A stretch of DNA of 64,000 nucleotides, from positions 30,392 through 94,391 of the IMG/VR virus record IMGVR_UViG_3300032053_000003. One strand, 5' to 3'. Below are positions 1-64,000 of the stretch, in pieces; position 1 is the first letter of the stretch, and every line of letters starts with the position of its first letter. Under the pieces are notes generated by a model. The model was not told the DNA's origin, searched no databases, and saw only the letters and a list, made by a program, of their open reading frames with translations. The stretch comes from a virus. A program made the position numbers and the translations under genes.

Positions 1-167
1 AATACCTTCATGAGTGACTACTGGGTATCCATTTATCGGATCTTCATCTGCCTTGGTAAGACCAGTAGATTTCCATTCCACATTACCAAGAGTCAATGCT
101 TCTGTTATGGGATTATAGGTTTTGTCTTCTTCCTGTGCCTGAACAACTATACCCTTCTTTTCCTCAT
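1..167 (-). CDS. hypothetical protein, 3' end cut by window edge (N-term MDEEKKGIVVQAQEEDKTYNPITEAL)
   Basis: ATG at 167 on minus strand preceded by GAGAGGGG SD; frame stays open to position 1; 3 nt from stop of upstream gene. Confidence 0.45.
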
Positions 168-170
168 CCA

Positions 171-1262
171 TTATAACCCCTCTCTGGCAAACCTCTTTAT
201 GTAGACATTTACTTCATCATTTGACATTATATCAGGGAGTGTTGCAGTGAATGCATCGATGTTCTTGTCCATCTTGAGTTCCTCCAGGTGGATAAGAACA
301 TCGGTCTCTGTCTCAAAGAGAGCACCATCCTCCAGAACCTTGAAGGCTTTGATCTTTACATAAGCCTTGCCATTACTCTTGGGGAAGGATGCTCTTATGA
401 CTTTGTTGACTGCTGCTTGAGCTGCTATGCCGTTTTTTGCAAAGGTGTCTAACCCAAGCTTATGGCTTAACTCAGGATCAAGAGAGGTACCTATTTCCAC
501 ATTATAGAAGTCAGCTATATCCTCTTTTTTCAGCAGTTTGTTCCTGATAAGATACCTGGCTATCCTTGTCAATATACTCTTTTTGGTCTTACCTTCCTGT
601 ACACAGAGCTTGAACTTAGCAGCTAACTGCTCACTTCTTATGAGATCATCAATGATGGAAGGTCTGATTTCTCTCATAAAGTTACTCATCATCGTTCTCC
701 TACCCTGGTACCTGCCCCCATCAGTTCCCTTAATCCTTTCAAACATATCATTTTCAGATATCCATGGGTGCTCTTTCCTCATATGTTTTTCAATAATACC
801 CATGTATACCTTAGCCAAGACTCTGGAGCCTTTTATGGTGGGTCTTGTAGAAGGCTCAACTACCTTGTTCGTTCCCAAATACTCTCTAATAGAGGTCAGA
901 CTGCCAGGGTAACCTCTCCCACGGATGACCTTAAATACTTCTGCAGCTTTTACATTTGGGAACATAGATAACAAGGAATCTATGTCATCAAAGTAAGGTT
1001 TAATCAGACCAAACTTTTTGACATGTGTGTTTCGTATGGGGGTAGGATCTGCTTTGGCCCTCTGTAATATATCTTCCTCTGGCATCTTACATATCTTCTC
1101 AACCGTCTCATGGGCATGACCTGTTTTTTGTGCTATCTGGTTGAAGTTTATGCCTTCTCCGTGATGCAAGTTCCATATAACAAGCATCTTTTTTCCTGGG
1201 ATCATATTAACCCTCCATTGTAGAACTTTGTCTAACTTAGCTTTTGTTCTTATTCCAAGCAA
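171..1262 (-). CDS. hypothetical DNA-binding protein with tandem helix-turn-helix-like segments (INFNQIAQKTGHAHETVEKI; AAEVFKVIRGRGYPGSLTSIREYL)
   Basis: 363-aa ORF, codirectional packing; HTH-like patterns by eye only. Confidence 0.5.
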   Translation of the reverse strand: MLGIRTKAKLDKVLQWRVNMIPGKKMLVIWNLHHGEGINFNQIAQKTGHAHETVEKICKMPEEDILQRAKADPTPIRNTHVKKFGLIKPYFDDIDSLLSMFPNVKAAEVFKVIRGRGYPGSLTSIREYLGTNKVVEPSTRPTIKGSRVLAKVYMGIIEKHMRKEHPWISENDMFERIKGTDGGRYQGRRTMMSNFMREIRPSIIDDLIRSEQLAAKFKLCVQEGKTKKSILTRIARYLIRNKLLKKEDIADFYNVEIGTSLDPELSHKLGLDTFAKNGIAAQAAVNKVIRASFPKSNGKAYVKIKAFKVLEDGALFETETDVLIHLEELKMDKNIDAFTATLPDIMSNDEVNVYIKRFAREGL

Positions 1263-1476
1263 GGAACTTAAGTACTGTAGGTACTAATCTCTCGTCCAGG
1301 CTGTAATGCTCAGGCATCTCCAGCCTTTTATAAATGACCTTCCATTCAAAGTCTTCAGTCAGTACTTGCAGCACCTGCCACTGACCTTTGCCTGGACGGT
1401 AGGGTATGTTCCTCTCATCACAGAATCTCTTAAAATCTTCCAGCTTATCTTTCTGTAGAAAGTTTCTACTTGCCAT
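1237..1476 (-). CDS. hypothetical protein
   Basis: 79-aa ORF tightly packed in minus block. Confidence 0.4.
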   Translation of the reverse strand: MASRNFLQKDKLEDFKRFCDERNIPYRPGKGQWQVLQVLTEDFEWKVIYKRLEMPEHYSLDERLVPTVLKFLAWNKNKS

Positions 1477-2425
1477 TGTTCCTCTTTTTGGTTCTCTTAG
1501 TCAACAGTGTAGGGAACCCCTTTTCCTTGTTGTAGATCTTAAGCTGGGTCGGTTCATCTTTCATAAAGGCGTTCCACGCAACATAGATCTTATGCCTCAC
1601 TTCATCAGTAGTTACCAGCTTTTTATCCCCTCCAGAACGAGTTCCCTGTCCAAGCTTAACAGTTCTCAGATACTCTCTTACCGTCCAGGTAGCATCCTTC
1701 ATGGTAAGCTTTTCTCCATCCCTGGCTTCTAACCAGAACATTACAGCTTCTTCAGGGTTTGCTTCAAAGGTGTCTATTATAGCACAAATTACAGCTGCTT
1801 TCTCCAAGTGTCTGCCAGTTTTGCCTTTCCCTAAGAGTACATGCAGAAAGTCACCTTCGGGTATGTACTCCTCCATGAGTTCTACTTTTCTGTCTTTTGT
1901 AGCTGCAAATAAATTTTCCTTTATCACAGCTCCGCTAATAAGGAGAGAGCAGACCCTGTCAGTCCAGTCAACACCAATACCTTCTTTTCCAGCTCTTGCC
2001 ATATCTCTCAAAGTTCTAGAGTCAGTATCAAACTGCTGATAAAGCAGAGAGGCTTCCATTTCGTTACTACAATAGACCTCTATAACAAGTGCTGAAATGG
2101 GTATACCTGTTGCAATGATCATTGCAGCCTGATGCTGTCCGTTAAACAGAACCCTCAGGTTGTTTTTATAACCGAGGATAGCTATGCAGATGAACCCTAC
2201 ATGGAATTTACCTTCCATCTGTTTCTGTATGAGGATCATCAACTTAGCTGCTTTGAAGGGTCGCTGACCTTCATATGTGTTTATGGACTTTAAGTATTCA
2301 GCAACTTCCACAGTTATGTTATTCTGTTCCTTTAAGTTTGTTTTGACTACCTTAAACATTGATGCCTGGGTGACTTTTTTAACTTCCATGAGTTCCTCCT
2401 CTTTGATTAAGTAGTTGTAAATCAT
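1466..2425 (-). CDS. ParB/DndB-like (DGQHR-like motif LFNGQHQAAMII) protein
   Basis: 319-aa ORF; NGQHQ resembles the DGQHR motif of the DndB/ParB-like nuclease superfamily. Confidence 0.45.
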   Translation of the reverse strand: MIYNYLIKEEELMEVKKVTQASMFKVVKTNLKEQNNITVEVAEYLKSINTYEGQRPFKAAKLMILIQKQMEGKFHVGFICIAILGYKNNLRVLFNGQHQAAMIIATGIPISALVIEVYCSNEMEASLLYQQFDTDSRTLRDMARAGKEGIGVDWTDRVCSLLISGAVIKENLFAATKDRKVELMEEYIPEGDFLHVLLGKGKTGRHLEKAAVICAIIDTFEANPEEAVMFWLEARDGEKLTMKDATWTVREYLRTVKLGQGTRSGGDKKLVTTDEVRHKIYVAWNAFMKDEPTQLKIYNKEKGFPTLLTKRTKKRNNGK

Positions 2426-2487
2426 TTGTAAACTGTTTGTATATATTACCCTACGTTTGTAAAGTAACCCCCTTTATATTAGTGTGT

Positions 2488-3018
2488 TTATTTAAGCCCT
2501 GCTACATCTTTGAGGATCTTAACACGTTTAATAGCTTCTTTTTTGGAGGTAGTAGTCCACCCCTCTTTCTTGGTATCTTCTATTTTCTGGTAGAATATTT
2601 CAAAGGCTTCTTTATACTCACAGTTCATATCATCATAATTATATTTTTTAGGTATTCCATCTATAATACCATAGAGGTTTTCAATTGAGCTTAAAACAGT
2701 TTCCTTGGAAATAGTTACCCATCCTTTTACTTTGGCATTTCTTACCTGCCATTTAAGTACATTCCACACTTCTTTGAATTCAAGGCTAAGTAGTGTCTTA
2801 GATTTACTTTTTGGTTTCTCTGTATTTATATCTATGTCGAAGGAGTTAACATGAAGACCATTGGGTGTCCTCTCTCCATATATTAACAATTTTTGGAGTA
2901 TAGCATTCCCAAATTTATCTAGGGTGTGTTTTAAATATGCTGCTTCTTTTTTAAAGTGTTCTCTAAGTTCAGGTGAAGAATGAAATCTTATTCTGTCTTT
3001 GCTACCTCTATTAGACAT
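2488..3018 (-). CDS. hypothetical protein
   Basis: 176-aa ORF. Confidence 0.5.
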   Translation of the reverse strand: MSNRGSKDRIRFHSSPELREHFKKEAAYLKHTLDKFGNAILQKLLIYGERTPNGLHVNSFDIDINTEKPKSKSKTLLSLEFKEVWNVLKWQVRNAKVKGWVTISKETVLSSIENLYGIIDGIPKKYNYDDMNCEYKEAFEIFYQKIEDTKKEGWTTTSKKEAIKRVKILKDVAGLK

Positions 3019-3090
3019 TATAATCCCTTGTTGTCAGTGTATTATGTTGATCTACTGCTTATTTCTTATTCTATTAAGATTGTCAAGGGT

Positions 3091-3129
3091 AAAAACAGGA
3101 ACTAGCTAATTTTATGAGTTCCTGTTTTT
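3091..3129. terminator. bidirectional rho-independent terminator hairpin
   Basis: perfect 13-bp stem AAAAACAGGAACT / AGTTCCTGTTTTT with 13-nt loop; A-run and T-run flank so it reads as stem+U-tract on both strands; sits after stop of 3138..4073. Confidence 0.6.
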
Positions 3130-3137
3130 GAGATAGA

Positions 3138-4073
3138 TTAGTAGCCTCTGTCTTTTGGGTAGGGTAAAATCTTATTTTTGCTCTCAAAAAGGTTACGTAA
3201 ATATTTAGTCTCTTTAACTGTATTACCCAAGATATATGCATACTTGTGTTTAGGTTCTATCTTTCTTTTTTCGCTGCATTTTTGGTAGTACTTAGACATT
3301 CGTTTTAACTTTAGGCTTACCCGTTCTGGCATTTTGTTGAAGTGAATCCTATCACCAGTTTGCCATGTATCATCCCAGGGAATGTTGCACTCTTTGGCAA
3401 TCCTTTTGTACATAGACCTGCTTCTAAAGGATCTATCTGATGTCCATTTTCCATTAACTTTGTATTGGAATTCAGCTCCTGACTTTTTGCCAATGTAGTA
3501 AAAGTTGCAAGCTTGATATATAGTTCCAAGTTCTTTAGCTTCAGTGTCACTATAACAGGTGAACAGCCTGAATCGAGTATTCTTAACCATCCATTTAATT
3601 GAAAACATTACTAATTTACTACCTAAATTTTTTGGTGACCAGCTAATGCAAGCACCTCTTGATATCAATCTTTCCAGTTTTCTGGTGGCTATCACTTTGG
3701 TATCTTCAGTGCTTATCTTTAACTCTTCAATGGTAAAAGGGGCCAGGCTACTAGTCTCTATATTGTCACCAAGCAATTTTGAGAATGCAGTAGGCATGTC
3801 CATAATAACAACACCAGCTAAAATGCCTTTGTACCTAGCAGTAAAAAAATTGGTTGGATACAAAGACATCTTACCTAGCCACTCATGCCTCTCTATAAAA
3901 GCTTTTATTTCTTTGTAGGCTTCAGGTTCATGTTGTAGCTGAAAATCCTCACATCTTAGGTCTTTAACCTCTTCATATAAAAGTCCTTCAAATTCTAAGT
4001 CTTCTTTTAAATTTTTTAGCCTGATATCATACTGCCAACAATGGTTCTCTTCATAAGTTGAGAATCTATCCAC
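3138..4073 (-). CDS. hypothetical protein; possible Mom-like GNAT-fold acyltransferase (motif CYSDTEAKELGTIYQACNFYYIGK)
   Basis: 311-aa ORF; C-terminal SD...GTIYxAxNfYYiG pattern recalls Mom-family DNA-modification acyltransferases (recollection, unverified). Confidence 0.5.
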   Translation of the reverse strand: MDRFSTYEENHCWQYDIRLKNLKEDLEFEGLLYEEVKDLRCEDFQLQHEPEAYKEIKAFIERHEWLGKMSLYPTNFFTARYKGILAGVVIMDMPTAFSKLLGDNIETSSLAPFTIEELKISTEDTKVIATRKLERLISRGACISWSPKNLGSKLVMFSIKWMVKNTRFRLFTCYSDTEAKELGTIYQACNFYYIGKKSGAEFQYKVNGKWTSDRSFRSRSMYKRIAKECNIPWDDTWQTGDRIHFNKMPERVSLKLKRMSKYYQKCSEKRKIEPKHKYAYILGNTVKETKYLRNLFESKNKILPYPKDRGY

Positions 4074-4136
4074 ATCATTTCCTTTCTGGGAGTGGTAAAG
4101 GTTTTATCAGGATATCGGTCAATGGTACATGCCAAG

Positions 4137-4565
4137 TCATATCCTCAGCTCCTCTCTCACCTTCATCAATATCTTACCCAGGTGATTGTTACCTACTCCG
4201 TTGCAGACTCCCCAGTATTGATCATGCCAGTAATTACCTTCTATCAGCTTACTATATCCTGTGGCAAGCAACCTCTTTCTGATATAGTCATTTTGTTTGA
4301 ATTTGTTGAGTACACCAGTGTACATGATGTCAAGCTTAACCTCTTCCCAGTCTGGTCTGAGTTCGATCTCAGGGCTGTTGCCTATTCTCTTTGCCACCAT
4401 GCCGTTCTTACACAGACGGATAGTCTCATAGATAAGATGATCTAAGGTCTTGTTGGCTTGATACCAGTGTTCTACGGATATATAGAGTTTTCGGTCTATG
4501 TAGAAGAGAGCTTTGTACATATTAGACAGAAATCTGTAGTCACCCTTGAATTCTAATATATCCAT
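4137..4565 (-). CDS. NADAR (YbiA/DUF1768) domain protein, putative ADP-ribose N-glycosidase
   Basis: DYRFLSNMY...EHWYQA...LLATG...LIEGNYWHDQYWGVCNGVGNNHLGKILMKVR matches NADAR hallmarks. Confidence 0.8.
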   Translation of the reverse strand: MDILEFKGDYRFLSNMYKALFYIDRKLYISVEHWYQANKTLDHLIYETIRLCKNGMVAKRIGNSPEIELRPDWEEVKLDIMYTGVLNKFKQNDYIRKRLLATGYSKLIEGNYWHDQYWGVCNGVGNNHLGKILMKVREELRI

Positions 4566-4784
4566 TACATATCCCTAATGTGATTACTTCCAAGTAAAAG
4601 AGGATTTGAAATGTATTCTATTCCATATGTATCTGACTGTCATGCATAGAATTAACAATAGCTGTATCGATCATGTATCTGAAGGGCTCTATAACCAAGA
4701 TATATATGGGTATGTAACCCCAATAAGCAAGATGGACCAGGATACTTAGTATAAAGTTTATACCTACTCTGATCTTTTTCATAA

Positions 4785-5153
4785 CTAGTTACCCTTAGAT
4801 AGGAATTGTTTTCTCTGTTCCAACAGCTCGTTGTAGTATGTAAATACTGTCTTGGTGTCCTCTTTATTGAGCTTCTGACAGCTGATAAACATGGGATATC
4901 CATTGATACTTCTTGGCCCTGCCTTTGAGTGGTATTCAAAGATCATACCAGCATCTTTTACCCATTCTTGAGCATGATCCCATAGTGATAAAGCCATGAA
5001 GATGCTAAGTAATGTCTTACTTTCACTTTTAGGTACATGTCTGTCAGAGAAGATCTTACCATCAGCCAGATCCAAGGCTATTTGACGGAGTTCCTGGTCA
5101 GTCTTTATAGGATCTGGAGGCAACTCTTTCTCTTTACTTCTTGCTTTTGTCAT
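4785..5153 (-). CDS. hypothetical protein
   Basis: 122-aa ORF. Confidence 0.45.
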   Translation of the reverse strand: MTKARSKEKELPPDPIKTDQELRQIALDLADGKIFSDRHVPKSESKTLLSIFMALSLWDHAQEWVKDAGMIFEYHSKAGPRSINGYPMFISCQKLNKEDTKTVFTYYNELLEQRKQFLSKGN

Positions 5154-5943
5154 GTTTGGGGTCTCCCAGCAGTTTGATCTTATTTTCTATAGCTTGTTGA
5201 AGATTCTTTTCATCCTTGAAGAAATTATCGAGTTTAAGAGCTAAGCTACATAAGGATATCATGGCTTCATAGAAGAATCGAGCTGCATCCTCAGTATATT
5301 CCATTTCCTTGGTCTGATCTGAATCAGGACGTATATTAATCCCCACAAAGGCATTGAGCATCTCCATATAGTTTCTGGTAGGCTCTTCTGCATGGGCTAT
5401 TAAATACTCTTGACGATGTTTTCCTGTTCCTATTTTAGGTTTATATGTGGTTTTATCATATACTGCAGCAGCTAATCCTATGGAAAACACAGGTTTATCA
5501 TGTAGATACTGAACCGCATTACCTCCTCTCCACTTACCTTTATTACCTTCTGATCCATCTGGGTGGAGAGTACTATTCAGGCTTTCCCATATATTATAGT
5601 CTGTTTGGACCCTGTAGACAATGACTCTCTTAATCTCCTTCTCACAATCCATCTTGTATTTGATCAGCTCTCTTATGTACTTTGTACAGTTTTCAAGAGT
5701 ATTACCTGAAACTCTATGTTGGGATTTACCTGCTCCACGATGTACATAGAGGTTGATGTTGAACTTTTGAGGGCTGGGAACATCTTTATCAAAGATTGTG
5801 AAGGATTTGGTTATTTCATAGAGATCATCAGGGATTTGTAAAGTGAACAGACCTGAAGTATCAACAAAGCAAGGAGATCTGTATTCGTAGATCTCACCAG
5901 CATTGTTCTGATGTCTTATGTTTATATCCTTTATCTTTGGCAT
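5134..5943 (-). CDS. hypothetical protein
   Basis: 269-aa ORF. Confidence 0.5.
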   Translation of the reverse strand: MPKIKDINIRHQNNAGEIYEYRSPCFVDTSGLFTLQIPDDLYEITKSFTIFDKDVPSPQKFNINLYVHRGAGKSQHRVSGNTLENCTKYIRELIKYKMDCEKEIKRVIVYRVQTDYNIWESLNSTLHPDGSEGNKGKWRGGNAVQYLHDKPVFSIGLAAAVYDKTTYKPKIGTGKHRQEYLIAHAEEPTRNYMEMLNAFVGINIRPDSDQTKEMEYTEDAARFFYEAMISLCSLALKLDNFFKDEKNLQQAIENKIKLLGDPKHDKSKK

Positions 5944-6009
5944 TATTTGAACCTTATCTGACCATTTAGTCTTTTAAGCTCTGCAGAGATTTCTCTAAGA
6001 ACCACTAAG

Positions 6010-6093
6010 GTTTCATTGATCTTTAAGTACCAGCAGGTGATCTCCCTACAGATCAACATGATCACGAAAAATATCAGTAGTGCAGCTAAGGCT
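6010..6093 (-). CDS. possible 27-aa hydrophobic peptide (METALAALLIFFVIMLICREIHLLVLKDQ)
   Basis: ATG 6 nt downstream of AAGGAAA SD; single predicted TM helix; below ORF-track size cutoff. Confidence 0.25.
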
Positions 6094-6102
6094 GTTTCCA
6101 TA

Positions 6103-6432
6103 TCATTTCCTTTTTAGAAACCTTATTCCTTCTCGTGTGAGGATCACCACATGACTGTCATCTGCCCAGGCATCACTTACCTCAATATCAGGGTAGGTTA
6201 GGTACTGTAGGCATCCTGAGTGAAGTATAGGGTTATCTATCTGACTGTCATCAGTAACCCTTTCTACGTGATCTCCATTCAGACCACCTACTTTGGCAAG
6301 CATCTGGTAAAGGTAGACATTCGTTTTTCTGAGCCCCTTAACAGCTTCCTCAAACTTCTTCCAGGCTTTTTTCTGTGCAGGATTAAGCTCTATAGCCTTG
6401 TCATATTCTTCTTTGGTGAAGTCATCATTCAT
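6103..6432 (-). CDS. hypothetical protein
   Basis: 109-aa ORF. Confidence 0.45.
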   Translation of the reverse strand: MNDDFTKEEYDKAIELNPAQKKAWKKFEEAVKGLRKTNVYLYQMLAKVGGLNGDHVERVTDDSQIDNPILHSGCLQYLTYPDIEVSDAWADDSHVVILTREGIRFLKRK

Positions 6433-6628
6433 CGATTTCCACCATCTCTATAAAGGCTCTTACCTTTACTTTTTTATTACGTAGCCAGTTACATTTTGAG
6501 ATCAAACCCTGGCTTATCATGGTTTTTATAATAGGATCATAGGCATCATGATTATAAACCATAGTAGCTGCATCAATGAACCCTTCAACCTCTATTGTAG
6601 ACAATAGAACCCTTTTACCTTCAGCCAT
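6425..6628 (-). CDS. hypothetical protein
   Basis: 67-aa ORF overlapping neighbours by 8 nt. Confidence 0.4.
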   Translation of the reverse strand: MAEGKRVLLSTIEVEGFIDAATMVYNHDAYDPIIKTMISQGLISKCNWLRNKKVKVRAFIEMVEIDE

Positions 6629-6636
6629 GGTGTCTC

Positions 6637-7218
6637 CTAACCAAAGCTCTCACGAGCATCAGATTCATTGTCAAATAGTTGGCAACCCCAGTAGGACATT
6701 TCCTTTTTATTAAAGTACTCAGCAAAATTTGGATTATTAGAGGCAAAGGTGATCACAGCTTTTTTGAAAGTAGTTCCATATTCTTTTCCGTGAAGGGTTG
6801 CACCACCACTGTCTCCAGTTGCCCTAAAGCCTTCTGACCAGATCTCCCACAGAAGAACTGGGTTTCTTTTAGAGGTATCCTTTATCTCATGGAATACGTA
6901 ATTTTCAGTTTTAGTATCAATTTTCCTTCTCTTATTTTCTCTCTTAAGGGAATCTTCCTCACCCTGCTGCATGCCTCTCCTGTAAGCAAGCTCCATACTA
7001 CCTATGACATGAGGGATAAAAGAGTAGAGCATCCCAAGTAGCCCTGCATCACCTTCATGTTTACCTACCAGCAGGTTTCTTGCTCCCTCAGGTATGTCTT
7101 TCCTCATCTTTACATAGGTCCTTAGAGCTATGTGGACATGAAGCATAGTGAGCTTTCCTGTGTTGAGGTCACCCAGGAGCTGATCAAATTTGTTGATAGC
7201 CATATTACCCCAGTCCAA
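6637..7218 (-). CDS. hypothetical protein (alt start 7203)
   Basis: 193-aa ORF. Confidence 0.5.
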   Translation of the reverse strand: MDWGNMAINKFDQLLGDLNTGKLTMLHVHIALRTYVKMRKDIPEGARNLLVGKHEGDAGLLGMLYSFIPHVIGSMELAYRRGMQQGEEDSLKRENKRRKIDTKTENYVFHEIKDTSKRNPVLLWEIWSEGFRATGDSGGATLHGKEYGTTFKKAVITFASNNPNFAEYFNKKEMSYWGCQLFDNESDARESFG

Positions 7219-7455
7219 GCTCTTGACGAGTCTTGGTAGTCATAATCTCACACATACGGATCTCCCATTCCTTACTGGGTTGCCTCCCATCGAGTATGTC
7301 CCTCAGGACATCTCTCAGAGCTGCCCAGCTTTCATACATGATTTCAGGAGCCCTGAAGGTGGAATCATAGCTGACCCTCTCAAGACTCTCCCTGGCATGT
7401 TTAAGATCTGGGGACTACTTCCATGATCTGTTTTATTACTTCGGTAATTTTTCTG

Positions 7456-7935
7456 TCAGACATCTTCACGATCCTTTAAAAGTTTCTCTCCCTCTTCAGA
7501 AGCAGGATCAATCTCTACTATCTTGTCAGGGACTCTGCTTGTAGCACCAATACCACCAAGATAGATTCCAGCACCACCTGTTGGAATACCATCACTACCA
7601 GGAAAAGCATCACTACCTGGGATACCCTGTTCCTGTTCTTCCAGCTTTTCCTTTACCAGTCGGGTAGTCAGATCTTCCTCCATGGTCTTTGCTTCCTGAC
7701 GAAGTCTGGCTATGATTGTTTTTACCCTTTCTGTCTCAACAGCTTTCCAATCAATAGCTGCCTGGGCAATCTTGTGTTCATTAACATCCTCAGTTATCAA
7801 ACCAAGCCTTTCACCTACTGTCTTCATCCACCAGAGAACCCAAGACCCTATCTGTGTGGTTGTGAACCTGTCCAGTATGTGGACTAGTTCCAGAGGCATA
7901 TCTTCCGGTCTGGTGTCTATCAACTCTTGTGACAT
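7456..7935 (-). CDS. hypothetical protein
   Basis: 159-aa ORF. Confidence 0.5.
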   Translation of the reverse strand: MSQELIDTRPEDMPLELVHILDRFTTTQIGSWVLWWMKTVGERLGLITEDVNEHKIAQAAIDWKAVETERVKTIIARLRQEAKTMEEDLTTRLVKEKLEEQEQGIPGSDAFPGSDGIPTGGAGIYLGGIGATSRVPDKIVEIDPASEEGEKLLKDREDV

Positions 7936-8279
7936 TACTTACCCTCCATGGGCTCATACCCGAATTTCTCTTTGTTTAGTGCATTGGCTTTGTCTGTACA
8001 CTTTGGACACACCATCCATCCACCACCTCCATTTCCTGTATAGAGAGATCCTCCAGGTTCATGCCCACCAAAGTTATGTTTACATATAGGGCATGGTAAC
8101 CAGAAGAATCTTCCCCATACTGACCATACCCAGTTGAAAAACCGTGGACGATATGGAAGCTTTCTTCCCAGGTCTGCTACGTTACGGTAGTCCAGCAGAA
8201 GCATCATAGGTATGGTTACAGGGAAGGTAAGGAAAATGAAGGCTATCTCTTTGAGTTCGTTTTTAAATTCAGCTTCCAC
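7935..8279 (-). CDS. hypothetical protein with hydrophobic N-terminal half and Cys-rich C-terminus
   Basis: 114-aa ORF. Confidence 0.45.
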   Translation of the reverse strand: MEAEFKNELKEIAFIFLTFPVTIPMMLLLDYRNVADLGRKLPYRPRFFNWVWSVWGRFFWLPCPICKHNFGGHEPGGSLYTGNGGGGWMVCPKCTDKANALNKEKFGYEPMEGK

Positions 8280-8351
8280 TGGTGCCCCCTGATCCGCAAT
8301 TACGAATTATATCAATAGATACTAGCATAATTTATAGTATGAGATCCAGCA

Positions 8352-8603
8352 CTAAATTAAATTGATAACACATCTGCCTTCAAACCACTCACTGTCATCT
8401 CTGACACTGAAAGGTTTGGTGTAAAGGGTATGGGATTTGAACTGTTTCATAGCTTCAGGAGGTCCGTCCCACTCATGCCAGTACTCATTGAAGCCATACA
8501 GAGAAGAATTGGCTAATTGAGCAGCTTCCTTTTTGTTGTAGGCAAGAATAAGACCTTCCCTTCTTCCATCATAATTGCCTCTGTAACATTTAAGCTTTCT
8601 CAT
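8352..8603 (-). CDS. hypothetical protein
   Basis: 83-aa ORF. Confidence 0.4.
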   Translation of the reverse strand: MRKLKCYRGNYDGRREGLILAYNKKEAAQLANSSLYGFNEYWHEWDGPPEAMKQFKSHTLYTKPFSVRDDSEWFEGRCVINLI

Positions 8604-8925
8604 GGTTCTCCATTATCTTGTCCATAAGGGTATTGGTCTTTTCCACATACTCCATTAGTACAGCTTTAGGGACATAACCGTACTCTGTTCTTTTGTCCTC
8701 TTCCCAGCATTTTGCTCTGTTCCGGAAAGGGAAGGTTTTGAGATTCATGTACTGAGGGTGTCTCTTGCACTCAGGAGGCTCAGGGTAGAGATCTTCGAAG
8801 CCACGGTAGGAAGGCACATACCACCAGCAGCCTCTGCAGCCATTGGGACGTGGAGGCTTAAAACCATCCAAGGACTTTACAAGATTATGAAAGATACTAC
8901 TCATCCTTCTTTTTGGCCTCTTCAT
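8590..8925 (-). CDS. hypothetical Cys-rich protein
   Basis: 111-aa ORF. Confidence 0.45.
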   Translation of the reverse strand: MKRPKRRMSSIFHNLVKSLDGFKPPRPNGCRGCWWYVPSYRGFEDLYPEPPECKRHPQYMNLKTFPFRNRAKCWEEDKRTEYGYVPKAVLMEYVEKTNTLMDKIMENHEKA

Positions 8926-9379
8926 AAGCTTCTTTGAGGTTACTTAGAAGCTCTATTGCCTCACCCTTTGATCTCTGCTGATAATTCATTCTCATCTGAT
9001 GAGGGCAGTCATCTACCAGTTTCCGGAGAGCTTCATACAGCTCTACTACAGCTTTTTTGAAATCACCGGTTTTCATTTTGTGCAGCTCCTCTACAAGATC
9101 GTAACCTTTTATCCTGGAATCAGTGTCTACTCTCTTATGCAGCAGCTTGATCTCTTCCTCATTCATTCCTCTAGCAACCATCTTCATACCTGCAGGATTA
9201 CCCCATACCGGACAGTTCTTCTGAGTGCAGGAGTACCCTTCAGCTCCCATCTCAAAATGGAAGTGTTCATTATGAAACTTTGAATCAGCAGTGGCCTGAC
9301 TGATCTCATGATGGACACAGTTCTCAGACCACAGTACAAAGTCTTTAGTGCCTCTCCTACCAGTGCCCAGCCGGTTCAT
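8897..9379 (-). CDS. hypothetical protein
   Basis: 160-aa ORF. Confidence 0.5.
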   Translation of the reverse strand: MNRLGTGRRGTKDFVLWSENCVHHEISQATADSKFHNEHFHFEMGAEGYSCTQKNCPVWGNPAGMKMVARGMNEEEIKLLHKRVDTDSRIKGYDLVEELHKMKTGDFKKAVVELYEALRKLVDDCPHQMRMNYQQRSKGEAIELLSNLKEAYEEAKKKDE

Positions 9380-9657
9380 TCGGATAGCATCCTTGTAAGA
9401 GTATCCATGTCTGATTTGACATATGCCAGGATCATTTTGATAGCCTCTTCCTTGGCTTTGTCTATGTCATCTGATCTTCTTAATTTATTCAGGACCTGTA
9501 TATCAATATATGGATCACATCTGATGACCCACTTACCAGGGTAGTCTATATGCCTGGTAACAACCAGCCTTATACCTGATGCCAGTGTAAGTAACCAGCT
9601 CTTGGGGGTTCGGTCTACATCATTTCTAGAGAAGGAGGTAACATCGTTCCACTTCAT
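9376..9657 (-). CDS. hypothetical protein
   Basis: 93-aa ORF, 4-nt overlaps both sides. Confidence 0.45.
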   Translation of the reverse strand: MKWNDVTSFSRNDVDRTPKSWLLTLASGIRLVVTRHIDYPGKWVIRCDPYIDIQVLNKLRRSDDIDKAKEEAIKMILAYVKSDMDTLTRMLSE

Positions 9658-10157
9658 TTAACACTCTCCGTTATCTTTTTAAGTACAGGCTCAAGGAGTT
9701 CTTGTAGCTTTTTAACTCTTGGGTCTTCTAAGGCATTAGAGGAGTTAAGAACAGCCATGATCTCCTTGTGCTTCTCCTGAGGGGATAGAGCTGCATTCAG
9801 TCCCTCTGTGAGTTGTTTGAACTCTTCAGGGACACTGAAATGGAATAAAGCATAGGTAGAATCATAGCTATCATCCTCATCCTTTATGTACCCAGGAAGC
9901 TTTCTGAGATCTTCATTCCAGGGACCACGAGGAGGATCATCCTCTCCTTTGAAATATTCAGGGTAGTTCTCTTTGCAGCACTGTCTACTTTCGTAGTATT
10001 TACGATTACCACCACCAGTCCTGGTGTAGATAACTATTTGACTACCATCCCAATAACAGTCCCTGTACCTGGGGATCTGATCTTTGGTAGTACCCAGGAT
10101 GAACAGTAGCATGTTTGCAAAGCTGTTCTCTCCGTGAAACAGATTATACATGCTCAT
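9654..10157 (-). CDS. hypothetical protein (immediately downstream of rtcB)
   Basis: 167-aa ORF. Confidence 0.5.
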   Translation of the reverse strand: MSMYNLFHGENSFANMLLFILGTTKDQIPRYRDCYWDGSQIVIYTRTGGGNRKYYESRQCCKENYPEYFKGEDDPPRGPWNEDLRKLPGYIKDEDDSYDSTYALFHFSVPEEFKQLTEGLNAALSPQEKHKEIMAVLNSSNALEDPRVKKLQELLEPVLKKITESVK

Positions 10158-10299
10158 GGTTTTCCTTCTTACCTTTTCTGTAAGCAGTGTCTTCAGTGCT
10201 CTTGTAGTTGTAAATAGGAATTATCCTTTCCTTAATATATACAGTGTCTCCTATGTTGGTGATGCTTACAAACCTATTGAGGAAATTTTAGCTAGGTAT

Positions 10300-11391
10300 C
10301 TACACTACTTCTGTCAAAAAGACTTTCATCAAGAGTACTGCATCCTTCATTTCTTGCTCAAACTTTTCCATCGACAGTGTTCTCTTAGCTTCTCCTCTGC
10401 TCATAGTTCTACCGGCACCATGAGGAGCTGAGTAATTCCAGTCTTCATTGCCTTTGCCAACACACAGGAGACTACCATCTCTCATGTTGATAGGGATGAT
10501 CAGCTCTTCACCAGCCTGAGCACTTACAGCACCCTTTCTGAGAATACTATTCTGAACATCTACGTAGTTGTGAGTGGTAGTAAAAGCTTCCTTGATGCTT
10601 ATCTTCATGGATTTGGTAATTTCAGCTGCAATAGCTTCACGGTTGCATTTGGCATATGTCTCAAGGATCAGCATGTCATTGAGGTAATCCTTGGTATCCT
10701 GACCCTCAAGGTAAGCCAGTTCCTTGGGAACCTTCGGGACTACGTTCTTGAGTTTCTGAAGTTCTTCTTCGATCATATTAGCTTTTCCAGCAGCTTTTAG
10801 ATTTTTTATGGTTTTCTGAATAGTTTCCTTGGAGAAATGCAGGTTGGTATAAGCTAGATCTTGATAGTACTCACAGACCTGTTTACCTAAATACCTGCTG
10901 CCAGAATGGATCAAAAGGTACAGGTTGCCTTCACTACCCTTGTCTACTTCGATAAAGTGGTTACCACCACCCAAGGTACCAACACTCATTATGGCTCTGT
11001 TGAGGTCTATGTGTTTCTTACATTTGAGATCACTATAGTTGATCAGCTCATTGAAAGTATGAGCCTCGGATCTGATACTGGTGCCTGAAGGAATATGTTC
11101 ATGGATGAAATCATCCAGATGCTTTAGGTTGATTGTCTTATCGATGAGCCTGACAACAAGGATGCCACAGTTGATATCGACACCAACTAAGGAAGGAGTT
11201 ATTTGACTTCCTATAGTCATAGTTAGACCTATAGTGCATCCTGTACCTGTATGTACATCTGGCATTACTCTTATTTTACTTCCTTTAACAAATTCTTGAT
11301 TACATAAGGTTATTATTTGAGCTTGAGCTGATGATTCAACATCATTAGTAAATATCTTAGTAGTGTTGTATTTGCCCACCAGTATCATCAT
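10300..11391 (-). CDS. rtcB: RNA-splicing ligase RtcB (3'-phosphate/5'-OH RNA ligase)
   Basis: Motifs MPDVHTGTGCTIG, GGGNHFIEV, HSGSRYLG, NYSAPHGAGR are the canonical RtcB metal- and GTP-binding blocks. Confidence 0.85.
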   Translation of the reverse strand: MMILVGKYNTTKIFTNDVESSAQAQIITLCNQEFVKGSKIRVMPDVHTGTGCTIGLTMTIGSQITPSLVGVDINCGILVVRLIDKTINLKHLDDFIHEHIPSGTSIRSEAHTFNELINYSDLKCKKHIDLNRAIMSVGTLGGGNHFIEVDKGSEGNLYLLIHSGSRYLGKQVCEYYQDLAYTNLHFSKETIQKTIKNLKAAGKANMIEEELQKLKNVVPKVPKELAYLEGQDTKDYLNDMLILETYAKCNREAIAAEITKSMKISIKEAFTTTHNYVDVQNSILRKGAVSAQAGEELIIPINMRDGSLLCVGKGNEDWNYSAPHGAGRTMSRGEAKRTLSMEKFEQEMKDAVLLMKVFLTEVV

Positions 11392-11402
11392 ATCAAATCT
11401 CC

Positions 11403-12623
11403 CTATATGTTGCTTAAGTACTCTTGTGCATTGTGAAGTTCTTCTGCCAGCTTATCAGACAGTTCTTTCAACTTCAGGTATCTGTTATATGCATCCTTAT
11501 GTTTCTCAGCACCCAGTTCAATAATACGTTTTTCTTCTTCAAGAAGTTTAATGCTGCTTTCGATATCTTTGATCTTAGCATCAAAGATACCTTTAAGATC
11601 ATTAATTTTATCCTTAAGGATACGTTTTTCTTCTTCAGTATCATTCTTGAGGTTACTGATCTTGGCATCAATGCTGGCAACATTCCTGGTTATATTAGTA
11701 AACTTGTCTGCTCTTACTTTAAGAGAGTCAAGGATACTATTATCTACCTTAACAGGAGTCTTCATAGGAGTAGCAGTAGCACCCTTGCTTATGCTTGTAG
11801 TCTCTTCAGCTATAACTCTGTCATAAGATTTTCTGGTAGCAGATCTGATTATATCTTCCTCACTAATCGTGATTGGGGGACCCTCACTGAGTCCACTAAT
11901 CCTGGTTGGCCTGATTGGAGACTCTACAGCTTGATGGGTAGGAGCTTTAGTCCAATTTATTTTGAGTATGCCTCTTTTACTCTTTTGCACCTCTATCAGG
12001 TCTCTCCTCAAAAGGAAATTGTGGATGTGGGTAGATGGGCACTCCAGCTTTTGTGCCTCTATGATGTCTATCAGGTCTTTTCTTGGAATCTCGTTGTTTA
12101 CTGTTTTCTCACAGATGTACTCCATTAAGACTGATAAGGTAACAGGGTCCATAACTTCCTGTATTGGTCGTACCACAATTTCTTGTACTTTTGGAAGATT
12201 TGTCTTCACGATAGGCCAGGATAGTGGGTTGTAAGGTTTCTTAATGATATCACTAATGGGTACTTTTAGTGAAGGAGATTGCTCTCGTTCTTTTGTTGGA
12301 TACATTAAACTGATTGCTGTCTTGACTTTAATGTAAAAGCTATCCAGGGTTTCTTCCTTAGGTGGAAATATATAGACTTTATGTCGTGATGAGTTGTCAT
12401 CAGGTTTTATATTTAGTTCAAAACTTCCTCGTGATGTTTTAGGTCCCAAGGCAAATACAGGACTCTCCGAGCATGCTTTTATGCGTTCTCCTAGTATTAC
12501 ACCTATGACATCATCTGACCGATACCCAACTTTATAAAATAGTTTTTGTAGCAAAAGGGTAATATTCCTTGGGGTGTTAGTTGAGTGCTTACCTTTCTTA
12601 AGAATGATCGCAGGGTAATCCAT
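11403..12623 (-). CDS. hypothetical protein with C-terminal coiled coil
   Basis: 406-aa ORF; heptad-like EEEKRILKDKINDLKGIFDAKIKDIESSIKLLEEEKRIIE region. Confidence 0.5.
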   Translation of the reverse strand: MDYPAIILKKGKHSTNTPRNITLLLQKLFYKVGYRSDDVIGVILGERIKACSESPVFALGPKTSRGSFELNIKPDDNSSRHKVYIFPPKEETLDSFYIKVKTAISLMYPTKEREQSPSLKVPISDIIKKPYNPLSWPIVKTNLPKVQEIVVRPIQEVMDPVTLSVLMEYICEKTVNNEIPRKDLIDIIEAQKLECPSTHIHNFLLRRDLIEVQKSKRGILKINWTKAPTHQAVESPIRPTRISGLSEGPPITISEEDIIRSATRKSYDRVIAEETTSISKGATATPMKTPVKVDNSILDSLKVRADKFTNITRNVASIDAKISNLKNDTEEEKRILKDKINDLKGIFDAKIKDIESSIKLLEEEKRIIELGAEKHKDAYNRYLKLKELSDKLAEELHNAQEYLSNI

Positions 12624-12634
12624 AAATCCTCCTT

Positions 12635-12934
12635 TTATGCATCCATGTATTTTGGTGTGGCTTCTTTGATCTTTTCTAGGATACTTATAGTTAAATCCTT
12701 CCCCTGTAATATTTTTAAAGCATCTGGTCTATCCAGTAAAATAAAGACAAATTTACTTACAATCTTTTCCGAGTAACCGAGTATAGGATCAGTAATCAGT
12801 TGCTCCTTGAAAAATTCAATATCCTCTGGGGTCACAACACGAGTAAAACCGCAGATGTGCTCAATAGCTATACCAGAAGGGTAATGGCTAATAGCTGCTA
12901 TGAAGGATATAAATTCTTCAGGTAGATGATTCAC
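12635..12934 (-). CDS. hypothetical protein
   Basis: 99-aa ORF. Confidence 0.45.
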   Translation of the reverse strand: MNHLPEEFISFIAAISHYPSGIAIEHICGFTRVVTPEDIEFFKEQLITDPILGYSEKIVSKFVFILLDRPDALKILQGKDLTISILEKIKEATPKYMDA

Positions 12935-13377
12935 TGAGGCTCCACCTTCTTCAGACCAAAGAGCTTGGGTTCTTCCAGAGGTAACTTGACAGGTTTTATC
13001 TCTATGTGCTCAAGAATGAGGTCCAGCAGTTTGTTCATAGGGATGTAGTCTCTCCTGTACACTCTTCCTGGTTTGCCAGGTACAGGGGAAGATTGCCAAT
13101 TGGAACAACCAGATGGGTCTGAAGAGCCTGAGGTGCCTCCCACTCCCGACATATAGTAAGGATTAGGAACAGCATCTTCTTCTTCCTTCCAGTCATAGGT
13201 TACCTTATCAGCACCTAAGATGTTGTGATTGGTGGAGTCATTTTTGTGGAGGATTCCGATCTCTTTCCACAACTCTGGTACCTTACCTTTGTTGATCTGC
13301 CTTATAAACAGCTCATTCCTGGCACACCACAGGATCAATGAAAAGATTATAAAGCCTTCTATCCATTCCATGTTCAT
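12931..13377 (-). CDS. hypothetical membrane-anchored protein (N-terminal TM helix)
   Basis: 148-aa ORF; IEGFIIFSLILWCA hydrophobic segment. Confidence 0.5.
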   Translation of the reverse strand: MNMEWIEGFIIFSLILWCARNELFIRQINKGKVPELWKEIGILHKNDSTNHNILGADKVTYDWKEEEDAVPNPYYMSGVGGTSGSSDPSGCSNWQSSPVPGKPGRVYRRDYIPMNKLLDLILEHIEIKPVKLPLEEPKLFGLKKVEPQ

Positions 13378-13439
13378 AGGTTCTCCTTAGGTGTCCTTTT
13401 TTAAGTCATTATATATTTTATTAATGTCTTTTGACTATT

Positions 13440-13837
13440 TCATTTTATTAGATCCACTATATCACCCATAATATTGGCAACCTCATGGAATCCTGAGATC
13501 CCATGTCCACGATCCCATGCATAGGAGAAGGTTTTGTAACGCTTGGGGTGGTCTTCAATTTCATAATACTTGAAGAGGTCTTCTTTGAACTGGTTTATGG
13601 CAATAGCTTCCCTTTTAAGGTAGTCCTGTTTTATTGCCTTATTAGTTTCTAGTATCTTATCTACATTCTCTTTGACATTCTTACCACAGTTGGGACAGAA
13701 ACGGATTGAAGTTGTATGTACTCCATACTTAATTCCACACGGTTCTGGACATTTATAGTAGGTTAGTACCTCTCGGTTAGTACCTCTCCTCTTTTGACTT
13801 CATAAACCCCTTGCCTGATGTTATCAAAAATATCCAT
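13440..13837 (-). pseudogene. zinc-ribbon protein gene frameshifted by a 14-bp tandem duplication (restored product 127 aa: MDIFDNIRQGVYEVKRGEVLTYYKCPEPCGIKYGVHTTSIRFCPNCGKN...)
   Basis: ATG at 13837 with AGAGAGG SD gives a 24-codon ORF ending at 13763. Tandem copies of GGTTAGTACCTCTC lie at 13761-13774 and 13775-13788. Deleting one copy fuses the frame to the start-less 120-codon ORF ending 13440, giving exactly 384 nt. Confidence 0.6.
13761..13788. repeat. perfect 14-bp direct tandem duplication GGTTAGTACCTCTC x2
   Basis: read directly from sequence. Confidence 0.9.
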
Positions 13838-13851
13838 TATTTTACCTCTCT

Positions 13852-14244
13852 TCAGCTGAATTCCTCATCACAAAAGCAGTAACCTTCAGGGTCCTTCCAC
13901 ATCTCTCTTAAACGACTCTCATGGTGTTCCTGGCAGTAATCGTAGTGATTGATCATGCTCTTTCTCTCAGGAGCCTCTACGTTATCTATAAGGTCAGCAA
14001 GAGGCACTTCTGTTCCATACTCATTGAAGATCTTACCTTCTTCTGTTATTAACCAGTCTTTCCAATCCCTCCAAGACAGGATCTTAACCCCCAGATCCAC
14101 TTCTGGATCAGGTAAGCTTAGAAGATTGTCCCTGTACCCACGGAACAGGAACTGCCATCCTGCACTGGACTTTCCAATATGAGCTTCATTATACCTATCA
14201 CATAGGAGGCATATGTTGTATCTCCAATAATAATTAGTGCCCAT
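13852..14244 (-). CDS. hypothetical protein
   Basis: 130-aa ORF. Confidence 0.5.
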   Translation of the reverse strand: MGTNYYWRYNICLLCDRYNEAHIGKSSAGWQFLFRGYRDNLLSLPDPEVDLGVKILSWRDWKDWLITEEGKIFNEYGTEVPLADLIDNVEAPERKSMINHYDYCQEHHESRLREMWKDPEGYCFCDEEFS

Positions 14245-14246
14245 GG

Positions 14247-14435
14247 TTACTCCTTGTATTTTTCTACAACGTCACCGTTAAAGCATTTTCCTGGTATTTC
14301 CAAATTTTTGATAGTGTTATATAATAAAGTAGCTATGATTGGTACTCCCTGTCCTTCATAACCTGTTATTGTAATGTTGATATTCATTGGTGTCTCCTTA
14401 TTTTTTCTGAAGCAATTTTTCAATTTCCAGTGCAT
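14247..14435 (-). CDS. hypothetical protein
   Basis: 62-aa ORF. Confidence 0.35.
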   Translation of the reverse strand: MHWKLKNCFRKNKETPMNINITITGYEGQGVPIIATLLYNTIKNLEIPGKCFNGDVVEKYKE

Positions 14436-14643
14436 CCAGATCAGAAGGGGTGATCAAGCTTATTCTGAAATCAGATGCATTTGTTTCACTACTGTTTCCA
14501 GCATCTTTCACTAAGAAAAAATCTAAAGGTTGATAAGGTAGACGTACATATGGATTACCATCGTTCCAGCAGGTAATCTCATCATTACCCCTTTTTGCCT
14601 TCATCTCTTTCTTTAGGATTTCATATAGTTCTTTTACTATCAA
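14398..14643 (-). CDS. hypothetical protein
   Basis: 81-aa ORF. Confidence 0.4.
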   Translation of the reverse strand: MIVKELYEILKKEMKAKRGNDEITCWNDGNPYVRLPYQPLDFFLVKDAGNSSETNASDFRISLITPSDLDALEIEKLLQKK

Positions 14644-14936
14644 TATGGCCTCTCCTCTTCACCATTTGTTGATACTCTGGTGCCTTGCCATACACCTCTG
14701 TAGGGTACTGCTTCACCATCAATGTAATGAAAGTTCTCCTTCCACCTGCCTTGGATTCTAACCCGATCCAGTCCCAGAGTCATGATCATTCTGGACCCTG
14801 TGGATGCAGTCTGCATGCTCTTCAGCCATTTCTCAACCTGACTAATGGTCATCTTCTTAAACAGGCTTTCGATCTGACTAATGGTCGTTTTGGGGTCTTT
14901 TTTGGGGTCTTTTTTGGGGTCTATCTTATCTTCCAT
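14640..14936 (-). CDS. hypothetical protein with KDPKKDPKKDPK tripeptide-like repeat (start moved to Met at 14936)
   Basis: GGAGG SD 7 nt upstream of ATG at 14936; ORF-track start 15011 would overlap upstream gene by 86 nt. Confidence 0.45.
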   Translation of the reverse strand: MEDKIDPKKDPKKDPKTTISQIESLFKKMTISQVEKWLKSMQTASTGSRMIMTLGLDRVRIQGRWKENFHYIDGEAVPYRGVWQGTRVSTNGEEERPY

Positions 14937-16230
14937 TGGAGACCTCCTTCTGAGCAGCACGTTTCTTCCTGGGCTTTGCAACAATGGGTGGGTGGGTTTC
15001 ATTCGTCTCACGGTTAGGCTGAATCATATTGGGACCTGACTCGTGTGTGTACACAATCTTTTTGTCCCAGTAGAACGGTTCGATGTAGTTGGTATGACCC
15101 AGAACAGTCATGGCATAGGGTTTGGATACAGGGAGACCTGCTATGGACCTTGCAACACACCACCAATGAGAAAGGAAGATCTTACCTACCTCATTTTTGG
15201 CTGCATTTTTGATGTGGTTATCAGGCCACTCAGGACGTTTCTTGGTCTTTTTCTTAATCCTATCCTGGAATACAGCATAGTAAGGGCTGTGTTTGTTTGC
15301 TTCCAAACTGAGTTGGTGCCCTATTGTGTAGGCAACGGTCCTACCTTTTGTGGACCAGTTGTTCTTGATTCCCTTTGCTCTCTTGGGCTTCATCCTGGTT
15401 GTAATCTCAGTCCAAGGAGTCTTACATACAGAACAGCAGACCTCATTTTCTGCCTGTTGGATAGGTTTTTTGTAGGTGCTGCACTTAGGGCAACACTTCA
15501 CAGTATGAAGACCCAGGTAAGCATGCCATTTGGACACATTGGGAAAATCTTTAAGCTCTTGACGGTAGGTTAACAGCCCCTCGTTCTTAGCAGCTTTGCC
15601 ACATTTGCTGCATATCAAGGCACCCTTCTTTCCAGGTCTGCCTTCAAACTCGTCATCATCCAGATCTATCTCTTCCACAGCCTCCATACCTTCCTCGTTC
15701 TTCCTCTTCAGATCCCCACCACAAGTCTTACAGATGGGGATGAACCGATAGTAGAAGAGGATGATAAGGGCTGCAACGGTATTGACTCCAATACCAGGGA
15801 CCTTCTTTGCCCATTCCCAGATATCCCACTTTCCCATTCCCTCAAGGTGCCTTTCGATGTCATCAGTAATACGGCTTATGAGGGTCTTGGTACCAGGACT
15901 TTTCACCTGAATTCTCATACGATGTTGGATGATCTCACCCTTGTATTCAAAGCTGAAATCCACCCACTTCATTATGTTCTTGGACTTCAGGATGTTGTCA
16001 TCGATGTCAGTGAAGATGCTCCCTTCATCATCAGTCTCATCACTGTTTTTAGATTCACTAAGTCCAGGGATCTGATGTTGTCTTTGCAGGATGCCTTTGT
16101 TGCATTTGACATAGCTGTCACGGTTGTTGACCATGTTCTTAAGCAGGACAACATCCTGAGAATTCAGTGGGGGAATCGTGTTTCCGTAGGCATCAGGTTT
16201 TAGTGGGGGTATAGTTCTGTGGTTGTTCAT
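14926..16230 (-). CDS. HhH-motif plus four CxxC zinc-ribbon protein with IS110-family (Transposase_20-like) C-terminal signature
   Basis: WEWAKKVPGIGVNTVAALIILFYYRF resembles the IS110-family HhH block (..IPGIG..TA..LLAEIGD..RF); AYLGLHT resembles AYAGLAP; four CxxC pairs are inserted. No recognisable DEDD N-domain. Confidence 0.5.
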   Translation of the reverse strand: MNNHRTIPPLKPDAYGNTIPPLNSQDVVLLKNMVNNRDSYVKCNKGILQRQHQIPGLSESKNSDETDDEGSIFTDIDDNILKSKNIMKWVDFSFEYKGEIIQHRMRIQVKSPGTKTLISRITDDIERHLEGMGKWDIWEWAKKVPGIGVNTVAALIILFYYRFIPICKTCGGDLKRKNEEGMEAVEEIDLDDDEFEGRPGKKGALICSKCGKAAKNEGLLTYRQELKDFPNVSKWHAYLGLHTVKCCPKCSTYKKPIQQAENEVCCSVCKTPWTEITTRMKPKRAKGIKNNWSTKGRTVAYTIGHQLSLEANKHSPYYAVFQDRIKKKTKKRPEWPDNHIKNAAKNEVGKIFLSHWWCVARSIAGLPVSKPYAMTVLGHTNYIEPFYWDKKIVYTHESGPNMIQPNRETNETHPPIVAKPRKKRAAQKEVSNGR

Positions 16231-16307
16231 TGAAGGATCTCCCTTATATTGTATTTGTAAATCACGTTACATAATACAGGACAGATTTAGTATCTGTCAA
16301 GCATTTA

Positions 16308-16931
16308 TTAAATTTCTATCAGTTTCAAGTTTTTATGTGTCCATTTTGTTCCGATACTCTTTACACCATCTTTTTCAAGGACTATCTGAATACCATAAGC
16401 TCCGAAGAAGGATATAGCATCAAATCCCATGCTGTTGACCTCATCTATGGCTGCTTGGATTCTCTCCTCACCAGCAATCTCAAGAACGTATTGAAGAGTC
16501 AGGCTGGGCATCTTAGAGGTAATCATCAGATTCTCTATTAATACCTTTTTGGTGGGATGGTTCGGACTCACAGCATGTCTACGGTAAGGCAGGATAGTGA
16601 TAATGACCAGGCACCATAAGCCTTTTCGTAAGCTATCAGGTCTGTAGGCCATGACTGCACCCTGTTCAAATTTGGTATCATAGAACAGGAACTCCTGGAT
16701 CTTCTGAGGCTCATTTTGAGTTACATGCCTACAACATTTCTCGTAAAACTTCTTACGGTTCTCAGCACTACCAAGAGGGTGACCAGCTGTAAGGTGTTCA
16801 CGTTCCTCAAAGGAGTGACTGGTTTTGTAGATCTTGATGTCATATTGGGTGCTATAGTATACCTCTGCTTCCAGGGGATAAACTGTTTCTAGAAACTTCA
16901 TGAAGGTGTTTACTTTTTTAACCTTGTCCAT
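16308..16931 (-). CDS. hypothetical protein
   Basis: 207-aa ORF. Confidence 0.5.
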   Translation of the reverse strand: MDKVKKVNTFMKFLETVYPLEAEVYYSTQYDIKIYKTSHSFEEREHLTAGHPLGSAENRKKFYEKCCRHVTQNEPQKIQEFLFYDTKFEQGAVMAYRPDSLRKGLWCLVIITILPYRRHAVSPNHPTKKVLIENLMITSKMPSLTLQYVLEIAGEERIQAAIDEVNSMGFDAISFFGAYGIQIVLEKDGVKSIGTKWTHKNLKLIEI

Positions 16932-16940
16932 TTAGTCTCC

Positions 16941-17150
16941 TTAGTTTTGGTACCATCCTTTTACTTCCTTGAAGAAAAGAATGACGATATTACTTTCTCC
17001 ATTTCTCTCTCGGTTTTCTTTGAATCCCTGGATACCTTCAAGGGAGTCCATATTATATTCGGAAGTATGAGCATTTACTATAATCATATTTCCATTTTCA
17101 ATTTTGGTGTAGACTACAAAGAACGTCTTCATATTGGTTTCTCCAGCCAC
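16941..17150 (-). CDS. hypothetical protein
   Basis: 69-aa ORF. Confidence 0.4.
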   Translation of the reverse strand: MAGETNMKTFFVVYTKIENGNMIIVNAHTSEYNMDSLEGIQGFKENRERNGESNIVILFFKEVKGWYQN

Positions 17151-17470
17151 TTTTTAATAGTAAATCCATGGCATCTTTTGGGAATGCACCAGCATAATAA
17201 GGTGACTTTGTCATACCTGTCAAGGTGACTTTTTATCTGCTTTAGGTAATCCAGTACCTTTGGGTCCCTCAGTCCTACTTCGTAGAACCATACATCATAT
17301 TTTTTACATACCTCATCACGTTGAGCTTCATCATAGAGTACAAAGGGATTACCTACAGGTGTACGTCTATCGATCAAGAAGATCCCATTAACAGGATCAG
17401 GCTTCATCCCATGATGTGCATTGGCTATTATGACTATAAGGTTAGGTTCTTTCATAATTTTCTTATGCAC
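17129..17470 (-). CDS. DUF4326 family protein
   Basis: IDRRTPVGNPF ... LLCWCIPKRCHG matches the DUF4326 pattern (RxTPWGNPF ... CWCxPxxCHG). Confidence 0.6.
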   Translation of the reverse strand: MHKKIMKEPNLIVIIANAHHGMKPDPVNGIFLIDRRTPVGNPFVLYDEAQRDEVCKKYDVWFYEVGLRDPKVLDYLKQIKSHLDRYDKVTLLCWCIPKRCHGFTIKKWLEKPI

Positions 17471-17539
17471 CTGGAGGGACTTGAACCCCCAAACTCCAGC
17501 TTGAAGGGCTGGTGACTTTAACCAATTTGTCTACAGGTG
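17465..17539 (-). tRNA. tRNA, probable anticodon UUC (Glu), unusual C at position 33, no encoded CCA
   Basis: Minus-strand read GCACCTG-TA-GAC-AAATTGGTTAAA-GTC-A-CCAGC-CCTTCAA-GCTGG-AGTTT-GGGGG-TTCAAGT-CCCTC-CAGGTGC-A. Acceptor stem 7/7 bp, anticodon stem 5 bp, T-loop GTTCAAGT. Folded by hand. Confidence 0.6.
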
Positions 17540-17578
17540 CGTGTTGAGTGTAACACAATATTGCTATTAGAATAAGCA

Positions 17579-18046
17579 TTATATTTTTTCTCCTCTCTTC
17601 TTAAGCTCTTCTTCAAAGAGGTCTATGTAACCAAGAGGCTCTGCATCAATTATTCTGGCAAACTCCTGGTCAAATGTATCTAGAGCACCTTCAGCTGTAG
17701 GAGGAGTGCATGTGAGGTAGAATCTTCCTGTCTCTACTCCAATATATCCATTGTCTTTGAGCATGTTCAAAGTATTCCTGATATGCTGGGTAGTCATCTT
17801 TTCTATAGGAATTTGTCTACCATTTTTGGTTGTCCAAATTACTGTATCAGGGCCATTTAAGGAGTTGCTTTTTGTAGATCCTCCTCTTGCAGCAGTAAAT
17901 ATGTTTATGGGGTGGAACACAGTAGGAATGGTATTCTCTACCTTTTTATCTGTCTCGATGTTGGAACAGCATGCAGGGCAGATCATGTCAAAGAATTCTG
18001 AATCCTTTCCGTTGTATCCACAAGTTTTGCAGGTGTAATAGTTCAT
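17579..18046 (-). CDS. hypothetical protein with N-terminal zinc ribbon (CKTCG...CPACC)
   Basis: 155-aa ORF. Confidence 0.5.
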   Translation of the reverse strand: MNYYTCKTCGYNGKDSEFFDMICPACCSNIETDKKVENTIPTVFHPINIFTAARGGSTKSNSLNGPDTVIWTTKNGRQIPIEKMTTQHIRNTLNMLKDNGYIGVETGRFYLTCTPPTAEGALDTFDQEFARIIDAEPLGYIDLFEEELKKRGEKI

Positions 18047-18210
18047 ACAGACTTCCTTTGTTTTTTATATCTCAATTGGAGTGTGAAAATCTCATACTGA
18101 TCATCTTCAGCAGTTTGGGAATTGTAGTCAGCTATGTCCGATTTCAGATCTTCAACAATTCCTTTGATGTTGTCAATAGCTTCTCTTATCCTATCAGCTC
18201 TTGTTGACAT
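18043..18210 (-). CDS. hypothetical small coiled-coil protein (start moved to internal Met; ORF track gives 18354)
   Basis: GAGGA SD 5 nt before ATG at 18210; the long version overlaps the neighbouring 18194..18556 ORF by 161 nt. Confidence 0.35.
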   Translation of the reverse strand: MSTRADRIREAIDNIKGIVEDLKSDIADYNSQTAEDDQYEIFTLQLRYKKQRKSV

Positions 18211-18556
18211 CTTTATCCTCTTCTCTGTCCTTTGCCAGGACCAGTTCCTGTCCATTCCATTCATATTTGAGAACCTGGGCTTTGGTGTTCCATAGCCTTG
18301 GCTCATCTGTATACAGTGCATGCTCACCATCGATGTTCCAGTAAAGCTTCTCATCCTTCCTCTTCCATTGCCTTACCAGCTTGTTAATGGCAGGTGCTAT
18401 CTTCTTTGACCAGTTCTGGAGCCACCAGGGGACCCTACCATTGGGCATCCTGACAACAATAAATGCAGTGCATGCAGAGGGGGGATCAAAGGTTCCGTAG
18501 ACCATGATGTCTACATACTTTTGTCCGTCATAATCGATGAGCTTTCTTTCCATCAC
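18194..18556 (-). CDS. hypothetical protein
   Basis: 120-aa ORF. Confidence 0.45.
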   Translation of the reverse strand: MMERKLIDYDGQKYVDIMVYGTFDPPSACTAFIVVRMPNGRVPWWLQNWSKKIAPAINKLVRQWKRKDEKLYWNIDGEHALYTDEPRLWNTKAQVLKYEWNGQELVLAKDREEDKDVNKS

Positions 18557-18837
18557 AAAGTTCCCTTGCCTTCAGTAGCTCTTTTTGCATCAATGGCATC
18601 CATGGTCTTGAACAGACTTTCCAGCTCCATCTCTCTGTGGCACTTGGCACAATGGACACCACCATCATAACCCAGGTAGAAGCTGGTAGTGGTCTTGTAT
18701 TCAGGGTGATTGATACCAGTAGCCACTGGGTGCTTCTTGGCTTCTTCTTTGGTAATTCCACATCGGTCACAGGTATCCTTGTCATAGTTGTACCCATTGT
18801 GAGGGTGACCTTTGGGGTATAACAGTTTCTTCTTCAT
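18553..18837 (-). CDS. hypothetical Cys/His-rich protein
   Basis: 94-aa ORF with CDRCG and CAKCH pairs. Confidence 0.45.
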   Translation of the reverse strand: MKKKLLYPKGHPHNGYNYDKDTCDRCGITKEEAKKHPVATGINHPEYKTTTSFYLGYDGGVHCAKCHREMELESLFKTMDAIDAKRATEGKGTL

Positions 18838-19106
18838 TACTTATTACCTTTTAAGTACTTCCACTGACTCTTACTCATCAGTGCATCTTTGGTTTGACCT
18901 ACTATCTTACCAGTGATCTTGATGATCCTTCCACACCTATCACAACGGTAAATCTCACTCCAATAGTTATCAGGTTCCACATCTTTTCCGTCTGCATCAC
19001 AAGGGTGAAATCCTTCGGTGTGTGAGGTGTTTCCACAAAGACAGGTCCAGTCTTTATCACCACTAGTTTCATTGATATATAGATCTTCTTTATTTTCCAT
19101 GGTCAT
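18837..19106 (-). CDS. hypothetical zinc-ribbon protein
   Basis: 89-aa ORF, CLCG...CDRCG; GAGAGG SD; motif A upstream. Confidence 0.5.
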   Translation of the reverse strand: MTMENKEDLYINETSGDKDWTCLCGNTSHTEGFHPCDADGKDVEPDNYWSEIYRCDRCGRIIKITGKIVGQTKDALMSKSQWKYLKGNK

Positions 19107-19115
19107 CCTCTCATC

Positions 19116-19149
19116 CCTATAACGGTTTTCACCTTAGCAGTTTGTACAA
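19116..19149 (-). promoter_or_regulatory. conserved promoter-like motif A copy 1 (minus-strand read TTGTACAAACTGCTAAGGTGAAAACCGTTATAGG)
   Basis: Copy 1 of four near-identical 34-bp copies (19116, 20811, 30372, 31538). Each sits about 9-10 nt upstream of the SD/ATG of a minus-strand gene. Confidence 0.5.
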
Positions 19150-19168
19150 ATTTATTCAGCTGCTTTAA

Positions 19169-19525
19169 TTATAATATCTCTCCTGAAATATTTTTAAGAA
19201 ATGCTTTTAGATCTGCAACTTTATCTTTTGGTATTTGAACTGTAACAATAACTGCTGTTTGGGCTTTTTGCCATACCAAGAAAGTCTTTTCAAAGTCTTC
19301 AGTTATGTCTTCATCTGTTACTATGAATCCACCATCAATCTCGATGATGTCAGTATCTTTAAGATTCTCGGTTACATTGACTACAGAGACTCCATTAACT
19401 TTGAATGCTACATCATCGTGGTAGCATCCATTAACCCAGACAAGGGGATCATTATAGAACTTTTTGAATTCGGCACCATTTGTTTTAATCATGACTTCTC
19501 CTTCTTCCATCTTCAATAACCTCAA
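19169..19525 (-). CDS. hypothetical protein
   Basis: 118-aa ORF. Confidence 0.5.
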   Translation of the reverse strand: MRLLKMEEGEVMIKTNGAEFKKFYNDPLVWVNGCYHDDVAFKVNGVSVVNVTENLKDTDIIEIDGGFIVTDEDITEDFEKTFLVWQKAQTAVIVTVQIPKDKVADLKAFLKNISGEIL

Positions 19526-20807
19526 GGCTGGTTACTCTGTTCAGGGTTGTCTCTTTGGTTCCCTGATACTCAGAATGCTTCTTTACAGTAGCCTTTACCT
19601 TAACCACTTCACCAAGCTTGTACCCAGGCTCACCTGAAGCAAACCATACAGCCTTGTCCTTGCCATTCGCTATGAACTTAACAATGGTCTGAAGTCCCCA
19701 GTTACTTTCCTTAGGGTATACACCAATGACTCTTACAATCATCTCTACTCTTTTGCCAACTTCACTGATGTGCTCACTGACACCTGTTACCTGCTCAAGT
19801 CTCTTCTTCTCTTCAAGTCTGTTCTTCTCCCTGAGGTAGCTGTACACCATAGCAGAACCAAGACCAAGGTGACCCATCCCAAATGCTTCTCTCTTTGCCA
19901 GGACCCTGAGGTTGTTCAGGTAGTCACTGGTGGTGTCAGGGTCGATTTGCTTTGCCCACTCAAGGGACTCAGCAGCAGTCTGGGTATCTTCATCAGTAAG
20001 AGGGATCTCTCTACGGAGCTGTTCAGCTGATTTGCCTTTTCCAAAGACATACTCATTTGCTATGTCAGCAGTGGCAGATCCACCACCCATACCCATCTCA
20101 GACTCATTCTTTACCTGGCCTCTGGATTTCCAGCCTAAGGTCCTGATGATAGCAGCAGTCACGGTCATCCAATGTGCTGCTGAGACACTCCAAGAGAAAC
20201 CAATGCCACTACCAAAACCATCAAATTCCTCGGACTCTTTGATCAGGCTCCAAAGGTAAGCACACATCTGAGCTACGTGCTCAGGAGACTCATGACCCAA
20301 GAAGTCTCTGATACAAGAAGAACCAATCCTCTTCTCTGCACCAGACTCCATATGCCTTACGATGTAGGTATTCTTCCTGCTACGGATCTTGTGACAATGA
20401 TCACAGGTATTAGGATCTGTCCTGTACTTCATGTTAAGATCTTCTTCACCAGGAATGGTCTTTATGATGTTGTCTTCACCAAGATGCTCAATAGTAGCAA
20501 CGAACTTCCAACCTGCAAACTTCGGAGGCTGACCCTGGACTTCGATCTCAAAATACTTGATAACCAGGGGGAAGGTAAGCTTTTCATCGGTTATAGGGTG
20601 GTTAGAAAAGGATCTGGTGAACTCTTTAACAACAACATATTCAGGCTGAGTCACACCAAGCTTTACAGCCTTTTTCTGAAGTTTGGCAAAACGAGCTTTG
20701 AACTCTTCCATTCTCCATTCGGGAATAGAGATCGTGGCTACTTTCTCAAGATCTTCGTTCATGTCCACCCAGCCAGTATCGAATTCGTTAGTATTTGTTG
20801 TTACCAT
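19485..20807 (-). CDS. hypothetical protein (440 aa) with CDHCH zinc motif and possible C-terminal OB-like region
   Basis: long ORF; motif A immediately upstream. Confidence 0.55.
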   Translation of the reverse strand: MVTTNTNEFDTGWVDMNEDLEKVATISIPEWRMEEFKARFAKLQKKAVKLGVTQPEYVVVKEFTRSFSNHPITDEKLTFPLVIKYFEIEVQGQPPKFAGWKFVATIEHLGEDNIIKTIPGEEDLNMKYRTDPNTCDHCHKIRSRKNTYIVRHMESGAEKRIGSSCIRDFLGHESPEHVAQMCAYLWSLIKESEEFDGFGSGIGFSWSVSAAHWMTVTAAIIRTLGWKSRGQVKNESEMGMGGGSATADIANEYVFGKGKSAEQLRREIPLTDEDTQTAAESLEWAKQIDPDTTSDYLNNLRVLAKREAFGMGHLGLGSAMVYSYLREKNRLEEKKRLEQVTGVSEHISEVGKRVEMIVRVIGVYPKESNWGLQTIVKFIANGKDKAVWFASGEPGYKLGEVVKVKATVKKHSEYQGTKETTLNRVTSLEVIEDGRRRSHD

Positions 20808-20810
20808 GTA

Positions 20811-20844
20811 CCTATAACGGTTTTCACCCCAGCAGTTTGTACAA
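20811..20844 (-). promoter_or_regulatory. promoter-like motif A copy 2
   Basis: CCTATAACGGTTTTCACCCCAGCAGTTTGTACAA; 31/34 identical to copy 1. Confidence 0.5.
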
Positions 20845-20849
20845 CTATT

Positions 20850-21029
20850 TTACTTTAGTAGTTTCCTTGCCATCCTCTCTATATCAGGATCTAGCCAATC
20901 TCTCTTGGAAGGCAGGGAATCTATGATCTGTCCGAGCACATACTCCAGATCCTTGACCCTCTCACCATAGGTGGCTTCAACAGCTTTTATGATATCGTCC
21001 TTAGTGAGGTTCATTTTATCTCCAGCCAT
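20850..21029 (-). CDS. hypothetical 59-aa protein (MAGDKMNLTKDDIIKAVEATYGERVKDLEYVLGQ...)
   Basis: ATG overlaps the upstream stop as TAATG; fills a gap left by the ORF-track size cutoff. Confidence 0.4.
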   Translation of the reverse strand: MAGDKMNLTKDDIIKAVEATYGERVKDLEYVLGQIIDSLPSKRDWLDPDIERMARKLLK

Positions 21030-21229
21030 TATTTTGCCTCTGTCCTGTAAGGTCGTGGTGTTGTAACCTTCTCTTCAAGCCAGTAAACAAGAACTGAATT
21101 ACATTCTACATTGTATACGGTTCCACATTGTTTACAGGTTACCTTATCAAGAATATGTGGTTCCCAAACAATCCACTTACCACACTTGCACCTATCCCTA
21201 CGTTTCTCCTCACTCATCAGTCTCCTCAC
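21029..21229 (-). CDS. hypothetical zinc-ribbon protein
   Basis: 66-aa ORF, CKCG...CKQCG. Confidence 0.4.
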   Translation of the reverse strand: MRRLMSEEKRRDRCKCGKWIVWEPHILDKVTCKQCGTVYNVECNSVLVYWLEEKVTTPRPYRTEAK

Positions 21230-21446
21230 TTTTTGTTTTTATTGCAATCTTAAGACACAAAGGATGCCTAGCTATCCAACCTTTTTCATTTTCATCCACT
21301 GGTCCGAATAAATAACAATTATTTTTATTATTCAATGACCCTCTGAAGTAGACACAAAAGATCTTTGTATCTGGATTACAACAGGTTGTTTCACCACATA
21401 CTATATCAAAAGATACTTTATATTTCATCACGTTTCTCCAGACCAA
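21210..21446 (-). CDS. hypothetical protein
   Basis: 78-aa ORF. Confidence 0.4.
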   Translation of the reverse strand: MVWRNVMKYKVSFDIVCGETTCCNPDTKIFCVYFRGSLNNKNNCYLFGPVDENEKGWIARHPLCLKIAIKTKSEETDE

Positions 21447-21651
21447 TTTTGACAGCTATGCTCATGCAGTGTTTACAGATGATGCTATGTCTCTTCTGAA
21501 GCTCTATGGCCTCTTTGAAGGTGTGGAGGGTCATAACCTCCAGCCCTTCTTTCAGATGCTGTATATCTTTAACTGAGAGCTTTCTGAGCCACTTCGGTCT
21601 CTTGTCTTTACGCTCCCTTTGTTGCTTTAGAAACTCTTTCCTTGTAAGCAC
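21418..21651 (-). CDS. hypothetical protein
   Basis: 77-aa ORF. Confidence 0.4.
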   Translation of the reverse strand: MLTRKEFLKQQRERKDKRPKWLRKLSVKDIQHLKEGLEVMTLHTFKEAIELQKRHSIICKHCMSIAVKIGLEKRDEI

Positions 21652-21693
21652 TACTTTAGCTCCTTCTTGAGATTGTCATAGAATCCTATGAAG

Positions 21694-21993
21694 TTATGCT
21701 GGCACATCCTGTCCTCTTTCGTAGTAATACTGGCACCTGCCATTGGTATTTACATTGGTGCAGTACTCATCTTTTTGATCAACCTTGCCATTTATACAGT
21801 TGAAGGTAGTTATTAGTTTGCCCCTGCATCGATGGTAATACCACTCAGCATTTTCACGAGATTCGGTGACTCTTTGTTCAAATTGTTCTATGGATTCTGC
21901 CTGAGGTTTACAGGTTAATTGTAAAGAAGTGCAATAGTAGTACTTACACATGATACAAATAGTAGGATCATCTGGTACATCTTTTAAGTCCAT
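21694..21993 (-). CDS. hypothetical Cys-rich protein
   Basis: 99-aa ORF. Confidence 0.45.
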   Translation of the reverse strand: MDLKDVPDDPTICIMCKYYYCTSLQLTCKPQAESIEQFEQRVTESRENAEWYYHRCRGKLITTFNCINGKVDQKDEYCTNVNTNGRCQYYYERGQDVPA

Positions 21994-22296
21994 CTATCGT
22001 TCTCCTTCTTTTTTTGGAACTACTTCTCTATATTTGCCTGTTCCATGACATAAGTGGCAATCCTCAATAGGTTTACCAGGTCTTGTATAATTTAACTGAC
22101 CTCCTATTTGTAAACATATGCAGTTTAATTCTTCCTCTCTCGGTAGGGCATCCCACAAGTCTATTGCAGCCTTCTCAGACAATTGCATAGGACCTCTGAC
22201 ACCACATACACACTGGACAGCAAACATACCTGTAAATAGCTCTGTAACTGCCATTTCATTTGTACATCTGCATACAGTATTTGGACAATTTTTCAT
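21994..22296 (-). CDS. hypothetical Cys-rich protein
   Basis: 100-aa ORF, abuts next gene. Confidence 0.45.
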   Translation of the reverse strand: MKNCPNTVCRCTNEMAVTELFTGMFAVQCVCGVRGPMQLSEKAAIDLWDALPREEELNCICLQIGGQLNYTRPGKPIEDCHLCHGTGKYREVVPKKEGER

Positions 22297-22297
22297 G

Positions 22298-22591
22298 CTA
22301 CTCCTTCAATATGATGTTATTTTTATCAAAATCTTCCAGTTTCTGTATTAAATTTTCGTAACGATTATGAGTAGTAGCTATGTTTTGCAGCAGTCTATTT
22401 CTAACTGCTTTCAAAGCCTCACTGGATGTATCAAAGACTTCTCTATCCTTAGATACCTCTCTGCCTACAGTAGTACTTCTATCAGCACCATGGCTGAAAT
22501 GACGGATAGTACCATCAGAGAAGCACTCTACTTTCAAGATCTGAGTACCTGCAAGAGGCAGCATCCATTTAATAATAGGTTTATCTTCCAT
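22298..22591 (-). CDS. hypothetical protein
   Basis: 97-aa ORF. Confidence 0.45.
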   Translation of the reverse strand: MEDKPIIKWMLPLAGTQILKVECFSDGTIRHFSHGADRSTTVGREVSKDREVFDTSSEALKAVRNRLLQNIATTHNRYENLIQKLEDFDKNNIILKE

Positions 22592-23030
22592 AATTACTCC
22601 TTGCCCTTGCTCTTTCCTCAGGATCTCCTTTTATATAGAAGTACCATATAATGATTGCAATTAATATAAGAGAAAATGCAAATCTTAAAACTAATGCAGT
22701 AAATGCTATAGTTTTAGTAGATCTTAAAGCATCTCTGAGGCAGAGGAAACCATAAATACCTACCCAAAAAACAATAGAGATAGCCATATAGAGCCAATCA
22801 CTATGTGTGTAGTTTACCAAGGCACAAATAAAAGCTATAGCTCCAATGAATGCTGCACTCATGTTATCTATAGAGACTATTTTATGTCCATACAGATTGT
22901 ATGAGTATTCGTGTAAGCACCATAGACCTGCAAAAATACCTACTATACCACCAATAATAGCTAACAATGTTAAGAGTGCCATATCTACTCCTAAGCTTCG
23001 TAGACTGCTAAGCAGCCAGGGTTCTGCCAT
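22581..23030 (-). CDS. hypothetical integral membrane protein (about 4 TM helices)
   Basis: 149-aa ORF with four hydrophobic stretches of about 20 aa. Confidence 0.5.
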   Translation of the reverse strand: MAEPWLLSSLRSLGVDMALLTLLAIIGGIVGIFAGLWCLHEYSYNLYGHKIVSIDNMSAAFIGAIAFICALVNYTHSDWLYMAISIVFWVGIYGFLCLRDALRSTKTIAFTALVLRFAFSLILIAIIIWYFYIKGDPEERARARSNYGR

Positions 23031-23317
23031 TCGATGAATAACCCAAGTTCTCCAGCCCTTTTCTCGATCTTTTCATTGATCCAAGGGTACCCACCACGGA
23101 ATTCACCATAGTAGTCAGCAACACAGGTTTGGCTGTAGCTACACTCAGCAGATATGAACAGTCTGTCTTCTTGCCAGAAAGTAATATCAGGAAGAGTTCC
23201 CTTGAAATTATTGAGGTCACCACCATTTTCCAGCATGAATTTCTTTTCACACTCTATCATGTCCAGGATGATCTTCTGAATGAAATTCTCAAGAGCCTTC
23301 ATCTGTCTTTTAGCCAT
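22991..23317 (-). CDS. hypothetical protein
   Basis: 108-aa ORF; GGAG SD; motif B upstream. Confidence 0.5.
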   Translation of the reverse strand: MAKRQMKALENFIQKIILDMIECEKKFMLENGGDLNNFKGTLPDITFWQEDRLFISAECSYSQTCVADYYGEFRGGYPWINEKIEKRAGELGLFIEWQNPGCLAVYEA

Positions 23318-23336
23318 TTGTTTTGTTCTCCTAATA

Positions 23337-23377
23337 CCTATATGCTTTTCACTTCAACAATTACTACACTTATTTTA
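23337..23377 (-). promoter_or_regulatory. promoter-like motif B copy 1 (ATATGCTTTTCACTTCAACAATTACTACACTTATTTT)
   Basis: Two copies, 36/37 identical (23337 and 23827). Minus-strand core GTGAAAAGCATAT(AGG) resembles motif A core GTGAAAACCGTTATAGG. Confidence 0.45.
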
Positions 23378-23830
23378 CCAAGAGTAATAAAAAACAACAC
23401 TTTCTCCTCTTGGCAGTGTTCCAAGTCTGATTAGGAGTTCAATGATGTCATGATAAGTTAAAGAAATGGCATGGATAGAGTTAGGGAATCTTTCTTCATA
23501 GATACTTTTCCCAAATTTATCTAGAAATTTATTGATATTTACTGGGTTTCCTAAATCTTCCCAAGGATCATATGTGACATACTTGTTGCTGTTTTCGTCT
23601 ATTTTTCTGTACCAAGGTTCATCCAGATATGTGAATATAGAAAAGCACTCTTCTCCCCTCATGTAGCCACATGACCCATCGAGAGCCTTAAAGTCTATTA
23701 CGAGATGTTTCTTTGTTGGGGAATTCCATATTCCCATATGATTAAATTCTAAGCCGGTAAGATCTTCAATCTCGTGCATCATATCTTCTATGTCTATATA
23801 CAAACGATTTTCTGTCTTCATGATATACAT
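23375..23830 (-). CDS. hypothetical protein
   Basis: 151-aa ORF; first gene of minus block; motif B copy 2 spans its start. Confidence 0.5.
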   Translation of the reverse strand: MYIMKTENRLYIDIEDMMHEIEDLTGLEFNHMGIWNSPTKKHLVIDFKALDGSCGYMRGEECFSIFTYLDEPWYRKIDENSNKYVTYDPWEDLGNPVNINKFLDKFGKSIYEERFPNSIHAISLTYHDIIELLIRLGTLPRGESVVFYYSW

Positions 23831-23866
23831 ATGCTTTTCACTTCAACAATTACTACACTTATTTTT
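23827..23866 (-). promoter_or_regulatory. promoter-like motif B copy 2
   Basis: near-identical to 23337..23377; lies in divergent intergenic region. Confidence 0.45.
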
Positions 23867-23923
23867 AGTTTTATTTCCATAAGGCTTGTGTTATAAGGAC
23901 AAATCTTTTGAGGGAGGCTTGTT

Positions 23924-24490
23924 ATGGGTGGTCTGAATTTCTTTAATTTAAGCAATTATCAGTCTGATATACTTATTGAAACAGGTACTGGTGTTGCTCA
24001 TGGTCTGTCATATGCTTTGAAATTTGGTTTTGAAGTATACTTTTCCTGTGAGATTAATGAACAACTGTATACTTCTAATGTAGCAATATTCAAGGGAATA
24101 CCTCATGTTAAACTGTTTAATTGTGATAGTTTGACATTTCTTAATACCATCCTTCCAGTAGTACCCAAGGAAAAGAAGATAGTTTTCTGGTTAGATGCAC
24201 ATTTCCCAGGTGCTGACTTCTTAAATCATGAGAGATCCAGTGAGGATAATAAGATTAATCTACCCCTTACTCATGAAGTAGGTTTGATCTATGAGTATAG
24301 GAAGGGGTGCAAAGATACTATTCTGATAGATGATTTACGTATCTTAATACCCTATGAAAGAGAAAAACTGGAAGAATTAGGTATCTTTTTAAATTATCCA
24401 GGATTGGGCTTCTTGGATTGTTTCAGGGATACACACACCATAAGTGAACATTATGTAGATGAAGGTTATTTGGAGATAGTGCCTATATGA
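23924..24490 (+). CDS. class I SAM-dependent methyltransferase-like protein (Methyltransf_24-like)
   Basis: ILIETGTGVAHG glycine-rich motif I; FWLDAH resembles the LFIDGDH motif of the macrocin/TylF O-MTase family; GAGGGAGG SD. Confidence 0.45.
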   Translation: MGGLNFFNLSNYQSDILIETGTGVAHGLSYALKFGFEVYFSCEINEQLYTSNVAIFKGIPHVKLFNCDSLTFLNTILPVVPKEKKIVFWLDAHFPGADFLNHERSSEDNKINLPLTHEVGLIYEYRKGCKDTILIDDLRILIPYEREKLEELGIFLNYPGLGFLDCFRDTHTISEHYVDEGYLEIVPI

Positions 24491-24993
24491 AAACAAAACA
24501 CATAGAGGTTCTATTTCCTCTTCCAGTAGAGGTTCCACAGGAATTTCACGATAAGTTGGATGTATTATTGAAGCCTCTATCTGAAAGTTCTACTATGGTT
24601 TTTGGAGATCCAGTAAAGAAAAATATCATCACTAAGATAGAGATTACATTCCCTATACCTCTTAATCTCCCTTCTGAGGTTCAGAGGGGCTTAGAAGATC
24701 TCTTACAACCTATCTGTAATAAGTATATGCAGGAACATCCGGATAAGGTGATGTGGTTGTTTGGTAGAGGTTCTAAACCTCTTTGGAGAGAGCCTGAGGA
24801 GCCTGATTGGGATGACTCCATATATTGTATAGAGATTGCTGAGAGGAAAGCTCATCCTAAGGAATTGAAAGCTCACGAGCATCTTCATGTTTGTGCTAAG
24901 TGTAAGGGAGAGGTTGAGGTAATCCCTGAGTCTCAATGTACTGCTGTTTTAAAGTGTAAGAAGTGTGGTCACTGGGATGTGGTGTTATTTTGA
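24487..24993 (+). CDS. hypothetical protein with C-terminal zinc ribbon
   Basis: 168-aa ORF; CAKCKG...CKKCGHW. Confidence 0.5.
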   Translation: MKTKHIEVLFPLPVEVPQEFHDKLDVLLKPLSESSTMVFGDPVKKNIITKIEITFPIPLNLPSEVQRGLEDLLQPICNKYMQEHPDKVMWLFGRGSKPLWREPEEPDWDDSIYCIEIAERKAHPKELKAHEHLHVCAKCKGEVEVIPESQCTAVLKCKKCGHWDVVLF

Positions 24994-25232
24994 AAGGTAC
25001 TGATCATTACCTTCTAAATTTGTTTGTTGTAGGTGATCTTGAGGGAGACTTAATATCTCCTGAAAAATGGCAGGAGCTTTATGCTGAGATGCCTAAAATA
25101 TGTCAAGAGGTAGTAGATCAATCTTCTGATCAATGTATTGGTATAGGAAAAAATGATAAGCTTGGTTGGTTTATTATGGGTTCTGGTCAGGGTCCTGTTT
25201 TATTATGGTCAGAGCATGAGCTAAAGAGATAG
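24963..25232 (+). CDS. hypothetical protein
   Basis: 89-aa ORF. Confidence 0.4.
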   Translation: MWSLGCGVILKGTDHYLLNLFVVGDLEGDLISPEKWQELYAEMPKICQEVVDQSSDQCIGIGKNDKLGWFIMGSGQGPVLLWSEHELKR

Positions 25233-25241
25233 AGGGGATCT

Positions 25242-25517
25242 ATGATACAATCATGTTTGGATCAGTTGAATAAATGGGTAGAAGGTGAGCCTACACACAA
25301 TACTGAAAGAGACGAGTGTTGTCCGGACTTCAGCTGTTGCCATCCTTCAGCCTTTACTAAAGATAAGGTAGAACGTATTAAATTTAGGGATGCTTACCTT
25401 GCAGGGGATACAGAGCTTCAGGAAAAGATGCTGATGATGTTTCTGGCAGGGAGCCTACCAAAGATGACAGATGCCAAGGTTTACATAGCTGGAGATGTAG
25501 ACACTCCTGAAGTGTAA
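25242..25517 (+). CDS. hypothetical protein
   Basis: 91-aa ORF. Confidence 0.45.
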   Translation: MIQSCLDQLNKWVEGEPTHNTERDECCPDFSCCHPSAFTKDKVERIKFRDAYLAGDTELQEKMLMMFLAGSLPKMTDAKVYIAGDVDTPEV

Positions 25518-25520
25518 ATA

Positions 25521-25694
25521 TCAAGGGGCAAGATAGAAGCAGCATACAAGCTGTTTTAGGAGTACTTCCATCTCATTGAACCACTTCTCTTCATCAGGAT
25601 CATGAAGACCTAGAGTGCATTCAGCTTCTTTATAGGCACATTCTTTGAATTTATTTATTATCTCTTTGGCTTCTTGCATTCTAGGATTACCCAT
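25521..25694 (-). CDS. hypothetical 57-aa protein (MGNPRMQEAKEIINKFKECAYKEAECTLGLHDPDEEKW...)
   Basis: AAGGAGAAG SD; ATG overlaps upstream stop as ATGGGTAA; ends 3 nt from the convergent plus-strand gene. Confidence 0.4.
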   Translation of the reverse strand: MGNPRMQEAKEIINKFKECAYKEAECTLGLHDPDEEKWFNEMEVLLKQLVCCFYLAP

Positions 25695-26037
25695 TGTACT
25701 TCTCCTTTAGGAACCTGGTAGCCTCTTTCTCTAAGAAGTCCAGTACTTCAGGAAGCTGCTTGTCTTCCATTTCATCTTTTTTGATGACTGCCTGGAAGAA
25801 TTCTCTGAAGAGTGCTGGGTTCGGAGCTTCATTACAAGGGCATGTTTTATCTTCAGATTCCAGAGCCAAGGATATCAGACCTGCACTGTATCCACGTTTT
25901 TTCATGATGTCATACAGCTGAACCCAGTATCGAGGATTACCTCCTACCAGAGTGTGGAGCACTTTGATCCTGGTTCTCATCTGGCTCTTGAGCTGATCAT
26001 ACCTGTCACAACAGGAACCTCTTTTTGAATAATCCAT
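25687..26037 (-). CDS. hypothetical protein
   Basis: 116-aa ORF. Confidence 0.5.
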   Translation of the reverse strand: MDYSKRGSCCDRYDQLKSQMRTRIKVLHTLVGGNPRYWVQLYDIMKKRGYSAGLISLALESEDKTCPCNEAPNPALFREFFQAVIKKDEMEDKQLPEVLDFLEKEATRFLKEKYNG

Positions 26038-26417
26038 TACTCTACCTCATATGATCTTTCAAGAAGATCATTGTTCTTCTGTTTAGTAATGGCCCTGGAT
26101 ATAACCAGTTCGATAAGGTTAAGGGTACCATCTCTTAGGTAGACATCATGTCCTGTGAGGATCTCATTGATTTTTTCAACAGCTGTTTCTATTATTTTTG
26201 TTTCCTCTTTGGTAAAACCTTCTTTATCATCATATGCTTTGTCCATATAACCCTCCATCCCTTTAGGTAGGTTCTTGCCAGTGATCATTCTGTCAACCGT
26301 GGTTGTGGACAGCCTCAAAGCACGAGCTATCTGAGCTATATTCATATTGGTTGTATGATAGAGATCAAGAGCTGCTTCCCTGTTCTCTTTCCACTTCTTG
26401 ATCTTTTCAGGAGTCAT
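26037..26417 (-). CDS. helix-turn-helix DNA-binding protein
   Basis: NIAQIARALRLSTTTVDRMITGK is a classic HTH. Confidence 0.55.
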   Translation of the reverse strand: MTPEKIKKWKENREAALDLYHTTNMNIAQIARALRLSTTTVDRMITGKNLPKGMEGYMDKAYDDKEGFTKEETKIIETAVEKINEILTGHDVYLRDGTLNLIELVISRAITKQKNNDLLERSYEVE

Positions 26418-26842
26418 TTCTTCAGAGAGATTGAGAAGAGGAAGGTATTGAGGTCCTCAATTAGTTCCTTACATCTTCCAACAGCCTCTTTAACCCTATC
26501 CAGAGACTCACTGGCAACAAGTATTCCCCTGTCATTCCATTTGTCCCAGTAAAGCCTAGAGTAGCCACTATCAGACAGGTAGTACAAATCACCACCTATC
26601 AGCTCCTCAGGAGAGTGAGGCACACATATAAAAGTATGGATGCAGTCACTATAAGGCTTGTTTGTAAGAGCACAATCCAGGAAAGTTATCAGCTCTTTGA
26701 ACTTTTCATTTTTGAACATCTCTACGTTATCAGTAGTCATAGGCTCACCACAAGTTCCACAATTAGCAGGGGTGACCTTGGTTACTGTGAGATCCCTGCA
26801 TCTGTGACATAAATAGGTCTTATCGTGCTTTAATACCTTCAT
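26414..26842 (-). CDS. hypothetical protein with N-terminal zinc ribbon
   Basis: 142-aa ORF; CHRC...CGTCG. Confidence 0.5.
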   Translation of the reverse strand: MKVLKHDKTYLCHRCRDLTVTKVTPANCGTCGEPMTTDNVEMFKNEKFKELITFLDCALTNKPYSDCIHTFICVPHSPEELIGGDLYYLSDSGYSRLYWDKWNDRGILVASESLDRVKEAVGRCKELIEDLNTFLFSISLKK

Positions 26843-27174
26843 GATGTTCTTACCTTTTCCAGGGTAGCATAAATGGAGTGGAGTAAATCACCTTCTGCAT
26901 TCACAATAACAGCCAAGGTGTTCTTCTTTAGCCATACAATTACATCATCTGACAGCATCTCTTCTCTGAGTTTGTTTGATGCTGCATTCATTGCCTGTCT
27001 TTTGGTCATGACAGAGGAGTGCTCCCACATCTTTTTTGAGCTGTCTCTGCTTGTCCTTTCCAGCATAGTTATGTGCCAATTTGCTGGGGACTGCTTAACA
27101 AACTCTATGTGATCACACTCAGAACCACACGGTCTACCTGGGCATGTCTTGGCTGTATGTTGGATTTTTCTCAT
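26839..27174 (-). CDS. hypothetical protein
   Basis: 111-aa ORF. Confidence 0.45.
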   Translation of the reverse strand: MRKIQHTAKTCPGRPCGSECDHIEFVKQSPANWHITMLERTSRDSSKKMWEHSSVMTKRQAMNAASNKLREEMLSDDVIVWLKKNTLAVIVNAEGDLLHSIYATLEKVRTS

Positions 27175-27530
27175 TGCTTCACCATAAAGTCACTGTGATG
27201 ACCTTCTTTATCATTCGGGTACTCTTCATTGTCCATGCCGTGCATCTCACCTTGATCAATCAGATCAATAACCTTGGTACCATCATCCAGTATGTTAGGG
27301 ACTAGTTCACCATACTTTTTATCAATGACCATCCTCACACGTTTAGTGATGAGACTTTTATCAATCATGTGGACTATCTGAACAAGAACATCTTCTTTAT
27401 TGTAGAAATCCTTATCCTCACCTTCTTTGTCAACCTCTCTGGCAAAAAGAAGGATAGGAGTCTCACTGATCACCTGGTAAAGCTTGGTGTGGTGCTGTTT
27501 GAGAGTTATTTTTTCATATGTCTTCATCAT
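27171..27530 (-). CDS. hypothetical protein
   Basis: 119-aa ORF. Confidence 0.45.
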   Translation of the reverse strand: MMKTYEKITLKQHHTKLYQVISETPILLFAREVDKEGEDKDFYNKEDVLVQIVHMIDKSLITKRVRMVIDKKYGELVPNILDDGTKVIDLIDQGEMHGMDNEEYPNDKEGHHSDFMVKQ

Positions 27531-27535
27531 TTTTC

Positions 27536-27862
27536 CTATTCATTAATTTCTATGGAAATGAAATCCTTTCTTGTTTTCTTACAGAGTTTTATAGCTTTAA
27601 TAATGTCTTCATCAGAGACACTCTTCAGATCGTATGCATAGTTGAAATGCCTTATGACACTGCTCAGTTTGCCTTTCTCTTCATATACAGTGGCAAAATT
27701 TCCTGCTGTCCCCATGCTGGAGGCTGTCCATTCTATGACTTTGGTTTCAGAGACTGCCTGATTCATAATCAAATGCTGGGTTTCATTAGGTACTTGATTC
27801 ATAGTCACTCTTTGGGTTTCAACCTTATCTTCATTCATATGTTCCTCGTGGGTTTCAGACAA
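27536..27862 (-). CDS. hypothetical protein
   Basis: 108-aa ORF. Confidence 0.45.
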   Translation of the reverse strand: MSETHEEHMNEDKVETQRVTMNQVPNETQHLIMNQAVSETKVIEWTASSMGTAGNFATVYEEKGKLSSVIRHFNYAYDLKSVSDEDIIKAIKLCKKTRKDFISIEINE

Positions 27863-27903
27863 AAAGGTTTATGAAGGAATTGGGTTTCATTATCCTTGTG
27901 ATT

Positions 27904-28494
27904 TCACTTCATCTGCTCTAATATCCTCCTTGCCTTTGATAAAGGCCAATCCTTAGATACGTGTGCCTTGAGTGCTTCTTCAAGGTCCAGGTCCTCTTCG
28001 ATAACCAACGTGCCATCTGCTACAGCCTGTTTCAGGGTCTCATAGAACTTGCCTGAGAGGATATCCCCAAACGAGGCTGTTACCGAGTTGTTCCCAGCTT
28101 TCAATTCCATCAGAAACAAACCAGAGTTCTTATAAACCTTCTTGGCTCCTTTGAAGGCTCCATCAATCATCTTGTAAGCCCAATCAAAGAGGTTATCTTT
28201 GATCTTCTTACTAAGGGTCCATACTTGCAAGACCCATTCACGTTGCCGATCATACCTTACCCTGATCCATCCTTTCTTAAGCAGGTCTGTCATAACTTGG
28301 TTTCGGGACTTGCCTTCATCCTCAAGCCTATCCCCATGCTCCTTTTCAATAGCCTTGAGGTCATCTAGGGAGTAACCAAACATCTCAGGGTTTTTCATCA
28401 CATAGGCAATATGAGAGTTAGGAATTTCAACCATCTTTCCATTTGGGGAGATCCAGTATCCTTCTAACATTGTTGTCTTCTCCTCAGCCCACAA
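27904..28494 (-). CDS. hypothetical protein
   Basis: 196-aa ORF. Confidence 0.5.
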   Translation of the reverse strand: MWAEEKTTMLEGYWISPNGKMVEIPNSHIAYVMKNPEMFGYSLDDLKAIEKEHGDRLEDEGKSRNQVMTDLLKKGWIRVRYDRQREWVLQVWTLSKKIKDNLFDWAYKMIDGAFKGAKKVYKNSGLFLMELKAGNNSVTASFGDILSGKFYETLKQAVADGTLVIEEDLDLEEALKAHVSKDWPLSKARRILEQMK

Positions 28495-29107
28495 GCTCTT
28501 GGGGACTCTTTTTAGCCAATAGCATCATGCCCCATACCCCAAAACCTGTGGCAGGATAATTAATAACAGATCCGATATCTTCAAAGATGTACGGTCTTCC
28601 TTTAACGTAGCTGGTGTAGATAGGAGAGTCATAACCCAGCCTTCCTTTACTGAAGACTGACTTCTCACCCTTGCCGATCCAGCTGTCTTTGTTGTCACTG
28701 GTTCCTACCAGGTAAGCTTGGGCTTTGTTGTCAATGGCACCCTTGGGGATGAACAAGATGCTGTCTTGGTCGAATTCAACACCGAGATGGATAAGATCCT
28801 TTTCCAGGGTCCCCTGATCCTTGGCATCCACAATAAAGTAGCTCTCTTCCTGTACAGGCTCACCACCCTCAGGATAGGTACCGTGGATACGAGTAAGACT
28901 GTATCCCTTGGACATGAGCTTTGATGCCAGAAGGGTATTACGAGCCTGTTTCTCTTTTTTGCTGTAAGGCTGGGTGTTCCCCTCATCCTTATACCTACGG
29001 AAGGCAGTCATTGCACCACAGTCATGTGCCTGATTGTGTTTCCACAACCTTGACAGGCTGGATTCGTTGACTTCCATGCTATCAATCATTTCCTTTGCTT
29101 TACTCAT
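28484..29107 (-). CDS. hypothetical protein carrying the N-terminal MSKAKEMIDSMEV tag
   Basis: 207-aa ORF; TATAGG-containing motif 30 nt upstream. Confidence 0.5.
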   Translation of the reverse strand: MSKAKEMIDSMEVNESSLSRLWKHNQAHDCGAMTAFRRYKDEGNTQPYSKKEKQARNTLLASKLMSKGYSLTRIHGTYPEGGEPVQEESYFIVDAKDQGTLEKDLIHLGVEFDQDSILFIPKGAIDNKAQAYLVGTSDNKDSWIGKGEKSVFSKGRLGYDSPIYTSYVKGRPYIFEDIGSVINYPATGFGVWGMMLLAKKSPQELVG

Positions 29108-29156
29108 CTCGTACTCCTTATCGGGATATCCTTTAATCCCTATAATACGTTCTTAC

Positions 29157-30353
29157 TTAACCAATCTCAATCAAATACTTGATACTGCACTGGTCGGCAT
29201 CATAAACGATCAGTTCATCATTACGAAGATCAACTCCACCCTCACAAAACAGGGAGTCATACTGTCCCTTGGCCTGGAGAGTGCTGTGGTTACAATTAGA
29301 CATCCATGACTCTCTGCTCTTGGTTCTGTACTCAATGCCTGAATTTACTTCATACAGAGCCAGAAAAGCTTTTCCATCCCTGCCACCTGCCCAATAAGAA
29401 CCAGTGATAGAGGTATAACCCATGCTCTTGGCTGCTTTGTTAGCAAAATATACACCGTTTCCAAACATGGCACCAGTAAGAACAACACCTGAAGGTCTGA
29501 TTAAGAGACCAGTCTTGAGGATGTTCAACCAGTTTTCGTTCCTGGAGCCATGCCACAATAACTTCGTCCAATGCTTATGGGATCTGGTTTTCCTGACTTC
29601 AAGTTTCTTCTGGGTACCATGGTTGACAACCTTGAAAGCCCTCTTGAACTTACCTGCATCAGAACCCATCATCTTTTTGATGGTATCGATATCTTCATTA
29701 GCAGCATGCTCTACTTTGATACCAAGGGCATCTTCAAGAGTCTGGGCACCACTGGTACCATCACTGCCCTGCATGGACACCTGCTGTCTCATGACATCGA
29801 TATTATCCTGTTCTTGGGCAATGAACTTCTTAGCCTCTTTCCTCTGATCTGTAACGTCTCCTGACTGCTCAAGCAGATGATATTGGGTCTTCTTCATTCT
29901 ACGAGGAATGACTGTGTACAACTTGAGGAGCATAGTATTGATTTCATACCCATTCATGTTACAGATATTCAAGGAAAGCTCATCAATGATCCTCTGAGCC
30001 TCATCTACCTGGAGCATGGTGACTTCATTGGCAGACACTGTATATGTTTCGGCAATGTGCTGCTTACTATACTTTTGGAGGGTGTTAAGGAGTTCACGGA
30101 TCTGGGGATCAGTCATATCCTTGAAAGAGGTAGCAACCTTGTCAACCCTGAGAGCCGTGATGTCTTTGTAGCCTTTACGGATCTTTTCGTTGTACTTGGA
30201 GTCCCACTGCTTCATAGGGTAAACCTTTGTAGAAGCTGTGACACCGATCCTGCCCCAAGTGGCTAACCAGTTGCCGTTATCCTGATCTTCCATGTAGTAA
30301 TATTTGTTGTTATTGACATCAGAAACATTAATGAGTTCAACTTTTCGTCCCAT
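29157..30353 (-). CDS. poly(ADP-ribose) polymerase-like ADP-ribosyltransferase (WGR domain + PARP catalytic domain)
   Basis: WGR motif WLATWGRIGV; catalytic blocks LLWHGSRNENWLNILKTGL, GAMFGNGVYFANKAAKS, NDELIVYDADQCSIKYLIEI give an H-Y-E triad. Confidence 0.8.
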   Translation of the reverse strand: MGRKVELINVSDVNNNKYYYMEDQDNGNWLATWGRIGVTASTKVYPMKQWDSKYNEKIRKGYKDITALRVDKVATSFKDMTDPQIRELLNTLQKYSKQHIAETYTVSANEVTMLQVDEAQRIIDELSLNICNMNGYEINTMLLKLYTVIPRRMKKTQYHLLEQSGDVTDQRKEAKKFIAQEQDNIDVMRQQVSMQGSDGTSGAQTLEDALGIKVEHAANEDIDTIKKMMGSDAGKFKRAFKVVNHGTQKKLEVRKTRSHKHWTKLLWHGSRNENWLNILKTGLLIRPSGVVLTGAMFGNGVYFANKAAKSMGYTSITGSYWAGGRDGKAFLALYEVNSGIEYRTKSRESWMSNCNHSTLQAKGQYDSLFCEGGVDLRNDELIVYDADQCSIKYLIEIG

Positions 30354-30371
30354 TTTAGTTAGCTCCCTATC

Positions 30372-30405
30372 CCTATAACGGTTTTCACCTTAGCAGTTTG
30401 TACAA
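30372..30405 (-). promoter_or_regulatory. promoter-like motif A copy 3
   Basis: CCTATAACGGTTTTCACCTTAGCAGTTTGTACAA, identical to copy 1 over 33 nt; upstream of PARP gene. Confidence 0.5.
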
Positions 30406-31194
30406 TTATTTTTTAAGTTTCCAAGAGTTCTTAAAGCCTTTGAATTTCTTGGGTACTACAGTATCTCTGGGTCCCTTTGGCAGTCTCGGTAGAGGTGCAG
30501 TAGGAGTAAATAACTCCAGCTGTTCCAGCTGCTTTACTAAGTGGGAAATAGAAGGATCTCCCTCTGATATCATCTTTTTTATAATAGGTGATGGGCTTAA
30601 GTCAATCTTAGTGCAATGTTTTAAATAAAGACCCAGCCTAACCATATTGACATCCACATGTATCTCTTTCATAAGTTTCCTCTGGTCTTTCAGCCACTGT
30701 TTGTCTTTCTTGTCTGTGTACTTCTTATCCAGTATCTTTTTATCAGCAGAGGATACCGTTAACAGCTCACGATAGATAAAAGTCTGTAAATACCTCTTAC
30801 GAGATGGGTATCTGAGCCTGTTAAGAGCTAGTTTTTCCTTCTGCCTTATTCTCTCCCTGGTGACATTTTGTATTATACCTACCTCTTCTAGTGTCCTTTC
30901 ATCACCTTCATCAAGACCAAATCTCTGGATGATAGTCATAGCCAGGCTGGGAGGTATAGTCTCAAGTACATCAACTATTCCTATAAACAACTCCTTAGCC
31001 ATTAACAGTTCTTCAGGTGTAGGGTCATCAGAGGCCACATGGTCCAGTATGGACATGGAGTCATAGGTTTGATCAATGAGTTCATTCCACAGATCTCTCT
31101 GTAATAGCCAGGCATAGAGACCCTGCTCCCTTCTTATCTTATCCTTCTCTTTGCCCCATCCGAGTCTTTTATTATCAAACTTATCATTCTTCAT
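30406..31194 (-). CDS. RNA polymerase sigma factor, sigma-70 family (regions 3/4) with C-terminal extension
   Basis: LAMTIIQRFGLDEGDERTLEEVGIIQNVTRERIRQKEKLALNRLR is a region-4 HTH; upstream ELLMAKELFIGIVDVLETIPP is region-3-like. Confidence 0.7.
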   Translation of the reverse strand: MKNDKFDNKRLGWGKEKDKIRREQGLYAWLLQRDLWNELIDQTYDSMSILDHVASDDPTPEELLMAKELFIGIVDVLETIPPSLAMTIIQRFGLDEGDERTLEEVGIIQNVTRERIRQKEKLALNRLRYPSRKRYLQTFIYRELLTVSSADKKILDKKYTDKKDKQWLKDQRKLMKEIHVDVNMVRLGLYLKHCTKIDLSPSPIIKKMISEGDPSISHLVKQLEQLELFTPTAPLPRLPKGPRDTVVPKKFKGFKNSWKLKK

Positions 31195-31277
31195 ACTTTA
31201 CATCAATGTTTATTATGATAATCCGTTTTTGTCTAATGTTAAATATGTTTTAGTCCAGTGTTTATTGATGTAATGGG

Positions 31278-31517
31278 TTAGTATTCGTTCTCATAAAACC
31301 TTATATCGGCATTTTTTATCTTATATTCAAATATAGAAGGTGGATCAGGGTAAGAGAGTCCAGGTATGGCTTCATGGTTACTGAGAGCTTTGGTTAGAAC
31401 CTCATCCCTGGTTGCTTTCTTATGCATCCTTACAGATGTTAGAACCTGTTCATTATAATAAAGCCAGTAGGTTCTTTTTATGCTTGTTACATTAGTCATT
31501 GTAGTCACCTGATCCAT
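31278..31517 (-). CDS. hypothetical protein
   Basis: 79-aa ORF; motif A copy 4 upstream. Confidence 0.45.
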   Translation of the reverse strand: MDQVTTMTNVTSIKRTYWLYYNEQVLTSVRMHKKATRDEVLTKALSNHEAIPGLSYPDPPSIFEYKIKNADIRFYENEY

Positions 31518-31537
31518 ATAGTTTTCTCCTTAACATT

Positions 31538-31570
31538 CCTATAACGGTTTTCACCCTACTTGTTTGTACA
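31538..31570 (-). promoter_or_regulatory. promoter-like motif A copy 4 (diverged)
   Basis: CCTATAACGGTTTTCACCCTACTTGTTTGTACAA. Confidence 0.45.
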
Positions 31571-31593
31571 AAATAATTGTATTTGTGGATGAT

Positions 31594-31618
31594 AGGTTTC
31601 GGTTTTCTTAATAGATCA
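31594..31618 (+). promoter_or_regulatory. promoter-like motif C copy 1 (GGTTTCGGTTTTCTTAATAGATCAG)
   Basis: 25/25 identical second copy at 60808..60832; both upstream of plus-strand genes. Confidence 0.45.
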
Positions 31619-31653
31619 GGTTACCTTTTTCTTGAAAATTCTGGAGATACTAA

Positions 31654-32940
31654 ATGAATTATAAACTCAATAAGCTGCTGGAGATATTGAACCTTGTCGA
31701 GGATGACAAGGTTAGGATGGGTACGTTCATTAACAAAGATGTTTTTGGAAATATTTCAGATGAGGAGAGGAAAAAGTGGGCAAGGAAGGCTTCTGAAGCT
31801 GATGATGAGTACCACCAGCTTTATTTTGCTAACAGAGCTTTAGGGTATGATAGGGTCACAGCTCTAAATTATGCTAGGCATCATATTTATAAAGAGACTA
31901 AGAAGATAAAGGGAAAGGGTGGAAAGGAACAACCAAGGCAGGAGAGTGAGCACTCAGTATTCAGGGGACACTCTGGGGAAAAGGAGACTGGAAGTGGGTT
32001 TGAGAAGGCATCAGGACATAAGACAGTATCTGTTGAACGTAAGGAAGCTATAACTAACCTCATTGATAAAGCTAAGACCAAGTTTGAAAAGAACCCTGAT
32101 GCTATAAAGGTTCTGGCTGTCACACTCATTCAACATGGGTTTGATGAGATTATCCCTCCAGCCAAGATTCCTTTTTATGATAATATCATTCAGCTGATAA
32201 AGAAGGCTGAAGCTGATGCTGAAGTTGATACTGGAGCTAAAGGTAAGCGTATGAGAGGGAAGTCCACAGACTTTGCTTTGGTAACTGATGCTCCTCCTAA
32301 TGGTCTCGGTATCACCAGGAGGCTCTACTACGATGTGATGGGCTTCCTTAAGGATAATGCAAAGAGTCTCCAGCACAATGAAGCTTTTATGGCAGGATTG
32401 AAGTCTATCTTTGGTGGGAAGCCCAGTGAGTTCAAACTCTCAAATCTTGAACCTATGATAGATGTCATTAAGAGAGATCTTAATAATAATAAATTCAAGA
32501 GCTATGGTCTTCACCTTCAGGGGGTTACCAAGGAAGAAGGAGAAGATATGCTTAAGGATGTTCCAAGCATCAAACACCAGTATCAGGGTGACGCACTTCT
32601 TATTCCTTTGGAGCCTAAAACCAATTTGAAGTCTGTTCTTAAGAAGGCTATCCCTGGTAAGAAGGTTATCCTGTTTGGTTTTGATTCAAAGCCTCACCCA
32701 CTTCGTAAGGGGTGGGAAGGTTTTCCATATAAGTTGGTCAATAATCCCACTGTTGTTGGGTCTTATTCTCTTTCTACCGAAAGCAAATCCGAGTCCCTTC
32801 TAAAACTCCTTTCTGAAGGTTTTCAGTGTCAGAATTATGATCATTCTACACTATCTTGTGGGCTGAATAGAGAGTGTGGGTGGAAAGGTTTTGCAGGGAT
32901 GGGTGAGGATATGAAGAGAGAGTGTTTAGACTTCAAATGA
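31654..32940 (+). CDS. hypothetical protein (428 aa), first gene of the plus-strand structural block
   Basis: long ORF. Confidence 0.55.
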   Translation: MNYKLNKLLEILNLVEDDKVRMGTFINKDVFGNISDEERKKWARKASEADDEYHQLYFANRALGYDRVTALNYARHHIYKETKKIKGKGGKEQPRQESEHSVFRGHSGEKETGSGFEKASGHKTVSVERKEAITNLIDKAKTKFEKNPDAIKVLAVTLIQHGFDEIIPPAKIPFYDNIIQLIKKAEADAEVDTGAKGKRMRGKSTDFALVTDAPPNGLGITRRLYYDVMGFLKDNAKSLQHNEAFMAGLKSIFGGKPSEFKLSNLEPMIDVIKRDLNNNKFKSYGLHLQGVTKEEGEDMLKDVPSIKHQYQGDALLIPLEPKTNLKSVLKKAIPGKKVILFGFDSKPHPLRKGWEGFPYKLVNNPTVVGSYSLSTESKSESLLKLLSEGFQCQNYDHSTLSCGLNRECGWKGFAGMGEDMKRECLDFK

Positions 32941-33245
32941 TACGTACCAGTTCCTCTGATCTGTGTAGAGTTGTTCTAGTCCACCAGATAGATAGAGGGA
33001 GGTATAAACTAAAGCACCCTATTAAGGTTTGGTATGTAAAAGAGGCTGATGGGTCCTACAGTGGGATTATTCATGAGCTTGAGATTCTTTGTAAGGGTAG
33101 AGATTCTGATGAAGCTCTATACAATGCATTTTCTGAAATGTTAACCCTTTACGAGTTTATAACCAGAGTACCTTTGTCTTATGTATTTAATGATGAGATC
33201 TTGTTTTACAGATATTTTTTGAACAGTCATATCATAAAAATATGA
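32922..33245 (+). CDS. hypothetical protein
   Basis: 107-aa ORF. Confidence 0.45.
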   Translation: MFRLQMIRTSSSDLCRVVLVHQIDRGRYKLKHPIKVWYVKEADGSYSGIIHELEILCKGRDSDEALYNAFSEMLTLYEFITRVPLSYVFNDEILFYRYFLNSHIIKI

Positions 33246-33252
33246 GGTGATC

Positions 33253-33531
33253 ATGTCAAAGGCCAAAAGTTTGATTAGTGTCCTGGAGGTAATACAGGGG
33301 AAAAAAGAGTGGGAAGGGACCACTGATAAAGGACAGGAGGTATCTTACGGGCAGAGAGATAATGGTATGTTCTATGCCCAGCTGAAGGATGATGAGGGTA
33401 ATATTTCGTCTACTATAGGGCAGGTACCCAAAGATATATGGAGCTGGATGTATAACCAGGGGATAAGAAAGATTTCGTGGTCTGATGGAAGAAAAGGTAC
33501 CATCACAGCACTTGGGGGAATTAATATATGA
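33253..33531 (+). CDS. MSKA-tag family small protein (MSKAKSLISVLEV...)
   Basis: ATG at 33253 with GAGGTGA SD; ORF-track start 33247 is a GTG. Confidence 0.5.
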   Translation: MSKAKSLISVLEVIQGKKEWEGTTDKGQEVSYGQRDNGMFYAQLKDDEGNISSTIGQVPKDIWSWMYNQGIRKISWSDGRKGTITALGGINI

Positions 33532-33815
33532 ACTCAAAAGCATCCAAATTCATAACTTTGTTTGAAATGCTGGAGGCACTTGGGTTGGATATGCTCAAGG
33601 CAGACCTGGCTGGTAATCTGAAGAGAGTTGGTTTTTCTCCTGAGGAGGTACAGAAGATCGTTGCTGAGGCTCCTGCTTTTATTGCAGGTGAGGAGGAATG
33701 GACAGAGTTTCTTAAAAAGGTAGGGTTTGAGTGGGGCCTGTCTCGTACCAAAATGCAGACAGATAAGATGAAGAAGCTTTCTTACTTTATGGCTAGGCTT
33801 AAACATCAAGTATGA
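33528..33815 (+). CDS. MSKA-tag family small protein (MNSKASKFITLFEMLE...)
   Basis: 95-aa ORF, 4-nt overlap. Confidence 0.5.
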   Translation: MNSKASKFITLFEMLEALGLDMLKADLAGNLKRVGFSPEEVQKIVAEAPAFIAGEEEWTEFLKKVGFEWGLSRTKMQTDKMKKLSYFMARLKHQV

Positions 33816-34255
33816 GTAGAGCTAAGGCATTCTTACATTTTCTTGAGGGGTATACAATTACTGTAGCCCTTCATAACCCTGGATCTCCTGATCAAAAAGA
33901 ATATTATGTAAACACACATATTTTTAATTTTGAACTTTGGGATGTTCCTTCTGAAGATCCTATTGTTAAAGGCAATAGAAAGGTAACCAGCTATATTGGT
34001 CTGTTCAACAATATAGCTGTTATTAATAAAAAAGACATTCGTAAGTACAACTCAACAAAGCAACGAATCAGTATTGAACGAAGTACAGCAGAGAAGATTT
34101 ATATACCTGACAGTGTTTGGGTGAGGCTCAAGATAACCAATCCTAGAAAAGATCAAGTGTTACTCCTTCAGTGTCTCGACATCCTTTATAAGCAGTATAA
34201 GGTGAGGATCTTTGGGATGGAGGATTCTGCCAACATCATCAAGTTCTGGGATTGA
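33812..34255 (+). CDS. MSKA-tag family protein (MSRAKAFLHFLEG...)
   Basis: 147-aa ORF. Confidence 0.5.
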   Translation: MSRAKAFLHFLEGYTITVALHNPGSPDQKEYYVNTHIFNFELWDVPSEDPIVKGNRKVTSYIGLFNNIAVINKKDIRKYNSTKQRISIERSTAEKIYIPDSVWVRLKITNPRKDQVLLLQCLDILYKQYKVRIFGMEDSANIIKFWD

Positions 34256-34298
34256 TCCGTAGCACATTCCACAGGTTTTAATACAGGAGAAGACCACA

Positions 34299-35759
34299 AT
34301 GTCTAAGTTTATTCCAGTATCTGGACCTTTAACCACTACAAGCCCTACTATCGATTCTCTTGATAATGTGAGGGTTAATGGTGTTCCAGGATATTACCCT
34401 GCTCTACTTGAAGGTGATGCTATCTTCGTTATTACTCCTGATGAAAGAACTTTCACCTATCGGGTAGAAATTAGATCCCCCAAGCCACCTGAAGATGTTC
34501 CTAATGTAATTTACCCTAAGTATTCCTCTGGTAATACTCCATATACTGGCAATATTTGTTTTATTCTTGCTGGTACTTCGGGTGGTACAGGCTCTTCTGG
34601 AACGAGTGGTTCATCTGGAATGGGTACATCAGGTTCTTCGGGCACCTCATTTTCTGGAATTACATCAGGGACTAGTGGTAGCTCAGGGGAGGGTGCAGAT
34701 GGAACTTCTGGTACCTCTGGCAATGGGTCTTCAGGGACTTCTGGGTCTTCAGGATCAAGGGGATCTAGTGGCACTAGTGGATCGTCTGGTATTGGCTCTT
34801 CTGGTACTTCTGGCTCTTCTGGTCTTTCGGGAATAGATGGTTATGATGGTACATCTGGCACCAGTGGCTCAAAAGGTGATGTAGGGTCCAGTGGAACCAG
34901 TGGGTCTTCAGGTTCAAGTGGTTCAAGGGGCACCTCAGGCACTAGTGGTTTAAGCGGTTCCTCAGGCACCAGTGGTACAGGATCTTCGGGGACTAGTGGT
35001 ACAGGATCTTCGGGGACATCAGGATTAAGTGGTTCTTCAGGGACTTCAAGTGTTGGCTCCTCTGGTACATCAGGTAATAGTGGGTCTTCTGGCACCAGTG
35101 GTTCAAGAGGCACTAGTGGGTCTTCAGGAACATCTGGATTAGGGTCTTCAGGAACCAGTGGCTTTGGTACTTCTGGTACGTCAGGCTTTGGAACTTCAGG
35201 TACATCAGGGTCTGGGACTTCAGGAACCTCTGGATCAGGTACCAGTGGAACCTCTGGAGTCAATGGTACTTCTGGGACAAGTAGTACTGGCTCTTCAGGA
35301 ACTAGTGGTTTAAGTGGGTCAAGTGGAACATCTGGTTTTGGTTCATCTGGTACATCAGGTCTCTCACCTCTTAATTATTATAATATTGACTCCACTACTG
35401 GTTATGAAACTCAGGTTTGCGCCACAGGTTCAGGGGTTACAATAAGTAAAGTAGGAAGTCTTTACACTTGGAGTATACCTTCAGGGGTACGTCTCATTTC
35501 TTGTAGCATAAGAGTTCCTGGAAGTTCACTCACTAGTGGTCAGATAATAATGGACTACTCTACTTTGGGGACTATGACCTGGACTAACAGGTTACTGGTA
35601 GGACCCATAAAGGCTTGGAGAGAGGACTCTGGTGCTCAGGTTACTATAACAGTCCAAGATCCAGATATTGAGCTGAATAGATGGTACCTTAGTGGAATGA
35701 GTGTCACTACTACATCATATGATTTGCTCATTTATTTCCATCAGAGAGTAACCTCATAA
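34299..35759 (+). CDS. Ser/Thr-rich Gly-X-Y (collagen-like) repeat fibre protein with C-terminal globular domain
   Basis: about 270 residues of GSS/GTS triplets (GTSGSSGTSGS...) then a non-repetitive C-terminal domain; AGGAGA SD. Confidence 0.7.
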   Translation: MSKFIPVSGPLTTTSPTIDSLDNVRVNGVPGYYPALLEGDAIFVITPDERTFTYRVEIRSPKPPEDVPNVIYPKYSSGNTPYTGNICFILAGTSGGTGSSGTSGSSGMGTSGSSGTSFSGITSGTSGSSGEGADGTSGTSGNGSSGTSGSSGSRGSSGTSGSSGIGSSGTSGSSGLSGIDGYDGTSGTSGSKGDVGSSGTSGSSGSSGSRGTSGTSGLSGSSGTSGTGSSGTSGTGSSGTSGLSGSSGTSSVGSSGTSGNSGSSGTSGSRGTSGSSGTSGLGSSGTSGFGTSGTSGFGTSGTSGSGTSGTSGSGTSGTSGVNGTSGTSSTGSSGTSGLSGSSGTSGFGSSGTSGLSPLNYYNIDSTTGYETQVCATGSGVTISKVGSLYTWSIPSGVRLISCSIRVPGSSLTSGQIIMDYSTLGTMTWTNRLLVGPIKAWREDSGAQVTITVQDPDIELNRWYLSGMSVTTTSYDLLIYFHQRVTS

Positions 35760-35771
35760 GGGGGATATGGC

Positions 35772-38700
35772 ATGTCATTAGCATTTGCTGCCAGGTTAGT
35801 AATAAATAATGTCGTAGACCTGGGGTCCAATATTTATGAAATAACAGGTAGGGTTTACGATTTTTCTATTTCTGGATATCTTGCTTCAGATGTTCAACTT
35901 GGGGATGTTATAATAGATGAGAATTCAGAGACTGGTGTAGTTAATAGGTGGAAGATTACTAATATAGTTTTAGCCAGTATTCGTAATCTTGTTTGTCATG
36001 TCGTATGGGACGATGAAGGTATAGAAGACCCAGCTGGTCCTCAGATTTGCCCAGCTGCTATTTGTAGTACATCTATTAATGTAAAGCTGGCTGAAGTACC
36101 TACTAGTACGTATTCCTTGCTTAGTGAGACCATCCTAACCAGAATTAATAATATCAATAATAGAGTCTTTATTGATCCTGCTATTACAGCAGGAACTAGT
36201 GGGTCCAGTGGTACATCTGGAGAGGGAGGAGGAACCAGTGGTTCTGGGTCGTCCTCTGGGACTAGTGGGATTTCTGGAGCCGATGGCTCCAGTGGTACTA
36301 GTGGTATTGGTCTTGATGGGTCTTCAGGTACGAGTGGAGCCGATGGGTCAAGTGGAACTAGTGGAGCCGATGGGTCAAGTGGAACCAGTGGAGCCGATGG
36401 AGTTGATGGGTCTTCAGGAACCAGTGGTATTGGTCTTGATGGTACATCAGGAACAAGTGGTGATTGGAGAAATGGGGTATATAACGAAATAATATCTGCT
36501 GATTCTGATGATTGTTATGTTACTCCAAATGATTCTGCAATTGATATAGGTCCTAGCCTAGTGGCTATGGGGAAGGGGGAGTTTAGTTTAGGTGCTGGTT
36601 TCAGATGGAATGGTTTGAATATACCGCAAGGTTCTCTTATTACAACTGCTTATGTGTCTTTAACCTCTGCTGATGATATTTCTAATGAAGACTGTATTAT
36701 TCAAATAAAAGGTGAAGCATCTGATAATGCAATTACTTTTTCTACCTATGAAGATTATGCTGCTCGATCTTTAACTGCAGCATCAGTAGCTTTTATTTTT
36801 CCTCCATCTACAGGAGATGTTGTTTATACTACTCCTGAATTAAAAACAATTATTCAAGAGATTGTGAATAGATCTAGTTGGCAAGTAGGGAATTCTATTG
36901 TTTTGTTTTTTGATGATAATGGTTCAACAGCATATGCACAACGAAATGTGTGTGATTTTGGGGCAAATCCTACAAAAGCTGCTAAACTTTATTTGCAATG
37001 GGACTCTTCTAATGGGCCTCAAGGATTACCTGGTGTTGATGGCACCTCAGGTTCAAGTGGGTCTTCAGGTACCAGTGGAGCCGATGGAGCTGATGGGTCA
37101 AGTGGAACCAGTGGGATCGATGGAGCTGATGGGTCTTCGGGAACCAGTGGTATTGGTCTTGATGGGTCTTCAGGAACCAGTGGAGTTGATGGAGCCGATG
37201 GGTCAAGTGGTACATCAGGTTTTGGGTCTTCAGGGACCAGTGGTATTGGTCTTGATGGGTCTTCAGGTACGAGTGGAGCCGATGGCTCCAGTGGGACCAG
37301 TGGTATTGGTCTTGATGGGTCTTCAGGTACGAGTGGAGCCGATGGGTCTTCAGGTACGAGTGGAGCCGATGGGTCAAGTGGAACTAGTGGAGCCGATGGG
37401 TCAAGTGGGACTTCAGGATCTTCAGGTACTTCAGGAGTAGATGCTCAGGCTACTAATTCTGTCTATGTTGATAGGGCTAGGGGTGACACATACACTCCTA
37501 CAGGAAGTGTAACCAAACCTTTTAAGACCCTCCAGGCTGCATTTGATTATATCGGACAGCCAACATTACCAGCTGACTTTAATGATGCTGCTAAATTCGG
37601 TTATAATGTTTATGTAGCTCCTGGGATATATACTGAGACACTAACTATTCCAGCTCGTCCTTCCATTAATGTATTTGTTGATGGTGTAAAAATAGTAGGT
37701 AATGTCACTTGGAATTTTGATGGCACTACGTTAACAGGTGCTTTAACACATCCAGAATTAGCTTTTATTGGTGATAATTTCCGTAATGCCTACAATACAG
37801 ATGGGCATCCTTTGACATGTACTATTGTAGGAAACCTTACAATAACACAGATTGCTGGTAGTTCAGGGAGTGGTGCTAGAGGACCCATTCTTATGCTTCG
37901 TGGTGCAGGTGTTGTTGGTAACATTACTTATAATACTAGTGGTACAGCAACAGGTTATAAATCTTTTACACAAATGCGTGATAGTATCTATACTGGTACT
38001 TTATCTACTGTGGGAGCAGGAGTTTCTAATTTACTGTACATTAGCAATTGTGATACCTCATCTTCCTATGCTGTAGGAGCCATTTCTGGAAATGTTTCTT
38101 TATATGTCCTTAGGAATGTACGGTTAGTTGGTACAGTAGTTTCTACTTCTAATAATGGTGGTAGGTGGTTTAATGTAACTTTTGGTGCTGTTGCTCATGA
38201 TTTTACAAATTGTTCTGGTACATTTAGTTGTGATGCCAATTCATATTCTAGTTTTTATGCTAATGTAACCAATAAGGGAGCAGGGGTATTCACGCTGATA
38301 GATGAAGCTAAAGGTGTGAAGAATGATTCAAATGTAACTGGTGTTTCTGTTAAAGATGCATTGAATAATCTGTTAGCTTTGGTAGGTACAAGTGGAACTT
38401 CAGGTACCTCTGGTTCCAGAGGTGTTGATGGATCAAGTGGGACTTCAGGGGCTGGGTTACCTGGAACTTCAGGTACCAGTGGAGCTGATGGGTCAAGTGG
38501 AACCAGTGGAGCCGATGGAGCTGATGGGTCTTCGGGAACCAGTGGGATCGATGGAGCTGATGGGTCTTCGGGAACCAGTGGTATTGGTCTTGATGGGTCT
38601 TCAGGAACCAGTGGAGTTGATGGAGCCGATGGAGCTGATGGGTCTTCGGGAACCAGTGGTATTGGTCTTGATGGGTCTTCAGGAACCAGTGGTATTGGTC

Positions 38701-40511
38701 TTGATGGGTCTTCAGGAACCAGTGGTATTGGTCTTGATGGGTCTTCAGGTACGAGTGGTATTGGTCTTGATGGGTCTTCAGGTACGAGTGGTATTGGTCT
38801 TGATGGGTCTTCAGGTACGAGTGGTATTGGTCTTGATGGGTCTTCAGGTACGAGTGGTATTGGTCTTGATGGGTCTTCAGGAACCAGTGGAGCTGATGGA
38901 GCCGATGGGTCTTCAGGAACCAGTGGAGCTGATGGGTCTTCAGGAACCAGTGGATTTGGAACTTCTGGTACGTCAGGAATTTCAGGCTCCAGTGGCACCT
39001 CAGCTACTTCTGGAGGAGGGGCAGGGGATGGTACTATTCTTCTTGGAGAACTTCCTTCAGGACAGATCTATGATGGTTTGATAACCCTTACGGAGACTGA
39101 TCAGGTGAATGAATCTATCAATTGGATTAATGAGATGCTTATTCTGATCTCCCCTGCAAAGCCTGAGATGCTCACAGGGGATGCTCTTGTTCTTACTGGT
39201 ACTGCTAAATATAGTGCTAAGGTGCCTTCTGGTCTTGTTGCAGCTTGGTATCTTGGTGGTGTGTCAGCTGGGGATACCATCACTGATTACGTTACAGACA
39301 ATACATTCCGTCTGACAACACCATCAACTTCAACAGAGTTTTATAACGGGATGTATACAGCTCCTGGTGGGACTTTGAATCTGTATGCAGGTGCCTCTAT
39401 TATCGATACCATCTCTACTGCAACAGCTGGCTCTTCTACGATGTTGACAGTATCTGATGTTGCAACTTACAACTCTATCTGGAGCAAAGCTAATGCTTAT
39501 GCAGATATCACTCAGACTGCTGAGGGCTATCTGTATTACAATTTTAATCACTCACTTGCTGGTGTAACAAACAATCTTGTAGTCAGGTATGATGATGTTC
39601 ATTCCACTCCTTCATTCTCATCAGCTCTTTCCATTGCTGAGAATACACCAGTCTGGAAGTATTTGTCAGGCATTCAGTATTATGGTCAGGGAACTACTCT
39701 AAATATTTCTTATACAGCTGCTGCTGGTATATTTACAAAATGTTATCATCCAACAGCAGTGGCAGTTATTTCCCAGAATGCTGTTGCCTTTGCAACCTTC
39801 AACTACAATCCTGCATCAATACCTGCTTATAACGATAACTGGATAGTGACTGGTTACACAGTGACATTGAGTGTGGCAAATAAGTCTTCTAATTCACCTA
39901 CTATTTCAGTAACCTTACAGAAGCCCACAGGTACCCAGGTTGTCTCTACTGCAAGCCTTGCTAAGAAACTTTGTACTTATGGTAACTATTCCACAACAAC
40001 TATAGAGTATTTCTTTGATGAGGCTTACAGGCTTGAGATAGGTACTGACACTGCTTGGACTTCATCAGCTACTTTGATAGATGACAATGCTCAGGTTCGT
40101 AATGGCTTTTTGCAGTGGCCTGATTCAGGGGATTACCCTACTGGGTTCTCAGGTGATCAGGAGTACCAGAGAAAGTTTACAAAAGTATCAGCATCCACTG
40201 GTACTTTAACCTTCTCAGGTATTACTTATTCTCAGATTTCTGCTTACGGTACTGGGGACCTCAATATTCTCCTTTATCTTGATACTGATGCCATATGGTT
40301 TGATCTTGGTCAGCTTGTTGGTTTTGGTGGGAATGGTTCTACACGAGCTTTGGCTATAGGTGCTCAGGGTTCAGGTTCAGGTGGACTTGTTAATTGGTCA
40401 ATAGGTACTTACAGTACAGGACCTTCTGGTTCAGGAAACTTCGGTAAATATAGGCTTGTCATTATCTTTAGGAACACCAACAGAACAATTACCCAGATAG
40501 TGTCTGCATAA
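35772..40511 (+). CDS. giant fibre/tailspike protein (1579 aa): collagen-like GXY blocks + right-handed beta-helix (pectate-lyase-fold-like) domain + C-terminal domains
   Basis: Multiple GSSGTSG[AI]DG blocks. The segment KPFKTLQAAFDYIGQPT...YNVYVAPGIYTETLTIPARPSINVFVDGVKIVGNV matches the N-terminal cap of pectin-lyase-fold depolymerases. Confidence 0.7.
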   Translation: MSLAFAARLVINNVVDLGSNIYEITGRVYDFSISGYLASDVQLGDVIIDENSETGVVNRWKITNIVLASIRNLVCHVVWDDEGIEDPAGPQICPAAICSTSINVKLAEVPTSTYSLLSETILTRINNINNRVFIDPAITAGTSGSSGTSGEGGGTSGSGSSSGTSGISGADGSSGTSGIGLDGSSGTSGADGSSGTSGADGSSGTSGADGVDGSSGTSGIGLDGTSGTSGDWRNGVYNEIISADSDDCYVTPNDSAIDIGPSLVAMGKGEFSLGAGFRWNGLNIPQGSLITTAYVSLTSADDISNEDCIIQIKGEASDNAITFSTYEDYAARSLTAASVAFIFPPSTGDVVYTTPELKTIIQEIVNRSSWQVGNSIVLFFDDNGSTAYAQRNVCDFGANPTKAAKLYLQWDSSNGPQGLPGVDGTSGSSGSSGTSGADGADGSSGTSGIDGADGSSGTSGIGLDGSSGTSGVDGADGSSGTSGFGSSGTSGIGLDGSSGTSGADGSSGTSGIGLDGSSGTSGADGSSGTSGADGSSGTSGADGSSGTSGSSGTSGVDAQATNSVYVDRARGDTYTPTGSVTKPFKTLQAAFDYIGQPTLPADFNDAAKFGYNVYVAPGIYTETLTIPARPSINVFVDGVKIVGNVTWNFDGTTLTGALTHPELAFIGDNFRNAYNTDGHPLTCTIVGNLTITQIAGSSGSGARGPILMLRGAGVVGNITYNTSGTATGYKSFTQMRDSIYTGTLSTVGAGVSNLLYISNCDTSSSYAVGAISGNVSLYVLRNVRLVGTVVSTSNNGGRWFNVTFGAVAHDFTNCSGTFSCDANSYSSFYANVTNKGAGVFTLIDEAKGVKNDSNVTGVSVKDALNNLLALVGTSGTSGTSGSRGVDGSSGTSGAGLPGTSGTSGADGSSGTSGADGADGSSGTSGIDGADGSSGTSGIGLDGSSGTSGVDGADGADGSSGTSGIGLDGSSGTSGIGLDGSSGTSGIGLDGSSGTSGIGLDGSSGTSGIGLDGSSGTSGIGLDGSSGTSGIGLDGSSGTSGADGADGSSGTSGADGSSGTSGFGTSGTSGISGSSGTSATSGGGAGDGTILLGELPSGQIYDGLITLTETDQVNESINWINEMLILISPAKPEMLTGDALVLTGTAKYSAKVPSGLVAAWYLGGVSAGDTITDYVTDNTFRLTTPSTSTEFYNGMYTAPGGTLNLYAGASIIDTISTATAGSSTMLTVSDVATYNSIWSKANAYADITQTAEGYLYYNFNHSLAGVTNNLVVRYDDVHSTPSFSSALSIAENTPVWKYLSGIQYYGQGTTLNISYTAAAGIFTKCYHPTAVAVISQNAVAFATFNYNPASIPAYNDNWIVTGYTVTLSVANKSSNSPTISVTLQKPTGTQVVSTASLAKKLCTYGNYSTTTIEYFFDEAYRLEIGTDTAWTSSATLIDDNAQVRNGFLQWPDSGDYPTGFSGDQEYQRKFTKVSASTGTLTFSGITYSQISAYGTGDLNILLYLDTDAIWFDLGQLVGFGGNGSTRALAIGAQGSGSGGLVNWSIGTYSTGPSGSGNFGKYRLVIIFRNTNRTITQIVSA
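38658..38888 (+). repeat. perfect 33-bp x 7 coding tandem repeat (GIGLDGSSGTS G units)
   Basis: GGTATTGGTCTTGATGGGTCTTCAGG(A/T)AC(C/G)AGT repeated 7 times head to tail. Confidence 0.9.
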
Positions 40512-40512
40512 T

Positions 40513-40845
40513 ATGAGTAAGGCATACCAACTTCTTTTTGAAATATTGAACCCTCACTACCATCTTCGTTTACGAGAGGGGATAGAGGTTAGGAAGGTTC
40601 TTAAATCTACTGATAATGGTAGTTGGGTAGAGAAGGAAGAGATCTGGGGTCTTAATGGTAATACAGATGATGACACCCCAATGATTACTGCATACACTCC
40701 TTCTGGTGATTATCTCGGTGATCCTGATTTTGCTAAAATGTTAGTTAAGAAAGGGATCACTCAGTTTGAGAATACTGAGCCAGATCACTGTGTTTGCTCC
40801 ATAGGTTTTAATCCTGAGAAAAGAATGGAGTGGGTGGAGTCATAG
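40513..40845 (+). CDS. MSKA-tag family protein (MSKAYQLLFEILNP...)
   Basis: 110-aa ORF starting 1 nt after the fibre stop. Confidence 0.5.
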   Translation: MSKAYQLLFEILNPHYHLRLREGIEVRKVLKSTDNGSWVEKEEIWGLNGNTDDDTPMITAYTPSGDYLGDPDFAKMLVKKGITQFENTEPDHCVCSIGFNPEKRMEWVES

Positions 40846-40886
40846 GGCTATATTTTCTTTTGGTATAGGATCAAAAGTTAAAAAAG

Positions 40887-41273
40887 GTGACTGTGGCTAC
40901 ACTCCTGAAAAAGGTGAGTGGGAAGCAAAAACCATTGAAGATGCCAAACTTATGGCTACAGAGTTTGCAAAAGGAGTGTCGTGATATGAGTAAAGCTATT
41001 GGTCTTCTTATGTTGCTTGAGGATGCATCTATTGTAGATAAGTACAAAGACTCCTTAGCCAAACTTAATTCACCCAAAAGAAAAGAGATTATTAAGGCTG
41101 CTTTTGCCAAGGGTGAGAAGTTTGCTGTGAAGCAGGGCTTGATGAAGATGAACAAAGAAGAGCCACTGGACCCTAAAGAGTATAATGCTCTTCTGGACTA
41201 TATGAGTGACCTTGAAAGAAAACCAACTGCTGTTAAGTCAAAGAGTTTTGCAAGTCGTTTCCTGGCCTTTTAA
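40887..41273 (+). CDS. hypothetical protein
   Basis: 128-aa ORF. Confidence 0.45.
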   Translation: MTVATLLKKVSGKQKPLKMPNLWLQSLQKECRDMSKAIGLLMLLEDASIVDKYKDSLAKLNSPKRKEIIKAAFAKGEKFAVKQGLMKMNKEEPLDPKEYNALLDYMSDLERKPTAVKSKSFASRFLAF

Positions 41274-41293
41274 CTAGATCCTGTGAGGCAATA

Positions 41294-41494
41294 ATGAATC
41301 GTTCAAAAAGACTCTTGGTTCTTCTGCGTGAAGAGAACGAAGATAAAGATGGGTGGGTAGGAGTGGATCTTGATTCAACCTTAGCCTTTTATGATGAGTG
41401 GAAAGGTAATGACTATATAGGGAAGCCAATTCCTGAGATGGTCAAGAAAGTTAAGAGTCTTTTGGATCAGGGTAAGCAAGTTAAGATCATATGA
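41294..41494 (+). CDS. hypothetical protein
   Basis: 66-aa ORF. Confidence 0.4.
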   Translation: MNRSKRLLVLLREENEDKDGWVGVDLDSTLAFYDEWKGNDYIGKPIPEMVKKVKSLLDQGKQVKII

Positions 41495-41682
41495 CTGCAC
41501 GAGTTCATCCTGACAATGAAGATGTAGAAGGTATCAGGGAACTTATTCAGAAATGGTGTGAAGAACATCTTGGTCAGGTTCTCCCTGTTACCCATGAGAA
41601 AGACCACAAAATGATTGAACTTTGGGATGACCGATGCAGACAAGTTATTAAAAATACTGGCAGGTTCATTGATGAGGATTAA
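41491..41682 (+). CDS. hypothetical protein
   Basis: 63-aa ORF. Confidence 0.4.
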   Translation: MTARVHPDNEDVEGIRELIQKWCEEHLGQVLPVTHEKDHKMIELWDDRCRQVIKNTGRFIDED

Positions 41683-41720
41683 TCTCTATAGAATTTACCC
41701 TCATATGGAGGATTTTTTAA

Positions 41721-44700
41721 ATGTGGACTAAGGAAGATCGAAGCTTCAAGACCCTGATTAATCGTAGGACAACTGATTCTACAGGTAAATATTGGTATAA
41801 TGAAGTTTCTGATTCTACGTTAAATGTCCATATCAGTGAGATATGGTCTGACACTATCAATGAATCTCCTGCCCAGGCAGTTATTGATGGTGTTGCAGAG
41901 TTAAGAACTCTTTTCACCTTAACTGAAGATACCACAGTACCTCTTCAGTACTGTTACTACGCATACTCTGGTGATAGGCTTAAAGACTGGATTTCTACAA
42001 AATATGGTAGTGGGTACACTGTTCACCTTTTTGACAATAACAATGTAGAGATAGGTCCTACAAATGCTTGTCAGTGGTTTTTTGACAATCAAACTGGAAT
42101 TTTAACCTTCAATGCTTCTGTTGCTGCTTTTGCCAAGCCTTTTAAGATTACTGGTTATAGGTACATAGGAGCCAAAGGTGTGGGCACCTCAGGTGCTGGC
42201 ACATCTGGTACATCGGGTATCAATGGGTCAAGTGGTACATCTGGTATAGGTTTTTCTGGCACCTCAGGTACATCTGGTGTGGGCACTTCTGGAACTTCAA
42301 GTATTGGTGTCGATGGCTCTTCAGGTACATCAGGTCTTAGTGGCTCAAGTGGTACTTCGGGACCAGGGGGGTCAAGTGGAACCTCAGGTTTCAGTGGTAC
42401 AGCAGGACAGGGATTCAGTTGGGAGAGTCAGTGGACAGCAAGTAAAGTTTACCAAGCTTATGATGTTGTAAAGACTGATTACAATTCTTACGTTTGTCAC
42501 TTGGGTCATACATCAACTTATAATGATCAACCTGGTGTAGGTCCTAATTGGGGTAATTACTGGGATACTTTTACTGAGGGTGGAATAGGATCTTCAGGTA
42601 CATCTGGATCAGGATCTTCAGGAACCAGTGGTTCTGGCTCCAGTGGCTCAAGTGGGTCTTCGGGCACAAGTGGCTCTTCAGGCTCTTCAGGAACCTCAGG
42701 TTCAAGTGGATCTTCAGGGACTGGTTTTTACTGGGATGACATGTGGCAGTATGATCATGCCTATGGAGTAAATGCTGTAGTTGAAAGTCTTAAAAGTTGC
42801 TACATTTGTAAGATATCTCATATCTCAACTTATGAAGATGAGCCAGGTGTTGATGCCTCTGGTCATGACTGGGAAACCTATTGGGATCTTATGGTTCCTG
42901 GTGGTGTTGGGTCTTCAGGTACGAGTGGGTCCAGTGGTTCAAGTGGTTCAAATGGTTCTTCAGGATCAAGTGGGACTTCAGGCTCTAGTGGTAAAGGTTT
43001 CATATGGGGAGGGGAATGGTCTACTTATCGTACTTTTTATACTTATAATGTAGTATCTCATTTGCATCATGGTACTTTTGTTTGTATTCAAGATCATATA
43101 TCTGATCCTATGTATCATGCTTATGAGCCTATGGGTAACGAAGATTGGCAGTCTTACTGGCAACCTTTTGCATTAAGTGGTACATCAGGTTCATCGGGTG
43201 CTAATGGGTCTTCAGGAACCTCAGGCTCAAGTGGAAAAGGATTCACATGGACAGGTGCTTGGATCATAAGTCATGTATATGATGAGACTCAAATGGTGGA
43301 GAATGGTTCAGACAGTTATGTCTGTACTGTATCCCATACTTCAGATGCCCTCAATGAACCTGGTAATGAACTTACAGGTAATGATTGGGAAGATTACTGG
43401 GATCGTTTCCTTCCTGGTGGGAATCCTGGATCTTCTGGCTCTAGTGGCTCAAGTGGTACAAGTGGCTCCAGTGGGTCATCAGGAACCTCAGGCTCCAGTG
43501 GTACAGGTGGATTTAAGTGGGCAGGTGGTTGGTATGAATATCCAAGTCATCTTTATCAGGTTCATGATGTAGTATCTCATAATCCGTGGGGAACTTTCGT
43601 ATGTATTCAGCAGCATCTTTCTGAATATAATCATGAGCCAGAGGTAGATGGTGACTGGCAGTCATACTGGCAGTATTTTGCTCCTGCTGGCACATCGGGT
43701 TCATCAGGTGTTAATGGGTCTTCAGGTACAAGTGGAGTTTCACCTGCATTTACTAGTATTCTCAGTCAGGATCTTGATGCCAATGAATGGAGTATTGTCC
43801 ATCTTAATTCTGTATCATGGAATTCAGAGTACAACTATGGTGATGCTGGAACTTCAGCTACTATTAATTGGACAGAAGGTCAGATCCAGAAGGTAATTCT
43901 TACTAAGCCTAGTATCATAAATTTTAGTAATCCTGTAGGTGTTGGGTATTATCTGATCAGGTTGGTTACTGGTGGCTATAATGCAGTATTTCCAAGTGTG
44001 ATTTGGGCAGGTGGTTTAACTCCTACTTTTGGTGCTGAGGCTGTAAACCTAGTTTACATTTATTTTAATGGTGTTACCTATTATGGTCATGTTTGGGGTC
44101 AGGGAGGCACTTCAGGCACGAGTGGGTCTTGTACGTTTACCAGTACTCTTGAGACTGATCTTGATGCAAATAATCACAATATTATTCATCTTAACTCAGT
44201 TTGTTATAATGCAGAGTATAATTATGGGGACTCAGGCTCGATAGCTACTATAGATTGGACAGAAGGTCAGTTACAGAAGATAGATCTCACTGATGATTGT
44301 GAGATTTCTCTCTCTAATCCTAAGGGTGTTGGATATTATCTGATCAGGTTGGTTACAGGACTTGGTTCAGGTTATGGTTACAATGCAACATTCCCTGATG
44401 TAGTTTGGACGGGTCCTACTCCTGTTTTTGGTGATGATCTTGAGAATGTAATCTATTTTTACTTCAACGGTATTAATTATTATGGTCATGTTTGGGGTAC
44501 AGGTGGGACTGGTGGAACCAGTGGTTCTGGCACCAGTGGGACTTCAGGTGTATCTGGGTCTTCAGGGACTAGTGGGGAGGCTGGAACCTCTGGAGTAGCT
44601 GGCACCAGTGGGACTTCTGGTTCCAATGGTTCTTCAGGGACTTCAGGCTTGATTTCAACTTATCAGTACTCAAATACATATTCTGCTTCTACATCCTGGG

Positions 44701-44870
44701 AAGTTGCTCATAATCTTGCAGCTGATCTTGTGATGGTACAGTGTTTCAGTGATGACTCTCCTAAGAAAGTAATAATGCCCTATGATATTACATTGGATAC
44801 TACCAATCAGTGTACTGTTAATTGGGGTGATTCATCTGTTGCTGGTAGTGTTTGTGTTTTGAAGTTTTAG
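41721..44870 (+). CDS. fibre protein with six CBM5/12-like (chitin-binding type 3-like) carbohydrate-binding repeats separated by GSSGTSG linkers, and duplicated C-terminal domains
   Basis: Six copies of W...Y.aYDVV......YVC...HTS....PG....W..YW (e.g. QWTASKVYQAYDVVKTDYNSYVCHLGHTSTYNDQPGVGPNWGNYWDTF). Two approximately 120-aa C-terminal repeats (DLDANEWSIVHLNSV... / DLDANNHNIIHLNSV...). Confidence 0.7.
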   Translation: MWTKEDRSFKTLINRRTTDSTGKYWYNEVSDSTLNVHISEIWSDTINESPAQAVIDGVAELRTLFTLTEDTTVPLQYCYYAYSGDRLKDWISTKYGSGYTVHLFDNNNVEIGPTNACQWFFDNQTGILTFNASVAAFAKPFKITGYRYIGAKGVGTSGAGTSGTSGINGSSGTSGIGFSGTSGTSGVGTSGTSSIGVDGSSGTSGLSGSSGTSGPGGSSGTSGFSGTAGQGFSWESQWTASKVYQAYDVVKTDYNSYVCHLGHTSTYNDQPGVGPNWGNYWDTFTEGGIGSSGTSGSGSSGTSGSGSSGSSGSSGTSGSSGSSGTSGSSGSSGTGFYWDDMWQYDHAYGVNAVVESLKSCYICKISHISTYEDEPGVDASGHDWETYWDLMVPGGVGSSGTSGSSGSSGSNGSSGSSGTSGSSGKGFIWGGEWSTYRTFYTYNVVSHLHHGTFVCIQDHISDPMYHAYEPMGNEDWQSYWQPFALSGTSGSSGANGSSGTSGSSGKGFTWTGAWIISHVYDETQMVENGSDSYVCTVSHTSDALNEPGNELTGNDWEDYWDRFLPGGNPGSSGSSGSSGTSGSSGSSGTSGSSGTGGFKWAGGWYEYPSHLYQVHDVVSHNPWGTFVCIQQHLSEYNHEPEVDGDWQSYWQYFAPAGTSGSSGVNGSSGTSGVSPAFTSILSQDLDANEWSIVHLNSVSWNSEYNYGDAGTSATINWTEGQIQKVILTKPSIINFSNPVGVGYYLIRLVTGGYNAVFPSVIWAGGLTPTFGAEAVNLVYIYFNGVTYYGHVWGQGGTSGTSGSCTFTSTLETDLDANNHNIIHLNSVCYNAEYNYGDSGSIATIDWTEGQLQKIDLTDDCEISLSNPKGVGYYLIRLVTGLGSGYGYNATFPDVVWTGPTPVFGDDLENVIYFYFNGINYYGHVWGTGGTGGTSGSGTSGTSGVSGSSGTSGEAGTSGVAGTSGTSGSNGSSGTSGLISTYQYSNTYSASTSWEVAHNLAADLVMVQCFSDDSPKKVIMPYDITLDTTNQCTVNWGDSSVAGSVCVLKF

Positions 44871-44955
44871 AATTACCTTACTCTTGGATGGTCTAGGGGT
44901 AAGTCACTTAATACCAAACGCATAATTGGTATCTATCAAATAACGAGGTGAAATA

Positions 44956-46413
44956 ATGAGGTACTATGGTGTGGAGATGAAGGGTATCCTTCTAATCCAA
45001 AAGGTAGCTGAAAAGCCAGTGTGGGGAACTTCAGATGAGGGTCGTTTCATATATGATCTGGATACCAAGAAGACCTACTATGGTGATAATACCGATTGGA
45101 AAGAGTGGGGTACTTCGGGTACCTCTGGCTCCAGTGGGTCTTCAGGTACTTCTGGCTCAAGTGGTACCTCTGGCTCCAGTGGGTCTGATGGCTCCAGTGG
45201 TACAAGTGGCTCTAGTGGGTCTTCAGGAACCAGTGGCTCCAGTGGGTCTGATGGCTCATCGGGTACCAGTGGCTCTAGTGGATCTTCAGGTACAAGTGGC
45301 TCAAGTGGGTCTTCAGGTACCAGTGGCTCCAGTGGGTCTGATGGCTCATCGGGTACCAGTGGCTCTAGTGGGTCTTCAGGTACAAGTGGCTCAAGTGGGT
45401 CTTCAGGTACCAGTGGCTCCAGTGGGTCTGATGGCTCATCGGGTACCAGTGGCTCTAGTGGGTCTTCAGGTACAAGTGGCTCAAGTGGGTCTGATGGCTC
45501 ATCGGGTACCAGTGGGTCTTCAGGTACAAGTGGCTCTAGTGGTTCTTCAGGAACCAGTGGGTCTTCAGGTACAAGTGGCTCCAGTGGGTCTTCAGGTACA
45601 AGTGGCTCCAGTGGGTCTTCAGGTACAAGTGGCTCCAGTGGGTCTGATGGCTCATCGGGTACCAGTGGCTCCAGTGGTTCATCGGGTACAAGTGGTTCTA
45701 GTGGGTCTTCAGGTACGAGTGGGTCTGATGGCTCCAGTGGTACAAGTGGCTCAAGTGGGTCTTCAGGAACCAGTGGCTCAAGTGGGTCTGATGGCTCCAG
45801 TGGTACTTCTGGCTCAAGTGGGTCTGATGGCTCAAGTGGTACTTCTGGCTCAAGTGGGTCTTCAGGTACCAGTGGTTCTTCAGGCTCCAGTGGTACAAGT
45901 GGCTCCAGTGGGTCTGATGGTTCTTCAGGTACCAGTGGCTCCAGTGGTACAAGTGGCTCTAGTGGGTCTTCAGGAACCAGTGGCTCCAGTGGGTCTGATG
46001 GCTCATCGGGTACCAGTGGCTCTAGTGGGTCTTCAGGTACAAGTGGCTCAAGTGGGTCTTCAGGAACCAGTGGCTCCAGTGGGTCTGATGGCTCATCGGG
46101 TACCAGTGGCTCTAGTGGGTCTTCAGGTACAAGTGGCTCAAGTGGGTCTAGTGGGTCTTCAGGAACCAGTGGCTCCAGTGGTACTTCTCCTATTGAGACC
46201 TATTCCAATACTTATGCTGCTTCCACTTCATGGACAGTAGAACATGCTCTTAACAGTAGTACTCTTCTGGTGCAGTGTTGGGATGCCTCAACTTCAGGGG
46301 TACAGATGATCATTCCTAACTCAATTGTAATCGATACTGTTAACCAGATCATTGTTAACTGGGGTGATTCGGTGGTGGATGGAAGAGTTTGTGTTATTAA
46401 GCTTCTTCCGTAG
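44956..46413 (+). CDS. collagen-like GXY repeat fibre with conserved N-terminal anchor domain (MRYYGVEMKGILL...)
   Basis: about 360 uninterrupted residues of GSSGTSGSSGSDG; N-terminus paralogous to those of 46503 and 51553 genes; C-terminus similar to that of 41721 gene (NWGDSVVDGRVCVIK vs NWGDSSVAGSVCVLK). Confidence 0.7.
   Translation: MRYYGVEMKGILLIQKVAEKPVWGTSDEGRFIYDLDTKKTYYGDNTDWKEWGTSGTSGSSGSSGTSGSSGTSGSSGSDGSSGTSGSSGSSGTSGSSGSDGSSGTSGSSGSSGTSGSSGSSGTSGSSGSDGSSGTSGSSGSSGTSGSSGSSGTSGSSGSDGSSGTSGSSGSSGTSGSSGSDGSSGTSGSSGTSGSSGSSGTSGSSGTSGSSGSSGTSGSSGSSGTSGSSGSDGSSGTSGSSGSSGTSGSSGSSGTSGSDGSSGTSGSSGSSGTSGSSGSDGSSGTSGSSGSDGSSGTSGSSGSSGTSGSSGSSGTSGSSGSDGSSGTSGSSGTSGSSGSSGTSGSSGSDGSSGTSGSSGSSGTSGSSGSSGTSGSSGSDGSSGTSGSSGSSGTSGSSGSSGSSGTSGSSGTSPIETYSNTYAASTSWTVEHALNSSTLLVQCWDASTSGVQMIIPNSIVIDTVNQIIVNWGDSVVDGRVCVIKLLP
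45115..46190 (+). repeat. about 1.1-kb low-complexity coding tandem array (9/18/90-bp periodicities, GSSGTSGSSGSDG)
   Basis: e.g. 90-bp units at 45241-45330, 45331-45420, 45421-45510 are near-identical. Confidence 0.85.
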
Positions 46414-46434
46414 GTAGTCAACATTTGAAGTACA

Positions 46435-46482
46435 GTGGTGGAGTCTTCGGACTCCACCACATATTCGTCTTTATTCATTCTT
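46435..46482 (+). terminator. rho-independent terminator
   Basis: 11-bp perfect stem GTGGTGGAGTC-TTCG-GACTCCACCAC followed by T-rich tract ATATTCGTCTTTATTCATTCTT. Confidence 0.6.
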
Positions 46483-46502
46483 AAACTTCAGAGGAGTACA
46501 TA

Positions 46503-49500
46503 ATGAAGCATTATGGTATTGACTCTCAATATCTGCTTACAGCTGAAAGTTCTCAGTCTTTGCCTACCTGGGATACCAAATACAAGAGGTCTTTCATCTA
46601 TTCTGAAGGAGATAGTAGAATGTATTATGGTACGAATACTGGGTGGGCTGCATGGGGAACCTCAGGAACCAGTGGTATTAAAGGAGAAGTAGGAACTTCA
46701 GGCACCAGTGGGTTAGCTGGGTCCAGTGGGACTTCAGGGTCAAAAGGAGAAGTAGGAACCTCAGGCACCAGTGGGTTAGCAGGATCTTCAGGTACTTCTC
46801 CTACAAGTGTTGGAGCATGGGCTACTACAACTGCTCTCAATGCCAGCAGGACTCAGTTTGGTGGGTGTGGTTCAATAGCTTCTGCTCTTGCTTTTGGAGG
46901 TCACACAGGTGGTGGTGCAGCCTTAAATACTACTGAAATCTGGACAGGATCTTCCTGGATGACAGCTTCAGCTACTCTGACTCAAAGTAAAACTTATTTG
47001 TTAGGTATAGGTGATTCTTCTTCAGCCTTGTGTGTGGGTGGTAGTACTTCAGTTACTGAAAAGTGGTCTGGTACAGGCTGGTCAACCACAGGTAGCTTCC
47101 CTATGGTTATTCATGGTCTTTCTGGTGGTGGTTCAACAACTGCAGCTATTGCCTTTGGTGGTTATACAAGCAATTATTCAAACCAGACAAGTACCTGGAA
47201 TGGTGTAGCTTGGTCTGCTGCTAATACTCTAAATCAGGTAAGAGGCTATGGTTCTGGTTGTGGTAATACAACAACTGCCTTGGCAATTGGTGGATTCTCA
47301 GGAGCAAATCTTAATACTGTTGAGAAGTGGGGTAACTCTTCTTGGAGTACCACTACAGCTATACCTACGGCTACCTGGGGTGCAGGTGCTGCTGGGGGTG
47401 CTAGTTTAGCCATTATCTTTGGTGGAAATACAGGTTCAGGTGCTGCTGCTTGCATTAGTTCTTCTTATGCATGGAATGGATCAGCATGGTCTATTACAAC
47501 TTCTTTGAATGCTGTAGTGGTTAATAATGGTGGAGTTGGTGATAAATCCAATGCCCTTTCTTTTGGTGGGGACACTCAGGGAAGTGTGGCAAGAATAGGT
47601 ACTGAGAAATGGGTGGATGGTACCTCAATTACCTCAGGATCATCTGGCTCCAGTGGGACTTCTAGCTCCAGTGGTACTTCAGGGAGTAGTGGATCTTCTG
47701 GTAGTGGTTCTTCAGGTACCAGTGGCTCAAGTGGCTTAAGTGGTTCTTCGGGGACTAGTGGCTCCAGTGGTTCTTCAGGAACCAGTGGCTCAAAAGGTGA
47801 TGCAGGTTCTAGTGGAACCAGTGGGTCTAGTGGAACCAGTGGCTCTACTGGTGCTGATGGTGCTTTTTCAGGCTTAATTTTATATTTTGATCATGTGGAT
47901 TCTGATCTTACCTTGCCTTCAATTACATTAAGTACATTGGCTTTTGTAAATTCTAATCCTGATACATTAGTCCGTTCTGATGTTGGTAGTTTTATAACTG
48001 ATGGGTATATACCAGGACAAAAACTTAAAATAACAGGTGGGGTTAATGATGGATTGGAATTTCCAATTTTATCAGTAGTTGCTAAAACGATTACTTTTAT
48101 TTATTCGGCTGCAGTGACTGCCCAGGCAGAAGGTATATCTATAACTTTGTCAGTTCAAAGAGAGACTCTTACAAGGGTACCCGTATCAGGAACACAGGTG
48201 ATTGAAAGTGTTGAAGTAAAGAGTACATCTCCAGAAGATGTTGTGGGTGCAACATTAGATTCTTATGCAACTGTGCTGACCGTACCGGGATCAACACGAG
48301 TTCCTTCTGGTGTTTGGACCTTCAGATTTTGGGCATATGCAAGTAATTTGGGATCTGAATCTTATATACATTTTGTTATTGCTAAAAAATCAACGTCTGG
48401 AATTGTTACTGATCTATTTAGCACAATTGAGGGTAAATCAGTAATGGTGTCTCTTGCAGGGGATTCAAACGATCAAAAGAGGTATATTCAGACACATGTA
48501 GAGCCTACAGAGTATTCACTGGCAACCACAGATAGGATAATAGTAAGGGTTGTTGCTACTGCAAAAACTACGACAAGAACTGTATCGTTTATCTATCAAG
48601 GTACAGCAATGGCATCATTTATTGAGACACCGTTTAGTGTATCAGCTCCATCTGGAACATCAGGTACCAGTGGTTCTTCAGGCTCCAGTGGTTCTTCAGG
48701 CTCCAGTGGTACTTCTGGCTCAAGTGGTACCTCTGGCTCCAGTGGGTCTGATGGCTCCAGTGGTACAAGTGGCTCTAGTGGGTCTTCAGGAACCAGTGGG
48801 TCTTCAGGAACCAGTGGCTCCAGTGGGTCTGATGGCTCATCAGGTACAAGTGGCTCAAGTGGGTCTTCAGGAACCAGTGGGTCTTCAGGAACCAGTGGGT
48901 CTTCAGGAACCAGTGGCTCCAGTGGTTCTGGTACTGATGTTACTAAAACTTTCTCTCAAGCTGTTAATACTACTTATATTGCAAGTGTTAGTACAGGTAT
49001 AGTTGTAACAGATAATGATAATATTGATTTTGGAACTGGAGATTTTACTTTAGTCTGGAGAGGGAGTTTACCTGATTGGACTCCAAGTATTTATGGGCAG
49101 ATTATACGACATTATGACAGTAATTTGGGTGTTGGATGGGTATTTAGTACTGATACTGGAAGTACTGGTAAGTTAAGACTTAGAAGAAGTACTAATGTTG
49201 CAACTTCTACAGTCTTTTCTAATATTGTTGATGGATCAGTAGCAGAAGTAGCTGTTGTGGTAGATTCTACTAATGCTACCTTTTATGTTAACGGAGTACA
49301 ATTAGGAAATGCTGTTGCTTGTGGAGCAGTAGATGTTTCTAATACTGGGATACTTGAAATACTTGGAGATCAGAATGGTGCACAACATGCAGGAATCTGT
49401 TTATTTGCTGCTACTTACAATCGTGCTTTAACATCTACAGAAGTATTAGATTTATATAAAAATGGTATCAATTATGCTGATAAATGGGGAAGTCAGACAG

Positions 49501-50879
49501 CACAGTTATCTGGTACTATGTCAGGAGGAGCGTATGATACAATAGACGAGACGACAACTACAGGGTTTCATGCAGTTAATTTAACTTCACACGGAGGATA
49601 TGCAGGAACTACTGATGCGATGTCTGTTGTTGCGGGGAAGAGGTATCGAATATCTTATATAATAGCTCTATCCAGTGGAACATTACCCCAATCTGTTCAA
49701 TTCAGTGAGTCCTTGGGAGGAGGAAGCGTTATTGGTTTTACTAATGTCCCCGTAAATGGTGTTAATTCCACTGAATTTACAGCCTTGTTAACAGGCACTG
49801 GGGTGTTTTGGTGGTATAATAATTCTGGGGCTGTGGACTATACTGTGTCTAATTTTCTCTTTGTCGAAGTTGGGGCAACTCTTGCCCTCGAATCAGAAGG
49901 AATTCATACTGATAAATGGTATGATTCTTCAATAAATGCTTTAGATGCAACTTATCCAACAACAGGAAGTAGCCTAGTCAGGAATCCTTTTTTACCTATG
50001 ATTGTGGGAGGAGATAAAACAACATCTGATCTTACATTAAAAACTACTATTGGAGTAGGTACAACTGGTGCAGATATGCACTTTTTAGTGGGTAATAATG
50101 GTGCAACTGAGGCTATGACTATTTTAAATAATGGTAATATTGGTATGTTTACAACTGATATTGAAGCCTGGTCTGCTAGTTATTGGGCTATTCAATTTCC
50201 AGTTGGGGCATTACAGATAGCCAAAACAAGTCCTGTTATAGGTGTTACAGATAATTCATATTATACTGCCACTGGGTATAAACGTAGAATAGAAGCAGCA
50301 GCAGCACAATATATAATAAATAGTGGAACACATAGCTTTCGAGTAGTAGCATCAAATACTATTGATAGTGTAATAACTTGGATATCTGCAATGAGGGTTG
50401 ATAATACAGGCAACGTAGGCATTGGGAATTTTGAATTGGGAATAGAACCTGCAACTAAGCTTGATGTAGCAGGTTCAATGCAGGTTTCATCTGCTGTGGC
50501 TCTCAGTTTAGGTGGTTATGTAAGAACATTTGCAGAGGCTACAGGCACTCCTTCTGGTTCAACTACATATTTTGATATAGCTGTTAACGTACCCACTGGA
50601 TGTAAATTATTAGGTTGTCAATTAAGAGTGGATGCTACTCTTGCAACTGGGGAAACCTGGGGAGCTGCCTATATTACTGGCTCTACAACTGTGATAGCAG
50701 CAGCAGGTCAGGCTGTTGCAGCAAATACTAAAGTAAATAAAATGCATCTTGATGAGATAACCTCAGCAACTACTAAAGTAAGGATTACCAGAGATTCAGG
50801 TAATTTTTCAAATGGATATGGGATTATACGAGCAATAGTTTATTATGAAACATTTACGGCAATGGGCAACGCCAATTGA
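46503..50879 (+). CDS. giant fibre protein (1458 aa): N-terminal anchor domain + Kelch-type beta-propeller + GXY linkers + LamG/concanavalin-like lectin domain + C-terminal domains
   Basis: Six repeats of about 50 aa with GG...W...W (ALAFGGHTGGGAALNTTEIWTGSSW...). LamG-like segment DFGTGDFTLVWRGSL...ATFYVNGVQLG...; two GSSGTSG blocks. Confidence 0.7.
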   Translation: MKHYGIDSQYLLTAESSQSLPTWDTKYKRSFIYSEGDSRMYYGTNTGWAAWGTSGTSGIKGEVGTSGTSGLAGSSGTSGSKGEVGTSGTSGLAGSSGTSPTSVGAWATTTALNASRTQFGGCGSIASALAFGGHTGGGAALNTTEIWTGSSWMTASATLTQSKTYLLGIGDSSSALCVGGSTSVTEKWSGTGWSTTGSFPMVIHGLSGGGSTTAAIAFGGYTSNYSNQTSTWNGVAWSAANTLNQVRGYGSGCGNTTTALAIGGFSGANLNTVEKWGNSSWSTTTAIPTATWGAGAAGGASLAIIFGGNTGSGAAACISSSYAWNGSAWSITTSLNAVVVNNGGVGDKSNALSFGGDTQGSVARIGTEKWVDGTSITSGSSGSSGTSSSSGTSGSSGSSGSGSSGTSGSSGLSGSSGTSGSSGSSGTSGSKGDAGSSGTSGSSGTSGSTGADGAFSGLILYFDHVDSDLTLPSITLSTLAFVNSNPDTLVRSDVGSFITDGYIPGQKLKITGGVNDGLEFPILSVVAKTITFIYSAAVTAQAEGISITLSVQRETLTRVPVSGTQVIESVEVKSTSPEDVVGATLDSYATVLTVPGSTRVPSGVWTFRFWAYASNLGSESYIHFVIAKKSTSGIVTDLFSTIEGKSVMVSLAGDSNDQKRYIQTHVEPTEYSLATTDRIIVRVVATAKTTTRTVSFIYQGTAMASFIETPFSVSAPSGTSGTSGSSGSSGSSGSSGTSGSSGTSGSSGSDGSSGTSGSSGSSGTSGSSGTSGSSGSDGSSGTSGSSGSSGTSGSSGTSGSSGTSGSSGSGTDVTKTFSQAVNTTYIASVSTGIVVTDNDNIDFGTGDFTLVWRGSLPDWTPSIYGQIIRHYDSNLGVGWVFSTDTGSTGKLRLRRSTNVATSTVFSNIVDGSVAEVAVVVDSTNATFYVNGVQLGNAVACGAVDVSNTGILEILGDQNGAQHAGICLFAATYNRALTSTEVLDLYKNGINYADKWGSQTAQLSGTMSGGAYDTIDETTTTGFHAVNLTSHGGYAGTTDAMSVVAGKRYRISYIIALSSGTLPQSVQFSESLGGGSVIGFTNVPVNGVNSTEFTALLTGTGVFWWYNNSGAVDYTVSNFLFVEVGATLALESEGIHTDKWYDSSINALDATYPTTGSSLVRNPFLPMIVGGDKTTSDLTLKTTIGVGTTGADMHFLVGNNGATEAMTILNNGNIGMFTTDIEAWSASYWAIQFPVGALQIAKTSPVIGVTDNSYYTATGYKRRIEAAAAQYIINSGTHSFRVVASNTIDSVITWISAMRVDNTGNVGIGNFELGIEPATKLDVAGSMQVSSAVALSLGGYVRTFAEATGTPSGSTTYFDIAVNVPTGCKLLGCQLRVDATLATGETWGAAYITGSTTVIAAAGQAVAANTKVNKMHLDEITSATTKVRITRDSGNFSNGYGIIRAIVYYETFTAMGNAN

Positions 50880-50911
50880 TCTGAATGTAATCTGTAATTT
50901 CTGAGGTATCT

Positions 50912-51535
50912 ATGAACCTTTTTGCACCCAAACCCAAAAGTTTGATTCTTGATCCTTATTCTGGGACACCAGTGGAACTTCAAAATTTCCACATTGAGCC
51001 TTGTGACCTCTTTTTTACCCATGGTGATAAACTTTTTAGTAAGATTATTAGGCTTGGTGAAAAACATCTAGGTGATTGGATCTCTGTTATAAATCATACA
51101 GGGATAGTAGTTGAGCAAGGAACCATAGGGTCTGCTGATGTGATTGAAGCATTGGCTACAGTAAAGAAGCATACTTTATGGGAACAGTATCATGGTCAAT
51201 CAGATCAGGTAGCCGTATTTAGGCCCCTTGGCCTTACTGATGAGCAAAAGAAAATCATTGTTGATAAGGCTATTGATTATGAGGGTAGAACATATGGGTA
51301 TGCAAAGATAGCCACTAATGCTTTAGATTTCTTTACTGGTGGTCATTATATCTTCAGAAGACTAACAAATAGTGATCAGTATCCTATTTGTAGTTGGGTA
51401 GTAGCCCACTCATATTCCAAGGTGGGTCTGACATTCGGTTGTGATCCAGGACAGGCAAATCCAGATGATATATGGGATTACTGCTTGGGTCATCCAGATA
51501 AATATCAACTTATTTTCAGCCTACAAAAAGTATAA
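50912..51535 (+). CDS. putative cell-wall hydrolase, permuted NlpC/P60 (YiiX/DUF830-like) papain-fold peptidase
   Basis: H..G (NHTGIVV) precedes the Cys motif (YPICSWVV), the order typical of permuted NlpC/P60; lies between fibre genes like a tail-associated lysin. Confidence 0.45.
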   Translation: MNLFAPKPKSLILDPYSGTPVELQNFHIEPCDLFFTHGDKLFSKIIRLGEKHLGDWISVINHTGIVVEQGTIGSADVIEALATVKKHTLWEQYHGQSDQVAVFRPLGLTDEQKKIIVDKAIDYEGRTYGYAKIATNALDFFTGGHYIFRRLTNSDQYPICSWVVAHSYSKVGLTFGCDPGQANPDDIWDYCLGHPDKYQLIFSLQKV

Positions 51536-51552
51536 ACAGGAGGTAAGACCAA

Positions 51553-52382
51553 TGAGGCATTATGGTATTGATGATCAATATTTACTGCAAGCGGAGACAT
51601 GTGACCCTCTTCCTTCTTGGGAAGCAAAGTACACCAGGAGCTTCATTTATGACCTTGATACTAAGACAATGTACTATGCTACGGATACAAAGTGGGTAGC
51701 TGTCAGTGCTAACGTACTTGCTGGCTATATTCATCCTCAGGCATCAGCATCAGCAACTTGGAGTGTTGTTCATGATCTGGGTGTCCAGGATGTAAGTGTC
51801 ACCGTCTATGGTGAGGACAACAAGGTCATGATGCCTATCGACATTGAGACAATCAGTGTCAATGCTCTCACAATTACCTTTGGTGAGGCTGTGGCAGGTA
51901 AGGCTGTCATCGTTACAGGTAACCCTGGCACAGTGACCTACAGTCAGCAGAAGGTTACACTTGCCAAAGGGACCTCTCTTGCTGATGGTGATTGGAAGGG
52001 TCTGGCTATTACAGGTGCAGTAGGTGGTTCAATAACCAAGGGAGACCTCTGCTACTGCAAACTTAATTTGGGTGCTTGGAAGTACTATCGTTATGATGCT
52101 GATGCTACTGATAAGCTAATTCTCCCCTCAGCCTTAGCTCTTGATTCTTACATATCAGGGGATGGTAGCTTCTTAATCGATGGTGAGATGAGGAATGATG
52201 CTTGGACAGGGCTTGCTGGGACTGCTGATGCATCAACTACAGTCTATGCAAGTACGGCTACAGGTAACCTTACCATGACTGCCCCAGCTGTCTCAGGTAA
52301 CGAAGTTGTTGTTGTAGGTGTACTCATTGCTGCTTACACCCTTCAGCTAAAGATCGGGTATGCTTGGCTTGAGGTGAAGTAA
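51553..52382 (+). CDS. short fibre protein with conserved N-terminal anchor domain (MRHYGIDDQYLLQAETCDPLPSWEAKYTRSFIY...)
   Basis: GGAGG SD before ATG 51553; N-terminus paralogous to 44956 and 46503 genes. ORF-track start 51441 would overlap the upstream gene. Confidence 0.6.
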
Positions 52383-52406
52383 CCAACAGCTCTAACCTCC
52401 TGGTAT

Positions 52407-52440
52407 AGAGGGAGTCTGTCTTTGGGCTCCCTCTTTGTAC
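52407..52440 (+). terminator. candidate terminator hairpin
   Basis: AGAGGGAGTC-TGTCTTTG-GGCTCCCTCT 10-bp stem (one G-U) followed by TTTG. Confidence 0.4.
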
Positions 52441-52546
52441 CTAAACTTAGAGGTTGAAAAACTTGATATCATTGCTTTAGGGTATTAACATTATGGGGCA
52501 AGAGTGTAGAGAAGAGTGTGATATTCCTATAGATAAGGGGGGTAGT

Positions 52547-54211
52547 ATGCCTGTAATCAGCAAATATGGATCAGATGAGCCTCAGAAGATCCAGGAGTTC
52601 CTAGAAGTATCTAAGCCTTTTGATGTGTCAGAAGTAATTCAAGGGACCTCTCTTTTAAAGTTGGAGGATATAGATTTTCTTAATGAGCATGCTAGTCAAT
52701 TTGAGCAAAGATTTAATGCTAGATCTATATTTAGGTCAAAATTTGAAATGGAAGCTTCTGTTCTTAATGATGATGTTCATCCTACTCCTGATAGCAAATA
52801 TTTCCAGGCAATTGGGGAGCAGAATGTCCACCTTACAGAGTTGATATCTCTTATTTATAATGTAAAAAAAGGTGGTAAGGATATCGAACTGAAAGGGATA
52901 GATCTTGATGAGGTCAACCTTCAGCTCAAACGTCTGCATAGAGAGAATGTTGAGCTGTGTGAGAGGATATCAAAACCTGATGCCGTAGCTTCCAGAGAGG
53001 ATGCTGACAGGTTAGATGAATTGCCTATTCTTATTAATAGGAAAGAAAAAGAGATCGAAAAACTTGAGTTGGAACTTGATGAGCTGAAGTTCAATATCAA
53101 GCAGTCCAATAAGGTAGCTCAGGAGCGTATCCGTGAGGTTAAACAGTGGGAAGCTATTATTGCCAAGCTTGTTCCTCAACTTGAGTTTGGGATCGAAGAC
53201 TTTGAGCTGCATCACCCAAAACGATATGTTCAGAGATATGGTCGTAGGGCTATGCATCTCGATATTCTTAATCCTGAAGATAAGGAGAATGTAGTCAGTC
53301 ATTTCTTATCTTTTGCAGGTCATACAGATAACAAAGAGGAAGCCAAGAAGTTTCTTAAGGATATGGTGACTGTAGGTGGCATGCCAATGAATCATGGATT
53401 GGTTAAGGCTCTTCAGGCATCTATAGGACAACCCAACTTGCAACAGTTGTCAGCTCCTGATGTTAAGAGGCTAGATCAGGATTACCCCAGTAAGGAAATA
53501 GCTAACCTGGATGATCCTGTTGTGAAGAGCTTCTTTATCAGGAAGACTCTCAAGATCTTGGTGTGTTCTCCTCATCGTCTTCCTACAGATAAGATTATTA
53601 TGAATATGTGGGCACTCCAGACACCTGCTGCTTTTGATTGTCAGCTGTGGGAACCTCATGGGATGTCAGTTGCTGAGGCTCGTACCTCATCTATTAAGAA
53701 AGCTATTGCAGAAGGGTACCAGTTCATTCAGTGGATTGATGATGATATGATTCTACCCAGGAATGCCTTAGTGCAGCTTATCAGTCACGTTGCTGACATC
53801 GTAGGTGGTTTCTACTATCGTAAGTATGAGCCTATTGAGTCCTGTGGTATGCATGAGTATGTTATCAACAATGAGATGGTGCCAAGACCTATTAAGGATT
53901 TTAAGATAGGTGAGGTTATTCATCATACTTTGGTTCTTCCCTCTGGTTGTACTCTTCTTAATCTTGATATCTTTAAGAATGAGAAGATGGAGGAGCCTTG
54001 GTATAGGACTGTTACAATAACAGGTGCACCAGCAATTACAGAGGACACCTATTTTTGCCAAAAGGCACGGTTGGCTGGGTATGATGTGCTTACCGATACA
54101 GGTGTTCAATGTATCCATGTTGATCTGGCAAGTAATAGGATCTTCGGGCATCCTGAAGTAGTTGATATGAGTAAGAATATTATTCTTAATCCGTATAATT
54201 ATTGCTTATAA
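52547..54211 (+). CDS. coiled-coil + GT-A fold glycosyltransferase (GT2-like); alt start 52493
   Basis: GGGGGG SD before ATG 52547; C-terminal half has FIQWIDDDMILP (DxD) and GGFYYRKYE typical of GT-A; central ELELDELKFNIKQ coiled coil. Confidence 0.55.
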   Translation: MPVISKYGSDEPQKIQEFLEVSKPFDVSEVIQGTSLLKLEDIDFLNEHASQFEQRFNARSIFRSKFEMEASVLNDDVHPTPDSKYFQAIGEQNVHLTELISLIYNVKKGGKDIELKGIDLDEVNLQLKRLHRENVELCERISKPDAVASREDADRLDELPILINRKEKEIEKLELELDELKFNIKQSNKVAQERIREVKQWEAIIAKLVPQLEFGIEDFELHHPKRYVQRYGRRAMHLDILNPEDKENVVSHFLSFAGHTDNKEEAKKFLKDMVTVGGMPMNHGLVKALQASIGQPNLQQLSAPDVKRLDQDYPSKEIANLDDPVVKSFFIRKTLKILVCSPHRLPTDKIIMNMWALQTPAAFDCQLWEPHGMSVAEARTSSIKKAIAEGYQFIQWIDDDMILPRNALVQLISHVADIVGGFYYRKYEPIESCGMHEYVINNEMVPRPIKDFKIGEVIHHTLVLPSGCTLLNLDIFKNEKMEEPWYRTVTITGAPAITEDTYFCQKARLAGYDVLTDTGVQCIHVDLASNRIFGHPEVVDMSKNIILNPYNYCL

Positions 54212-54252
54212 GCAGTAGAGTAGTATCACATAAACACTACCAAATGTGAGGG

Positions 54253-57200
54253 GTGTGCATGCCTGATAAATTTGAAAATATATTGGCTGTTTGTAGCTTT
54301 CTGGGCACTTCTGGTTATAACTATCATGCTCGTGGGTTTTTTACAGCACTCAATAAGCTTCTCCCTGTAGCTATCAAGAATTGGTCCTATGATGATAATC
54401 CTTATTATCTGACCAATGAGCAAAAGGTTATGATGGCTGCTGCCTCTGGGAAGAGCTTTTCCTTCGGTGAGTGCATTACTGTATGTCTTCACGAATCCAA
54501 TCATGAAGATTGGTATAAACATGCTTACAAGTCACCTAAGATAGCCTTTAATGTATGGGAATCTACCAGACAGACTGAGAGGTTTTTTCAGAAGCTTCTT
54601 GAGTTTGACCAGATCTGGGTCCCCAGTGAATGGCAGAAGAAGTATACGGTTGAACAGGGTGCCCCTGCTGATAAGGTATTTGTTATACCTGAAGGAATAG
54701 ATACAGATCGTTTCAAGGTTACAGAGCCTACTATTAACTACCATTTTGCAGATAAGGATAAGTTTACTTTTACTATTGCAGGTAGGTGGGAATATCGAAA
54801 AGCTACAACAGAGATGATCCGGACATTCAATGAGACTTTTAGAGATGTAGATGATGTTGAGTTACTTATCCTGGTAGATAATCCTTTTGATAGACAGAAA
54901 ATGTCTACAGAGGACAAACTATTACAGAATGGCTTAGGTAATAAAAAGATCAAAATCCTTCATAAACTCTCACAAGAGGATTATGACCAGCTGATATGTG
55001 AAACAAATTGTTTCTTATCTTGTAGTAGGGCTGAGGGCTGGAACCTTCCATTATGTTTTCCAGTAGGTACAGAGATTATTACTCCTAGTGGTTTTAAGCT
55101 TATAGAGACTATTAAACAGGGTGATGATGTATTTTCTCATAAGGGATTATCTAGAAAAGTTAAAGGTGTAATGACCAGGGAGTACAGAGGTGATTTAATT
55201 AATGTTGATATTTATAATAATATAAATACTCTCTCTGCTACTCCTGAACATCCTGTGAGGGTTATTAAACGAAATAGGATGTCTACTATGTATGGTGGTT
55301 CCTTATTGGAGTATATTCAAAAGAGAAAGTTGGAACCTGAGTGGATTCCAATAAAAGAGATAGAAAAAGGGGATCTTCTTGTTCAGGCTATTCCTTGTAC
55401 TTTATTAAAGAATAATATTACTATAGATTTATTGAATTATCTACCAAATATGCAGTTTGATTCTGAATATATTTGGAGCAAATATAGTAATAATCCAAAG
55501 GAAAAGGGGAGTAATGTTAAAAAAGTTAATAGATTTGTTAAGTTAAAGGATCTAACCTTTTTGATAGGTTGGTATCTTGCTGAAGGTAATTCTTATAAAA
55601 CTAGGTTGGACTTTACAGTTAACTCTATTACAGAACAAGGAGTTGCAGCTAGGATTAAGGATGATTTTAATAGGTTGTTTGGTGTTGACTCTGTTTTTAA
55701 GGAAGACTCTGATAAAGATGCATTGCACATAAGGATCAGCTCCTCAATATTGGCTACTTTTTTTAAGCTTTATTGTGGGGGCAAGCAAAGTTTCAGGTTT
55801 ATCCCTAATGAAGTTTTATATGGTAATATTGACATCCTACAAGAAGTCATATCAAATTTATTCTTAGGTGATGGGTGTCATCAGCAGGAGAGGGATAGGA
55901 ATCTACTTACTACATGTTCCGAAGTGCTTGCTAATCAGGTTGTAATAGCATTGCATAGATTAGGTTACAAGGCAGGAACTCAGAAAGTAAAAAGAAATAG
56001 AAAATGTAAGCATTATGTAGTTAGTTTTGCTTATGATTCTTTTAATGGTACACATAGTAACAAACAGTATGTTTTTGAGAAAGAGGTATGGCATTTTGTT
56101 AAAAAAGTAACAAAGACTTCTTATGAGGGCATTGTATACAATTTTGAAGTAGAGAAAGATAATTCGTATCTTACTCATACAGCTTCTGTGCATAATTGTG
56201 AGTTCATGGCTTGTGGAGTCCCTGCTATATGCTCAAACTGGTCAGGTCATCTGGAATTTGCTAAGGATTATGCCAGTCTTGTTAATACAGATTATCTAAA
56301 AGCTGCATGGTCAGAGTTTGGTGACTTTCCTGGAGAGTATGCTGAGCCTGATTTTAAGCATCTTGGTCAGTTGATGTTGGCACACTATGCTGATCATTCA
56401 AACTTTACTACTAGAGCAGTAGAAGGGGCTGAGTACCTAAAGGGCTTTACTTGGGAGAATGCAGCTAAAATAGCTCTGAGTACCATGAAGCCCTTGATGA
56501 TAAGGACTACACCTATAAACATTGTAGAGCCTAAAGGTGAGAAACCTCCTGTTAAGGTTGAGGTTACTGAGCCTATTGTAATCAAAAAGTCTGAGATAAA
56601 GGCTGAGGTCAGTAAGAAGGTGAAAAGTAAGGACATCATCGTTATTGACTGCTTTCCTAATACTGAAAATAAGTTAAAAAAGCTTGTTGACACTATTTAT
56701 TTTGTAAAGAAGTTTGAAAAACCAATAGCACTGGTATCTCATCTTCCTATCCCAGAAAGTGTACAGGTCCTTGTAGATTACTACATCTTTGATGTTGACA
56801 ATACCCTGCCTGATTACAGGTTGCCTATATACTATACCTTCAGTGATTTAAAGTTGTTAGGCAGACTTGATCGTCCTTATCATAGTCTCCCTATTGTGAA
56901 GTCCCTTCAGAATATCTGTAAGATGTTCTCTAATTTTGAGAGGATACACTTCATTGAATACGATATAAACATTGATTTTGAGAAGCACCTTTCAAATGTA
57001 GCAACCCATAAGGACAAGGATCTGGTTAGCTACTTCTATGAGGGCACTGGTATCTATACCAATATCATGACCTTTAAGCCTTCTCTGATGCTTGAGGTTC
57101 TCACAACCCAGACTCTTAATTGGGAAGACTACAAGAAGATGGCTTCTCCTGTGATACTGGAGAGAGATCTCATCTTTGAAAATTGGATGTTCAAGATCCT

Positions 57201-58713
57201 TACCAGTGCTGGAAAGACAGATAACATGGTCGTTCTTAAGTCTGATACTATCAATATGAAGTTAGATGAGTTCAAGGAAATGCCTGTAGTCAACTTTGTG
57301 GTTTGTGAGACAGAGGATGACAAGAATGTCCTGTTTGTAATCCATAGGAATATCGATCCTAAAGAGTTCATATTTGACCCAGCAGGGTTAAAGCTTATCA
57401 GTAATGGTGCTGATCCCTACTCATATGTCATTTTTGACAGAGATATAACAAATGTGACAGTTCACGGTATGGGTAAGACTTTTGATGTCGATGTTGTTAA
57501 TGAATACAAGGGTGAATTCCTCTTCTTTGATGGGTGTCCTGCTGCTGATATCAAATGTAAGAAGTCTGAGTTCTGGAGGGGAATAAGCTCCAAGCACAAT
57601 ATTCAATACAGAAATTTTTTCATTGATGGTGCTTTTATGGAGCTTCTGGGTCCTACTACTGATGATAAGTACAAAGTGACTTTTACTGATCGTCACTCTG
57701 GTCAGATAGTTCATTCAACAGAGATTGGGATCAACTGTTGGACAAAGACCAATAGGAAGTACTACACAGATTGGAACGTAAAGGTCACTTCTAATGATGA
57801 AGAGCTTTACAACCAGGACATATCCTACTTTCAGAGAAGGGTTTTTGTTGTTCTTGACTCTAAGGCTATGGGAGATACCCTAGCTTGGTTCCCCATGGTG
57901 GAAGAATTCAGAAAGAAGCATAATGCTCATGTAATATGTTCCTCCTTCTGGAATAAGTTCTTCAAGTCCAAGTACCCTGAGATAGATTTCATAGAGCCAG
58001 GGCAGTCGGTTCCAGATATCTTTGCTCAGTTCAATGTGGGTTGTTATGATAATGATCTCAATAGGAATAGGTTCAATTGGAGGATCACCCCTCTTCAGAA
58101 GGTGGCTGCTGATATTCTGGGGATTACAAGATATGTGGAGGTTCTTCCTAATGTAGCCTATAAAGTTCTGGATAGACCAATAAAAGAGAAGTATGTGGCT
58201 ATCTCAGAACACTCGACTTTTATGTGTAAATACTGGTTGAATTCTGGAGGGTGGTCTACAGTAATAAACTACCTCAATGATCTGGGTTATGTTGTGGCTG
58301 CTATATCCAAAGAAACTACCCAGCTTCCTGGTATAGTAGACCTCACAGGAAAGCCTATTGAGGAGACCATCAGTAACATCCATCACTCTTCCATGTTCAT
58401 TGGCATGTCCTCTGGTCCTTCATGGCTCTCTTGGGCTCTCAAGAAGCCCCTGGTACTTATCTCAGGATATTCTAAAGAGTGGGCTGAGATGGATTTCAAG
58501 AATCCTCTTGTGAGCAGGGTTATTAACAAGGATGTCTGTCATGGATGCTTTAATGATCCTTCTCTTCCTCTTGAACGTGGTAGTTGGAGATGGTGTCCTC
58601 GTGGAAGGGATTTTGAGTGCAGTAAGATGATCTCCCCTGAGATGGTGATGGAGGGTATCAATAAGTTCTTTGGTATGAATAAGAATAGTGCAGGGTACGG
58701 AAGGTTATTATGA
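54253..58713 (+). CDS. multi-domain glycosyltransferase (1486 aa): N-terminal GT4-like domain interrupted by an intein, central domain of unknown function, C-terminal GT9 (heptosyltransferase-like) domain
   Basis: The two extein halves, AEGWNLPL and CEFMACGVPAICS, join to give the GT4 motif (EGFGLPVLEAMACGVPVIAS-like). C-terminus VVLDSKAMGDTLAWFPMVEEFRKKHNAHVICSS ... GMSSGPSWLSWALKKPLVLISG matches GT9 N- and C-terminal blocks. Confidence 0.7.
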   Translation: MCMPDKFENILAVCSFLGTSGYNYHARGFFTALNKLLPVAIKNWSYDDNPYYLTNEQKVMMAAASGKSFSFGECITVCLHESNHEDWYKHAYKSPKIAFNVWESTRQTERFFQKLLEFDQIWVPSEWQKKYTVEQGAPADKVFVIPEGIDTDRFKVTEPTINYHFADKDKFTFTIAGRWEYRKATTEMIRTFNETFRDVDDVELLILVDNPFDRQKMSTEDKLLQNGLGNKKIKILHKLSQEDYDQLICETNCFLSCSRAEGWNLPLCFPVGTEIITPSGFKLIETIKQGDDVFSHKGLSRKVKGVMTREYRGDLINVDIYNNINTLSATPEHPVRVIKRNRMSTMYGGSLLEYIQKRKLEPEWIPIKEIEKGDLLVQAIPCTLLKNNITIDLLNYLPNMQFDSEYIWSKYSNNPKEKGSNVKKVNRFVKLKDLTFLIGWYLAEGNSYKTRLDFTVNSITEQGVAARIKDDFNRLFGVDSVFKEDSDKDALHIRISSSILATFFKLYCGGKQSFRFIPNEVLYGNIDILQEVISNLFLGDGCHQQERDRNLLTTCSEVLANQVVIALHRLGYKAGTQKVKRNRKCKHYVVSFAYDSFNGTHSNKQYVFEKEVWHFVKKVTKTSYEGIVYNFEVEKDNSYLTHTASVHNCEFMACGVPAICSNWSGHLEFAKDYASLVNTDYLKAAWSEFGDFPGEYAEPDFKHLGQLMLAHYADHSNFTTRAVEGAEYLKGFTWENAAKIALSTMKPLMIRTTPINIVEPKGEKPPVKVEVTEPIVIKKSEIKAEVSKKVKSKDIIVIDCFPNTENKLKKLVDTIYFVKKFEKPIALVSHLPIPESVQVLVDYYIFDVDNTLPDYRLPIYYTFSDLKLLGRLDRPYHSLPIVKSLQNICKMFSNFERIHFIEYDINIDFEKHLSNVATHKDKDLVSYFYEGTGIYTNIMTFKPSLMLEVLTTQTLNWEDYKKMASPVILERDLIFENWMFKILTSAGKTDNMVVLKSDTINMKLDEFKEMPVVNFVVCETEDDKNVLFVIHRNIDPKEFIFDPAGLKLISNGADPYSYVIFDRDITNVTVHGMGKTFDVDVVNEYKGEFLFFDGCPAADIKCKKSEFWRGISSKHNIQYRNFFIDGAFMELLGPTTDDKYKVTFTDRHSGQIVHSTEIGINCWTKTNRKYYTDWNVKVTSNDEELYNQDISYFQRRVFVVLDSKAMGDTLAWFPMVEEFRKKHNAHVICSSFWNKFFKSKYPEIDFIEPGQSVPDIFAQFNVGCYDNDLNRNRFNWRITPLQKVAADILGITRYVEVLPNVAYKVLDRPIKEKYVAISEHSTFMCKYWLNSGGWSTVINYLNDLGYVVAAISKETTQLPGIVDLTGKPIEETISNIHHSSMFIGMSSGPSWLSWALKKPLVLISGYSKEWAEMDFKNPLVSRVINKDVCHGCFNDPSLPLERGSWRWCPRGRDFECSKMISPEMVMEGINKFFGMNKNSAGYGRLL
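55054..56196 (+). other. intein (381 aa) with LAGLIDADG homing-endonuclease domain, inserted in the GT4 catalytic motif
   Basis: Begins at Cys1 (CFPVGTEIITPSGFKLIETIKQGDDVF, Hint block A). LAGLIDADG blocks LIGWYLAEGNS and LFLGDGC. Ends ...ASVHN followed by +1 Cys at 56197. Confidence 0.75.
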
Positions 58714-58907
58714 TTAGTACAATTATTGCCAGGGAAACAGAGTTACTGGATAAAGTTCTGGAGAAAATGAGAGAAGGACAGTCACTATTTCCTATTACTC
58801 CCTTCAATATCAGGGAGGTTACAAAAAAGATGAGGGAAGCTAGTGAGGTATTGGGAGTTGGTATAGACCGATTGCATCAGGAGGCAGATTATGGCAGAGT
58901 TTTATAA
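58710..58907 (+). CDS. hypothetical protein
   Basis: 65-aa ORF, ATGA overlap. Confidence 0.4.
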   Translation: MISTIIARETELLDKVLEKMREGQSLFPITPFNIREVTKKMREASEVLGVGIDRLHQEADYGRVL

Positions 58908-59070
58908 TACTCCTCATACAAGTTGGAAGAACCAGCCTTTGAGTTACTGGATTCCTATTCGGGGTATTGCTCGTGCCTTGGCCTATATCCATACAGTAGT
59001 TGTGAAGGCAGTGCTTAAGGTTGGTAGGAAATGGACTAAATATGATGTCACCAGTGAGAGAGTAGACTAG
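58891..59070 (+). CDS. hypothetical 59-aa protein (MAEFYNTPHTSWKNQPLSYWIPIRGIARALAYIH...)
   Basis: GGAGG SD; fills gap; below track cutoff. Confidence 0.35.
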   Translation: MAEFYNTPHTSWKNQPLSYWIPIRGIARALAYIHTVVVKAVLKVGRKWTKYDVTSERVD

Positions 59071-59793
59071 ATGAAAGAGAAGTTCTGGATTAATCAAGGT
59101 GGTACCCTAACTATTAGGGACCTATTAGGGGAAAGTAGAAATTGGGATCGTGATAGATTTCTCAGGAGAGAAGGTCTCGATCTCTACAACTTTCAATGGG
59201 AAGAGAACATAAACTTCTATGACTTCTCTGCTGGTGGTAGTATGTACGGGGTTGGTGGTCTCAGAGTATCTCCTGGTGACGTTGTAGTAGATATTGGTGC
59301 CAATATTGGGTTGTGGTCACTCATAGCTCTTGATGCTGGTGCTTCTTCTGTACTTAGTTTTGAGCCTGTAAGACTGAATTACATATGTCTTTGCTTGAAT
59401 ACCTTTGGTTCTCATGTTCGTCCATATAACTTGGCTATAGGTGATAGAGTAATTAAATCATCATTGAATATCCATGACAGTATGGGTTTTTTTGATGATA
59501 ACCCTGATGATCCTGCTGAGGATATTCTCACTGTAACAGTGGACTGGCTGTTTGATGTTGGCCTGGTATCTGAGATAGACTTTCTTAAGATCGACATTGA
59601 AGGCTATGAGGATCGTGTGCTTTACAATGTCAGTAAGGATAGGATGGCTAAGATTAATAAAATATCCATGGAGTATCATAACTCTTGTCCAACAGATTAT
59701 GAGGATCTCATAAGATATCTTGCTACTCATGGAATCAAACTCAAATTCAGGTTGGATCTTGTGAATGAGAGAATGTTGACGTTTGAACGATAA
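59071..59793 (+). CDS. FkbM-family SAM-dependent methyltransferase
   Basis: VVDIGANIGLWS (motif I) and DFLKIDIEGYE are the FkbM (Methyltransf_21) hallmarks. Confidence 0.75.
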   Translation: MKEKFWINQGGTLTIRDLLGESRNWDRDRFLRREGLDLYNFQWEENINFYDFSAGGSMYGVGGLRVSPGDVVVDIGANIGLWSLIALDAGASSVLSFEPVRLNYICLCLNTFGSHVRPYNLAIGDRVIKSSLNIHDSMGFFDDNPDDPAEDILTVTVDWLFDVGLVSEIDFLKIDIEGYEDRVLYNVSKDRMAKINKISMEYHNSCPTDYEDLIRYLATHGIKLKFRLDLVNERMLTFER

Positions 59794-59802
59794 GGAGGTT
59801 CC

Positions 59803-60561
59803 ATGTCTTTCCTCAGCTTTTATTGCAGAAATAAGCTTTATGGATGTCTCCTTGGTATGGATGCCTTCCCTAAGCCTCAAACCTTTATAGGGTTTGGAAG
59901 AACTGCACCTGTTGATCCTCCTGGTACTGTTGAAGAGCCTGTTAATGACGATTACAATAGAATCTTTTATACACACTGGAAGATAGCAGGTAGGGACGTA
60001 TCAAATGATACTACCATAACTGCCTATACCAGAACTGACTGGGGGACCCTCACACACTTCCTTATCTGGGATGCTCTTGAAGGTGGAAACCTCTTGGCAT
60101 ATGGTGTTCTTCCTGATCCTGTTGTTGCTCCAAGTGGACGAGTTCTCTCATTCTCAAAGAATAAGCTGCAACTTCAGATCATACCAGGTACAATTACTAA
60201 CTACCTTACTAACAGATTCCTTGAGCATCTCTTTGGGATTGTAACCTTGGCATCCATTCATAGCTACATAGGTCTTTCCTATACCAATCCTGGAGATGCA
60301 GGGACTCCTGTACATCCTATTAGTGCAGATTATCATGATGTGGCTTTTCTGGGATGGGAGATCTCTGATCTTAGTGAGCTTGTAAACATTGCAGCAATCA
60401 ATTTTATTCCTAGAACTGACTGGGGTGCTCTTCCTTATGTGTATGTAAGGGATGCTGAAGGTAGAACCCTCTTTTACTCTGCTTTTGAGAGTCCTATAGT
60501 AGCCGATCAGTATAGTCCTGTGGTTATTGAACCAAACCAGCTTACTATAGTTTTTGATTAA
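59803..60561 (+). CDS. hypothetical protein with internal duplication (TDWGTLTHFLIWDALEGGNLLAYG / TDWGALPYVYVRDAEGRTLFYS)
   Basis: 252-aa ORF; GGAGG SD. Confidence 0.5.
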   Translation: MSFLSFYCRNKLYGCLLGMDAFPKPQTFIGFGRTAPVDPPGTVEEPVNDDYNRIFYTHWKIAGRDVSNDTTITAYTRTDWGTLTHFLIWDALEGGNLLAYGVLPDPVVAPSGRVLSFSKNKLQLQIIPGTITNYLTNRFLEHLFGIVTLASIHSYIGLSYTNPGDAGTPVHPISADYHDVAFLGWEISDLSELVNIAAINFIPRTDWGALPYVYVRDAEGRTLFYSAFESPIVADQYSPVVIEPNQLTIVFD

Positions 60562-60573
60562 GGAGTATGGTCT

Positions 60574-60786
60574 ATGGAGAAGGCAAAATCGTTGTTGAAA
60601 AAGATGGGTAAAAAGATCCTAACTGAGGGGGACCTGAAAGTACTAGCAAAACAGTTTATCACAGAAAATCCTTACCCAAAGGATGAACAGCTCCATGATT
60701 TCTGTGATAAACAAGGCATTTCCCCTCATGATCTTGAGACAGCAGTTTATGCAGTGCTGTCTGATTATATCACAGGTAAGGTGTAA
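60574..60786 (+). CDS. MSKA-tag-like small protein (MEKAKSLLKKMGKK...)
   Basis: 70-aa ORF. Confidence 0.45.
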   Translation: MEKAKSLLKKMGKKILTEGDLKVLAKQFITENPYPKDEQLHDFCDKQGISPHDLETAVYAVLSDYITGKV

Positions 60787-60807
60787 AAATAAGGAAATCT
60801 CTTGTTG

Positions 60808-60832
60808 GGTTTCGGTTTTCTTAATAGATCAG
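60808..60832 (+). promoter_or_regulatory. promoter-like motif C copy 2
   Basis: identical to 31594..31618. Confidence 0.45.
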
Positions 60833-60879
60833 CTATTGTATTTTTAAAGATATAAGCCTATACTTTCTGAGGAGTTCTT

Positions 60880-61233
60880 GTGAAATTCTACGATGATGTT
60901 TACATTGGTAGGGATAACTATATCGCAAGGAGAGTTGAGACATTACTGAATAATGTCACTGTCGATATCTCTAACCTTACCCGATGTACTCTTGAAGCTG
61001 TAGATACCAACCCCCCTTATATCATTGATTCTGATACTGAAGGATATGATGATGTTTTTGATTGGACTACCTACGGTACTCAAGGATTACTAGGTTTAAG
61101 GTTAGGTCTGGTTCAAGATCTTCCTCTTGGTTTTATTACCTTTAAACTAGTAGTATACTCTGATGACTTTCCCAGTGGATTGGATGACCTTAGACCTGTT
61201 TATTTTCGGGTGTGGAATTTATCTAATGGGTAA
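60880..61233 (+). CDS. hypothetical protein
   Basis: 117-aa ORF downstream of motif C. Confidence 0.45.
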   Translation: MKFYDDVYIGRDNYIARRVETLLNNVTVDISNLTRCTLEAVDTNPPYIIDSDTEGYDDVFDWTTYGTQGLLGLRLGLVQDLPLGFITFKLVVYSDDFPSGLDDLRPVYFRVWNLSNG

Positions 61234-61242
61234 ATGGGATAA

Positions 61243-61446
61243 ATGGGGAGTTATAAATCGCTCATATGGAGAAAACCAATGAGGATTATAAGAGAGATAG
61301 TGAGATTCTTAAAAGCTCTCAACAGATGGTTTCCACCTCCACCAATTCCCAGACCTCCAGAGAGACGGATAGGTCACAGGAGATATTGGAGTGATGAAGA
61401 ATGGGGTAAGTTCAAAGAGGATACTCTTAGGAAGCATTCAAAGTAG
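61243..61446 (+). CDS. hypothetical protein
   Basis: 67-aa ORF. Confidence 0.35.
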   Translation: MGSYKSLIWRKPMRIIREIVRFLKALNRWFPPPPIPRPPERRIGHRRYWSDEEWGKFKEDTLRKHSK

Positions 61447-61460
61447 TCGAGGAGAACACT

Positions 61461-62384
61461 ATGGCAAAAGGAAACTGGCAGGGTACTGATGCAGATCTGG
61501 AAACTTCTCTTTTTGAGTATAACTTCGTAGCCAAACAGAGAGCTGAAAAGGATCATCCTGATGAGTGGTTTGTTCTCTACAAGATAAGTAATAATGCTTT
61601 TGGTACAGGTCATATTCGTGAAAGTGAACTGGATGACTTGATCAATGGCAAAGAATGGATGAAAGAGGAAGATATTAAAAAGACCCTTTCTTATGTAGGT
61701 ATGACAAAGGAAGAGTGGCTCAAAGAGAATTTCATCAATAAGCTCAGTGATCTCCTTGGTTATTGGGGATATGAAGAGATAATGGGTAGTGACTATAATC
61801 CTCTGGATAAGAAAGGAGCCCTCAAGATGATGGGTATAGAAAGTGAAGAAAAAGAGAATGAGTCCAAAGCCAGGAGACTTATTGAGGAACTTAAATCCAC
61901 AGAGGGTCCTGAACAGCCTGGTTCCAGTGATATTATCGATGATAAGCTGAATAAAGAAATTACCATCCTTCAGGGTGTTCTTGGAGGTAAGAAGTTAGGT
62001 ACAAATGCTACTTTTCAGACTGCCAATGGTGCCATGGTGAACATCCTTGCTTTGGGTGCCAAAAATGATGAGGTTGCTACAGAACCTAAAACGGATGTTG
62101 CTGTGCCTGGTGGTGAAGTTGCTAAGAAGTCTACAACGGCTGCTGATGTGATCAGTGCTGCTGGTGCTATAGGTGCTACTGAGAGTTACAAGGTTTCCAA
62201 GAAGGAGTTTGATATAGCTCAGAAAATGAAGGCTAAAGGTTACAAATATGCATTGAAGGTACCTGGTGATGAACGGTTACTGACCTTCAAAAGTAGTAAG
62301 GATATGAGTTCCTATCTCTGGGATGAGAAAGGTCTTAAACCTGAGTGGAATGGGAACATTGACGATCTAATTGTAGAAGACTGA
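61461..62384 (+). CDS. hypothetical protein
   Basis: 307-aa ORF. Confidence 0.5.
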   Translation: MAKGNWQGTDADLETSLFEYNFVAKQRAEKDHPDEWFVLYKISNNAFGTGHIRESELDDLINGKEWMKEEDIKKTLSYVGMTKEEWLKENFINKLSDLLGYWGYEEIMGSDYNPLDKKGALKMMGIESEEKENESKARRLIEELKSTEGPEQPGSSDIIDDKLNKEITILQGVLGGKKLGTNATFQTANGAMVNILALGAKNDEVATEPKTDVAVPGGEVAKKSTTAADVISAAGAIGATESYKVSKKEFDIAQKMKAKGYKYALKVPGDERLLTFKSSKDMSSYLWDEKGLKPEWNGNIDDLIVED

Positions 62385-62394
62385 GGAGTAGGAT

Positions 62395-62607
62395 ATGTCG
62401 AAAGCTGCTGAAGTTCTCAAAATGATATCTGAGGCTGCTGGGTTTAGAGGTGTGATTACGAATGACATCTCTCACGCCTATATTCCTTCTCAGATTTTTG
62501 ATACTCGTGAGGAAGCAGCAGCTCAGGCTAAGAAAAATGCTGCAAGCAGGGGCAAGCATTGGAGTGCTTTTGTAGTGGATCTGGATGGGAAATCTTATGA
62601 CATCTAA
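62395..62607 (+). CDS. MSKA-tag family small protein (MSKAAEVLKMISEA...)
   Basis: 70-aa ORF; GGAG SD. Confidence 0.45.
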   Translation: MSKAAEVLKMISEAAGFRGVITNDISHAYIPSQIFDTREEAAAQAKKNAASRGKHWSAFVVDLDGKSYDI

Positions 62608-62830
62608 GGCCCAGTACATAATCCACCTGGTTGAGTGTGATTGTGATTGTGAGGAGGGTGACAAGTGCCCTAAGTGTGGCAAGACCTTTGAAGACAATAC
62701 CCCTCGTGTGATGCAGGGTGCTCAAATGGATATACTTCCAGCAGATGACGATGATGAGGACACTGCAAGACGTTTCAGTAGTGATCAGATTCCTCTCAGA
62801 AATGTGAAGAGTAACAGGTTGGGGTGGTAG
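62585..62830 (+). CDS. hypothetical zinc-ribbon protein (CDCDCEEGDKCPKCG)
   Basis: 81-aa ORF. Confidence 0.4.
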   Translation: MGNLMTSKAQYIIHLVECDCDCEEGDKCPKCGKTFEDNTPRVMQGAQMDILPADDDDEDTARRFSSDQIPLRNVKSNRLGW

Positions 62831-62838
62831 GAGAGTAT

Positions 62839-63225
62839 ATGGGAAAAGCCAGATCACTAATCAATCTTATGGAACAGGAAGATCATTTGCTAAGCTCAGG
62901 TTTGAAGGGTTTCAGCAAAGAGAAGGCTAAGAAAATGGTTAATAAGCTTCTTAGTAGTTCTTCCAAGGGTTTTTTCCGTGATGATGCTTGGCAAGCAGTC
63001 AACCATGTCTGGAAGGAACTGGAAAAAGCCGACATTGAAGCAGTGATCACAGATGCCAAGTATAACGGTAGTATGCCTCCCTCCTCAAAGATGTGGAAGT
63101 TTGAGATCTACTTCACTAATAACAATGGTAGGAGGACTATATTATACGGTGTACTAACGGCAAGTGGGGCTGGAAGTGTAGAAAATCCTCTGGATAAATA
63201 TGATATTATAACCTACGTGGGATAA
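62839..63225 (+). CDS. MSKA-tag family protein (MGKARSLINLMEQ...)
   Basis: GGAGAG SD before ATG 62839; track start 62824. Confidence 0.5.
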   Translation: MGKARSLINLMEQEDHLLSSGLKGFSKEKAKKMVNKLLSSSSKGFFRDDAWQAVNHVWKELEKADIEAVITDAKYNGSMPPSSKMWKFEIYFTNNNGRRTILYGVLTASGAGSVENPLDKYDIITYVG

Positions 63226-63236
63226 AGGAGCTTGAT

Positions 63237-63509
63237 ATGTCAAAAGCCAGCAAGTTTATTAATGAAGCAGAGATGACTGAAGATCAGATCAAGAATGCTT
63301 TTGATCGGTTGAAGGAATCGGTTGCAAGGGATTTTGACAACCTGTTCAAGAAGGCATTGAGATCAGGTGCTCTCGATGTTGAAAGCTATGACAATCCTGT
63401 GGTGTTGGCAAAGGTTATCATGAAGGCTGCTTTGATCGATGAGGCAGATCAGTTTGCAGTTACTGATAAGATGAAGAAAGATGCTAAGAATCTCAGTCTC
63501 AGTCTCTAG
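63237..63509 (+). CDS. MSKA-tag family small protein (MSKASKFINEAEM...)
   Basis: 90-aa ORF; AAGGAG SD. Confidence 0.5.
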   Translation: MSKASKFINEAEMTEDQIKNAFDRLKESVARDFDNLFKKALRSGALDVESYDNPVVLAKVIMKAALIDEADQFAVTDKMKKDAKNLSLSL

Positions 63510-63534
63510 GAAGACTTATTAATAAGGAGCTTAG

Positions 63535-63795
63535 ATGTCAAAAGCCAGACAGTTTATTTCCTTAGTTGAAGCCGATGTTACTAAAGAAGGGCATAGTGTT
63601 AAGTACAAGCCTAATAAGGATCTAAGCAATCACGAGGCTGATGTTTTACACTATGCTGTTGACTCTTATAGCCATGTTCTCGATTCAGGAAGTTATAGCT
63701 ATAAGCAGTTTGCTAATGAGATCTCTCAGGTCTATGATGTTAAGGAACCAAGGAACAAAGCTGTTGTAGACCTGCTTAATAAAATTTCTTCTTAG
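63535..63795 (+). CDS. MSKA-tag family small protein (MSKARQFISLVEA...)
   Basis: 86-aa ORF; AAGGAG SD. Confidence 0.5.
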   Translation: MSKARQFISLVEADVTKEGHSVKYKPNKDLSNHEADVLHYAVDSYSHVLDSGSYSYKQFANEISQVYDVKEPRNKAVVDLLNKISS

Positions 63796-63803
63796 GAGGC
63801 ATT

Positions 63804-64000
63804 ATGTCAAAGGCTGGAAAATTCCTTCAGAATATAAATGAAGATACCAAGAAAGATCGGATGAATACTCAGATTGAGAGGCATGGTAATAACCTCAATA
63901 AGATCTTCAAAACAGATATGGACCCTGTAGCCTTGTCTAAGAAGCTTTTCAGTCTTGAGATCAAAATGAGAAAGGCTGCTATGGATTATAACAATGGGGA
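63804..64000 (+). CDS. MSKA-tag family protein (MSKAGKFLQNINE...), 3' end cut by window edge
   Basis: GGAGG SD; frame open to window end. Confidence 0.45.
   Translation, partial: MSKAGKFLQNINEDTKKDRMNTQIERHGNNLNKIFKTDMDPVALSKKLFSLEIKMRKAAMDYNNG

Follow-up and report, generated by a model that had tools for sequence, protein, structure and literature searches.

A perfect 14-bp tandem duplication that very probably inactivates a small zinc-ribbon gene in an uncultivated jumbo phage

A small accessory gene with a predicted zinc ribbon, located on the minus strand of the 64-kb window (the whole stretch of DNA that was analysed), very probably carries a real, recent, and ordinary loss-of-function allele generated by a 14-bp tandem duplication. 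All available assemblies of the strain had the two-copy allele as their consensus. The phage has a genome of at least 230 kb, and its products include RtcB, a polymerase, and Mom-like and sigma-like proteins. The disrupted gene comprises the following elements:

13440..13837, minus strand: whole disrupted gene; without one of the two copies, a 384-nt ORF encoding 127 aa
13761..13788, minus strand: perfect tandem duplication, 2 x 14 bp, both copies GAGAGGTACTAACC on the minus strand (TRF and direct reading)
13845..13851, minus strand: Shine-Dalgarno-like AGAGAGG, 7 nt 5' of ATG 13837
13763..13837, minus strand: truncated translatable frame, with ATG 13837-13835, 24 codons (MDIFDNIRQGVYEVKRGEVLTERY), and TAA 13765-13763
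13440..13760, minus strand: orphaned 3' part of the gene, with 106 sense codons and TGA 13442-13440

Analysis of positions 13761-13788 by TRF returned a period of 14, 2.0 copies, 100% matches, and a score of 56. By direct reading of the minus strand, copy 1 (13788-13775) and copy 2 (13774-13761) were each GAGAGGTACTAACC, the comparison of both being identical at 28/28 positions. The chance expectation for perfect 14-bp tandem duplications is about 64000 x 4^-14 = 2.4e-4 per 64 kb; the duplication is exact and is not a product of chance. Collagen-like repeat genes aside, the only other perfect tandem duplication of at least 10 bp in the 64-kb window was an in-frame 12-mer at 14888.

On the minus strand, the TGA of the upstream gene (13854-13852) is followed by AGAGAGG (13851-13845), 7 nt, and the ATG (13837-13835). 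The repeat unit of 14 nt is not divisible by three and falls near the start of the coding region, within codons 17-25. The orphaned 3' part is in the -1/+2 frame relative to ATG 13837; it encodes all four cysteines and the conserved C-terminal helical domain, and its 106 codons contain zero internal stops. The downstream frame is open across 13440-13799 (119 codons) and ends at TGA 13442-13440, its earliest ATG, GTG, or TTG being located only 9 codons ahead of this stop. Deletion of one copy in silico generated an ORF of 384 nt coding for 127 aa. An earlier sequence-only reading of this DNA had described the two perfect copies, the ATG at 13837 with its AGAGAGG and a frame ending after 24 codons, the clean 384-nt ORF obtained by removing one copy, and the open downstream frame devoid of its own start, and all of these were reproduced here. 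The same reading had placed the stop exactly at the junction of the copies; TAA 13765-13763 actually sits within copy 2, 2 nt short of its 3' end. Around the duplication, an 8-mer, GAGAGGTA, occurs three times within 90 nt of the minus strand (13843-13850, 13781-13788, and 13767-13774), in the Shine-Dalgarno region of the gene and once in each duplicated unit, with only two further occurrences in the 64 kb. The duplication thus also doubles an internal Shine-Dalgarno-like sequence.

The restored 127-aa protein has an N-terminal motif, followed by a zinc ribbon and then by a helical C-terminal domain. It carries a predicted zinc ribbon with putative zinc-binding cysteines, encoded by the following segment:

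13686..13751, minus strand: zinc-ribbon segment, with C25 at 13751-13749, C29 at 13739-13737, C43 at 13697-13695, and C46 at 13688-13686

The cysteine pattern had been read earlier as C..C....C..C, and it is in fact C25-X3-C29 ... C43-X2-C46; these two pairs, CX3C ... CX2C, fit the zinc-ribbon layout of CX2-4C ... CX2C on beta-hairpins. The four cysteines, together with F79, were invariant in a 38-member alignment, and these cysteines were found in about 100-109 of 153 family sequences. Pfam Zn_Ribbon_1 (PF13240) was matched by 9 of the 38 family members (E <= 1e-3), and the restored protein itself scored 15.3 bits (E = 0.018), below the Pfam gathering cut-off of 25. AlphaFold2, using an 8-sequence alignment, modelled the restored protein as one unit with a mean pLDDT of 93.1, consisting of a short N-terminal helix, the zinc ribbon, and three helices, with short strands at residues 22-24 and 32-34. 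This confident single fold takes in the N-terminal 21 residues (91-92 for residues 1-20). No Pfam or NCBIfam family covering the C-terminal domain was found, nor any sequence or fold analogue of the restored protein in the PDB. Matches in BFVD were only uncharacterised phage proteins (Atu_ph07, AR9, and others), and the genomic context of the gene in relatives gave no functional hint.

Over its C-terminal two thirds, the restored protein matched phrog_10980 (E = 9.8e-15) and phrog_38032 (E = 2.9e-10). A profile search of 1.84 billion representatives recovered 2,202 family representative clusters at E <= 1e-3, and the best 150 of these were mostly 118-133 aa long and aligned over profile positions 1-127. 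Family members, of about 125 aa, share an N-terminal IxxGxY motif and a C-terminal helical domain with FKxDL...HPK...SxAWxxGHSxG..EV. They occur mainly in large phages, including Bacillus phages AR9 and PBS1, Synechococcus phage S-PM2, Agrobacterium phage Atu_ph07, and Sinorhizobium phage Phosso (XYS97259), and a zinc ribbon is missing entirely from some of them, such as the Phosso protein and L005-L007. The window as it stands contains no single collinear ORF of about 118-133 aa for this family, and removal of one copy provides it. The closest homologue among 5.8 billion protein clusters, P0001, has 128 aa and shows 67% identity over 100% coverage; other collinear full-length homologues are P0002 (124 aa), L009 (127 aa, 40% identity), and the Phosso protein. 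These four proteins align collinearly across the duplication junction, which in the 38-member alignment corresponds to a linker of variable length that separates the IxxGxY motif at the N-terminus from the first Cys.

At the nucleotide level, the contig that encodes P0001 (L002) is 79% identical to the window over the gene. In place of the two copies of the window it carries only one, diverged in sequence (GAGAGGTACTGTCC), and it keeps the end of the upstream gene, the start codon, and a Shine-Dalgarno sequence (AAGGAG at the equivalent position). Through homologues of the upstream neighbour, six syntenic orthologues were found (L022, L023, and L025-L028), none of them with a 14-bp repeat. The gene is intact, with 128-129 aa, in the complete ones (L022, L023, L026, and L027), and in the partial ones (L025 and L028) the frame is open through the junction. 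Distant family members on IMG/VR jumbo-phage contigs are also intact. These comparisons support the one-copy form as the native gene and its inactivation by the duplication. This is in agreement with what had been proposed from the sequence: homologues span the junction collinearly and syntenic orthologues are intact; in related phages, whose comparison had been suggested, the gene is intact and the 14-mer is either single or not repeated at all; and the one-copy ORF, which could have lacked homologues, instead aligns end to end with a large family.

Other searches for relatives were less productive. When segments of 1 kb and 24 kb from the window were compared by megablast with 50,697 phage records, nothing matched, indicating that there is no annotated close relative among these records. 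DNA pattern scans of viral contigs gave nothing, either with a conserved 24-mer or with a junction pattern that accommodated 1-3 copies, and neither did a scan of metagenome contigs with a single protein; a scan of metagenome contigs with a two-sequence alignment recovered only L009 (40% identity). An alignment-based protein search added few sequences, and no names or Pfam domains. Genome-contig matches were all generic zinc ribbons, in Roseburia, Agathobacter, and archaeal MAGs, and not relatives. Two further observations concern the relatives that were found. L002, with the intact gene, and L021, a contig of the window strain, both come from ENA ERZ27247875, so that this one sample contains two related jumbo phages, one with the gene ON and the other with it OFF. 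Besides, related phages contain one or two extra small genes between the homologue of the 130-aa neighbour and the zinc-ribbon gene (L022 2900-3392, L026 1269-1538, and L025 500-673), coding for a CxxC-rich protein of 57-72 aa and an HTH_20/HTH_5 regulator of 89 aa; the 130-aa neighbour directly adjoins the zinc-ribbon gene both in L002 and in the window strain.

Comparison of the restored gene with L002 gave a dS of 0.58 and a dN/dS of 0.31 (0.28 downstream of the lesion), which indicates that the gene evolved under purifying selection during most of the time since the two diverged. With three outgroups, a relative-rate count assigned 12 derived residues to the window and 11 to P0001, and the window lineage is thus not accelerated. 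On the basis of this dN/dS, the equal relative rates, the 28/28 identity of the copies, and the lack of downstream stops, the inactivation appears to be young compared with the divergence from the closest relative known. Recent pseudogenisation, one of the three explanations offered by the sequence-only reading, gave the best fit, with intact relatives, identical copies, a stop-free downstream frame, and a dN/dS of 0.31. A second unusual feature was located in the 3' part of the gene:

13491..13508, minus strand: GHGISG motif patch; the most conserved motif of the family, G-H-S-x-G, is here G-H-G-I-S-G

The extra Ile (+3 nt with respect to L002) is unique to the window among 153 sequences: the five-residue spacing of G-H-S-x-G is kept in 149 of the 153, and six residues are found in the window alone. 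Two CATGGGATC 9-mers lie 14 nt apart on the minus strand, at 13497-13505 and 13511-13519; the extra Ile coincides with the second CATGGGATC, and the 14-nt spacing is the same offset as that of the duplication. The GHGISG motif may represent a second, in-frame templated (quasi-repeat) change in the same gene, and it is compatible with weakened constraint in the window lineage.

Contigs of the same strain were located in an assembly collection by exact look-up of both flanking proteins:

13852..14244, minus strand: upstream neighbour, 130 aa, phrog_12436, synteny anchor
12931..13377, minus strand: downstream neighbour, 148 aa, second synteny anchor

The site was spanned by contigs from ENA ERZ27247916 (230,776 bp) and ERZ27247880 (17,912 bp), Logan SRR9651337 (9,940 bp), and JGI 3300031772 (947 bp), and shorter contigs of the strain came from ERZ27247707 and ERZ27247875. 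All same-strain contigs matched the window with 100.000% identity, in alignments of up to 20,393 bp. Two copies were present in 4/4 spanning contigs (consensus sequences from four accessions and three assembly pipelines), a figure that reflects reproducibility and not independent populations, as these assemblies are clonal and may share one site or partly the same reads; a minority one-copy subpopulation could go unseen in such consensus sequences. In three of the contigs (L029, L030, and L031), gene callers left the flanking genes separated by an identical gap of 474 nt; the fourth, L017, terminates within the gene. The 5.8-billion-cluster collection contained no intact protein of the window strain, the best match having 67% identity. 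Regarding the ends of same-strain short contigs, those of L020, L021, and L017, from three samples, fall within 35 nt (13469, 13485, and 13503, respectively), inside the 3' end of the broken gene, and the L017 end is the first base of the GHGISG patch. Other ends are found at 14449 and 14488 (L017 and L018), 39 nt apart near 14470. The cluster of ends near 13469-13503 falls at a different place from the duplication; strain microdiversity, or simply low coverage, could account for such ends.

The loss of function would have proceeded as follows. In this uncultivated jumbo-phage lineage (contigs of 230,776 and 237,444 bp), 14 bp would have been duplicated in tandem, in the linker that joins the N-terminal motif to the zinc ribbon, presumably by an error of replication or repair; no microhomology was visible flanking the ends of the duplication. 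The additional 14 nt shift the frame, so that ribosomes starting at ATG 13837 would halt at TAA 13765-13763 after 24 residues, and the last 106 codons, devoid of a start codon, would be left untranslated. The gene would be dispensable in the sampled environment, or its loss advantageous, and the allele would be on its way to becoming a pseudogene; a downstream frame that is still fully intact would fit an occasionally used allele too. Precise reversion by slippage might take place at some low rate, as a by-product of any perfect tandem duplication and not as a mechanism. An origin as a transposon-excision footprint was also considered, and it was dropped as pure speculation with no supporting evidence.

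Several other explanations of the two-copy sequence were weighed. That it is an assembly or sequencing artefact of a one-copy genome, as the sequence-only reading had allowed, is extremely improbable. One metagenome-derived sequence alone would be insufficient to decide this, and several short contigs end in or beside the gene; however, the identical two-copy sequence was present in MEGAHIT-style ENA assemblies (two accessions), in a Logan assembly of SRR9651337, and in one JGI assembly. A perfect 14-bp duplication would also be atypical of a base-calling or de Bruijn graph error, and the window contains no other broken genes. This gene is the only long open frame without a start on the coding strand of the tightly packed 64-kb window, which indicates that the assembly is not generally indel-prone. 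Since two copies were found in 4/4 contigs, from four accessions and three pipelines, an artefact is effectively excluded. The same reading had proposed a possible phase-variable switch, that is, a reversible slipped-strand ON/OFF mechanism based on gain or loss of 14-bp copies, by which the gene would be ON with one or four copies and OFF with two or three. Such a switch would profit from a non-triplet unit placed early in the coding region, from two perfect copies whose precise deletion would restore the native ORF exactly, and from an intact downstream frame historically under purifying selection. Nevertheless, we consider it very unlikely, and the consensus sequences gave it no backing. 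Hypermutable simple sequence repeat (SSR) tracts consist of many units (PMC4235727), and those with few units, roughly 2-4 depending on the unit, are classed as proto-mutable to mutable (PMC4235727, Table 1); the window has only two, which places it in the latter classes. Moreover, the copy number was invariant at the consensus level among the four spanning assemblies, the one-copy protein of the window strain was absent from the 5.8-billion-cluster collection, the closest relative has a single diverged copy and the six syntenic orthologues no repeat, and no other out-of-frame tandem duplication was found in the 64-kb window. Nothing in the consensus sequences indicates an evolved genetic switch.

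The remaining explanations accept the duplication as real and assign it a different consequence or cause. A rescue of the protein by recoding would be based either on a -1 frameshift or on a stop-hop from TAC 13768-13766 over TAACC to TAC 13760-13758, at the following site:

13758..13768, minus strand: TAC TAA CC TAC, matched Tyr codons around the stop, hypothetical +8 stop-hop

This is the only arrangement that could bring a ribosome to the downstream frame: the TAA is bracketed by matched TAC codons, and a displacement of +8 leads to exactly the required frame. The predicted product has 129 aa (...GEVLTERYYKCPEP...), and its two extra residues would sit in a linker whose length varies family-wide. 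Matched codons around a stop are the signature of stop-hops in synthetic constructs (PMC5009743). Against such a rescue, which we regard as highly improbable, the TAC..TAC pair follows automatically from the duplicated sequence, and shuffled versions of the local RNA fold just as well (MFE of -32 kcal/mol versus a shuffle mean of -33.7, z = +0.46), so there is no stimulatory structure. Hops of this kind are known to be inefficient when unstimulated. No X XXY YYZ slippery heptamer was found in frame 0 of the whole 24-codon ORF, including the overlap zone, and no two-frame arrangement was found in relatives, all of which encode the protein in one continuous ORF. With neither slippery heptamer nor RNA structure, -1 programmed frameshifting was rejected. 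Also rejected were +1 frameshifting, because the +1 frame is closed; transcriptional slippage, the longest A run being 4; and an independent start of the 3' part, whose first ATG, GTG, or TTG comes just 9 codons ahead of its stop. A 14-nt GT...AG mini-intron with TACTAAC boxes was discarded as well for a phage genome that is prokaryotic-style, Shine-Dalgarno-driven, and tightly packed, the TACTAAC motif on which the idea was based being an automatic property of the duplicated sequence. We likewise give little credence to the two-copy allele being an adaptive, reversible OFF state (a "savior indel"), restored by precise loss of 14 bp and made leaky by the stop-hop; if it were true, the allele would owe its persistence to a cost of the protein in the present host, for instance as a defence trigger. 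Adaptive gene loss, in which a null allele swept as an escape mutation because the protein is harmful in the current host, e.g., by triggering host defence, is very unlikely. It would be consistent with the null allele being the consensus in all assemblies of the strain, with a family otherwise widely conserved under purifying selection, and with the second unusual change, GHGISG, in the most conserved motif, unique among 153 sequences. On the other hand, the family offers no functional information (no Pfam/NCBIfam family, no PDB analogue, uncharacterised BFVD matches), fixation in a clonal population could equally result from drift or hitchhiking, and this explanation differs from that of an ordinary loss-of-function allele in its selective cause only, not in its mechanism.

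Several features of the surrounding genome were also recorded. A perfect in-frame repeat of 12 bp x 2.9 (AAGACCCCAAAA, KDPK x 3) is located at 14888-14922 in a small ORF (14640-15011, minus strand), which lies directly after the stop of a 434-aa ORF (14926-16230, minus strand). This 434-aa ORF contains several CxxC pairs and matches the PHROG transposase phrog_4285 (E = 7.9e-18), and a 363-aa ORF (171-1262, minus strand) matches the PHROG transposase phrog_1157 (E = 1e-10); these two transposase-like ORFs may be mobile-element genes inside the phage genome. A run of large ORFs on the plus strand (34299-50879; 486, 1579, 1049, 485, and 1458 aa) contains 9/18/27-nt periodic Gly-X-Y repeats, collagen-like and G-S/T-S rich, and probably codes for fibre or decoration proteins. 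A single tRNA-Glu (anticodon TTC) was detected at 17466-17540 on the minus strand by Rfam and ARAGORN. The coding strand switches near 31.5 kb, with minus genes before and plus genes after (1-31500 versus 31600-64000), and the cumulative GC skew reaches its minimum near 30 kb, just ahead of this switch.

The killing of a small accessory gene by a frameshifting tandem duplication is textbook mutation biology. The ordinary loss-of-function allele does offer a clean knockout of natural origin, which several assemblies have as their consensus; judging from it, a widespread uncharacterised family (2,202 representative clusters) would be dispensable for at least one jumbo phage in nature. For annotation, the "empty" 474-bp gap at 13378-13851 is better labelled a frameshifted pseudogene than intergenic DNA. 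In addition, an apparent switch in a single sequence can be tested without reads, since exact look-up of the neighbouring proteins finds the strain in other assemblies.

In comparison with known systems, the window shares with the SSR contingency loci of bacterial pathogens (PMC4235727) a non-triplet unit inside a coding sequence; these loci, however, have many copies of units of 1-7 nt, and the window two of 14 nt, without copy-number variation among assemblies, a repeat in relatives, or a second locus of this type. As in bypassing and stop-hops (T4 gene 60; synthetic constructs, PMC5009743), TAC/TAC flank the stop and landing would restore a productive frame, but the gap is of 5 nt and not of 50, no take-off stem-loop or nascent-peptide signal is evident, and the arrangement is not conserved. 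With respect to the phrog_10980 / phrog_38032 family, the window copy differs in being frameshifted and in its unique one-residue insertion in GHSxG. Small tandem duplications that arise by Streisinger-type misalignment frameshift phage genes, the classical cases being T4 rII and lysozyme. Unlike those laboratory mutants, the allele described here is a natural one, without visible flanking microhomology, and is the consensus of an environmental jumbo-phage population; like them, it combines a short non-triplet duplication, a frame shift, an early stop, and the possibility of precise reversion.

Follow-up and report, generated by a model that had tools for sequence, protein, structure and literature searches.

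The 64,000-nucleotide window analysed here, from an uncultivated phage of ~230 kb, carries six copies of a two-block element (n = 4 for the form F1 and n = 2 for the form F2). Based on their sequence profile, we infer that these elements act as bipartite promoters of a class specific to a clade of jumbo phages. With a probability of roughly 55%, this class would be read by a multisubunit RNA polymerase directed to it by a dedicated alternative sigma factor of the ECF/sigma-I type, encoded outside the window, in the phage genome or, with lower probability, in that of the host, and the 262-aa protein with a sigma region 4 encoded in the same region would be a strain-specific accessory protein and not the F1/F2 sigma. 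Under this explanation, a -35-like block would lie 15 nt 5' of a -10-like block (CGTTATA or GCATATA in the window, TCGTATA in relatives), transcription would begin ~6 nt past the latter, and the mRNAs would be leaderless or would carry a Shine-Dalgarno within a few nt of their 5' end. Another element, CGGTTTTCTTAATAG, would represent a third promoter class at the head of the plus-strand block. The six copies are the following.

19116-19149, minus strand: F1 copy 1, exact 34-mer, position-weight score 27.7 versus a shuffle maximum of 15.5; the blocks read from the sequence are GTACAAAC upstream (19147-19140) and CGTTATA downstream (19124-19118); small gene 18837-19106 as target, predicted start site near 19112
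20811-20844, minus strand: F1 copy 2, 34-mer with 2 mismatches; RecT-like gene 19485-20807 downstream
30372-30405, minus strand: F1 copy 3, exact 34-mer; PARP+WGR gene 29157-30353 downstream, predicted start near 30368
31538-31571, minus strand: F1 copy 4, at the divergent junction, before orf79 (31278-31517) and the region-4 gene; predicted start near 31534
23337-23369, minus strand: F2 copy A, GTAGTAAT-N15-CATATAGG; gene 22991-23317 downstream, predicted start near 23333
23826-23858, minus strand: F2 copy B; ORF 23375-23830 downstream, predicted start 23821

The first-pass annotation had reported four copies of a 34-bp element, and these are real. Two exact minus-strand copies of the 34-mer TTGTACAAACTGCTAAGGTGAAAACCGTTATAGG (19149-19116 and 30405-30372) and one with 2 mismatches (20844-20811) were recovered, versus 0 in 100 shuffles. 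At 31571-31538, the fourth copy differs at 4 positions, every one in the spacer, and retains the 17-mer GTGAAAACCGTTATAGG intact, which is found 4 times versus 0.27 expected. The two related elements described in the same annotation were recovered as well (23369-23337 and 23858-23826) and have 36 nt in common, AAATAAGTGTAGTAATTGTTGAAGTGAAAAGCATAT. Five of the six copies were grouped by the repeat finder as one 48-nt family (D17), and a position-weight scan of the window and ~20 kb of flanks returned no further copy above the shuffle background. All six lie in gaps of 42-136 nt and are co-oriented with the downstream minus-strand gene. The gene behind F1 copy 2 matches phrog_2319, and its RecT-like annotation comes from one phage record. 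The description of the gene starts needs some correction. TATAGG and the Shine-Dalgarno are 3-7 nt apart, rather than the 9-10 nt given from element to Shine-Dalgarno, and F1 copy 2, for which one had been assumed, is not followed by any, its ATG at 20807 lying 3 nt past TATAGG. Two of the starts assigned behind the copies are revised: 19106 is more likely 19100 (minus strand) and 23830 more likely 23821 (minus strand).

Relatives of the window were found through PARP homologues, and three of them (L009, L010 and L014) are syntenic with it. They reveal a common layout, in which GTwnwAAC forms the upstream block and, after a spacer of 15 nt, TCGTATA forms the downstream block, with CGTTATA or GCATATA in the window. 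L009 contains 10 copies of GTTAAAACAA-N11-TTCGTATA, L014 contains 7 copies of TTGTAAAAACAATTG-N8-..TCGTATAGGTA, and L010 contains 4 copies of TTGTTAGATCTG-N10-GATTCGTATA, in each case on the coding strand and just 5' of genes. The spacer sequence differs among these genomes and both blocks are kept. The -35-like block reads GTACAAAC or GTAGTAAT in the window and GTTAAAAC, GTAAAAAC or GTTAGATC in the relatives. Across 25 aligned sites, information is high at positions 2-10 and 22-31 and low in the spacer (13-21). Within the downstream block, C26, T28, A29 and T30 do not vary, and 23 of the 25 sites have G27, F2 exhibiting CAT. An A is conserved 3 nt 5' of the -10-like block, and the DNA upstream of the whole element is A/T-rich. 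The distance from the C of AAC to the C of CGT is 15 nt in the window, L009 and L014, and 14 nt in L010. The core proposed earlier, GTGAAAA(C/G)C..TATAGG, thus does not correspond to the constrained parts. Constraint falls on the two outer blocks, GTwnwAAC and rA.TCGTATA, and GTGAAAA belongs mostly to the genome-specific spacer.

The position of the elements is conserved too. The first gene at the divergent junction is preceded by the motif in the window, in L009 (4112) and in L014 (1262), the PARP operon is preceded by the two-block class in 4 of 4 genomes (window, L009, L010 and L014), and both p108 and its L009 orthologue follow a two-block promoter. The L009 gene 18030-18344, orthologous to 22991-23317, has an L009-type promoter at 18007. 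The role suggested in the first-pass annotation, promoter-like regulation rather than pieces of a mobile repeat, is therefore probably correct, given elements of ~34-48 nt with unrelated flanks, co-oriented with genes and found at orthologous positions in three related contigs. That the repeats would instead be left over from a small mobile or recombination cassette, or serve as operators or at the RNA level, is highly improbable. The F1 copies are almost identical including their spacer, as a recent duplication would give, and they contain an 8-bp palindrome; on the other hand, the repeat does not exceed 48 nt, in four genomes it keeps a strict orientation and position with respect to the start codons, and the two blocks are kept while spacers vary in relatives. 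An RNA structure is likewise unsupported (z-scores of -0.5 to +1.7), as the GNRA-like hairpin is lost in F2 and in the relatives, and the F1/F2 elements have no Rfam match. A MITE- or PeSL-like repeat was rejected, since nothing extends past 48 nt, the flanks are unrelated and the sole symmetry is the 8-bp TTGTACAA. A recent duplication could account for the near-invariance of the F1 spacer within the analysed genome, as could some further, unexplained constraint.

The position of the start codons indicates where transcription would begin. In six of the 23 sites listed, the ATG opening the gene lies exactly 5 nt past the downstream block, with no Shine-Dalgarno (window 20807; L009 5215, 7306, 7879 and 14183; L010 4040), versus ~0.4 expected by chance (P~2e-6, binomial, 24 sites). 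At F2 copy B, the ATG at 23821 lies 6 nt past the block, also with no Shine-Dalgarno. The fixed 5-nt gap suggests leaderless mRNAs, a +1 approximately 6 nt downstream of the block and a -10 role for the block itself. Many genes behind two-block promoters are thus probably translated from leaderless mRNAs, and for F1 copy 2, where the ATG lies 5 nt past CGTTATA, the predicted mRNA is leaderless and begins at 20807. The other start sites given above are predictions of the same kind. The AAC...N15...CGTA arrangement followed by ~6 nt to +1 fits a multisubunit polymerase with a sigma factor of the ECF/sigma-I type, and it is from the DNA sequence that we infer the kind of sigma.

These features also bear on a phage-encoded RNA polymerase as the reader, whether delivered with the virion or made early, single- or multi-subunit, in place of host core enzyme and sigma. 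Part of the window is found on a contig of 230,776 bp, so that the genome is of jumbo size, the motifs are long, highly conserved, clade-specific and unlike sigma-A promoters, and the genes served (PARP, RecT-like) look like early host-takeover genes. As in T7-type single-subunit promoters, conservation is high and a TATAGG(G) string lies just before the gene, which recalls the initiation region of those promoters. However, T7-type promoters are contiguous and the F1/F2 class has a variable spacer of 9-10 nt, the fixed 5-nt gap to ATGs with no Shine-Dalgarno places +1 six nt past TATA and not at the G after TATA, and the -35/-10 geometry with its A/T-rich upstream flank is typical of bacterial polymerase guided by a sigma factor. 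Scanning of the window and flanks yielded no polymerase-like ORF. This alternative is therefore considered unlikely. A T7-type promoter in the strict sense was rejected, as a contiguous element of ~20 bp running through +1 is absent: the spacer (13-21) is low in information and +1 lies 6 nt past the block.

Another alternative is that host sigma-A reads the downstream block and a phage activator binds the upstream block, in an activator-dependent arrangement resembling sigma appropriation. The F1 upstream block is an 8-bp palindrome, arms resembling TGT..ACA are present in relatives (TGT-N4-ACA in L014, GTT-N2-AAC in L009), the block varies between genomes as an activator site might, and genes for several small HTH proteins lie in the window. 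Nevertheless, any GT..AC block has self-complementary ends as a matter of course. The -10 element of sigma-A requires an A at -11 and a T at -7. TCGTAT and CGTTAT lack the A at -11, and the alternative hexamer TATAGG lacks the T at -7 and would place +1 beyond the leaderless ATGs, so that no register of the TCGTATA/CGTTATA block with both residues is compatible with these ATGs and a sigma-70-type -10 was rejected. With regard to the resemblance to T4 middle promoters that had been pointed out, such promoters combine a MotA box at -30 with a sigma-70 -10 and are used through sigma appropriation by AsiA and MotA (PMC6755090). The F1/F2 class is similar to them in having a phage-specific upstream element in place of the -35 box and in preceding non-late genes, but its TGCT-like string is not conserved and its -10 is not sigma-70-like. 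The string CTGCTAA lies in the spacer, its counterpart is CAAGTAG in copy 4 and TTGTTGA in F2, and it is absent from the spacers of L009, L010 and L014; there is also no -10 of the TAnnnT type, and the analogy is not retained. No MotA or AsiA family of Pfam or PHROG was found among the window ORFs scanned. Altogether, the sigma-A and activator arrangement appears quite improbable.

Sigma-A-type sequences are nonetheless present in the window, and two of them are close to the genes discussed here.

29142-29170, minus strand: sigma-A-type match TTGAGA-17-TATTAT, before the SAM-lyase-like gene 28484-29107 (consensus match)
31215-31242, minus strand: sigma-A-type match TTAACA-16-TATCAT, in the gap 5' of the region-4 gene (10 of 12 positions, consensus only)

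The first of these accounts for the TATTATAGGG element that had been assigned to the family in front of 29107: it is the -10 of TTGAGA-17-TATTAT, with no GTAnnAAC block in register, and does not belong to the family. TTGACA-18-TATTAT and similar matches sit in other gaps of the window, and in the region overall, sigma-A-like matches are not enriched (40 versus 43.7 expected from shuffles). These matches and the canonical TRERIRQ helix of the captured region 4 suggest that the host sigma-A is ordinary and that F1/F2 form a distinct class. With regard to the dedicated sigma factor of the preferred explanation, neither ~84 kb of phage genome nor ~60 kb of relatives yielded a complete sigma or RNA polymerase gene, and no cognate gene of the ECF/sigma-I type turned up in the window or flanks.

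The window had been said to encode its own sigma-70-family factor (30406-31194), which could read one of the promoter classes. This protein is not a complete sigma factor.

30406-31194, minus strand: 262-aa protein, residues ~49-140 (30775-31050) being a primary-sigma region 3.2/4 domain

The match to sigma factors comprises region 3.2/4 alone, and residues 1-48 and 141-262 are orphan sequence. In Pfam, only Sigma70_r4 is detected (2e-09), with no Sigma70_r2 hit and just 48 residues before the matched part. Alignment of the protein with RpoD/SigA chains covers their last ~70-90 residues, its PDB, NCBIfam and PHROG matches are confined to the last ~70-95 sigma positions, and the domain is ~45-59% identical to cellular RpoD region 4. 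The region-4 helix-turn-helix is present, TLEEVG..NVTRERIRQ being conserved in alignments with 1tty and 8gzg. The structural model is confident at residues ~60-140 only (pLDDT 70-90 for ~70-130), and Foldseek matched it to sigma-A region 4 alone, with an rmsd of ~1.0 A over 66-70 columns (e.g. 7kug and 7kuf). For the C-terminal 122 aa, no convincing homologue was found among 1.84 billion representatives, the matches being a near-identical strain copy and one hit of 25% identity over ~44 residues (E 7e-5). The only relative of the whole protein in 5.8 billion clusters is a strain copy 98% identical to it, and tblastn gave no hit in L009, L010, L014 and L015, though both promoter classes are kept there.

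As the protein contains only the last domain of a sigma factor, it is unlikely to read F1/F2, and the claim that it serves one of the classes is not supported, its recognition helix TRERIRQ being the one that reads TTGACA-type -35 boxes and the protein having no homologue in relatives that keep the promoters. It could still act, alone or with a separately encoded region-2 partner as a split sigma, as the specificity factor for F1/F2 or the 25-mer class described below. Its helix-turn-helix is intact, its gene adjoins two F1 copies, and two-part sigma arrangements exist, T4 gp55 with gp33 reportedly being one. This is very unlikely, however, because it shares its exact recognition helix with primary sigmas, whose target is TTGACA and not GTACAAAC, a scan of 58 small ORFs and of larger ones produced nothing resembling region 2, orf79 next to it matches no family, and homologues are missing from L009, L010, L014 and L015, the only relative being the 98% identical strain copy.

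The protein resembles sigma region 4, T4 AsiA, T4 gp33 and 'minimal' sigmas in having one HTH domain of the beta-flap/-35-DNA type. T4 AsiA is a region-4 stand-in on the flap (PMC6755090), and 'minimal' single-HTH sigmas have been described in T4-like (group 2) jumbo phages (PMC7824862). Unlike these look-alikes, it carries a true copy of RpoD region 4, flanked by orphan sequence. Its best NCBIfam and PADLOC hit is MzaA, a defence-associated sigma, and the region of its gene also encodes the PARP and the SAM-lyase-like protein. We tentatively propose, as a rather doubtful option, that it is a free-standing copy of the host region 4 acting as a decoy or titrating region-4-docking proteins. As a decoy, it would occupy the beta-flap or -35 DNA in competition with host sigma-A, so that -35-dependent host and early transcription would be shut off and the F1/F2 class favoured. 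Alternatively, it could titrate region-4-docking anti-sigmas, activators or an MzaA-like defence-associated sigma. If true, this would add a hitherto undescribed kind of takeover or anti-defence device.

The separate 25-bp motif reported on the plus strand, GGTTTCGGTTTTCTTAATAGATCAG, occurs twice exactly, and 31654 and 60880 are the downstream gene starts.

31595-31619, plus strand: 25-mer copy 1, 3' end of the core CGGTTTTCTTAATAG at 31614, 39 nt to the ATG at 31654
60808-60832, plus strand: 25-mer copy 2, 3' end of the core at 60827, 52 nt to the GTG of gene 60880-61233

The gene 31654-32940 (428 aa) heads the plus-strand, virion-side block, and the core is kept 5' of its orthologue in L009 (4064, 1 mismatch) and L014 (1145, 1 mismatch).

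Based on these observations, a readable transcription map can be proposed for an uncultivated jumbo-phage clade, in which accessory genes have host-type matches, genes beside the divergent junction have the clade-specific two-block class, and the virion-side genes have a third class at their head. The predicted start sites are precise enough for comparison with metatranscriptome reads. An annotation trap is also corrected, since a "Sigma70_r4" hit here does not equal a sigma factor, and the region-4-only orphan provides a small lead on phage interference with host transcription or defence.

Among known systems, the F1/F2 class is similar to promoters of ECF (group 4) and sigma-I factors, such as the Bacillus subtilis sigma-W promoter tgaAAC...CGTA, in its CGTA block, in the AAC triad that part of its members have, in its spacer within 14-17 bp and in its near-consensus stringency across sites. 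In textbook ECF promoters, the AAC triad is a few bp farther from the start than estimated here, as setting +1 at the leaderless ATG places it at about -29 to -27. ECF promoters exhibit an AAC triad in the -35, CGTA or CGTC in the -10 and spacers of 14-17 bp, and sigma-I promoters an A-tract -35 and a CGAA -10 (PMC5758882, PMC6056542). The triad is present in F1 (GTACAAAC), L009 and L014 and absent from F2 (GTAGTAAT) and L010 (GTTAGATC), and CGT(A/C) is found in the -10 block except in F2 (CAT). The ECF label thus fits part of the family only, F2 and L010 lacking AAC and F2 lacking CGT. Unlike ECF promoters, the F1/F2 class has a longer -10 block (rA.TCGTATA) and is located in a phage gene cluster, not in a stress regulon.

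The class also resembles the phage-sigma promoters of phiEco32, phage 7-11 and SPO1, which are over-represented, unlike sigma-A promoters, and precede one temporal gene class. Those motifs are read by the host core enzyme with a phage sigma; for SPO1, middle and late transcription is ascribed to phage-encoded sigmas. These phages are unrelated to the one analysed here: in 50,697 phage records, a DNA comparison over 19-32 kb gave no match, and neither did the proteins of two plus-strand genes. The phiEco32 consensus is TAATGTATA, and a GTATA core is common to it and to the F1/F2 class (PMC4331800). In phiEco32, the motif consists of one -10-type element, in contrast to the bipartite F1/F2 class.

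The repeats that the first-pass annotation proposed as promoter-like elements, namely the 34-mer F1, the related pair F2 and a separate 25-mer, were all recovered in the window as real copies:

19149-19116, minus strand: F1 copy, exact 34-mer TTGTACAAACTGCTAAGGTGAAAACCGTTATAGG
30405-30372, minus strand: F1 copy, exact 34-mer TTGTACAAACTGCTAAGGTGAAAACCGTTATAGG
20844-20811, minus strand: F1 copy 2, 34-mer with 2 mismatches
31571-31538, minus strand: F1 copy 4, four central positions differ, GTGAAAACCGTTATAGG unchanged
23369-23337 and 23858-23826, minus strand: F2 elements, 36 nt common to both
starts at 31595 and 60808, plus strand: 25-mer GGTTTCGGTTTTCTTAATAGATCAG, exact, twice only

The 34-mer TTGTACAAACTGCTAAGGTGAAAACCGTTATAGG has 0 matches across 100 shuffles, and GTGAAAACCGTTATAGG has 4 matches for 0.27 expected. 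F2 can be aligned with F1 over the full length, with 23 of 34 positions in common given a 1-nt gap, and a repeat finder places five of the six F1/F2 copies in one 48-nt family (D17). Each of the six sits in a 42-136 nt gap and reads in the same direction as the gene that follows. A position-weight scan of the window and its flanks of about 20 kb (L003 and L006) revealed no further copy above shuffle background. The annotated geometry required correction: TATAGG is 3-7 nt from the Shine-Dalgarno sequence rather than 9-10 nt, copy 2 has no Shine-Dalgarno sequence at all, and two of the downstream genes more likely start at 19100 and 23821 than at the positions assigned to them.

Genes occupy the minus strand of the window between position 1 and 31.5 kb, and the plus strand beyond 31.65 kb. 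The minus-strand side consists in the main of small orphan ORFs, with the following landmarks:

31518-31653: divergent junction between the minus and plus gene blocks
29157-30353, minus strand: PARP+WGR gene
28484-29107, minus strand: SAM-lyase-like gene
19485-20807, minus strand: RecT-like phrog_2319 gene

RtcB, Mom-like and NADAR genes are also recognisable and, together with the PARP (with WGR) and SAM-lyase-like genes, are candidates for counter-defence or host modification (28484-30353, 4137-4565, 3138-4073 and 10300-11391; minus strand). Matches to Tad6, a Thoeris inhibitor, and to DUF4326 are present within a set of 58 small ORFs. A single tRNA-Glu (UUC) gene lies amid the minus-strand genes (17466-17540, minus strand), and an island of four plus-strand genes (23924-25517) interrupts their cluster. 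Two products of this island are a zinc-ribbon protein (24487-24993) and a 91-aa protein rich in Cys (25242-25517), the latter being conserved in the related phages L009, L010 and L014, there too on the opposite strand. Residues 225-361 of a 434-aa ORF (14926-16230, minus strand) resemble the NCBIfam family 'TIGR-Tas system RNA-guided endonuclease' (1.1e-17; 64.8 bits, under the cut-off of 100). Beyond this ORF are two unusually long non-coding gaps (14605-14925 and 13378-13851), with a tandem repeat TTTTGGGGTCTT (12-nt x2.9) at 14888-14922 and a 14-nt x2 repeat at 13761-13788.

On the plus-strand side are collagen-like fibre proteins of giant size, along with a fibre-protein domain. Five huge proteins of 486, 1579, 1049, 485 and 1458 aa (34299-50879, plus strand) exhibit Gly-X-Y-like GSS/GTS repeats with a 9-nt period; they are collagen-like tail-fibre candidates and make up the bulk of the repeat content of the window. 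Further on, a 1484-aa glycosyltransferase-like protein (54259-58713, plus strand) is apparently interrupted by an intein, with Hint/Intein_splicing and LAGLIDADG matches at residues ~266-646, each under the Pfam cut-off. Part of the window is also found on a 230,776-bp contig, and by coordinate arithmetic a related assembly seems to stop at about 38,870, within the GSS/GTS repeat block. The 428-aa and 307-aa plus-strand proteins had no match in protein searches of phage records, and the region 19-32 kb had no DNA match in 50,697 phage records.

Three related contigs were reached through PARP homologues, and the commonest 9-mers of each are pieces of an F1-like motif:

L010: PARP 83% identical; motif TTGTTAGATCTG-N10-GATTCGTATA, 4 copies
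L009, on a 246,837-bp contig: PARP about 70% identical; motif GTTAAAACAA-N11-TTCGTATA, 10 copies
L014/L015: PARP 56% identical; motif in L014 TTGTAAAAACAATTG-N8-..TCGTATAGGTA, 7 copies

These relatives are syntenic with the window, sharing orthologues of the 428-aa junction gene and of several small genes located at 21.7-34 kb, and all their motif copies are immediately upstream of genes in the same orientation. When 25 sites are aligned, their information profile exhibits two high blocks, TGTwaAAAC and rA.TCGTATA, separated by a low-information spacer, and in a single register the distance from the C of AAC to the C of CGT is 15 nt for the window, L009 and L014 alike. The motif also stands at orthologous places: at the first gene of the divergent junction (31571-31538 in the window, 4112 in L009, 1262 in L014), at the PARP operon of each of the four genomes, and at gene 22991-23317 and its L009 orthologue. 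With its conserved blocks, variable spacer and orthologous positions, the F1/F2 pattern is the outcome expected of selection on a bipartite promoter, and not of a mobile repeat. This comparison with relatives makes the promoter reading of the repeats well supported.

The motif is absent from the distant PARP carriers L020-L022 and L070, which are unrelated AT-rich phages, and is thus clade-specific. IMG/VR scans with a 17-mer and with the bipartite pattern returned isolated chance matches only, and the L009-type pattern gave 47 single matches in JGI metagenomes, none of them with clustered sites; the 14 inspected were chance occurrences inside coding sequence. No related locus was found by scans with the 428-aa protein or with the 262-aa protein encoded at 30406-31194, and the 428-aa family, sought as a host hint, had no match in GTDB genomes.

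At six of the 23 listed sites (20807 in the window; 5215, 7306, 7879 and 14183 in L009; 4040 in L010), the gene opens with an ATG exactly 5 nt past the downstream, -10-like block (CGTTATA/TCGTATA), without a Shine-Dalgarno sequence. Chance alone would give about 0.4 such cases (P~2e-6, binomial, 24 sites). The gap is 6 nt for the second F2 copy (ATG at 23821), and at L010 4040 the orthologue alignment starts at that same codon. The simplest reading is a leaderless mRNA whose predicted +1 is the A of that ATG, which would place the downstream block at about -12 to -6, where a -10 element belongs. For the six F1/F2 copies of the window, +1 is predicted at 19112, 20807, 23333, 23821, 30368 and 31534 (each ±2). 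At the remaining sites, Shine-Dalgarno sequences start 2-8 nt beyond the predicted +1, implying very short leaders; other genes have strong GGAGG-type Shine-Dalgarno sites. As starts lie 5-6 nt past the -10-like block without a Shine-Dalgarno sequence, the pattern suggests that leaderless mRNAs are common across this phage clade. In T7-type promoters, +1 directly follows TATA, and the start-site geometry is evidence both against such a promoter and against TATAGG as a sigma-A -10 hexamer.

Primary sigmas need an A at -11, and the TCGTAT and CGTTAT blocks do not have one. Sigma-A-type matches are found elsewhere in the region:

before 14926-16230 (16300-16271): TTGACA-18-TATTAT, the best match of the region
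before the SAM-lyase-like gene: TTGAGA-17-TATTAT
before the region-4 gene encoding the 262-aa protein: TTAACA-16-TATCAT

Matches of this kind show no overall enrichment, and that these three sit in short gaps is no more than suggestive. The second corresponds to the TATTATAGGG element, initially taken for a relative of F1, which has no upstream block in register. A likeness to T4 middle promoters had also been proposed, but it fails: CTGCTAA is unconserved spacer sequence, the -10 is not sigma-70-like, and no MotA or AsiA was detected among the ORFs scanned. A role at the RNA level is unsupported, since the candidate hairpin GGU-GAAA-ACC is matched by equally good shuffles and is not conserved, and tRNA-Glu was the only Rfam family found.

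The 25-mer has its core, CGGTTTTCTTAATAG, 39-52 nt ahead of the start codon, and no sigma-A-like -35/-10 arrangement was found there. In L009 and L014 the core recurs in front of the 428-aa gene orthologues, in either case with a single mismatch. The 25-mer, with two copies only within the 32 kb examined, is probably the mark of a third class of promoter, one that heads the plus-strand genes. Its core 10-mer TCTTAATAGA is also present in the gap 3019-3137 (minus strand), after a terminator-like hairpin AAAAACAGGAACT...AGTTCCTGTTTTT and a TTGACA.

The 262-aa protein had been put forward as a sigma factor that could read one of these classes. Its sigma match is limited to residues ~49-140, which correspond to the extreme end of RpoD/SigA chains, keep TLEEVG..NVTRERIRQ and are 45-59% identical to cellular primary sigmas. 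Pfam detects region 4 only, an alignment-based model is confident at residues ~60-140 only, and sigma-A region 4 is the sole Foldseek match. The protein is unable to melt promoter DNA. A search of 1.84 billion representative proteins gave no convincing homologue for the C-terminal 122 residues, the only hits being a strain copy at 97% identity and a marginal match (25% over ~44 residues, E 7e-5). No intermediate relatives of the full-length protein were found. Its recognition helix is of the TTGACA-reading type, and no homologue was found in the motif-bearing L009, L010, L014 and L015; in L010, two unrelated small genes occupy its place. The protein is thus not co-conserved with the F1/F2 or the 25-mer class, which, with its restriction to region 4 and its helix type, argues against it as their reader. 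The best reading is that of an accessory gene product. As with the SAM-lyase-like gene, no homologue of its gene is present in the relatives and a host-type promoter match precedes it, a hint of immediate-early expression. A putative function as a region-4 decoy or competitor is plausible. Its MzaA score is slightly above its RpoD score, which is only a lead, and a literature search on MzaA returned unrelated papers only. This region-4-only orphan is the most unusual item of the window's set.

The window, its flanks and the relatives' loci yielded no region-2 domain and no RNA polymerase-like ORF, and neither a region-2 partner nor another sigma turned up in the 58 small ORFs or the larger ones. 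The conserved genes 24487-24993 and 25242-25517 on the opposite strand were considered and show no likeness to sigma factors. Of the first-pass annotation, the repeats and their promoter reading stand; the specific mechanism it proposed is unsupported.

What defines ECF promoters is a -35 with an AAC triad, a -10 with CGTA and a spacer of 14-17 bp; sigma-I promoters are defined by an A-tract -35 and a CGAA -10 (PMC5758882, PMC6056542). The F1, L009 and L014 motifs fit these definitions, whereas the F2 and L010 motifs fit only in part. In phiEco32, the phage's own sigma steers the host core enzyme to a short over-represented motif, TAATGTATA (PMC4331800). Based on the consensus fit and on such phage-sigma precedents, F1/F2 would constitute a phage-specific promoter class read by an ECF/sigma-I-like factor. 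The kind of promoter is itself familiar; what is new is the consensus of a phage class-specific bipartite promoter from an uncultivated jumbo-phage clade.

Follow-up and report, generated by a model that had tools for sequence, protein, structure and literature searches.

A compact WGR-PARP with an intact catalytic triad in phage DNA: a candidate break-activated ADP-ribosyltransferase under purifying selection

PARP1 and PARP2 have a central place among DNA-damage sensors and serve as targets for cancer drugs. The gene considered here, which resembles theirs, lies in a 64-kb stretch of viral DNA, the whole of which was analysed and is hereafter called the window; from the letters alone it had been predicted to code for a PARP with an N-terminal WGR domain. 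The reading favored in what follows, with a probability of about 0.6, is that it encodes a functional minimal ADP-ribosyltransferase of the PARP1/2/3 type, which would be break-activated, accessory and individually transcribed, in the non-structural arm of a genome of jumbo-phage lineage.

The predicted 398-aa product corresponds to an ORF that runs from ATG to stop over exactly 29157..30353 on the minus strand, which the original prediction had left unstated; the plus-strand frame over the same interval has many stops, and the GC content of the gene shows no anomaly (Table 1). The motifs on which the prediction drew are all found in it: WLATWGRIGV (aa 29–38), HGS (268–270), GVYFAN (300–305) and NDELIVYD (378–385). 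No DNA near-identical to the window was found among GenBank phages.

Table 1. Coordinates of the PARP gene, its domains and the other features of the window discussed in the text
Feature	Position in window	Strand	Basis and details
PARP gene (WGR–helical regulatory domain–ART), 398 aa	29157..30353	-	ORF, Pfam, PHROG, PDB profile, AlphaFold, Foldseek, dN/dS
WGR domain, aa 1–70	30144..30353	-	Pfam WGR aa 8–65; four-stranded sheet (4–46), helix 47–59, short strand
Linker and helical (PARP_reg/HD-like) domain, aa 71–205	29739..30143	-	Family profile, AlphaFold; helices 83–103, 113–132, 135–148, 167–199
ART catalytic domain, aa 206–398	29157..29738	-	PF00644; H268, Y302, E380; also S270, M296, K309, Y313
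Shine-Dalgarno-like GGGAG	30363..30367	-	9 nt ahead of PARP ATG, read from sequence
Promoter/operator-like element TTGTACAAAC-N4-AAGGTGAAAACCGTTATAGG	30372..30405	-	Directly upstream of PARP; shared TTATAGGGAT core continues to 30369
Other copies of the element	31538–31571, 20811–20844, 19116–19149	-	20-mer core search
NADAR domain protein	4137..4565	-	PF08719 6.4e-28; PADLOC PDC-M42C 1.6e-13
RtcB RNA ligase	10300..11391	-	PF01139 1.5e-53
DUF4326 protein	17129..17455	-	PF14216 2.8e-15; adjoins tRNA-Glu 17466..17540

The catalytic domain is matched by PF00644 over aa 236–397 with E=1.9e-23 and 83.5 bits, where the cutoff is 26.7, and its motifs align to LLWHGSR, GKGIYFAD and YNEYIVYN of PARP2. 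Across a family alignment of 45 sequences, H268, G269, S270, Y302, K309, Y313 and E380 are invariant and M296 is at least 90% conserved; the H-Y-E triad is thus intact, as had been proposed, with H268, Y302 and E380 aligned to the PARP2 HGS, GIYFAD and NEYIVYN. M296, K309 and Y313 presumably correspond to the acceptor-site residues M890, K903 and Y907 of PARP1, and Asn378 is taken to fall at the position of Tyr986 (LRNDE aligned to LLYNE).

At the N-terminus the anticipated WGR domain is also present: PF05406 passes marginally over aa 8–65 (E=1.6e-4; 22.2 bits, the cutoff being 22.0), and further support comes from the family profile, which aligns to the PARP2 WGR, from the AlphaFold model and from Foldseek matches to WGR-HD-ART chains. 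A phmmer alignment with PARP2 places, without gaps, N14, N15, N16, K17 and Y19 opposite N127, N128, N129, K130 and Y132, and W33 and R35 opposite W151 and R153; N127, N129, K130, Y132, W151 and R153 of PARP2 are DNA-contact or activation residues (PMC6294510). In the 45-member alignment G34 and R35 are invariant, and conservation reaches 90% or more at N14–N16, K17 and Y19. By its position, Y62 may be the counterpart of Y201, which binds the 5'-phosphate in PARP2. Judging from the alignments and the model, the phage WGR is some 40 aa shorter than that of PARP2.

Between the two lies a helical domain for which the Pfam scan did not report PF02877. Bacterial PARPs behave alike, their helical domain often being missed by Pfam yet visible in models (PMC5966428). 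The family profile spans the helical domain of PARP1 and PARP2 (profile positions about 80–210 in the PDB profile search), setting its motif LYTviPRkm (LYTVIPRRM in the window) opposite the PARP2 FYTRIPHDF; the AlphaFold model has a helical bundle at 83–199, and the relatives P0021 and P0078 have precomputed PF02877 matches.

Sequence profiles, the AlphaFold model and Foldseek all group the phage protein with PARP1 and PARP2 and not with the mono-ART toxins. Searched against the PDB, the family profile matched PARP2 (5.5e-30), PARP1 (6.5e-28), PARP3 (2e-14), PARP4 (1.5e-11) and also tankyrase; the search returned PARPs only, in keeping with the prediction of a bona fide PARP in a phage. PHROG 23333 is a full-length match (2e-53), and the Pfam, PDB and PHROG searches yielded no match to mono-ART toxins. 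The model (pLDDT 87.3, pTM 0.81) finds its best Foldseek matches in PARP1 and PARP2 WGR-HD-ART chains bound to DNA breaks (2e-19, TMq about 0.65), in alignments of about 465–475 columns at ~18–21% identity. The matches to GH123_cat, FliS and other Pfam families had E>7e-4, fell under their cutoffs and were ignored.

The phage protein shares with human PARP2, and with PARP1 and PARP3, the DNA-break-activated clade-1 PARPs, both the WGR–helical–ART order and the H-Y-E triad, and with PARP2 the NNNKYY, WGR, helical 'YTxIP' and catalytic-strand 'NExIVY' motifs. It differs in size, having 398 aa where the WGR-HD-ART chains of PARP2 in the PDB have about 490, and it has neither a disordered N-terminus nor zinc fingers nor BRCT in the alignments and the model. 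The partner HPF1 and the chromatin context are not known in bacteria. An identity as a mono-ART toxin, the outcome that would have overturned the original prediction, as a diphtheria-toxin-like ART or as a T4 Alt/Mod-type enzyme of the R-S-E clade was rejected on the H-Y-E triad and on the lack of a toxin-type profile match. T4 Alt, ModA and ModB are mono-transferases of that clade, without a WGR or helical domain and partly packaged in the virion (PMC9503650); as phage NAD+-dependent modifiers they are analogous in function only, with no family-level homology to the phage PARP.

The protein belongs to a large prokaryotic and phage family, known as 'PART'. Compact WGR-PARPs fall into no fewer than 508 clusters (50% identity, E<=1e-30). 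Relatives are carried by 318 viral contigs of IMG/VR and by many genomes of Bacteroidota, and the family is concentrated in big phages and Bacteroidota. The supposition that bona fide PARPs are rare in phages can be retained for isolates, where just 16 of 50,697 GenBank phage records carry one, but not for metagenomes with their 318 contigs, nor are such genes new to the literature: a paper of 2014 deals with phage PARPs (PMC4245714), one of 2021 with those of jumbo phages (PMC7824862), and one of 2022 counts PARP among the viral ART families encountered most often (PMC9503650). They had already been annotated in Cellulophaga phage phi4:1 (gp031), Klebsiella phage vB_KpM_FBKp34 (gp111, annotated as WGR, regulatory and catalytic), Xanthomonas phage XacN1, Stenotrophomonas phages CM1 and RAS14 and the uncultured huge phage LR756500, the carriers being mostly large or jumbo phages. 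These annotated PARPs are full-length homologues (PHROG 23333; tblastn, 23–38% identity across 91–99% of the query) but divergent in sequence, and the closest GenBank phage match is 37.6% identical. Catalogues have included phage PARPs since 2014, so that the window gene adds one more member to a kind already known; no biochemistry of any phage PARP, this one included, was found in the literature.

The closest cellular homologues are from Bacteroidota (Saprospiraceae, Cytophagales and Spirosomataceae; 38–46% identity). SD-like sites on 56% of genes, the share in the window, are unusual for Bacteroidota, so a Bacteroidota host deduced from the relatives of the PARP was dropped as unsafe. Bacterial PARPs, namely those of Herpetosiphon aurantiacus, Clostridioides difficile CD160 and the Cytophagales 'clade 1.1', have the same compact architecture as the phage protein. 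The Herpetosiphon enzyme depends on DNA to be active and produces PAR in vitro, and that of C. difficile is active (PMC4245714, PMC8120803). The characterised bacterial PARPs come with a cognate PARG (PMC8120803), whereas none is seen in the 64-kb window. A gene for a conserved ~104-aa partner lies directly downstream on the same strand in 18 of 41 lineages and in most Bacteroidota loci, but is missing at the window PARP; among the six-frame ORFs of the window and of the related loci L001, L003 and L006, its HMM found nothing better than E=0.2. As to what this partner is, a PDB profile search reached a best E of 0.65, and Pfam yielded just sub-threshold arginine-repressor matches, in 3 of 15 members.

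The genomic setting is that of a phage, having a plus arm with tail fibres, a tRNA and synteny to a 247-kb contig, the nearest relative being Ga0501914_00005 with 246,837 bp, and the whole genome is probably about 250 kb, of which 64 kb are visible. Against an 83%-identical orthologue (L003), the gene has a dN/dS of 0.077, a sign of purifying selection. The WGR, helical and ART domains give 0.064, 0.102 and 0.065 respectively, and therefore the sensor and regulatory parts have been preserved as carefully as the catalytic one. The gene is nonetheless accessory and dispensable: in the syntenic 247-kb relative (L006) it has decayed, with the start changed from ATG to ATA and ~68 codons deleted, and its immediate neighbours vary among relatives. 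In the window these are a downstream SAM-lyase-like gene and an adjoining gene with sigma region 4; the SAM-lyase-like, 196-aa and sigma-region-4 neighbours have no homologue beside the PARP in L001, L003, L006 or any other compared locus. A conserved partner is absent from the lineage of the window PARP.

Elsewhere the surroundings are of a different kind. Within 6 kb of the PARP, independent viral lineages carry RlaP (6), RNA ligases (5, 3 and 1), an ATP-dependent DNA ligase (4) or a CCA-adding enzyme (3), and gp031 of phi4:1 is flanked by a tRNA nucleotidyltransferase and, one gene off, a DNA ligase. The neighbours are a ligase and a CCA-adding enzyme in phi4:1 and a Macro domain in one metagenomic lineage, as against the SAM-lyase-like and sigma-region-4 genes of the window. 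This ligase and repair neighbourhood, missing in the window's own lineage, could mirror the general composition of early regions in large phages. Macro accompanies the PARP in two lineages. In the window, no Macro or PARG was found among the 42 ORFs scanned with Pfam, which took in part of the plus arm, and the Macro HMM reached a best E of 1.6 against all six-frame ORFs of the 64 kb. A complete reversible PAR system consists of a PARP plus a PARG or Macro eraser (Perina et al. 2014).

As regards expression, the PARP is headed by one of 4 copies in the window of a 37-nt element that would, from its sequence and placement, act as a promoter or operator. With <=3 mismatches allowed, its 20-mer core is found 4 times, whereas 100 shuffles yielded none, and all 4 copies are on the minus strand, each directly 5' of a minus-strand start codon. 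Outside the window, an 18-mer of the core had 0 IMG/VR matches; 14 matches in metagenome contigs were set aside as chance, since neither blastn nor tblastx relates these contigs to the window. Scans for sigma-70 promoters and intrinsic terminators around the gene found 9 where 8.2 were expected, no more than chance. Of the 77 window genes, 56% have an SD-like core ahead of them, the background being 11.5%.

By homology with PARP1/2/3, the favored enzyme would work as follows: the WGR domain would bind a nucleic-acid break, be it a nick or an end; the signal would pass to the helical domain, freeing the NAD+ site from its block; and the ART domain would then put ADP-ribose, probably in chains, on itself and, close to the break, on proteins and/or on DNA ends that carry a phosphate. 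As to its use, the leading guess has the enzyme handle or mark DNA with breaks or nicks, arising from the breakdown of the host chromosome or as intermediates of phage replication and repair, rather than serve as a general modifier of RNA polymerase.

It is possible, if on the unlikely side, that the enzyme is instead a PARP3-like mono-ADP-ribosyltransferase that marks a specific target, such as a 5'-phosphorylated DNA end. The H-Y-E triad is necessary but not sufficient for polymer formation, as PARP3 and PARP4 retain it and yet are mono-transferases. Along the same lines, Asn378 at the Tyr986 position might be brought up, though this does not imply an effect on activity, as might the lack of a visible PARG or Macro in the 64 kb, and PARP3 is known to MARylate 5'-phosphates at nicks (PMC8385414). 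Against this, the profile scores PARP2 and PARP1 (1e-30 to 1e-28) far above PARP3 and PARP4, the residues taken to match the PARP1 acceptor site are all conserved, and both bacterial PARPs tested produce polymer (PMC8120803).

Less probable is a DNA-independent host-takeover enzyme on the lines of T4 Alt, ModA and ModB, which would modify translation factors or the RNA polymerase of the host shortly after infection. Such a role has been suggested for jumbo-phage PARPs (Iyer et al. 2021, PMC7824862), and the adjoining sigma-region-4 gene and the non-structural nature of the arm would accord with it. However, that neighbour is not kept in relatives, the T4 enzymes belong to the R-S-E and not the H-Y-E clade, and selection on the WGR and helical domains as strong as on the catalytic one, together with conserved DNA-contact residues, would be unexpected if DNA played no part. 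Moreover, the phi4:1 record, which marks structural proteins on the basis of MS/MS proteomics, does not count the PARP among them, and this disfavors an Alt-like packaging.

Similarly doubtful is the broader proposal of an ADP-ribosylation-centred toolkit for takeover or counter-defence, in which PARP, NADAR, DUF4326 and RtcB would act as one coordinated set, the PARP writing marks and the NADAR reversing either these or those of DarT-type systems. NADAR, RtcB and DUF4326 are indeed encoded in the window, as predicted, by their Pfam matches. The four genes share one strand of one arm, and NADAR, Macro, DUF4326 and ARTs form an NAD+/ADP-ribose theme of jumbo phages (Iyer et al., PMC7824862; PMC9503650). 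However, they do not form a cluster: NADAR, RtcB and DUF4326 are 25, 18 and 12 kb from the PARP, with dozens of unrelated ORFs in between, and none of them has the 37-nt element ahead of it. In the PARP flanks (6–10 kb) of 166 other loci, NADAR occurs 0 times, RtcB 2 and DUF4326 once; being almost never near a PARP elsewhere, they leave the integrated toolkit unsupported. The tested NADARs are specific for guanine-linked, and not thymidine-linked, ADP-ribose on DNA (PMC11825919), which gives no reason for pairing NADAR with PARP, and nothing ties NADARs to PARP products; the eraser that phages do pair with PARP is the Macro domain, not found in the 64-kb window. The part of the original prediction that had NADAR reversing DarT-type defence is borne out for phage NADARs, which counter DarTG1 (PMC11825919); as this has been shown by experiment already, it is not a new idea.

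A further, equally improbable variant keeps the break sensor and makes DNA its main substrate: a stand-alone sensor of nucleic-acid ends that would attach ADP-ribose to nicks or to phosphorylated ends, an activity that PARP2 and PARP3 show in vitro. If true, the modification could serve as a cap that protects intermediates of phage replication or packaging from exonucleases of the host and from end-dependent defences or, alternatively, tag the fragmented host chromosome and block its repair; the DNA ligase, RNA ligase, RlaP and CCA-adding neighbours of other phage PARPs would then represent a shared end-processing pathway, and the whole a DNA-end-modifying counter-defence without described phage precedent.

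Very unlikely is an NAD+-consuming weapon, whereby hyperactivation on breaks would drain NAD+ or kill the cell, in superinfection exclusion or inter-phage competition, or else a captured bacterial defence gene. PARP1 hyperactivation does deplete NAD+ in eukaryotes, and the closest cellular relatives are chromosomal Bacteroidota genes paired with the conserved small partner, a two-gene layout typical of conflict systems. However, this partner is absent in the window lineage, no immunity or antitoxin gene was found beside the PARP, PADLOC v2 has no family matching the PARP at E<=0.01 and no model for the ~104-aa partner, and the phage itself would be harmed by the loss of NAD+. That the window copy is a decaying, non-functional gene gained horizontally is hardly tenable: the decayed copy in L006 and the variable region, with neighbours differing in every relative, would fit, but the full-length ORF with all invariant family residues, dN/dS of ~0.08, its own SD and promoter-like element and an unremarkable GC content disfavor a pseudogene.

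Returning to the break-activated PARP1/2/3-type transferase favored here, the window contributes another intact and clearly selected phage PARP, and the state of knowledge is unchanged by the finding. The size of the family, the accessory status of its genes and their lineage-specific companions, be it the 104-aa partner, Macro or the ligase and RNA-repair genes, guide the choice of experimental systems.

The PARP of the window is a minimal clade-1-type PARP encoded by one uninterrupted reading frame, with the opposite, plus-strand frame over the same interval carrying stops throughout. The motifs quoted in the original prediction are all found in its product, and the observation of a PARP with a WGR domain is confirmed by Pfam, which recovers a PF00644-type catalytic domain at residues 236–397 (E=1.9e-23; 83.5 bits vs. 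a cutoff of 26.7) and a WGR domain at residues 8–65 that lies barely above threshold (22.2 bits vs. 22.0), as well as by a full-length match to phrog_23333 (2e-53) in PHROGs. When the protein was searched against the PDB with phmmer, PARP1, PARP2, PARP3 and PARP4 were essentially the sole matches; a marginal match to a ribosomal protein (E=0.0097) was treated as noise. A family profile built from 45 aligned members and searched against the same database likewise retrieved PARP2 (5.5e-30), PARP1 (6.5e-28), PARP3 (2e-14), PARP4 (1.5e-11) and tankyrase (~7e-6), with no toxin-type ART among its matches. Its alignments to these PARPs span the WGR domain (profile positions 13–79), the helical regulatory domain with its "YTxIP" motif (LYTviPRkm in the family consensus, LYTVIPRRM in the window, FYTRIPHDF in PARP2) and the catalytic strand (LrnnEyivYn vs. 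LNYNEYIVYN). Thus, the possibility that the catalytic domain belongs to an ART clade lacking the glutamate is contradicted by both the profile matches and the invariance of E380.

The same architecture emerges from a confident AlphaFold2 model based on the family alignment (pLDDT 87.3, pTM 0.81), with a four-stranded sheet and a helix at residues 4–59, a helical bundle at 83–199 and an alpha/beta domain at 212–397. The top Foldseek matches of this model are the WGR-HD-ART chains of DNA-break-bound human PARP1 (8g0h, 4dqy, 7s6m) and PARP2 (6x0l), in alignments of ~465–475 columns that take in the entire protein. Across the 45 sequences H268, G269, S270, Y302, K309, Y313, E380, G34 and R35 are invariant, and conservation reaches 90% or more at N14–N16, K17, Y19 and M296. 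In the ungapped phmmer alignment, N14/N16/K17/Y19 correspond to N127/N129/K130/Y132 of PARP2 and W33/R35 to W151/R153, i.e., to residues that Obaji et al. (PMC6294510) assigned to break binding and the activation relay. Comparison with an 83%-identical orthologue (locus L003) gives a dN/dS of 0.077 overall and of 0.064, 0.102 and 0.065 for the WGR, helical and ART domains, respectively, values that are approximate because dS is 1.8 and near saturation. The sensor and regulatory parts are therefore kept as strongly as the catalytic part. The GC content of the gene is unremarkable.

Such PARPs are already known from phages, and the window copy is a clean further example. Perina et al. (2014) listed them in Aeromonas phage Aeh1 and Cellulophaga phi4:1 (PMC4245714), Iyer et al. 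(2021) noted them in jumbo phages (PMC7824862), and Iyer et al. (2022) ranked PART/PARP as one of the commonest ART families of viruses (PMC9503650); our literature search turned up no experimental work on a phage PARP. A word-indexed protein search returned 2,715 relatives at E<=1e-5, including over 120 full-length ones (~400 aa) with E<1e-99. An exhaustive search of 1.84 billion representatives recovered 3,327 clusters at E<=1e-3, of which 508 reach E<=1e-30; nearly all of the best 150 are 380–430 aa long. Relatives are present on 318 viral contigs of IMG/VR (among the best 80, 34 are of at least 100 kb and 10 of at least 200 kb) and on 213 stretches of a one-genome-per-species collection, in which the best are almost all from Bacteroidota at 38–46% identity. 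A 425,361-bp contig (loci L029 and L152, with the PARP at matching coordinates) is listed both as a viral genome of IMG/VR and, in the species collection, under a "Candidatus Pacearchaeota archaeon" MAG; a huge phage that ended up in an archaeal bin is the probable explanation. Among GenBank phages, 16 records carry a relative, several annotated as poly(ADP-ribose) polymerase, and the existing annotation of gp111 of Klebsiella phage FBKp34 covers all three domains. Culturable phages with annotated PARPs are better experimental entry points than the window copy.

The window is phage DNA, with collagen-like tail fibres on its plus arm, a strand polarity that flips at ~31.5 kb and a single tRNA gene, tRNA-Glu(UUC). 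The run of large plus-strand proteins is an unusually large tail-fibre arsenal; the three of its products that were scanned (486, 1049 and 485 aa) all gave strong collagen-like tail-fibre matches. The lineage can be taken as jumbo-sized since the 246,837-bp JGI metagenomic contig Ga0501914_00005 (L006) shares synteny with the window to either side of the PARP. Of the 77 predicted genes of the window, 56% are preceded by SD-like cores, vs. an 11.5% background. This frequency is unusual for Bacteroidota, and the Bacteroidota affinity of the PARP is therefore unfit for host assignment. Two minus-strand ORFs with PHROG "transposase" matches and no match in Pfam may be mobile-element or TnpB-like genes within the phage.

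Coordinates of features in the window
Feature	Position	Strand	Details
PARP	29157..30353	minus	single ATG-to-stop ORF, 398 aa
Copies of the 37-nt element	31538-31571, 30372-30405, 20811-20844, 19116-19149	minus	20-nt core, <=3 mismatches
Sigma-70 region-4 protein	30406..31194	minus	262 aa; PF04545 2e-9; phrog_351 sigma factor
SAM-lyase-family gene	28484..29107	minus	PF23780 3.2e-9, above cutoff; phrog_30877; directly downstream of PARP
DUF4326 gene	17129..17455	minus	start ~10 nt downstream of tRNA-Glu(UUC) gene (17466..17540)
NADAR gene	4137..4565	minus	
Mom-family DNA-modification gene	3138..4073	minus	PF25680 2.8e-11; phrog_1384 1e-17
Transposase-like ORF	171..1262	minus	phrog_1157 1e-10
Transposase-like ORF	14926..16230	minus	phrog_4285 8e-18
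Large-protein run	34299..58713	plus	486, 1579, 1049, 485, 1458, 572, 1486 aa

The three immediate neighbours of the PARP are a SAM-lyase-family protein, which could be an anti-restriction enzyme of the phage T3 type, a 196-aa orphan and a sigma-70 region-4 protein. Region 4 is the only sigma part of the last, which also matches the C-terminal end of the PADLOC MzaA model (5e-12). In the related loci L001, L003 and L006, the PARP is flanked by no counterpart of any of the three. In L006 the PARP itself (9740-10741) has decayed: its start codon is ATA, it lacks ~68 codons from the end of the WGR into the start of the helical domain, and gene calling yields just a 246-aa C-terminal product. Given this decay and the unshared neighbours, the PARP is an accessory gene, located in a variable region and without a conserved partner in its lineage.

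Directly upstream of the PARP, whose ATG is preceded at 9 nt by a GGGAG site, lies a 37-nt element, TTGTACAAAC-N4-AAGGTGAAAACCGTTATAGGGAT, laid out as a palindrome, TTGTACAA, followed by GGTGAAAACCGTTATAGG; the stop codon of the sigma-70 region-4 gene abuts it. Its 20-nt core has four copies in the window vs. none in 100 shuffles, each directly 5' of a minus-strand start codon, and the genes behind them encode the 79-aa first product of the arm, the PARP, a 440-aa protein and an 89-aa Cys-rich protein. Weaker TTATAGGGAT-type copies stand ahead of the SAM-lyase-family gene and gene 6103..6432. No verbatim copy of the element was found in the other loci compared; a related CGTATATAG core precedes the PARP in L003 and L006. 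The element probably serves as a promoter or operator specific to the phage and defines a small regulon including the PARP; on this candidate reading, the PARP would have a transcription signal of its own.

The original prediction had further joined the PARP to NADAR, RtcB and DUF4326 in an ADP-ribosylation toolkit. These genes are real (6.4e-28, 1.5e-53 and 2.8e-15, respectively), so that the prediction is supported in part, but no evidence emerged for an integrated module: the three are 25, 18 and 12 kb away from the PARP, lack its upstream element, and occur in 0, 2 and 1 of the PARP flanks of 166 other loci. The toolkit may still hold as a loose genomic theme, as in the NAD+-centred conflict scheme of Iyer et al. 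(2021), which takes in NADAR, Macro and DUF4326 (PMC7824862). All phage NADARs tested so far strip ADP-ribose from guanine in DNA, defeating DarTG1, and are inactive on thymidine-linked ADP-ribose (PMC11825919). By analogy, the window NADAR is plausibly an anti-DarT1 factor by itself, a function already published for phage NADARs, and nothing links it to the PARP. The Mom-family gene lies directly downstream of it, placing a DNA base-modification enzyme beside a remover of ADP-ribose from DNA bases.

To survey neighbours across the family, ORFs up to 6 kb from the PARP were clustered for the window, the context loci, 80 viral loci and 80 bacterial loci, with associations counted per PARP lineage (60% identity; 41 lineages). 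Only one neighbour is broadly conserved, a ~104-aa protein encoded directly downstream on the same strand in 64 of the 166 compared loci and 18 of the 41 lineages, on both Bacteroidota chromosomes and viral contigs. Its members (~85–105 aa; e.g., L104 7993-8307) share the core TTTLEVKxxLRxxGYxAxQxxVS...NGxFRxY, and some longer ones also contain a WGR-like stretch. The protein has no significant match in Pfam, the PDB or PADLOC, and our literature search found no description of it. A Macro domain gene (PF01661, 8.5e-20) directly precedes the PARP in the same orientation (median spacing -37 nt) in 15 loci but only two lineages—L133 (10560-11012) and 14 loci of one viral lineage (including L034, L041, L043 and L044)—an arrangement that looks like a writer-eraser pair. 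Within 6 kb are also found RlaP in six independent viral lineages, RNA ligases in five, three and one, an ATP-dependent DNA ligase in four and a CCA-adding enzyme in three; Cellulophaga phi4:1 has a tRNA nucleotidyltransferase on one side of the PARP and a DNA ligase one gene away on the other. None of these neighbours is present in the 64-kb window. The association with ligase and repair genes is only suggestive, and the early-region gene content of large phages may instead underlie the counts.

Homology to PARP1–3 and to two assayed bacterial PARPs, one of which is DNA-dependent (PMC8120803), points to a four-step mechanism: the WGR domain would bind a nick or end, the signal would pass to the helical domain and lift its autoinhibition, and the ART domain would then use NAD+ on itself, on nearby proteins and possibly on phosphorylated DNA ends. 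The architecture, the residue conservation and the selection are shown by the present data; break dependence, chain length and targets are what we infer by such analogy, and sequence alone cannot tell poly- from mono-ADP-ribosylation. That the PARP caps DNA ends as a counter-defence appears unlikely, and a weapon draining NAD+, or a relic gene, is likewise among the less likely readings. Given the conserved sensor domain and the repair-gene neighbourhoods of other lineages, we lean toward a role in handling broken or nicked DNA during infection rather than a T4-Alt-like modification of RNA polymerase.
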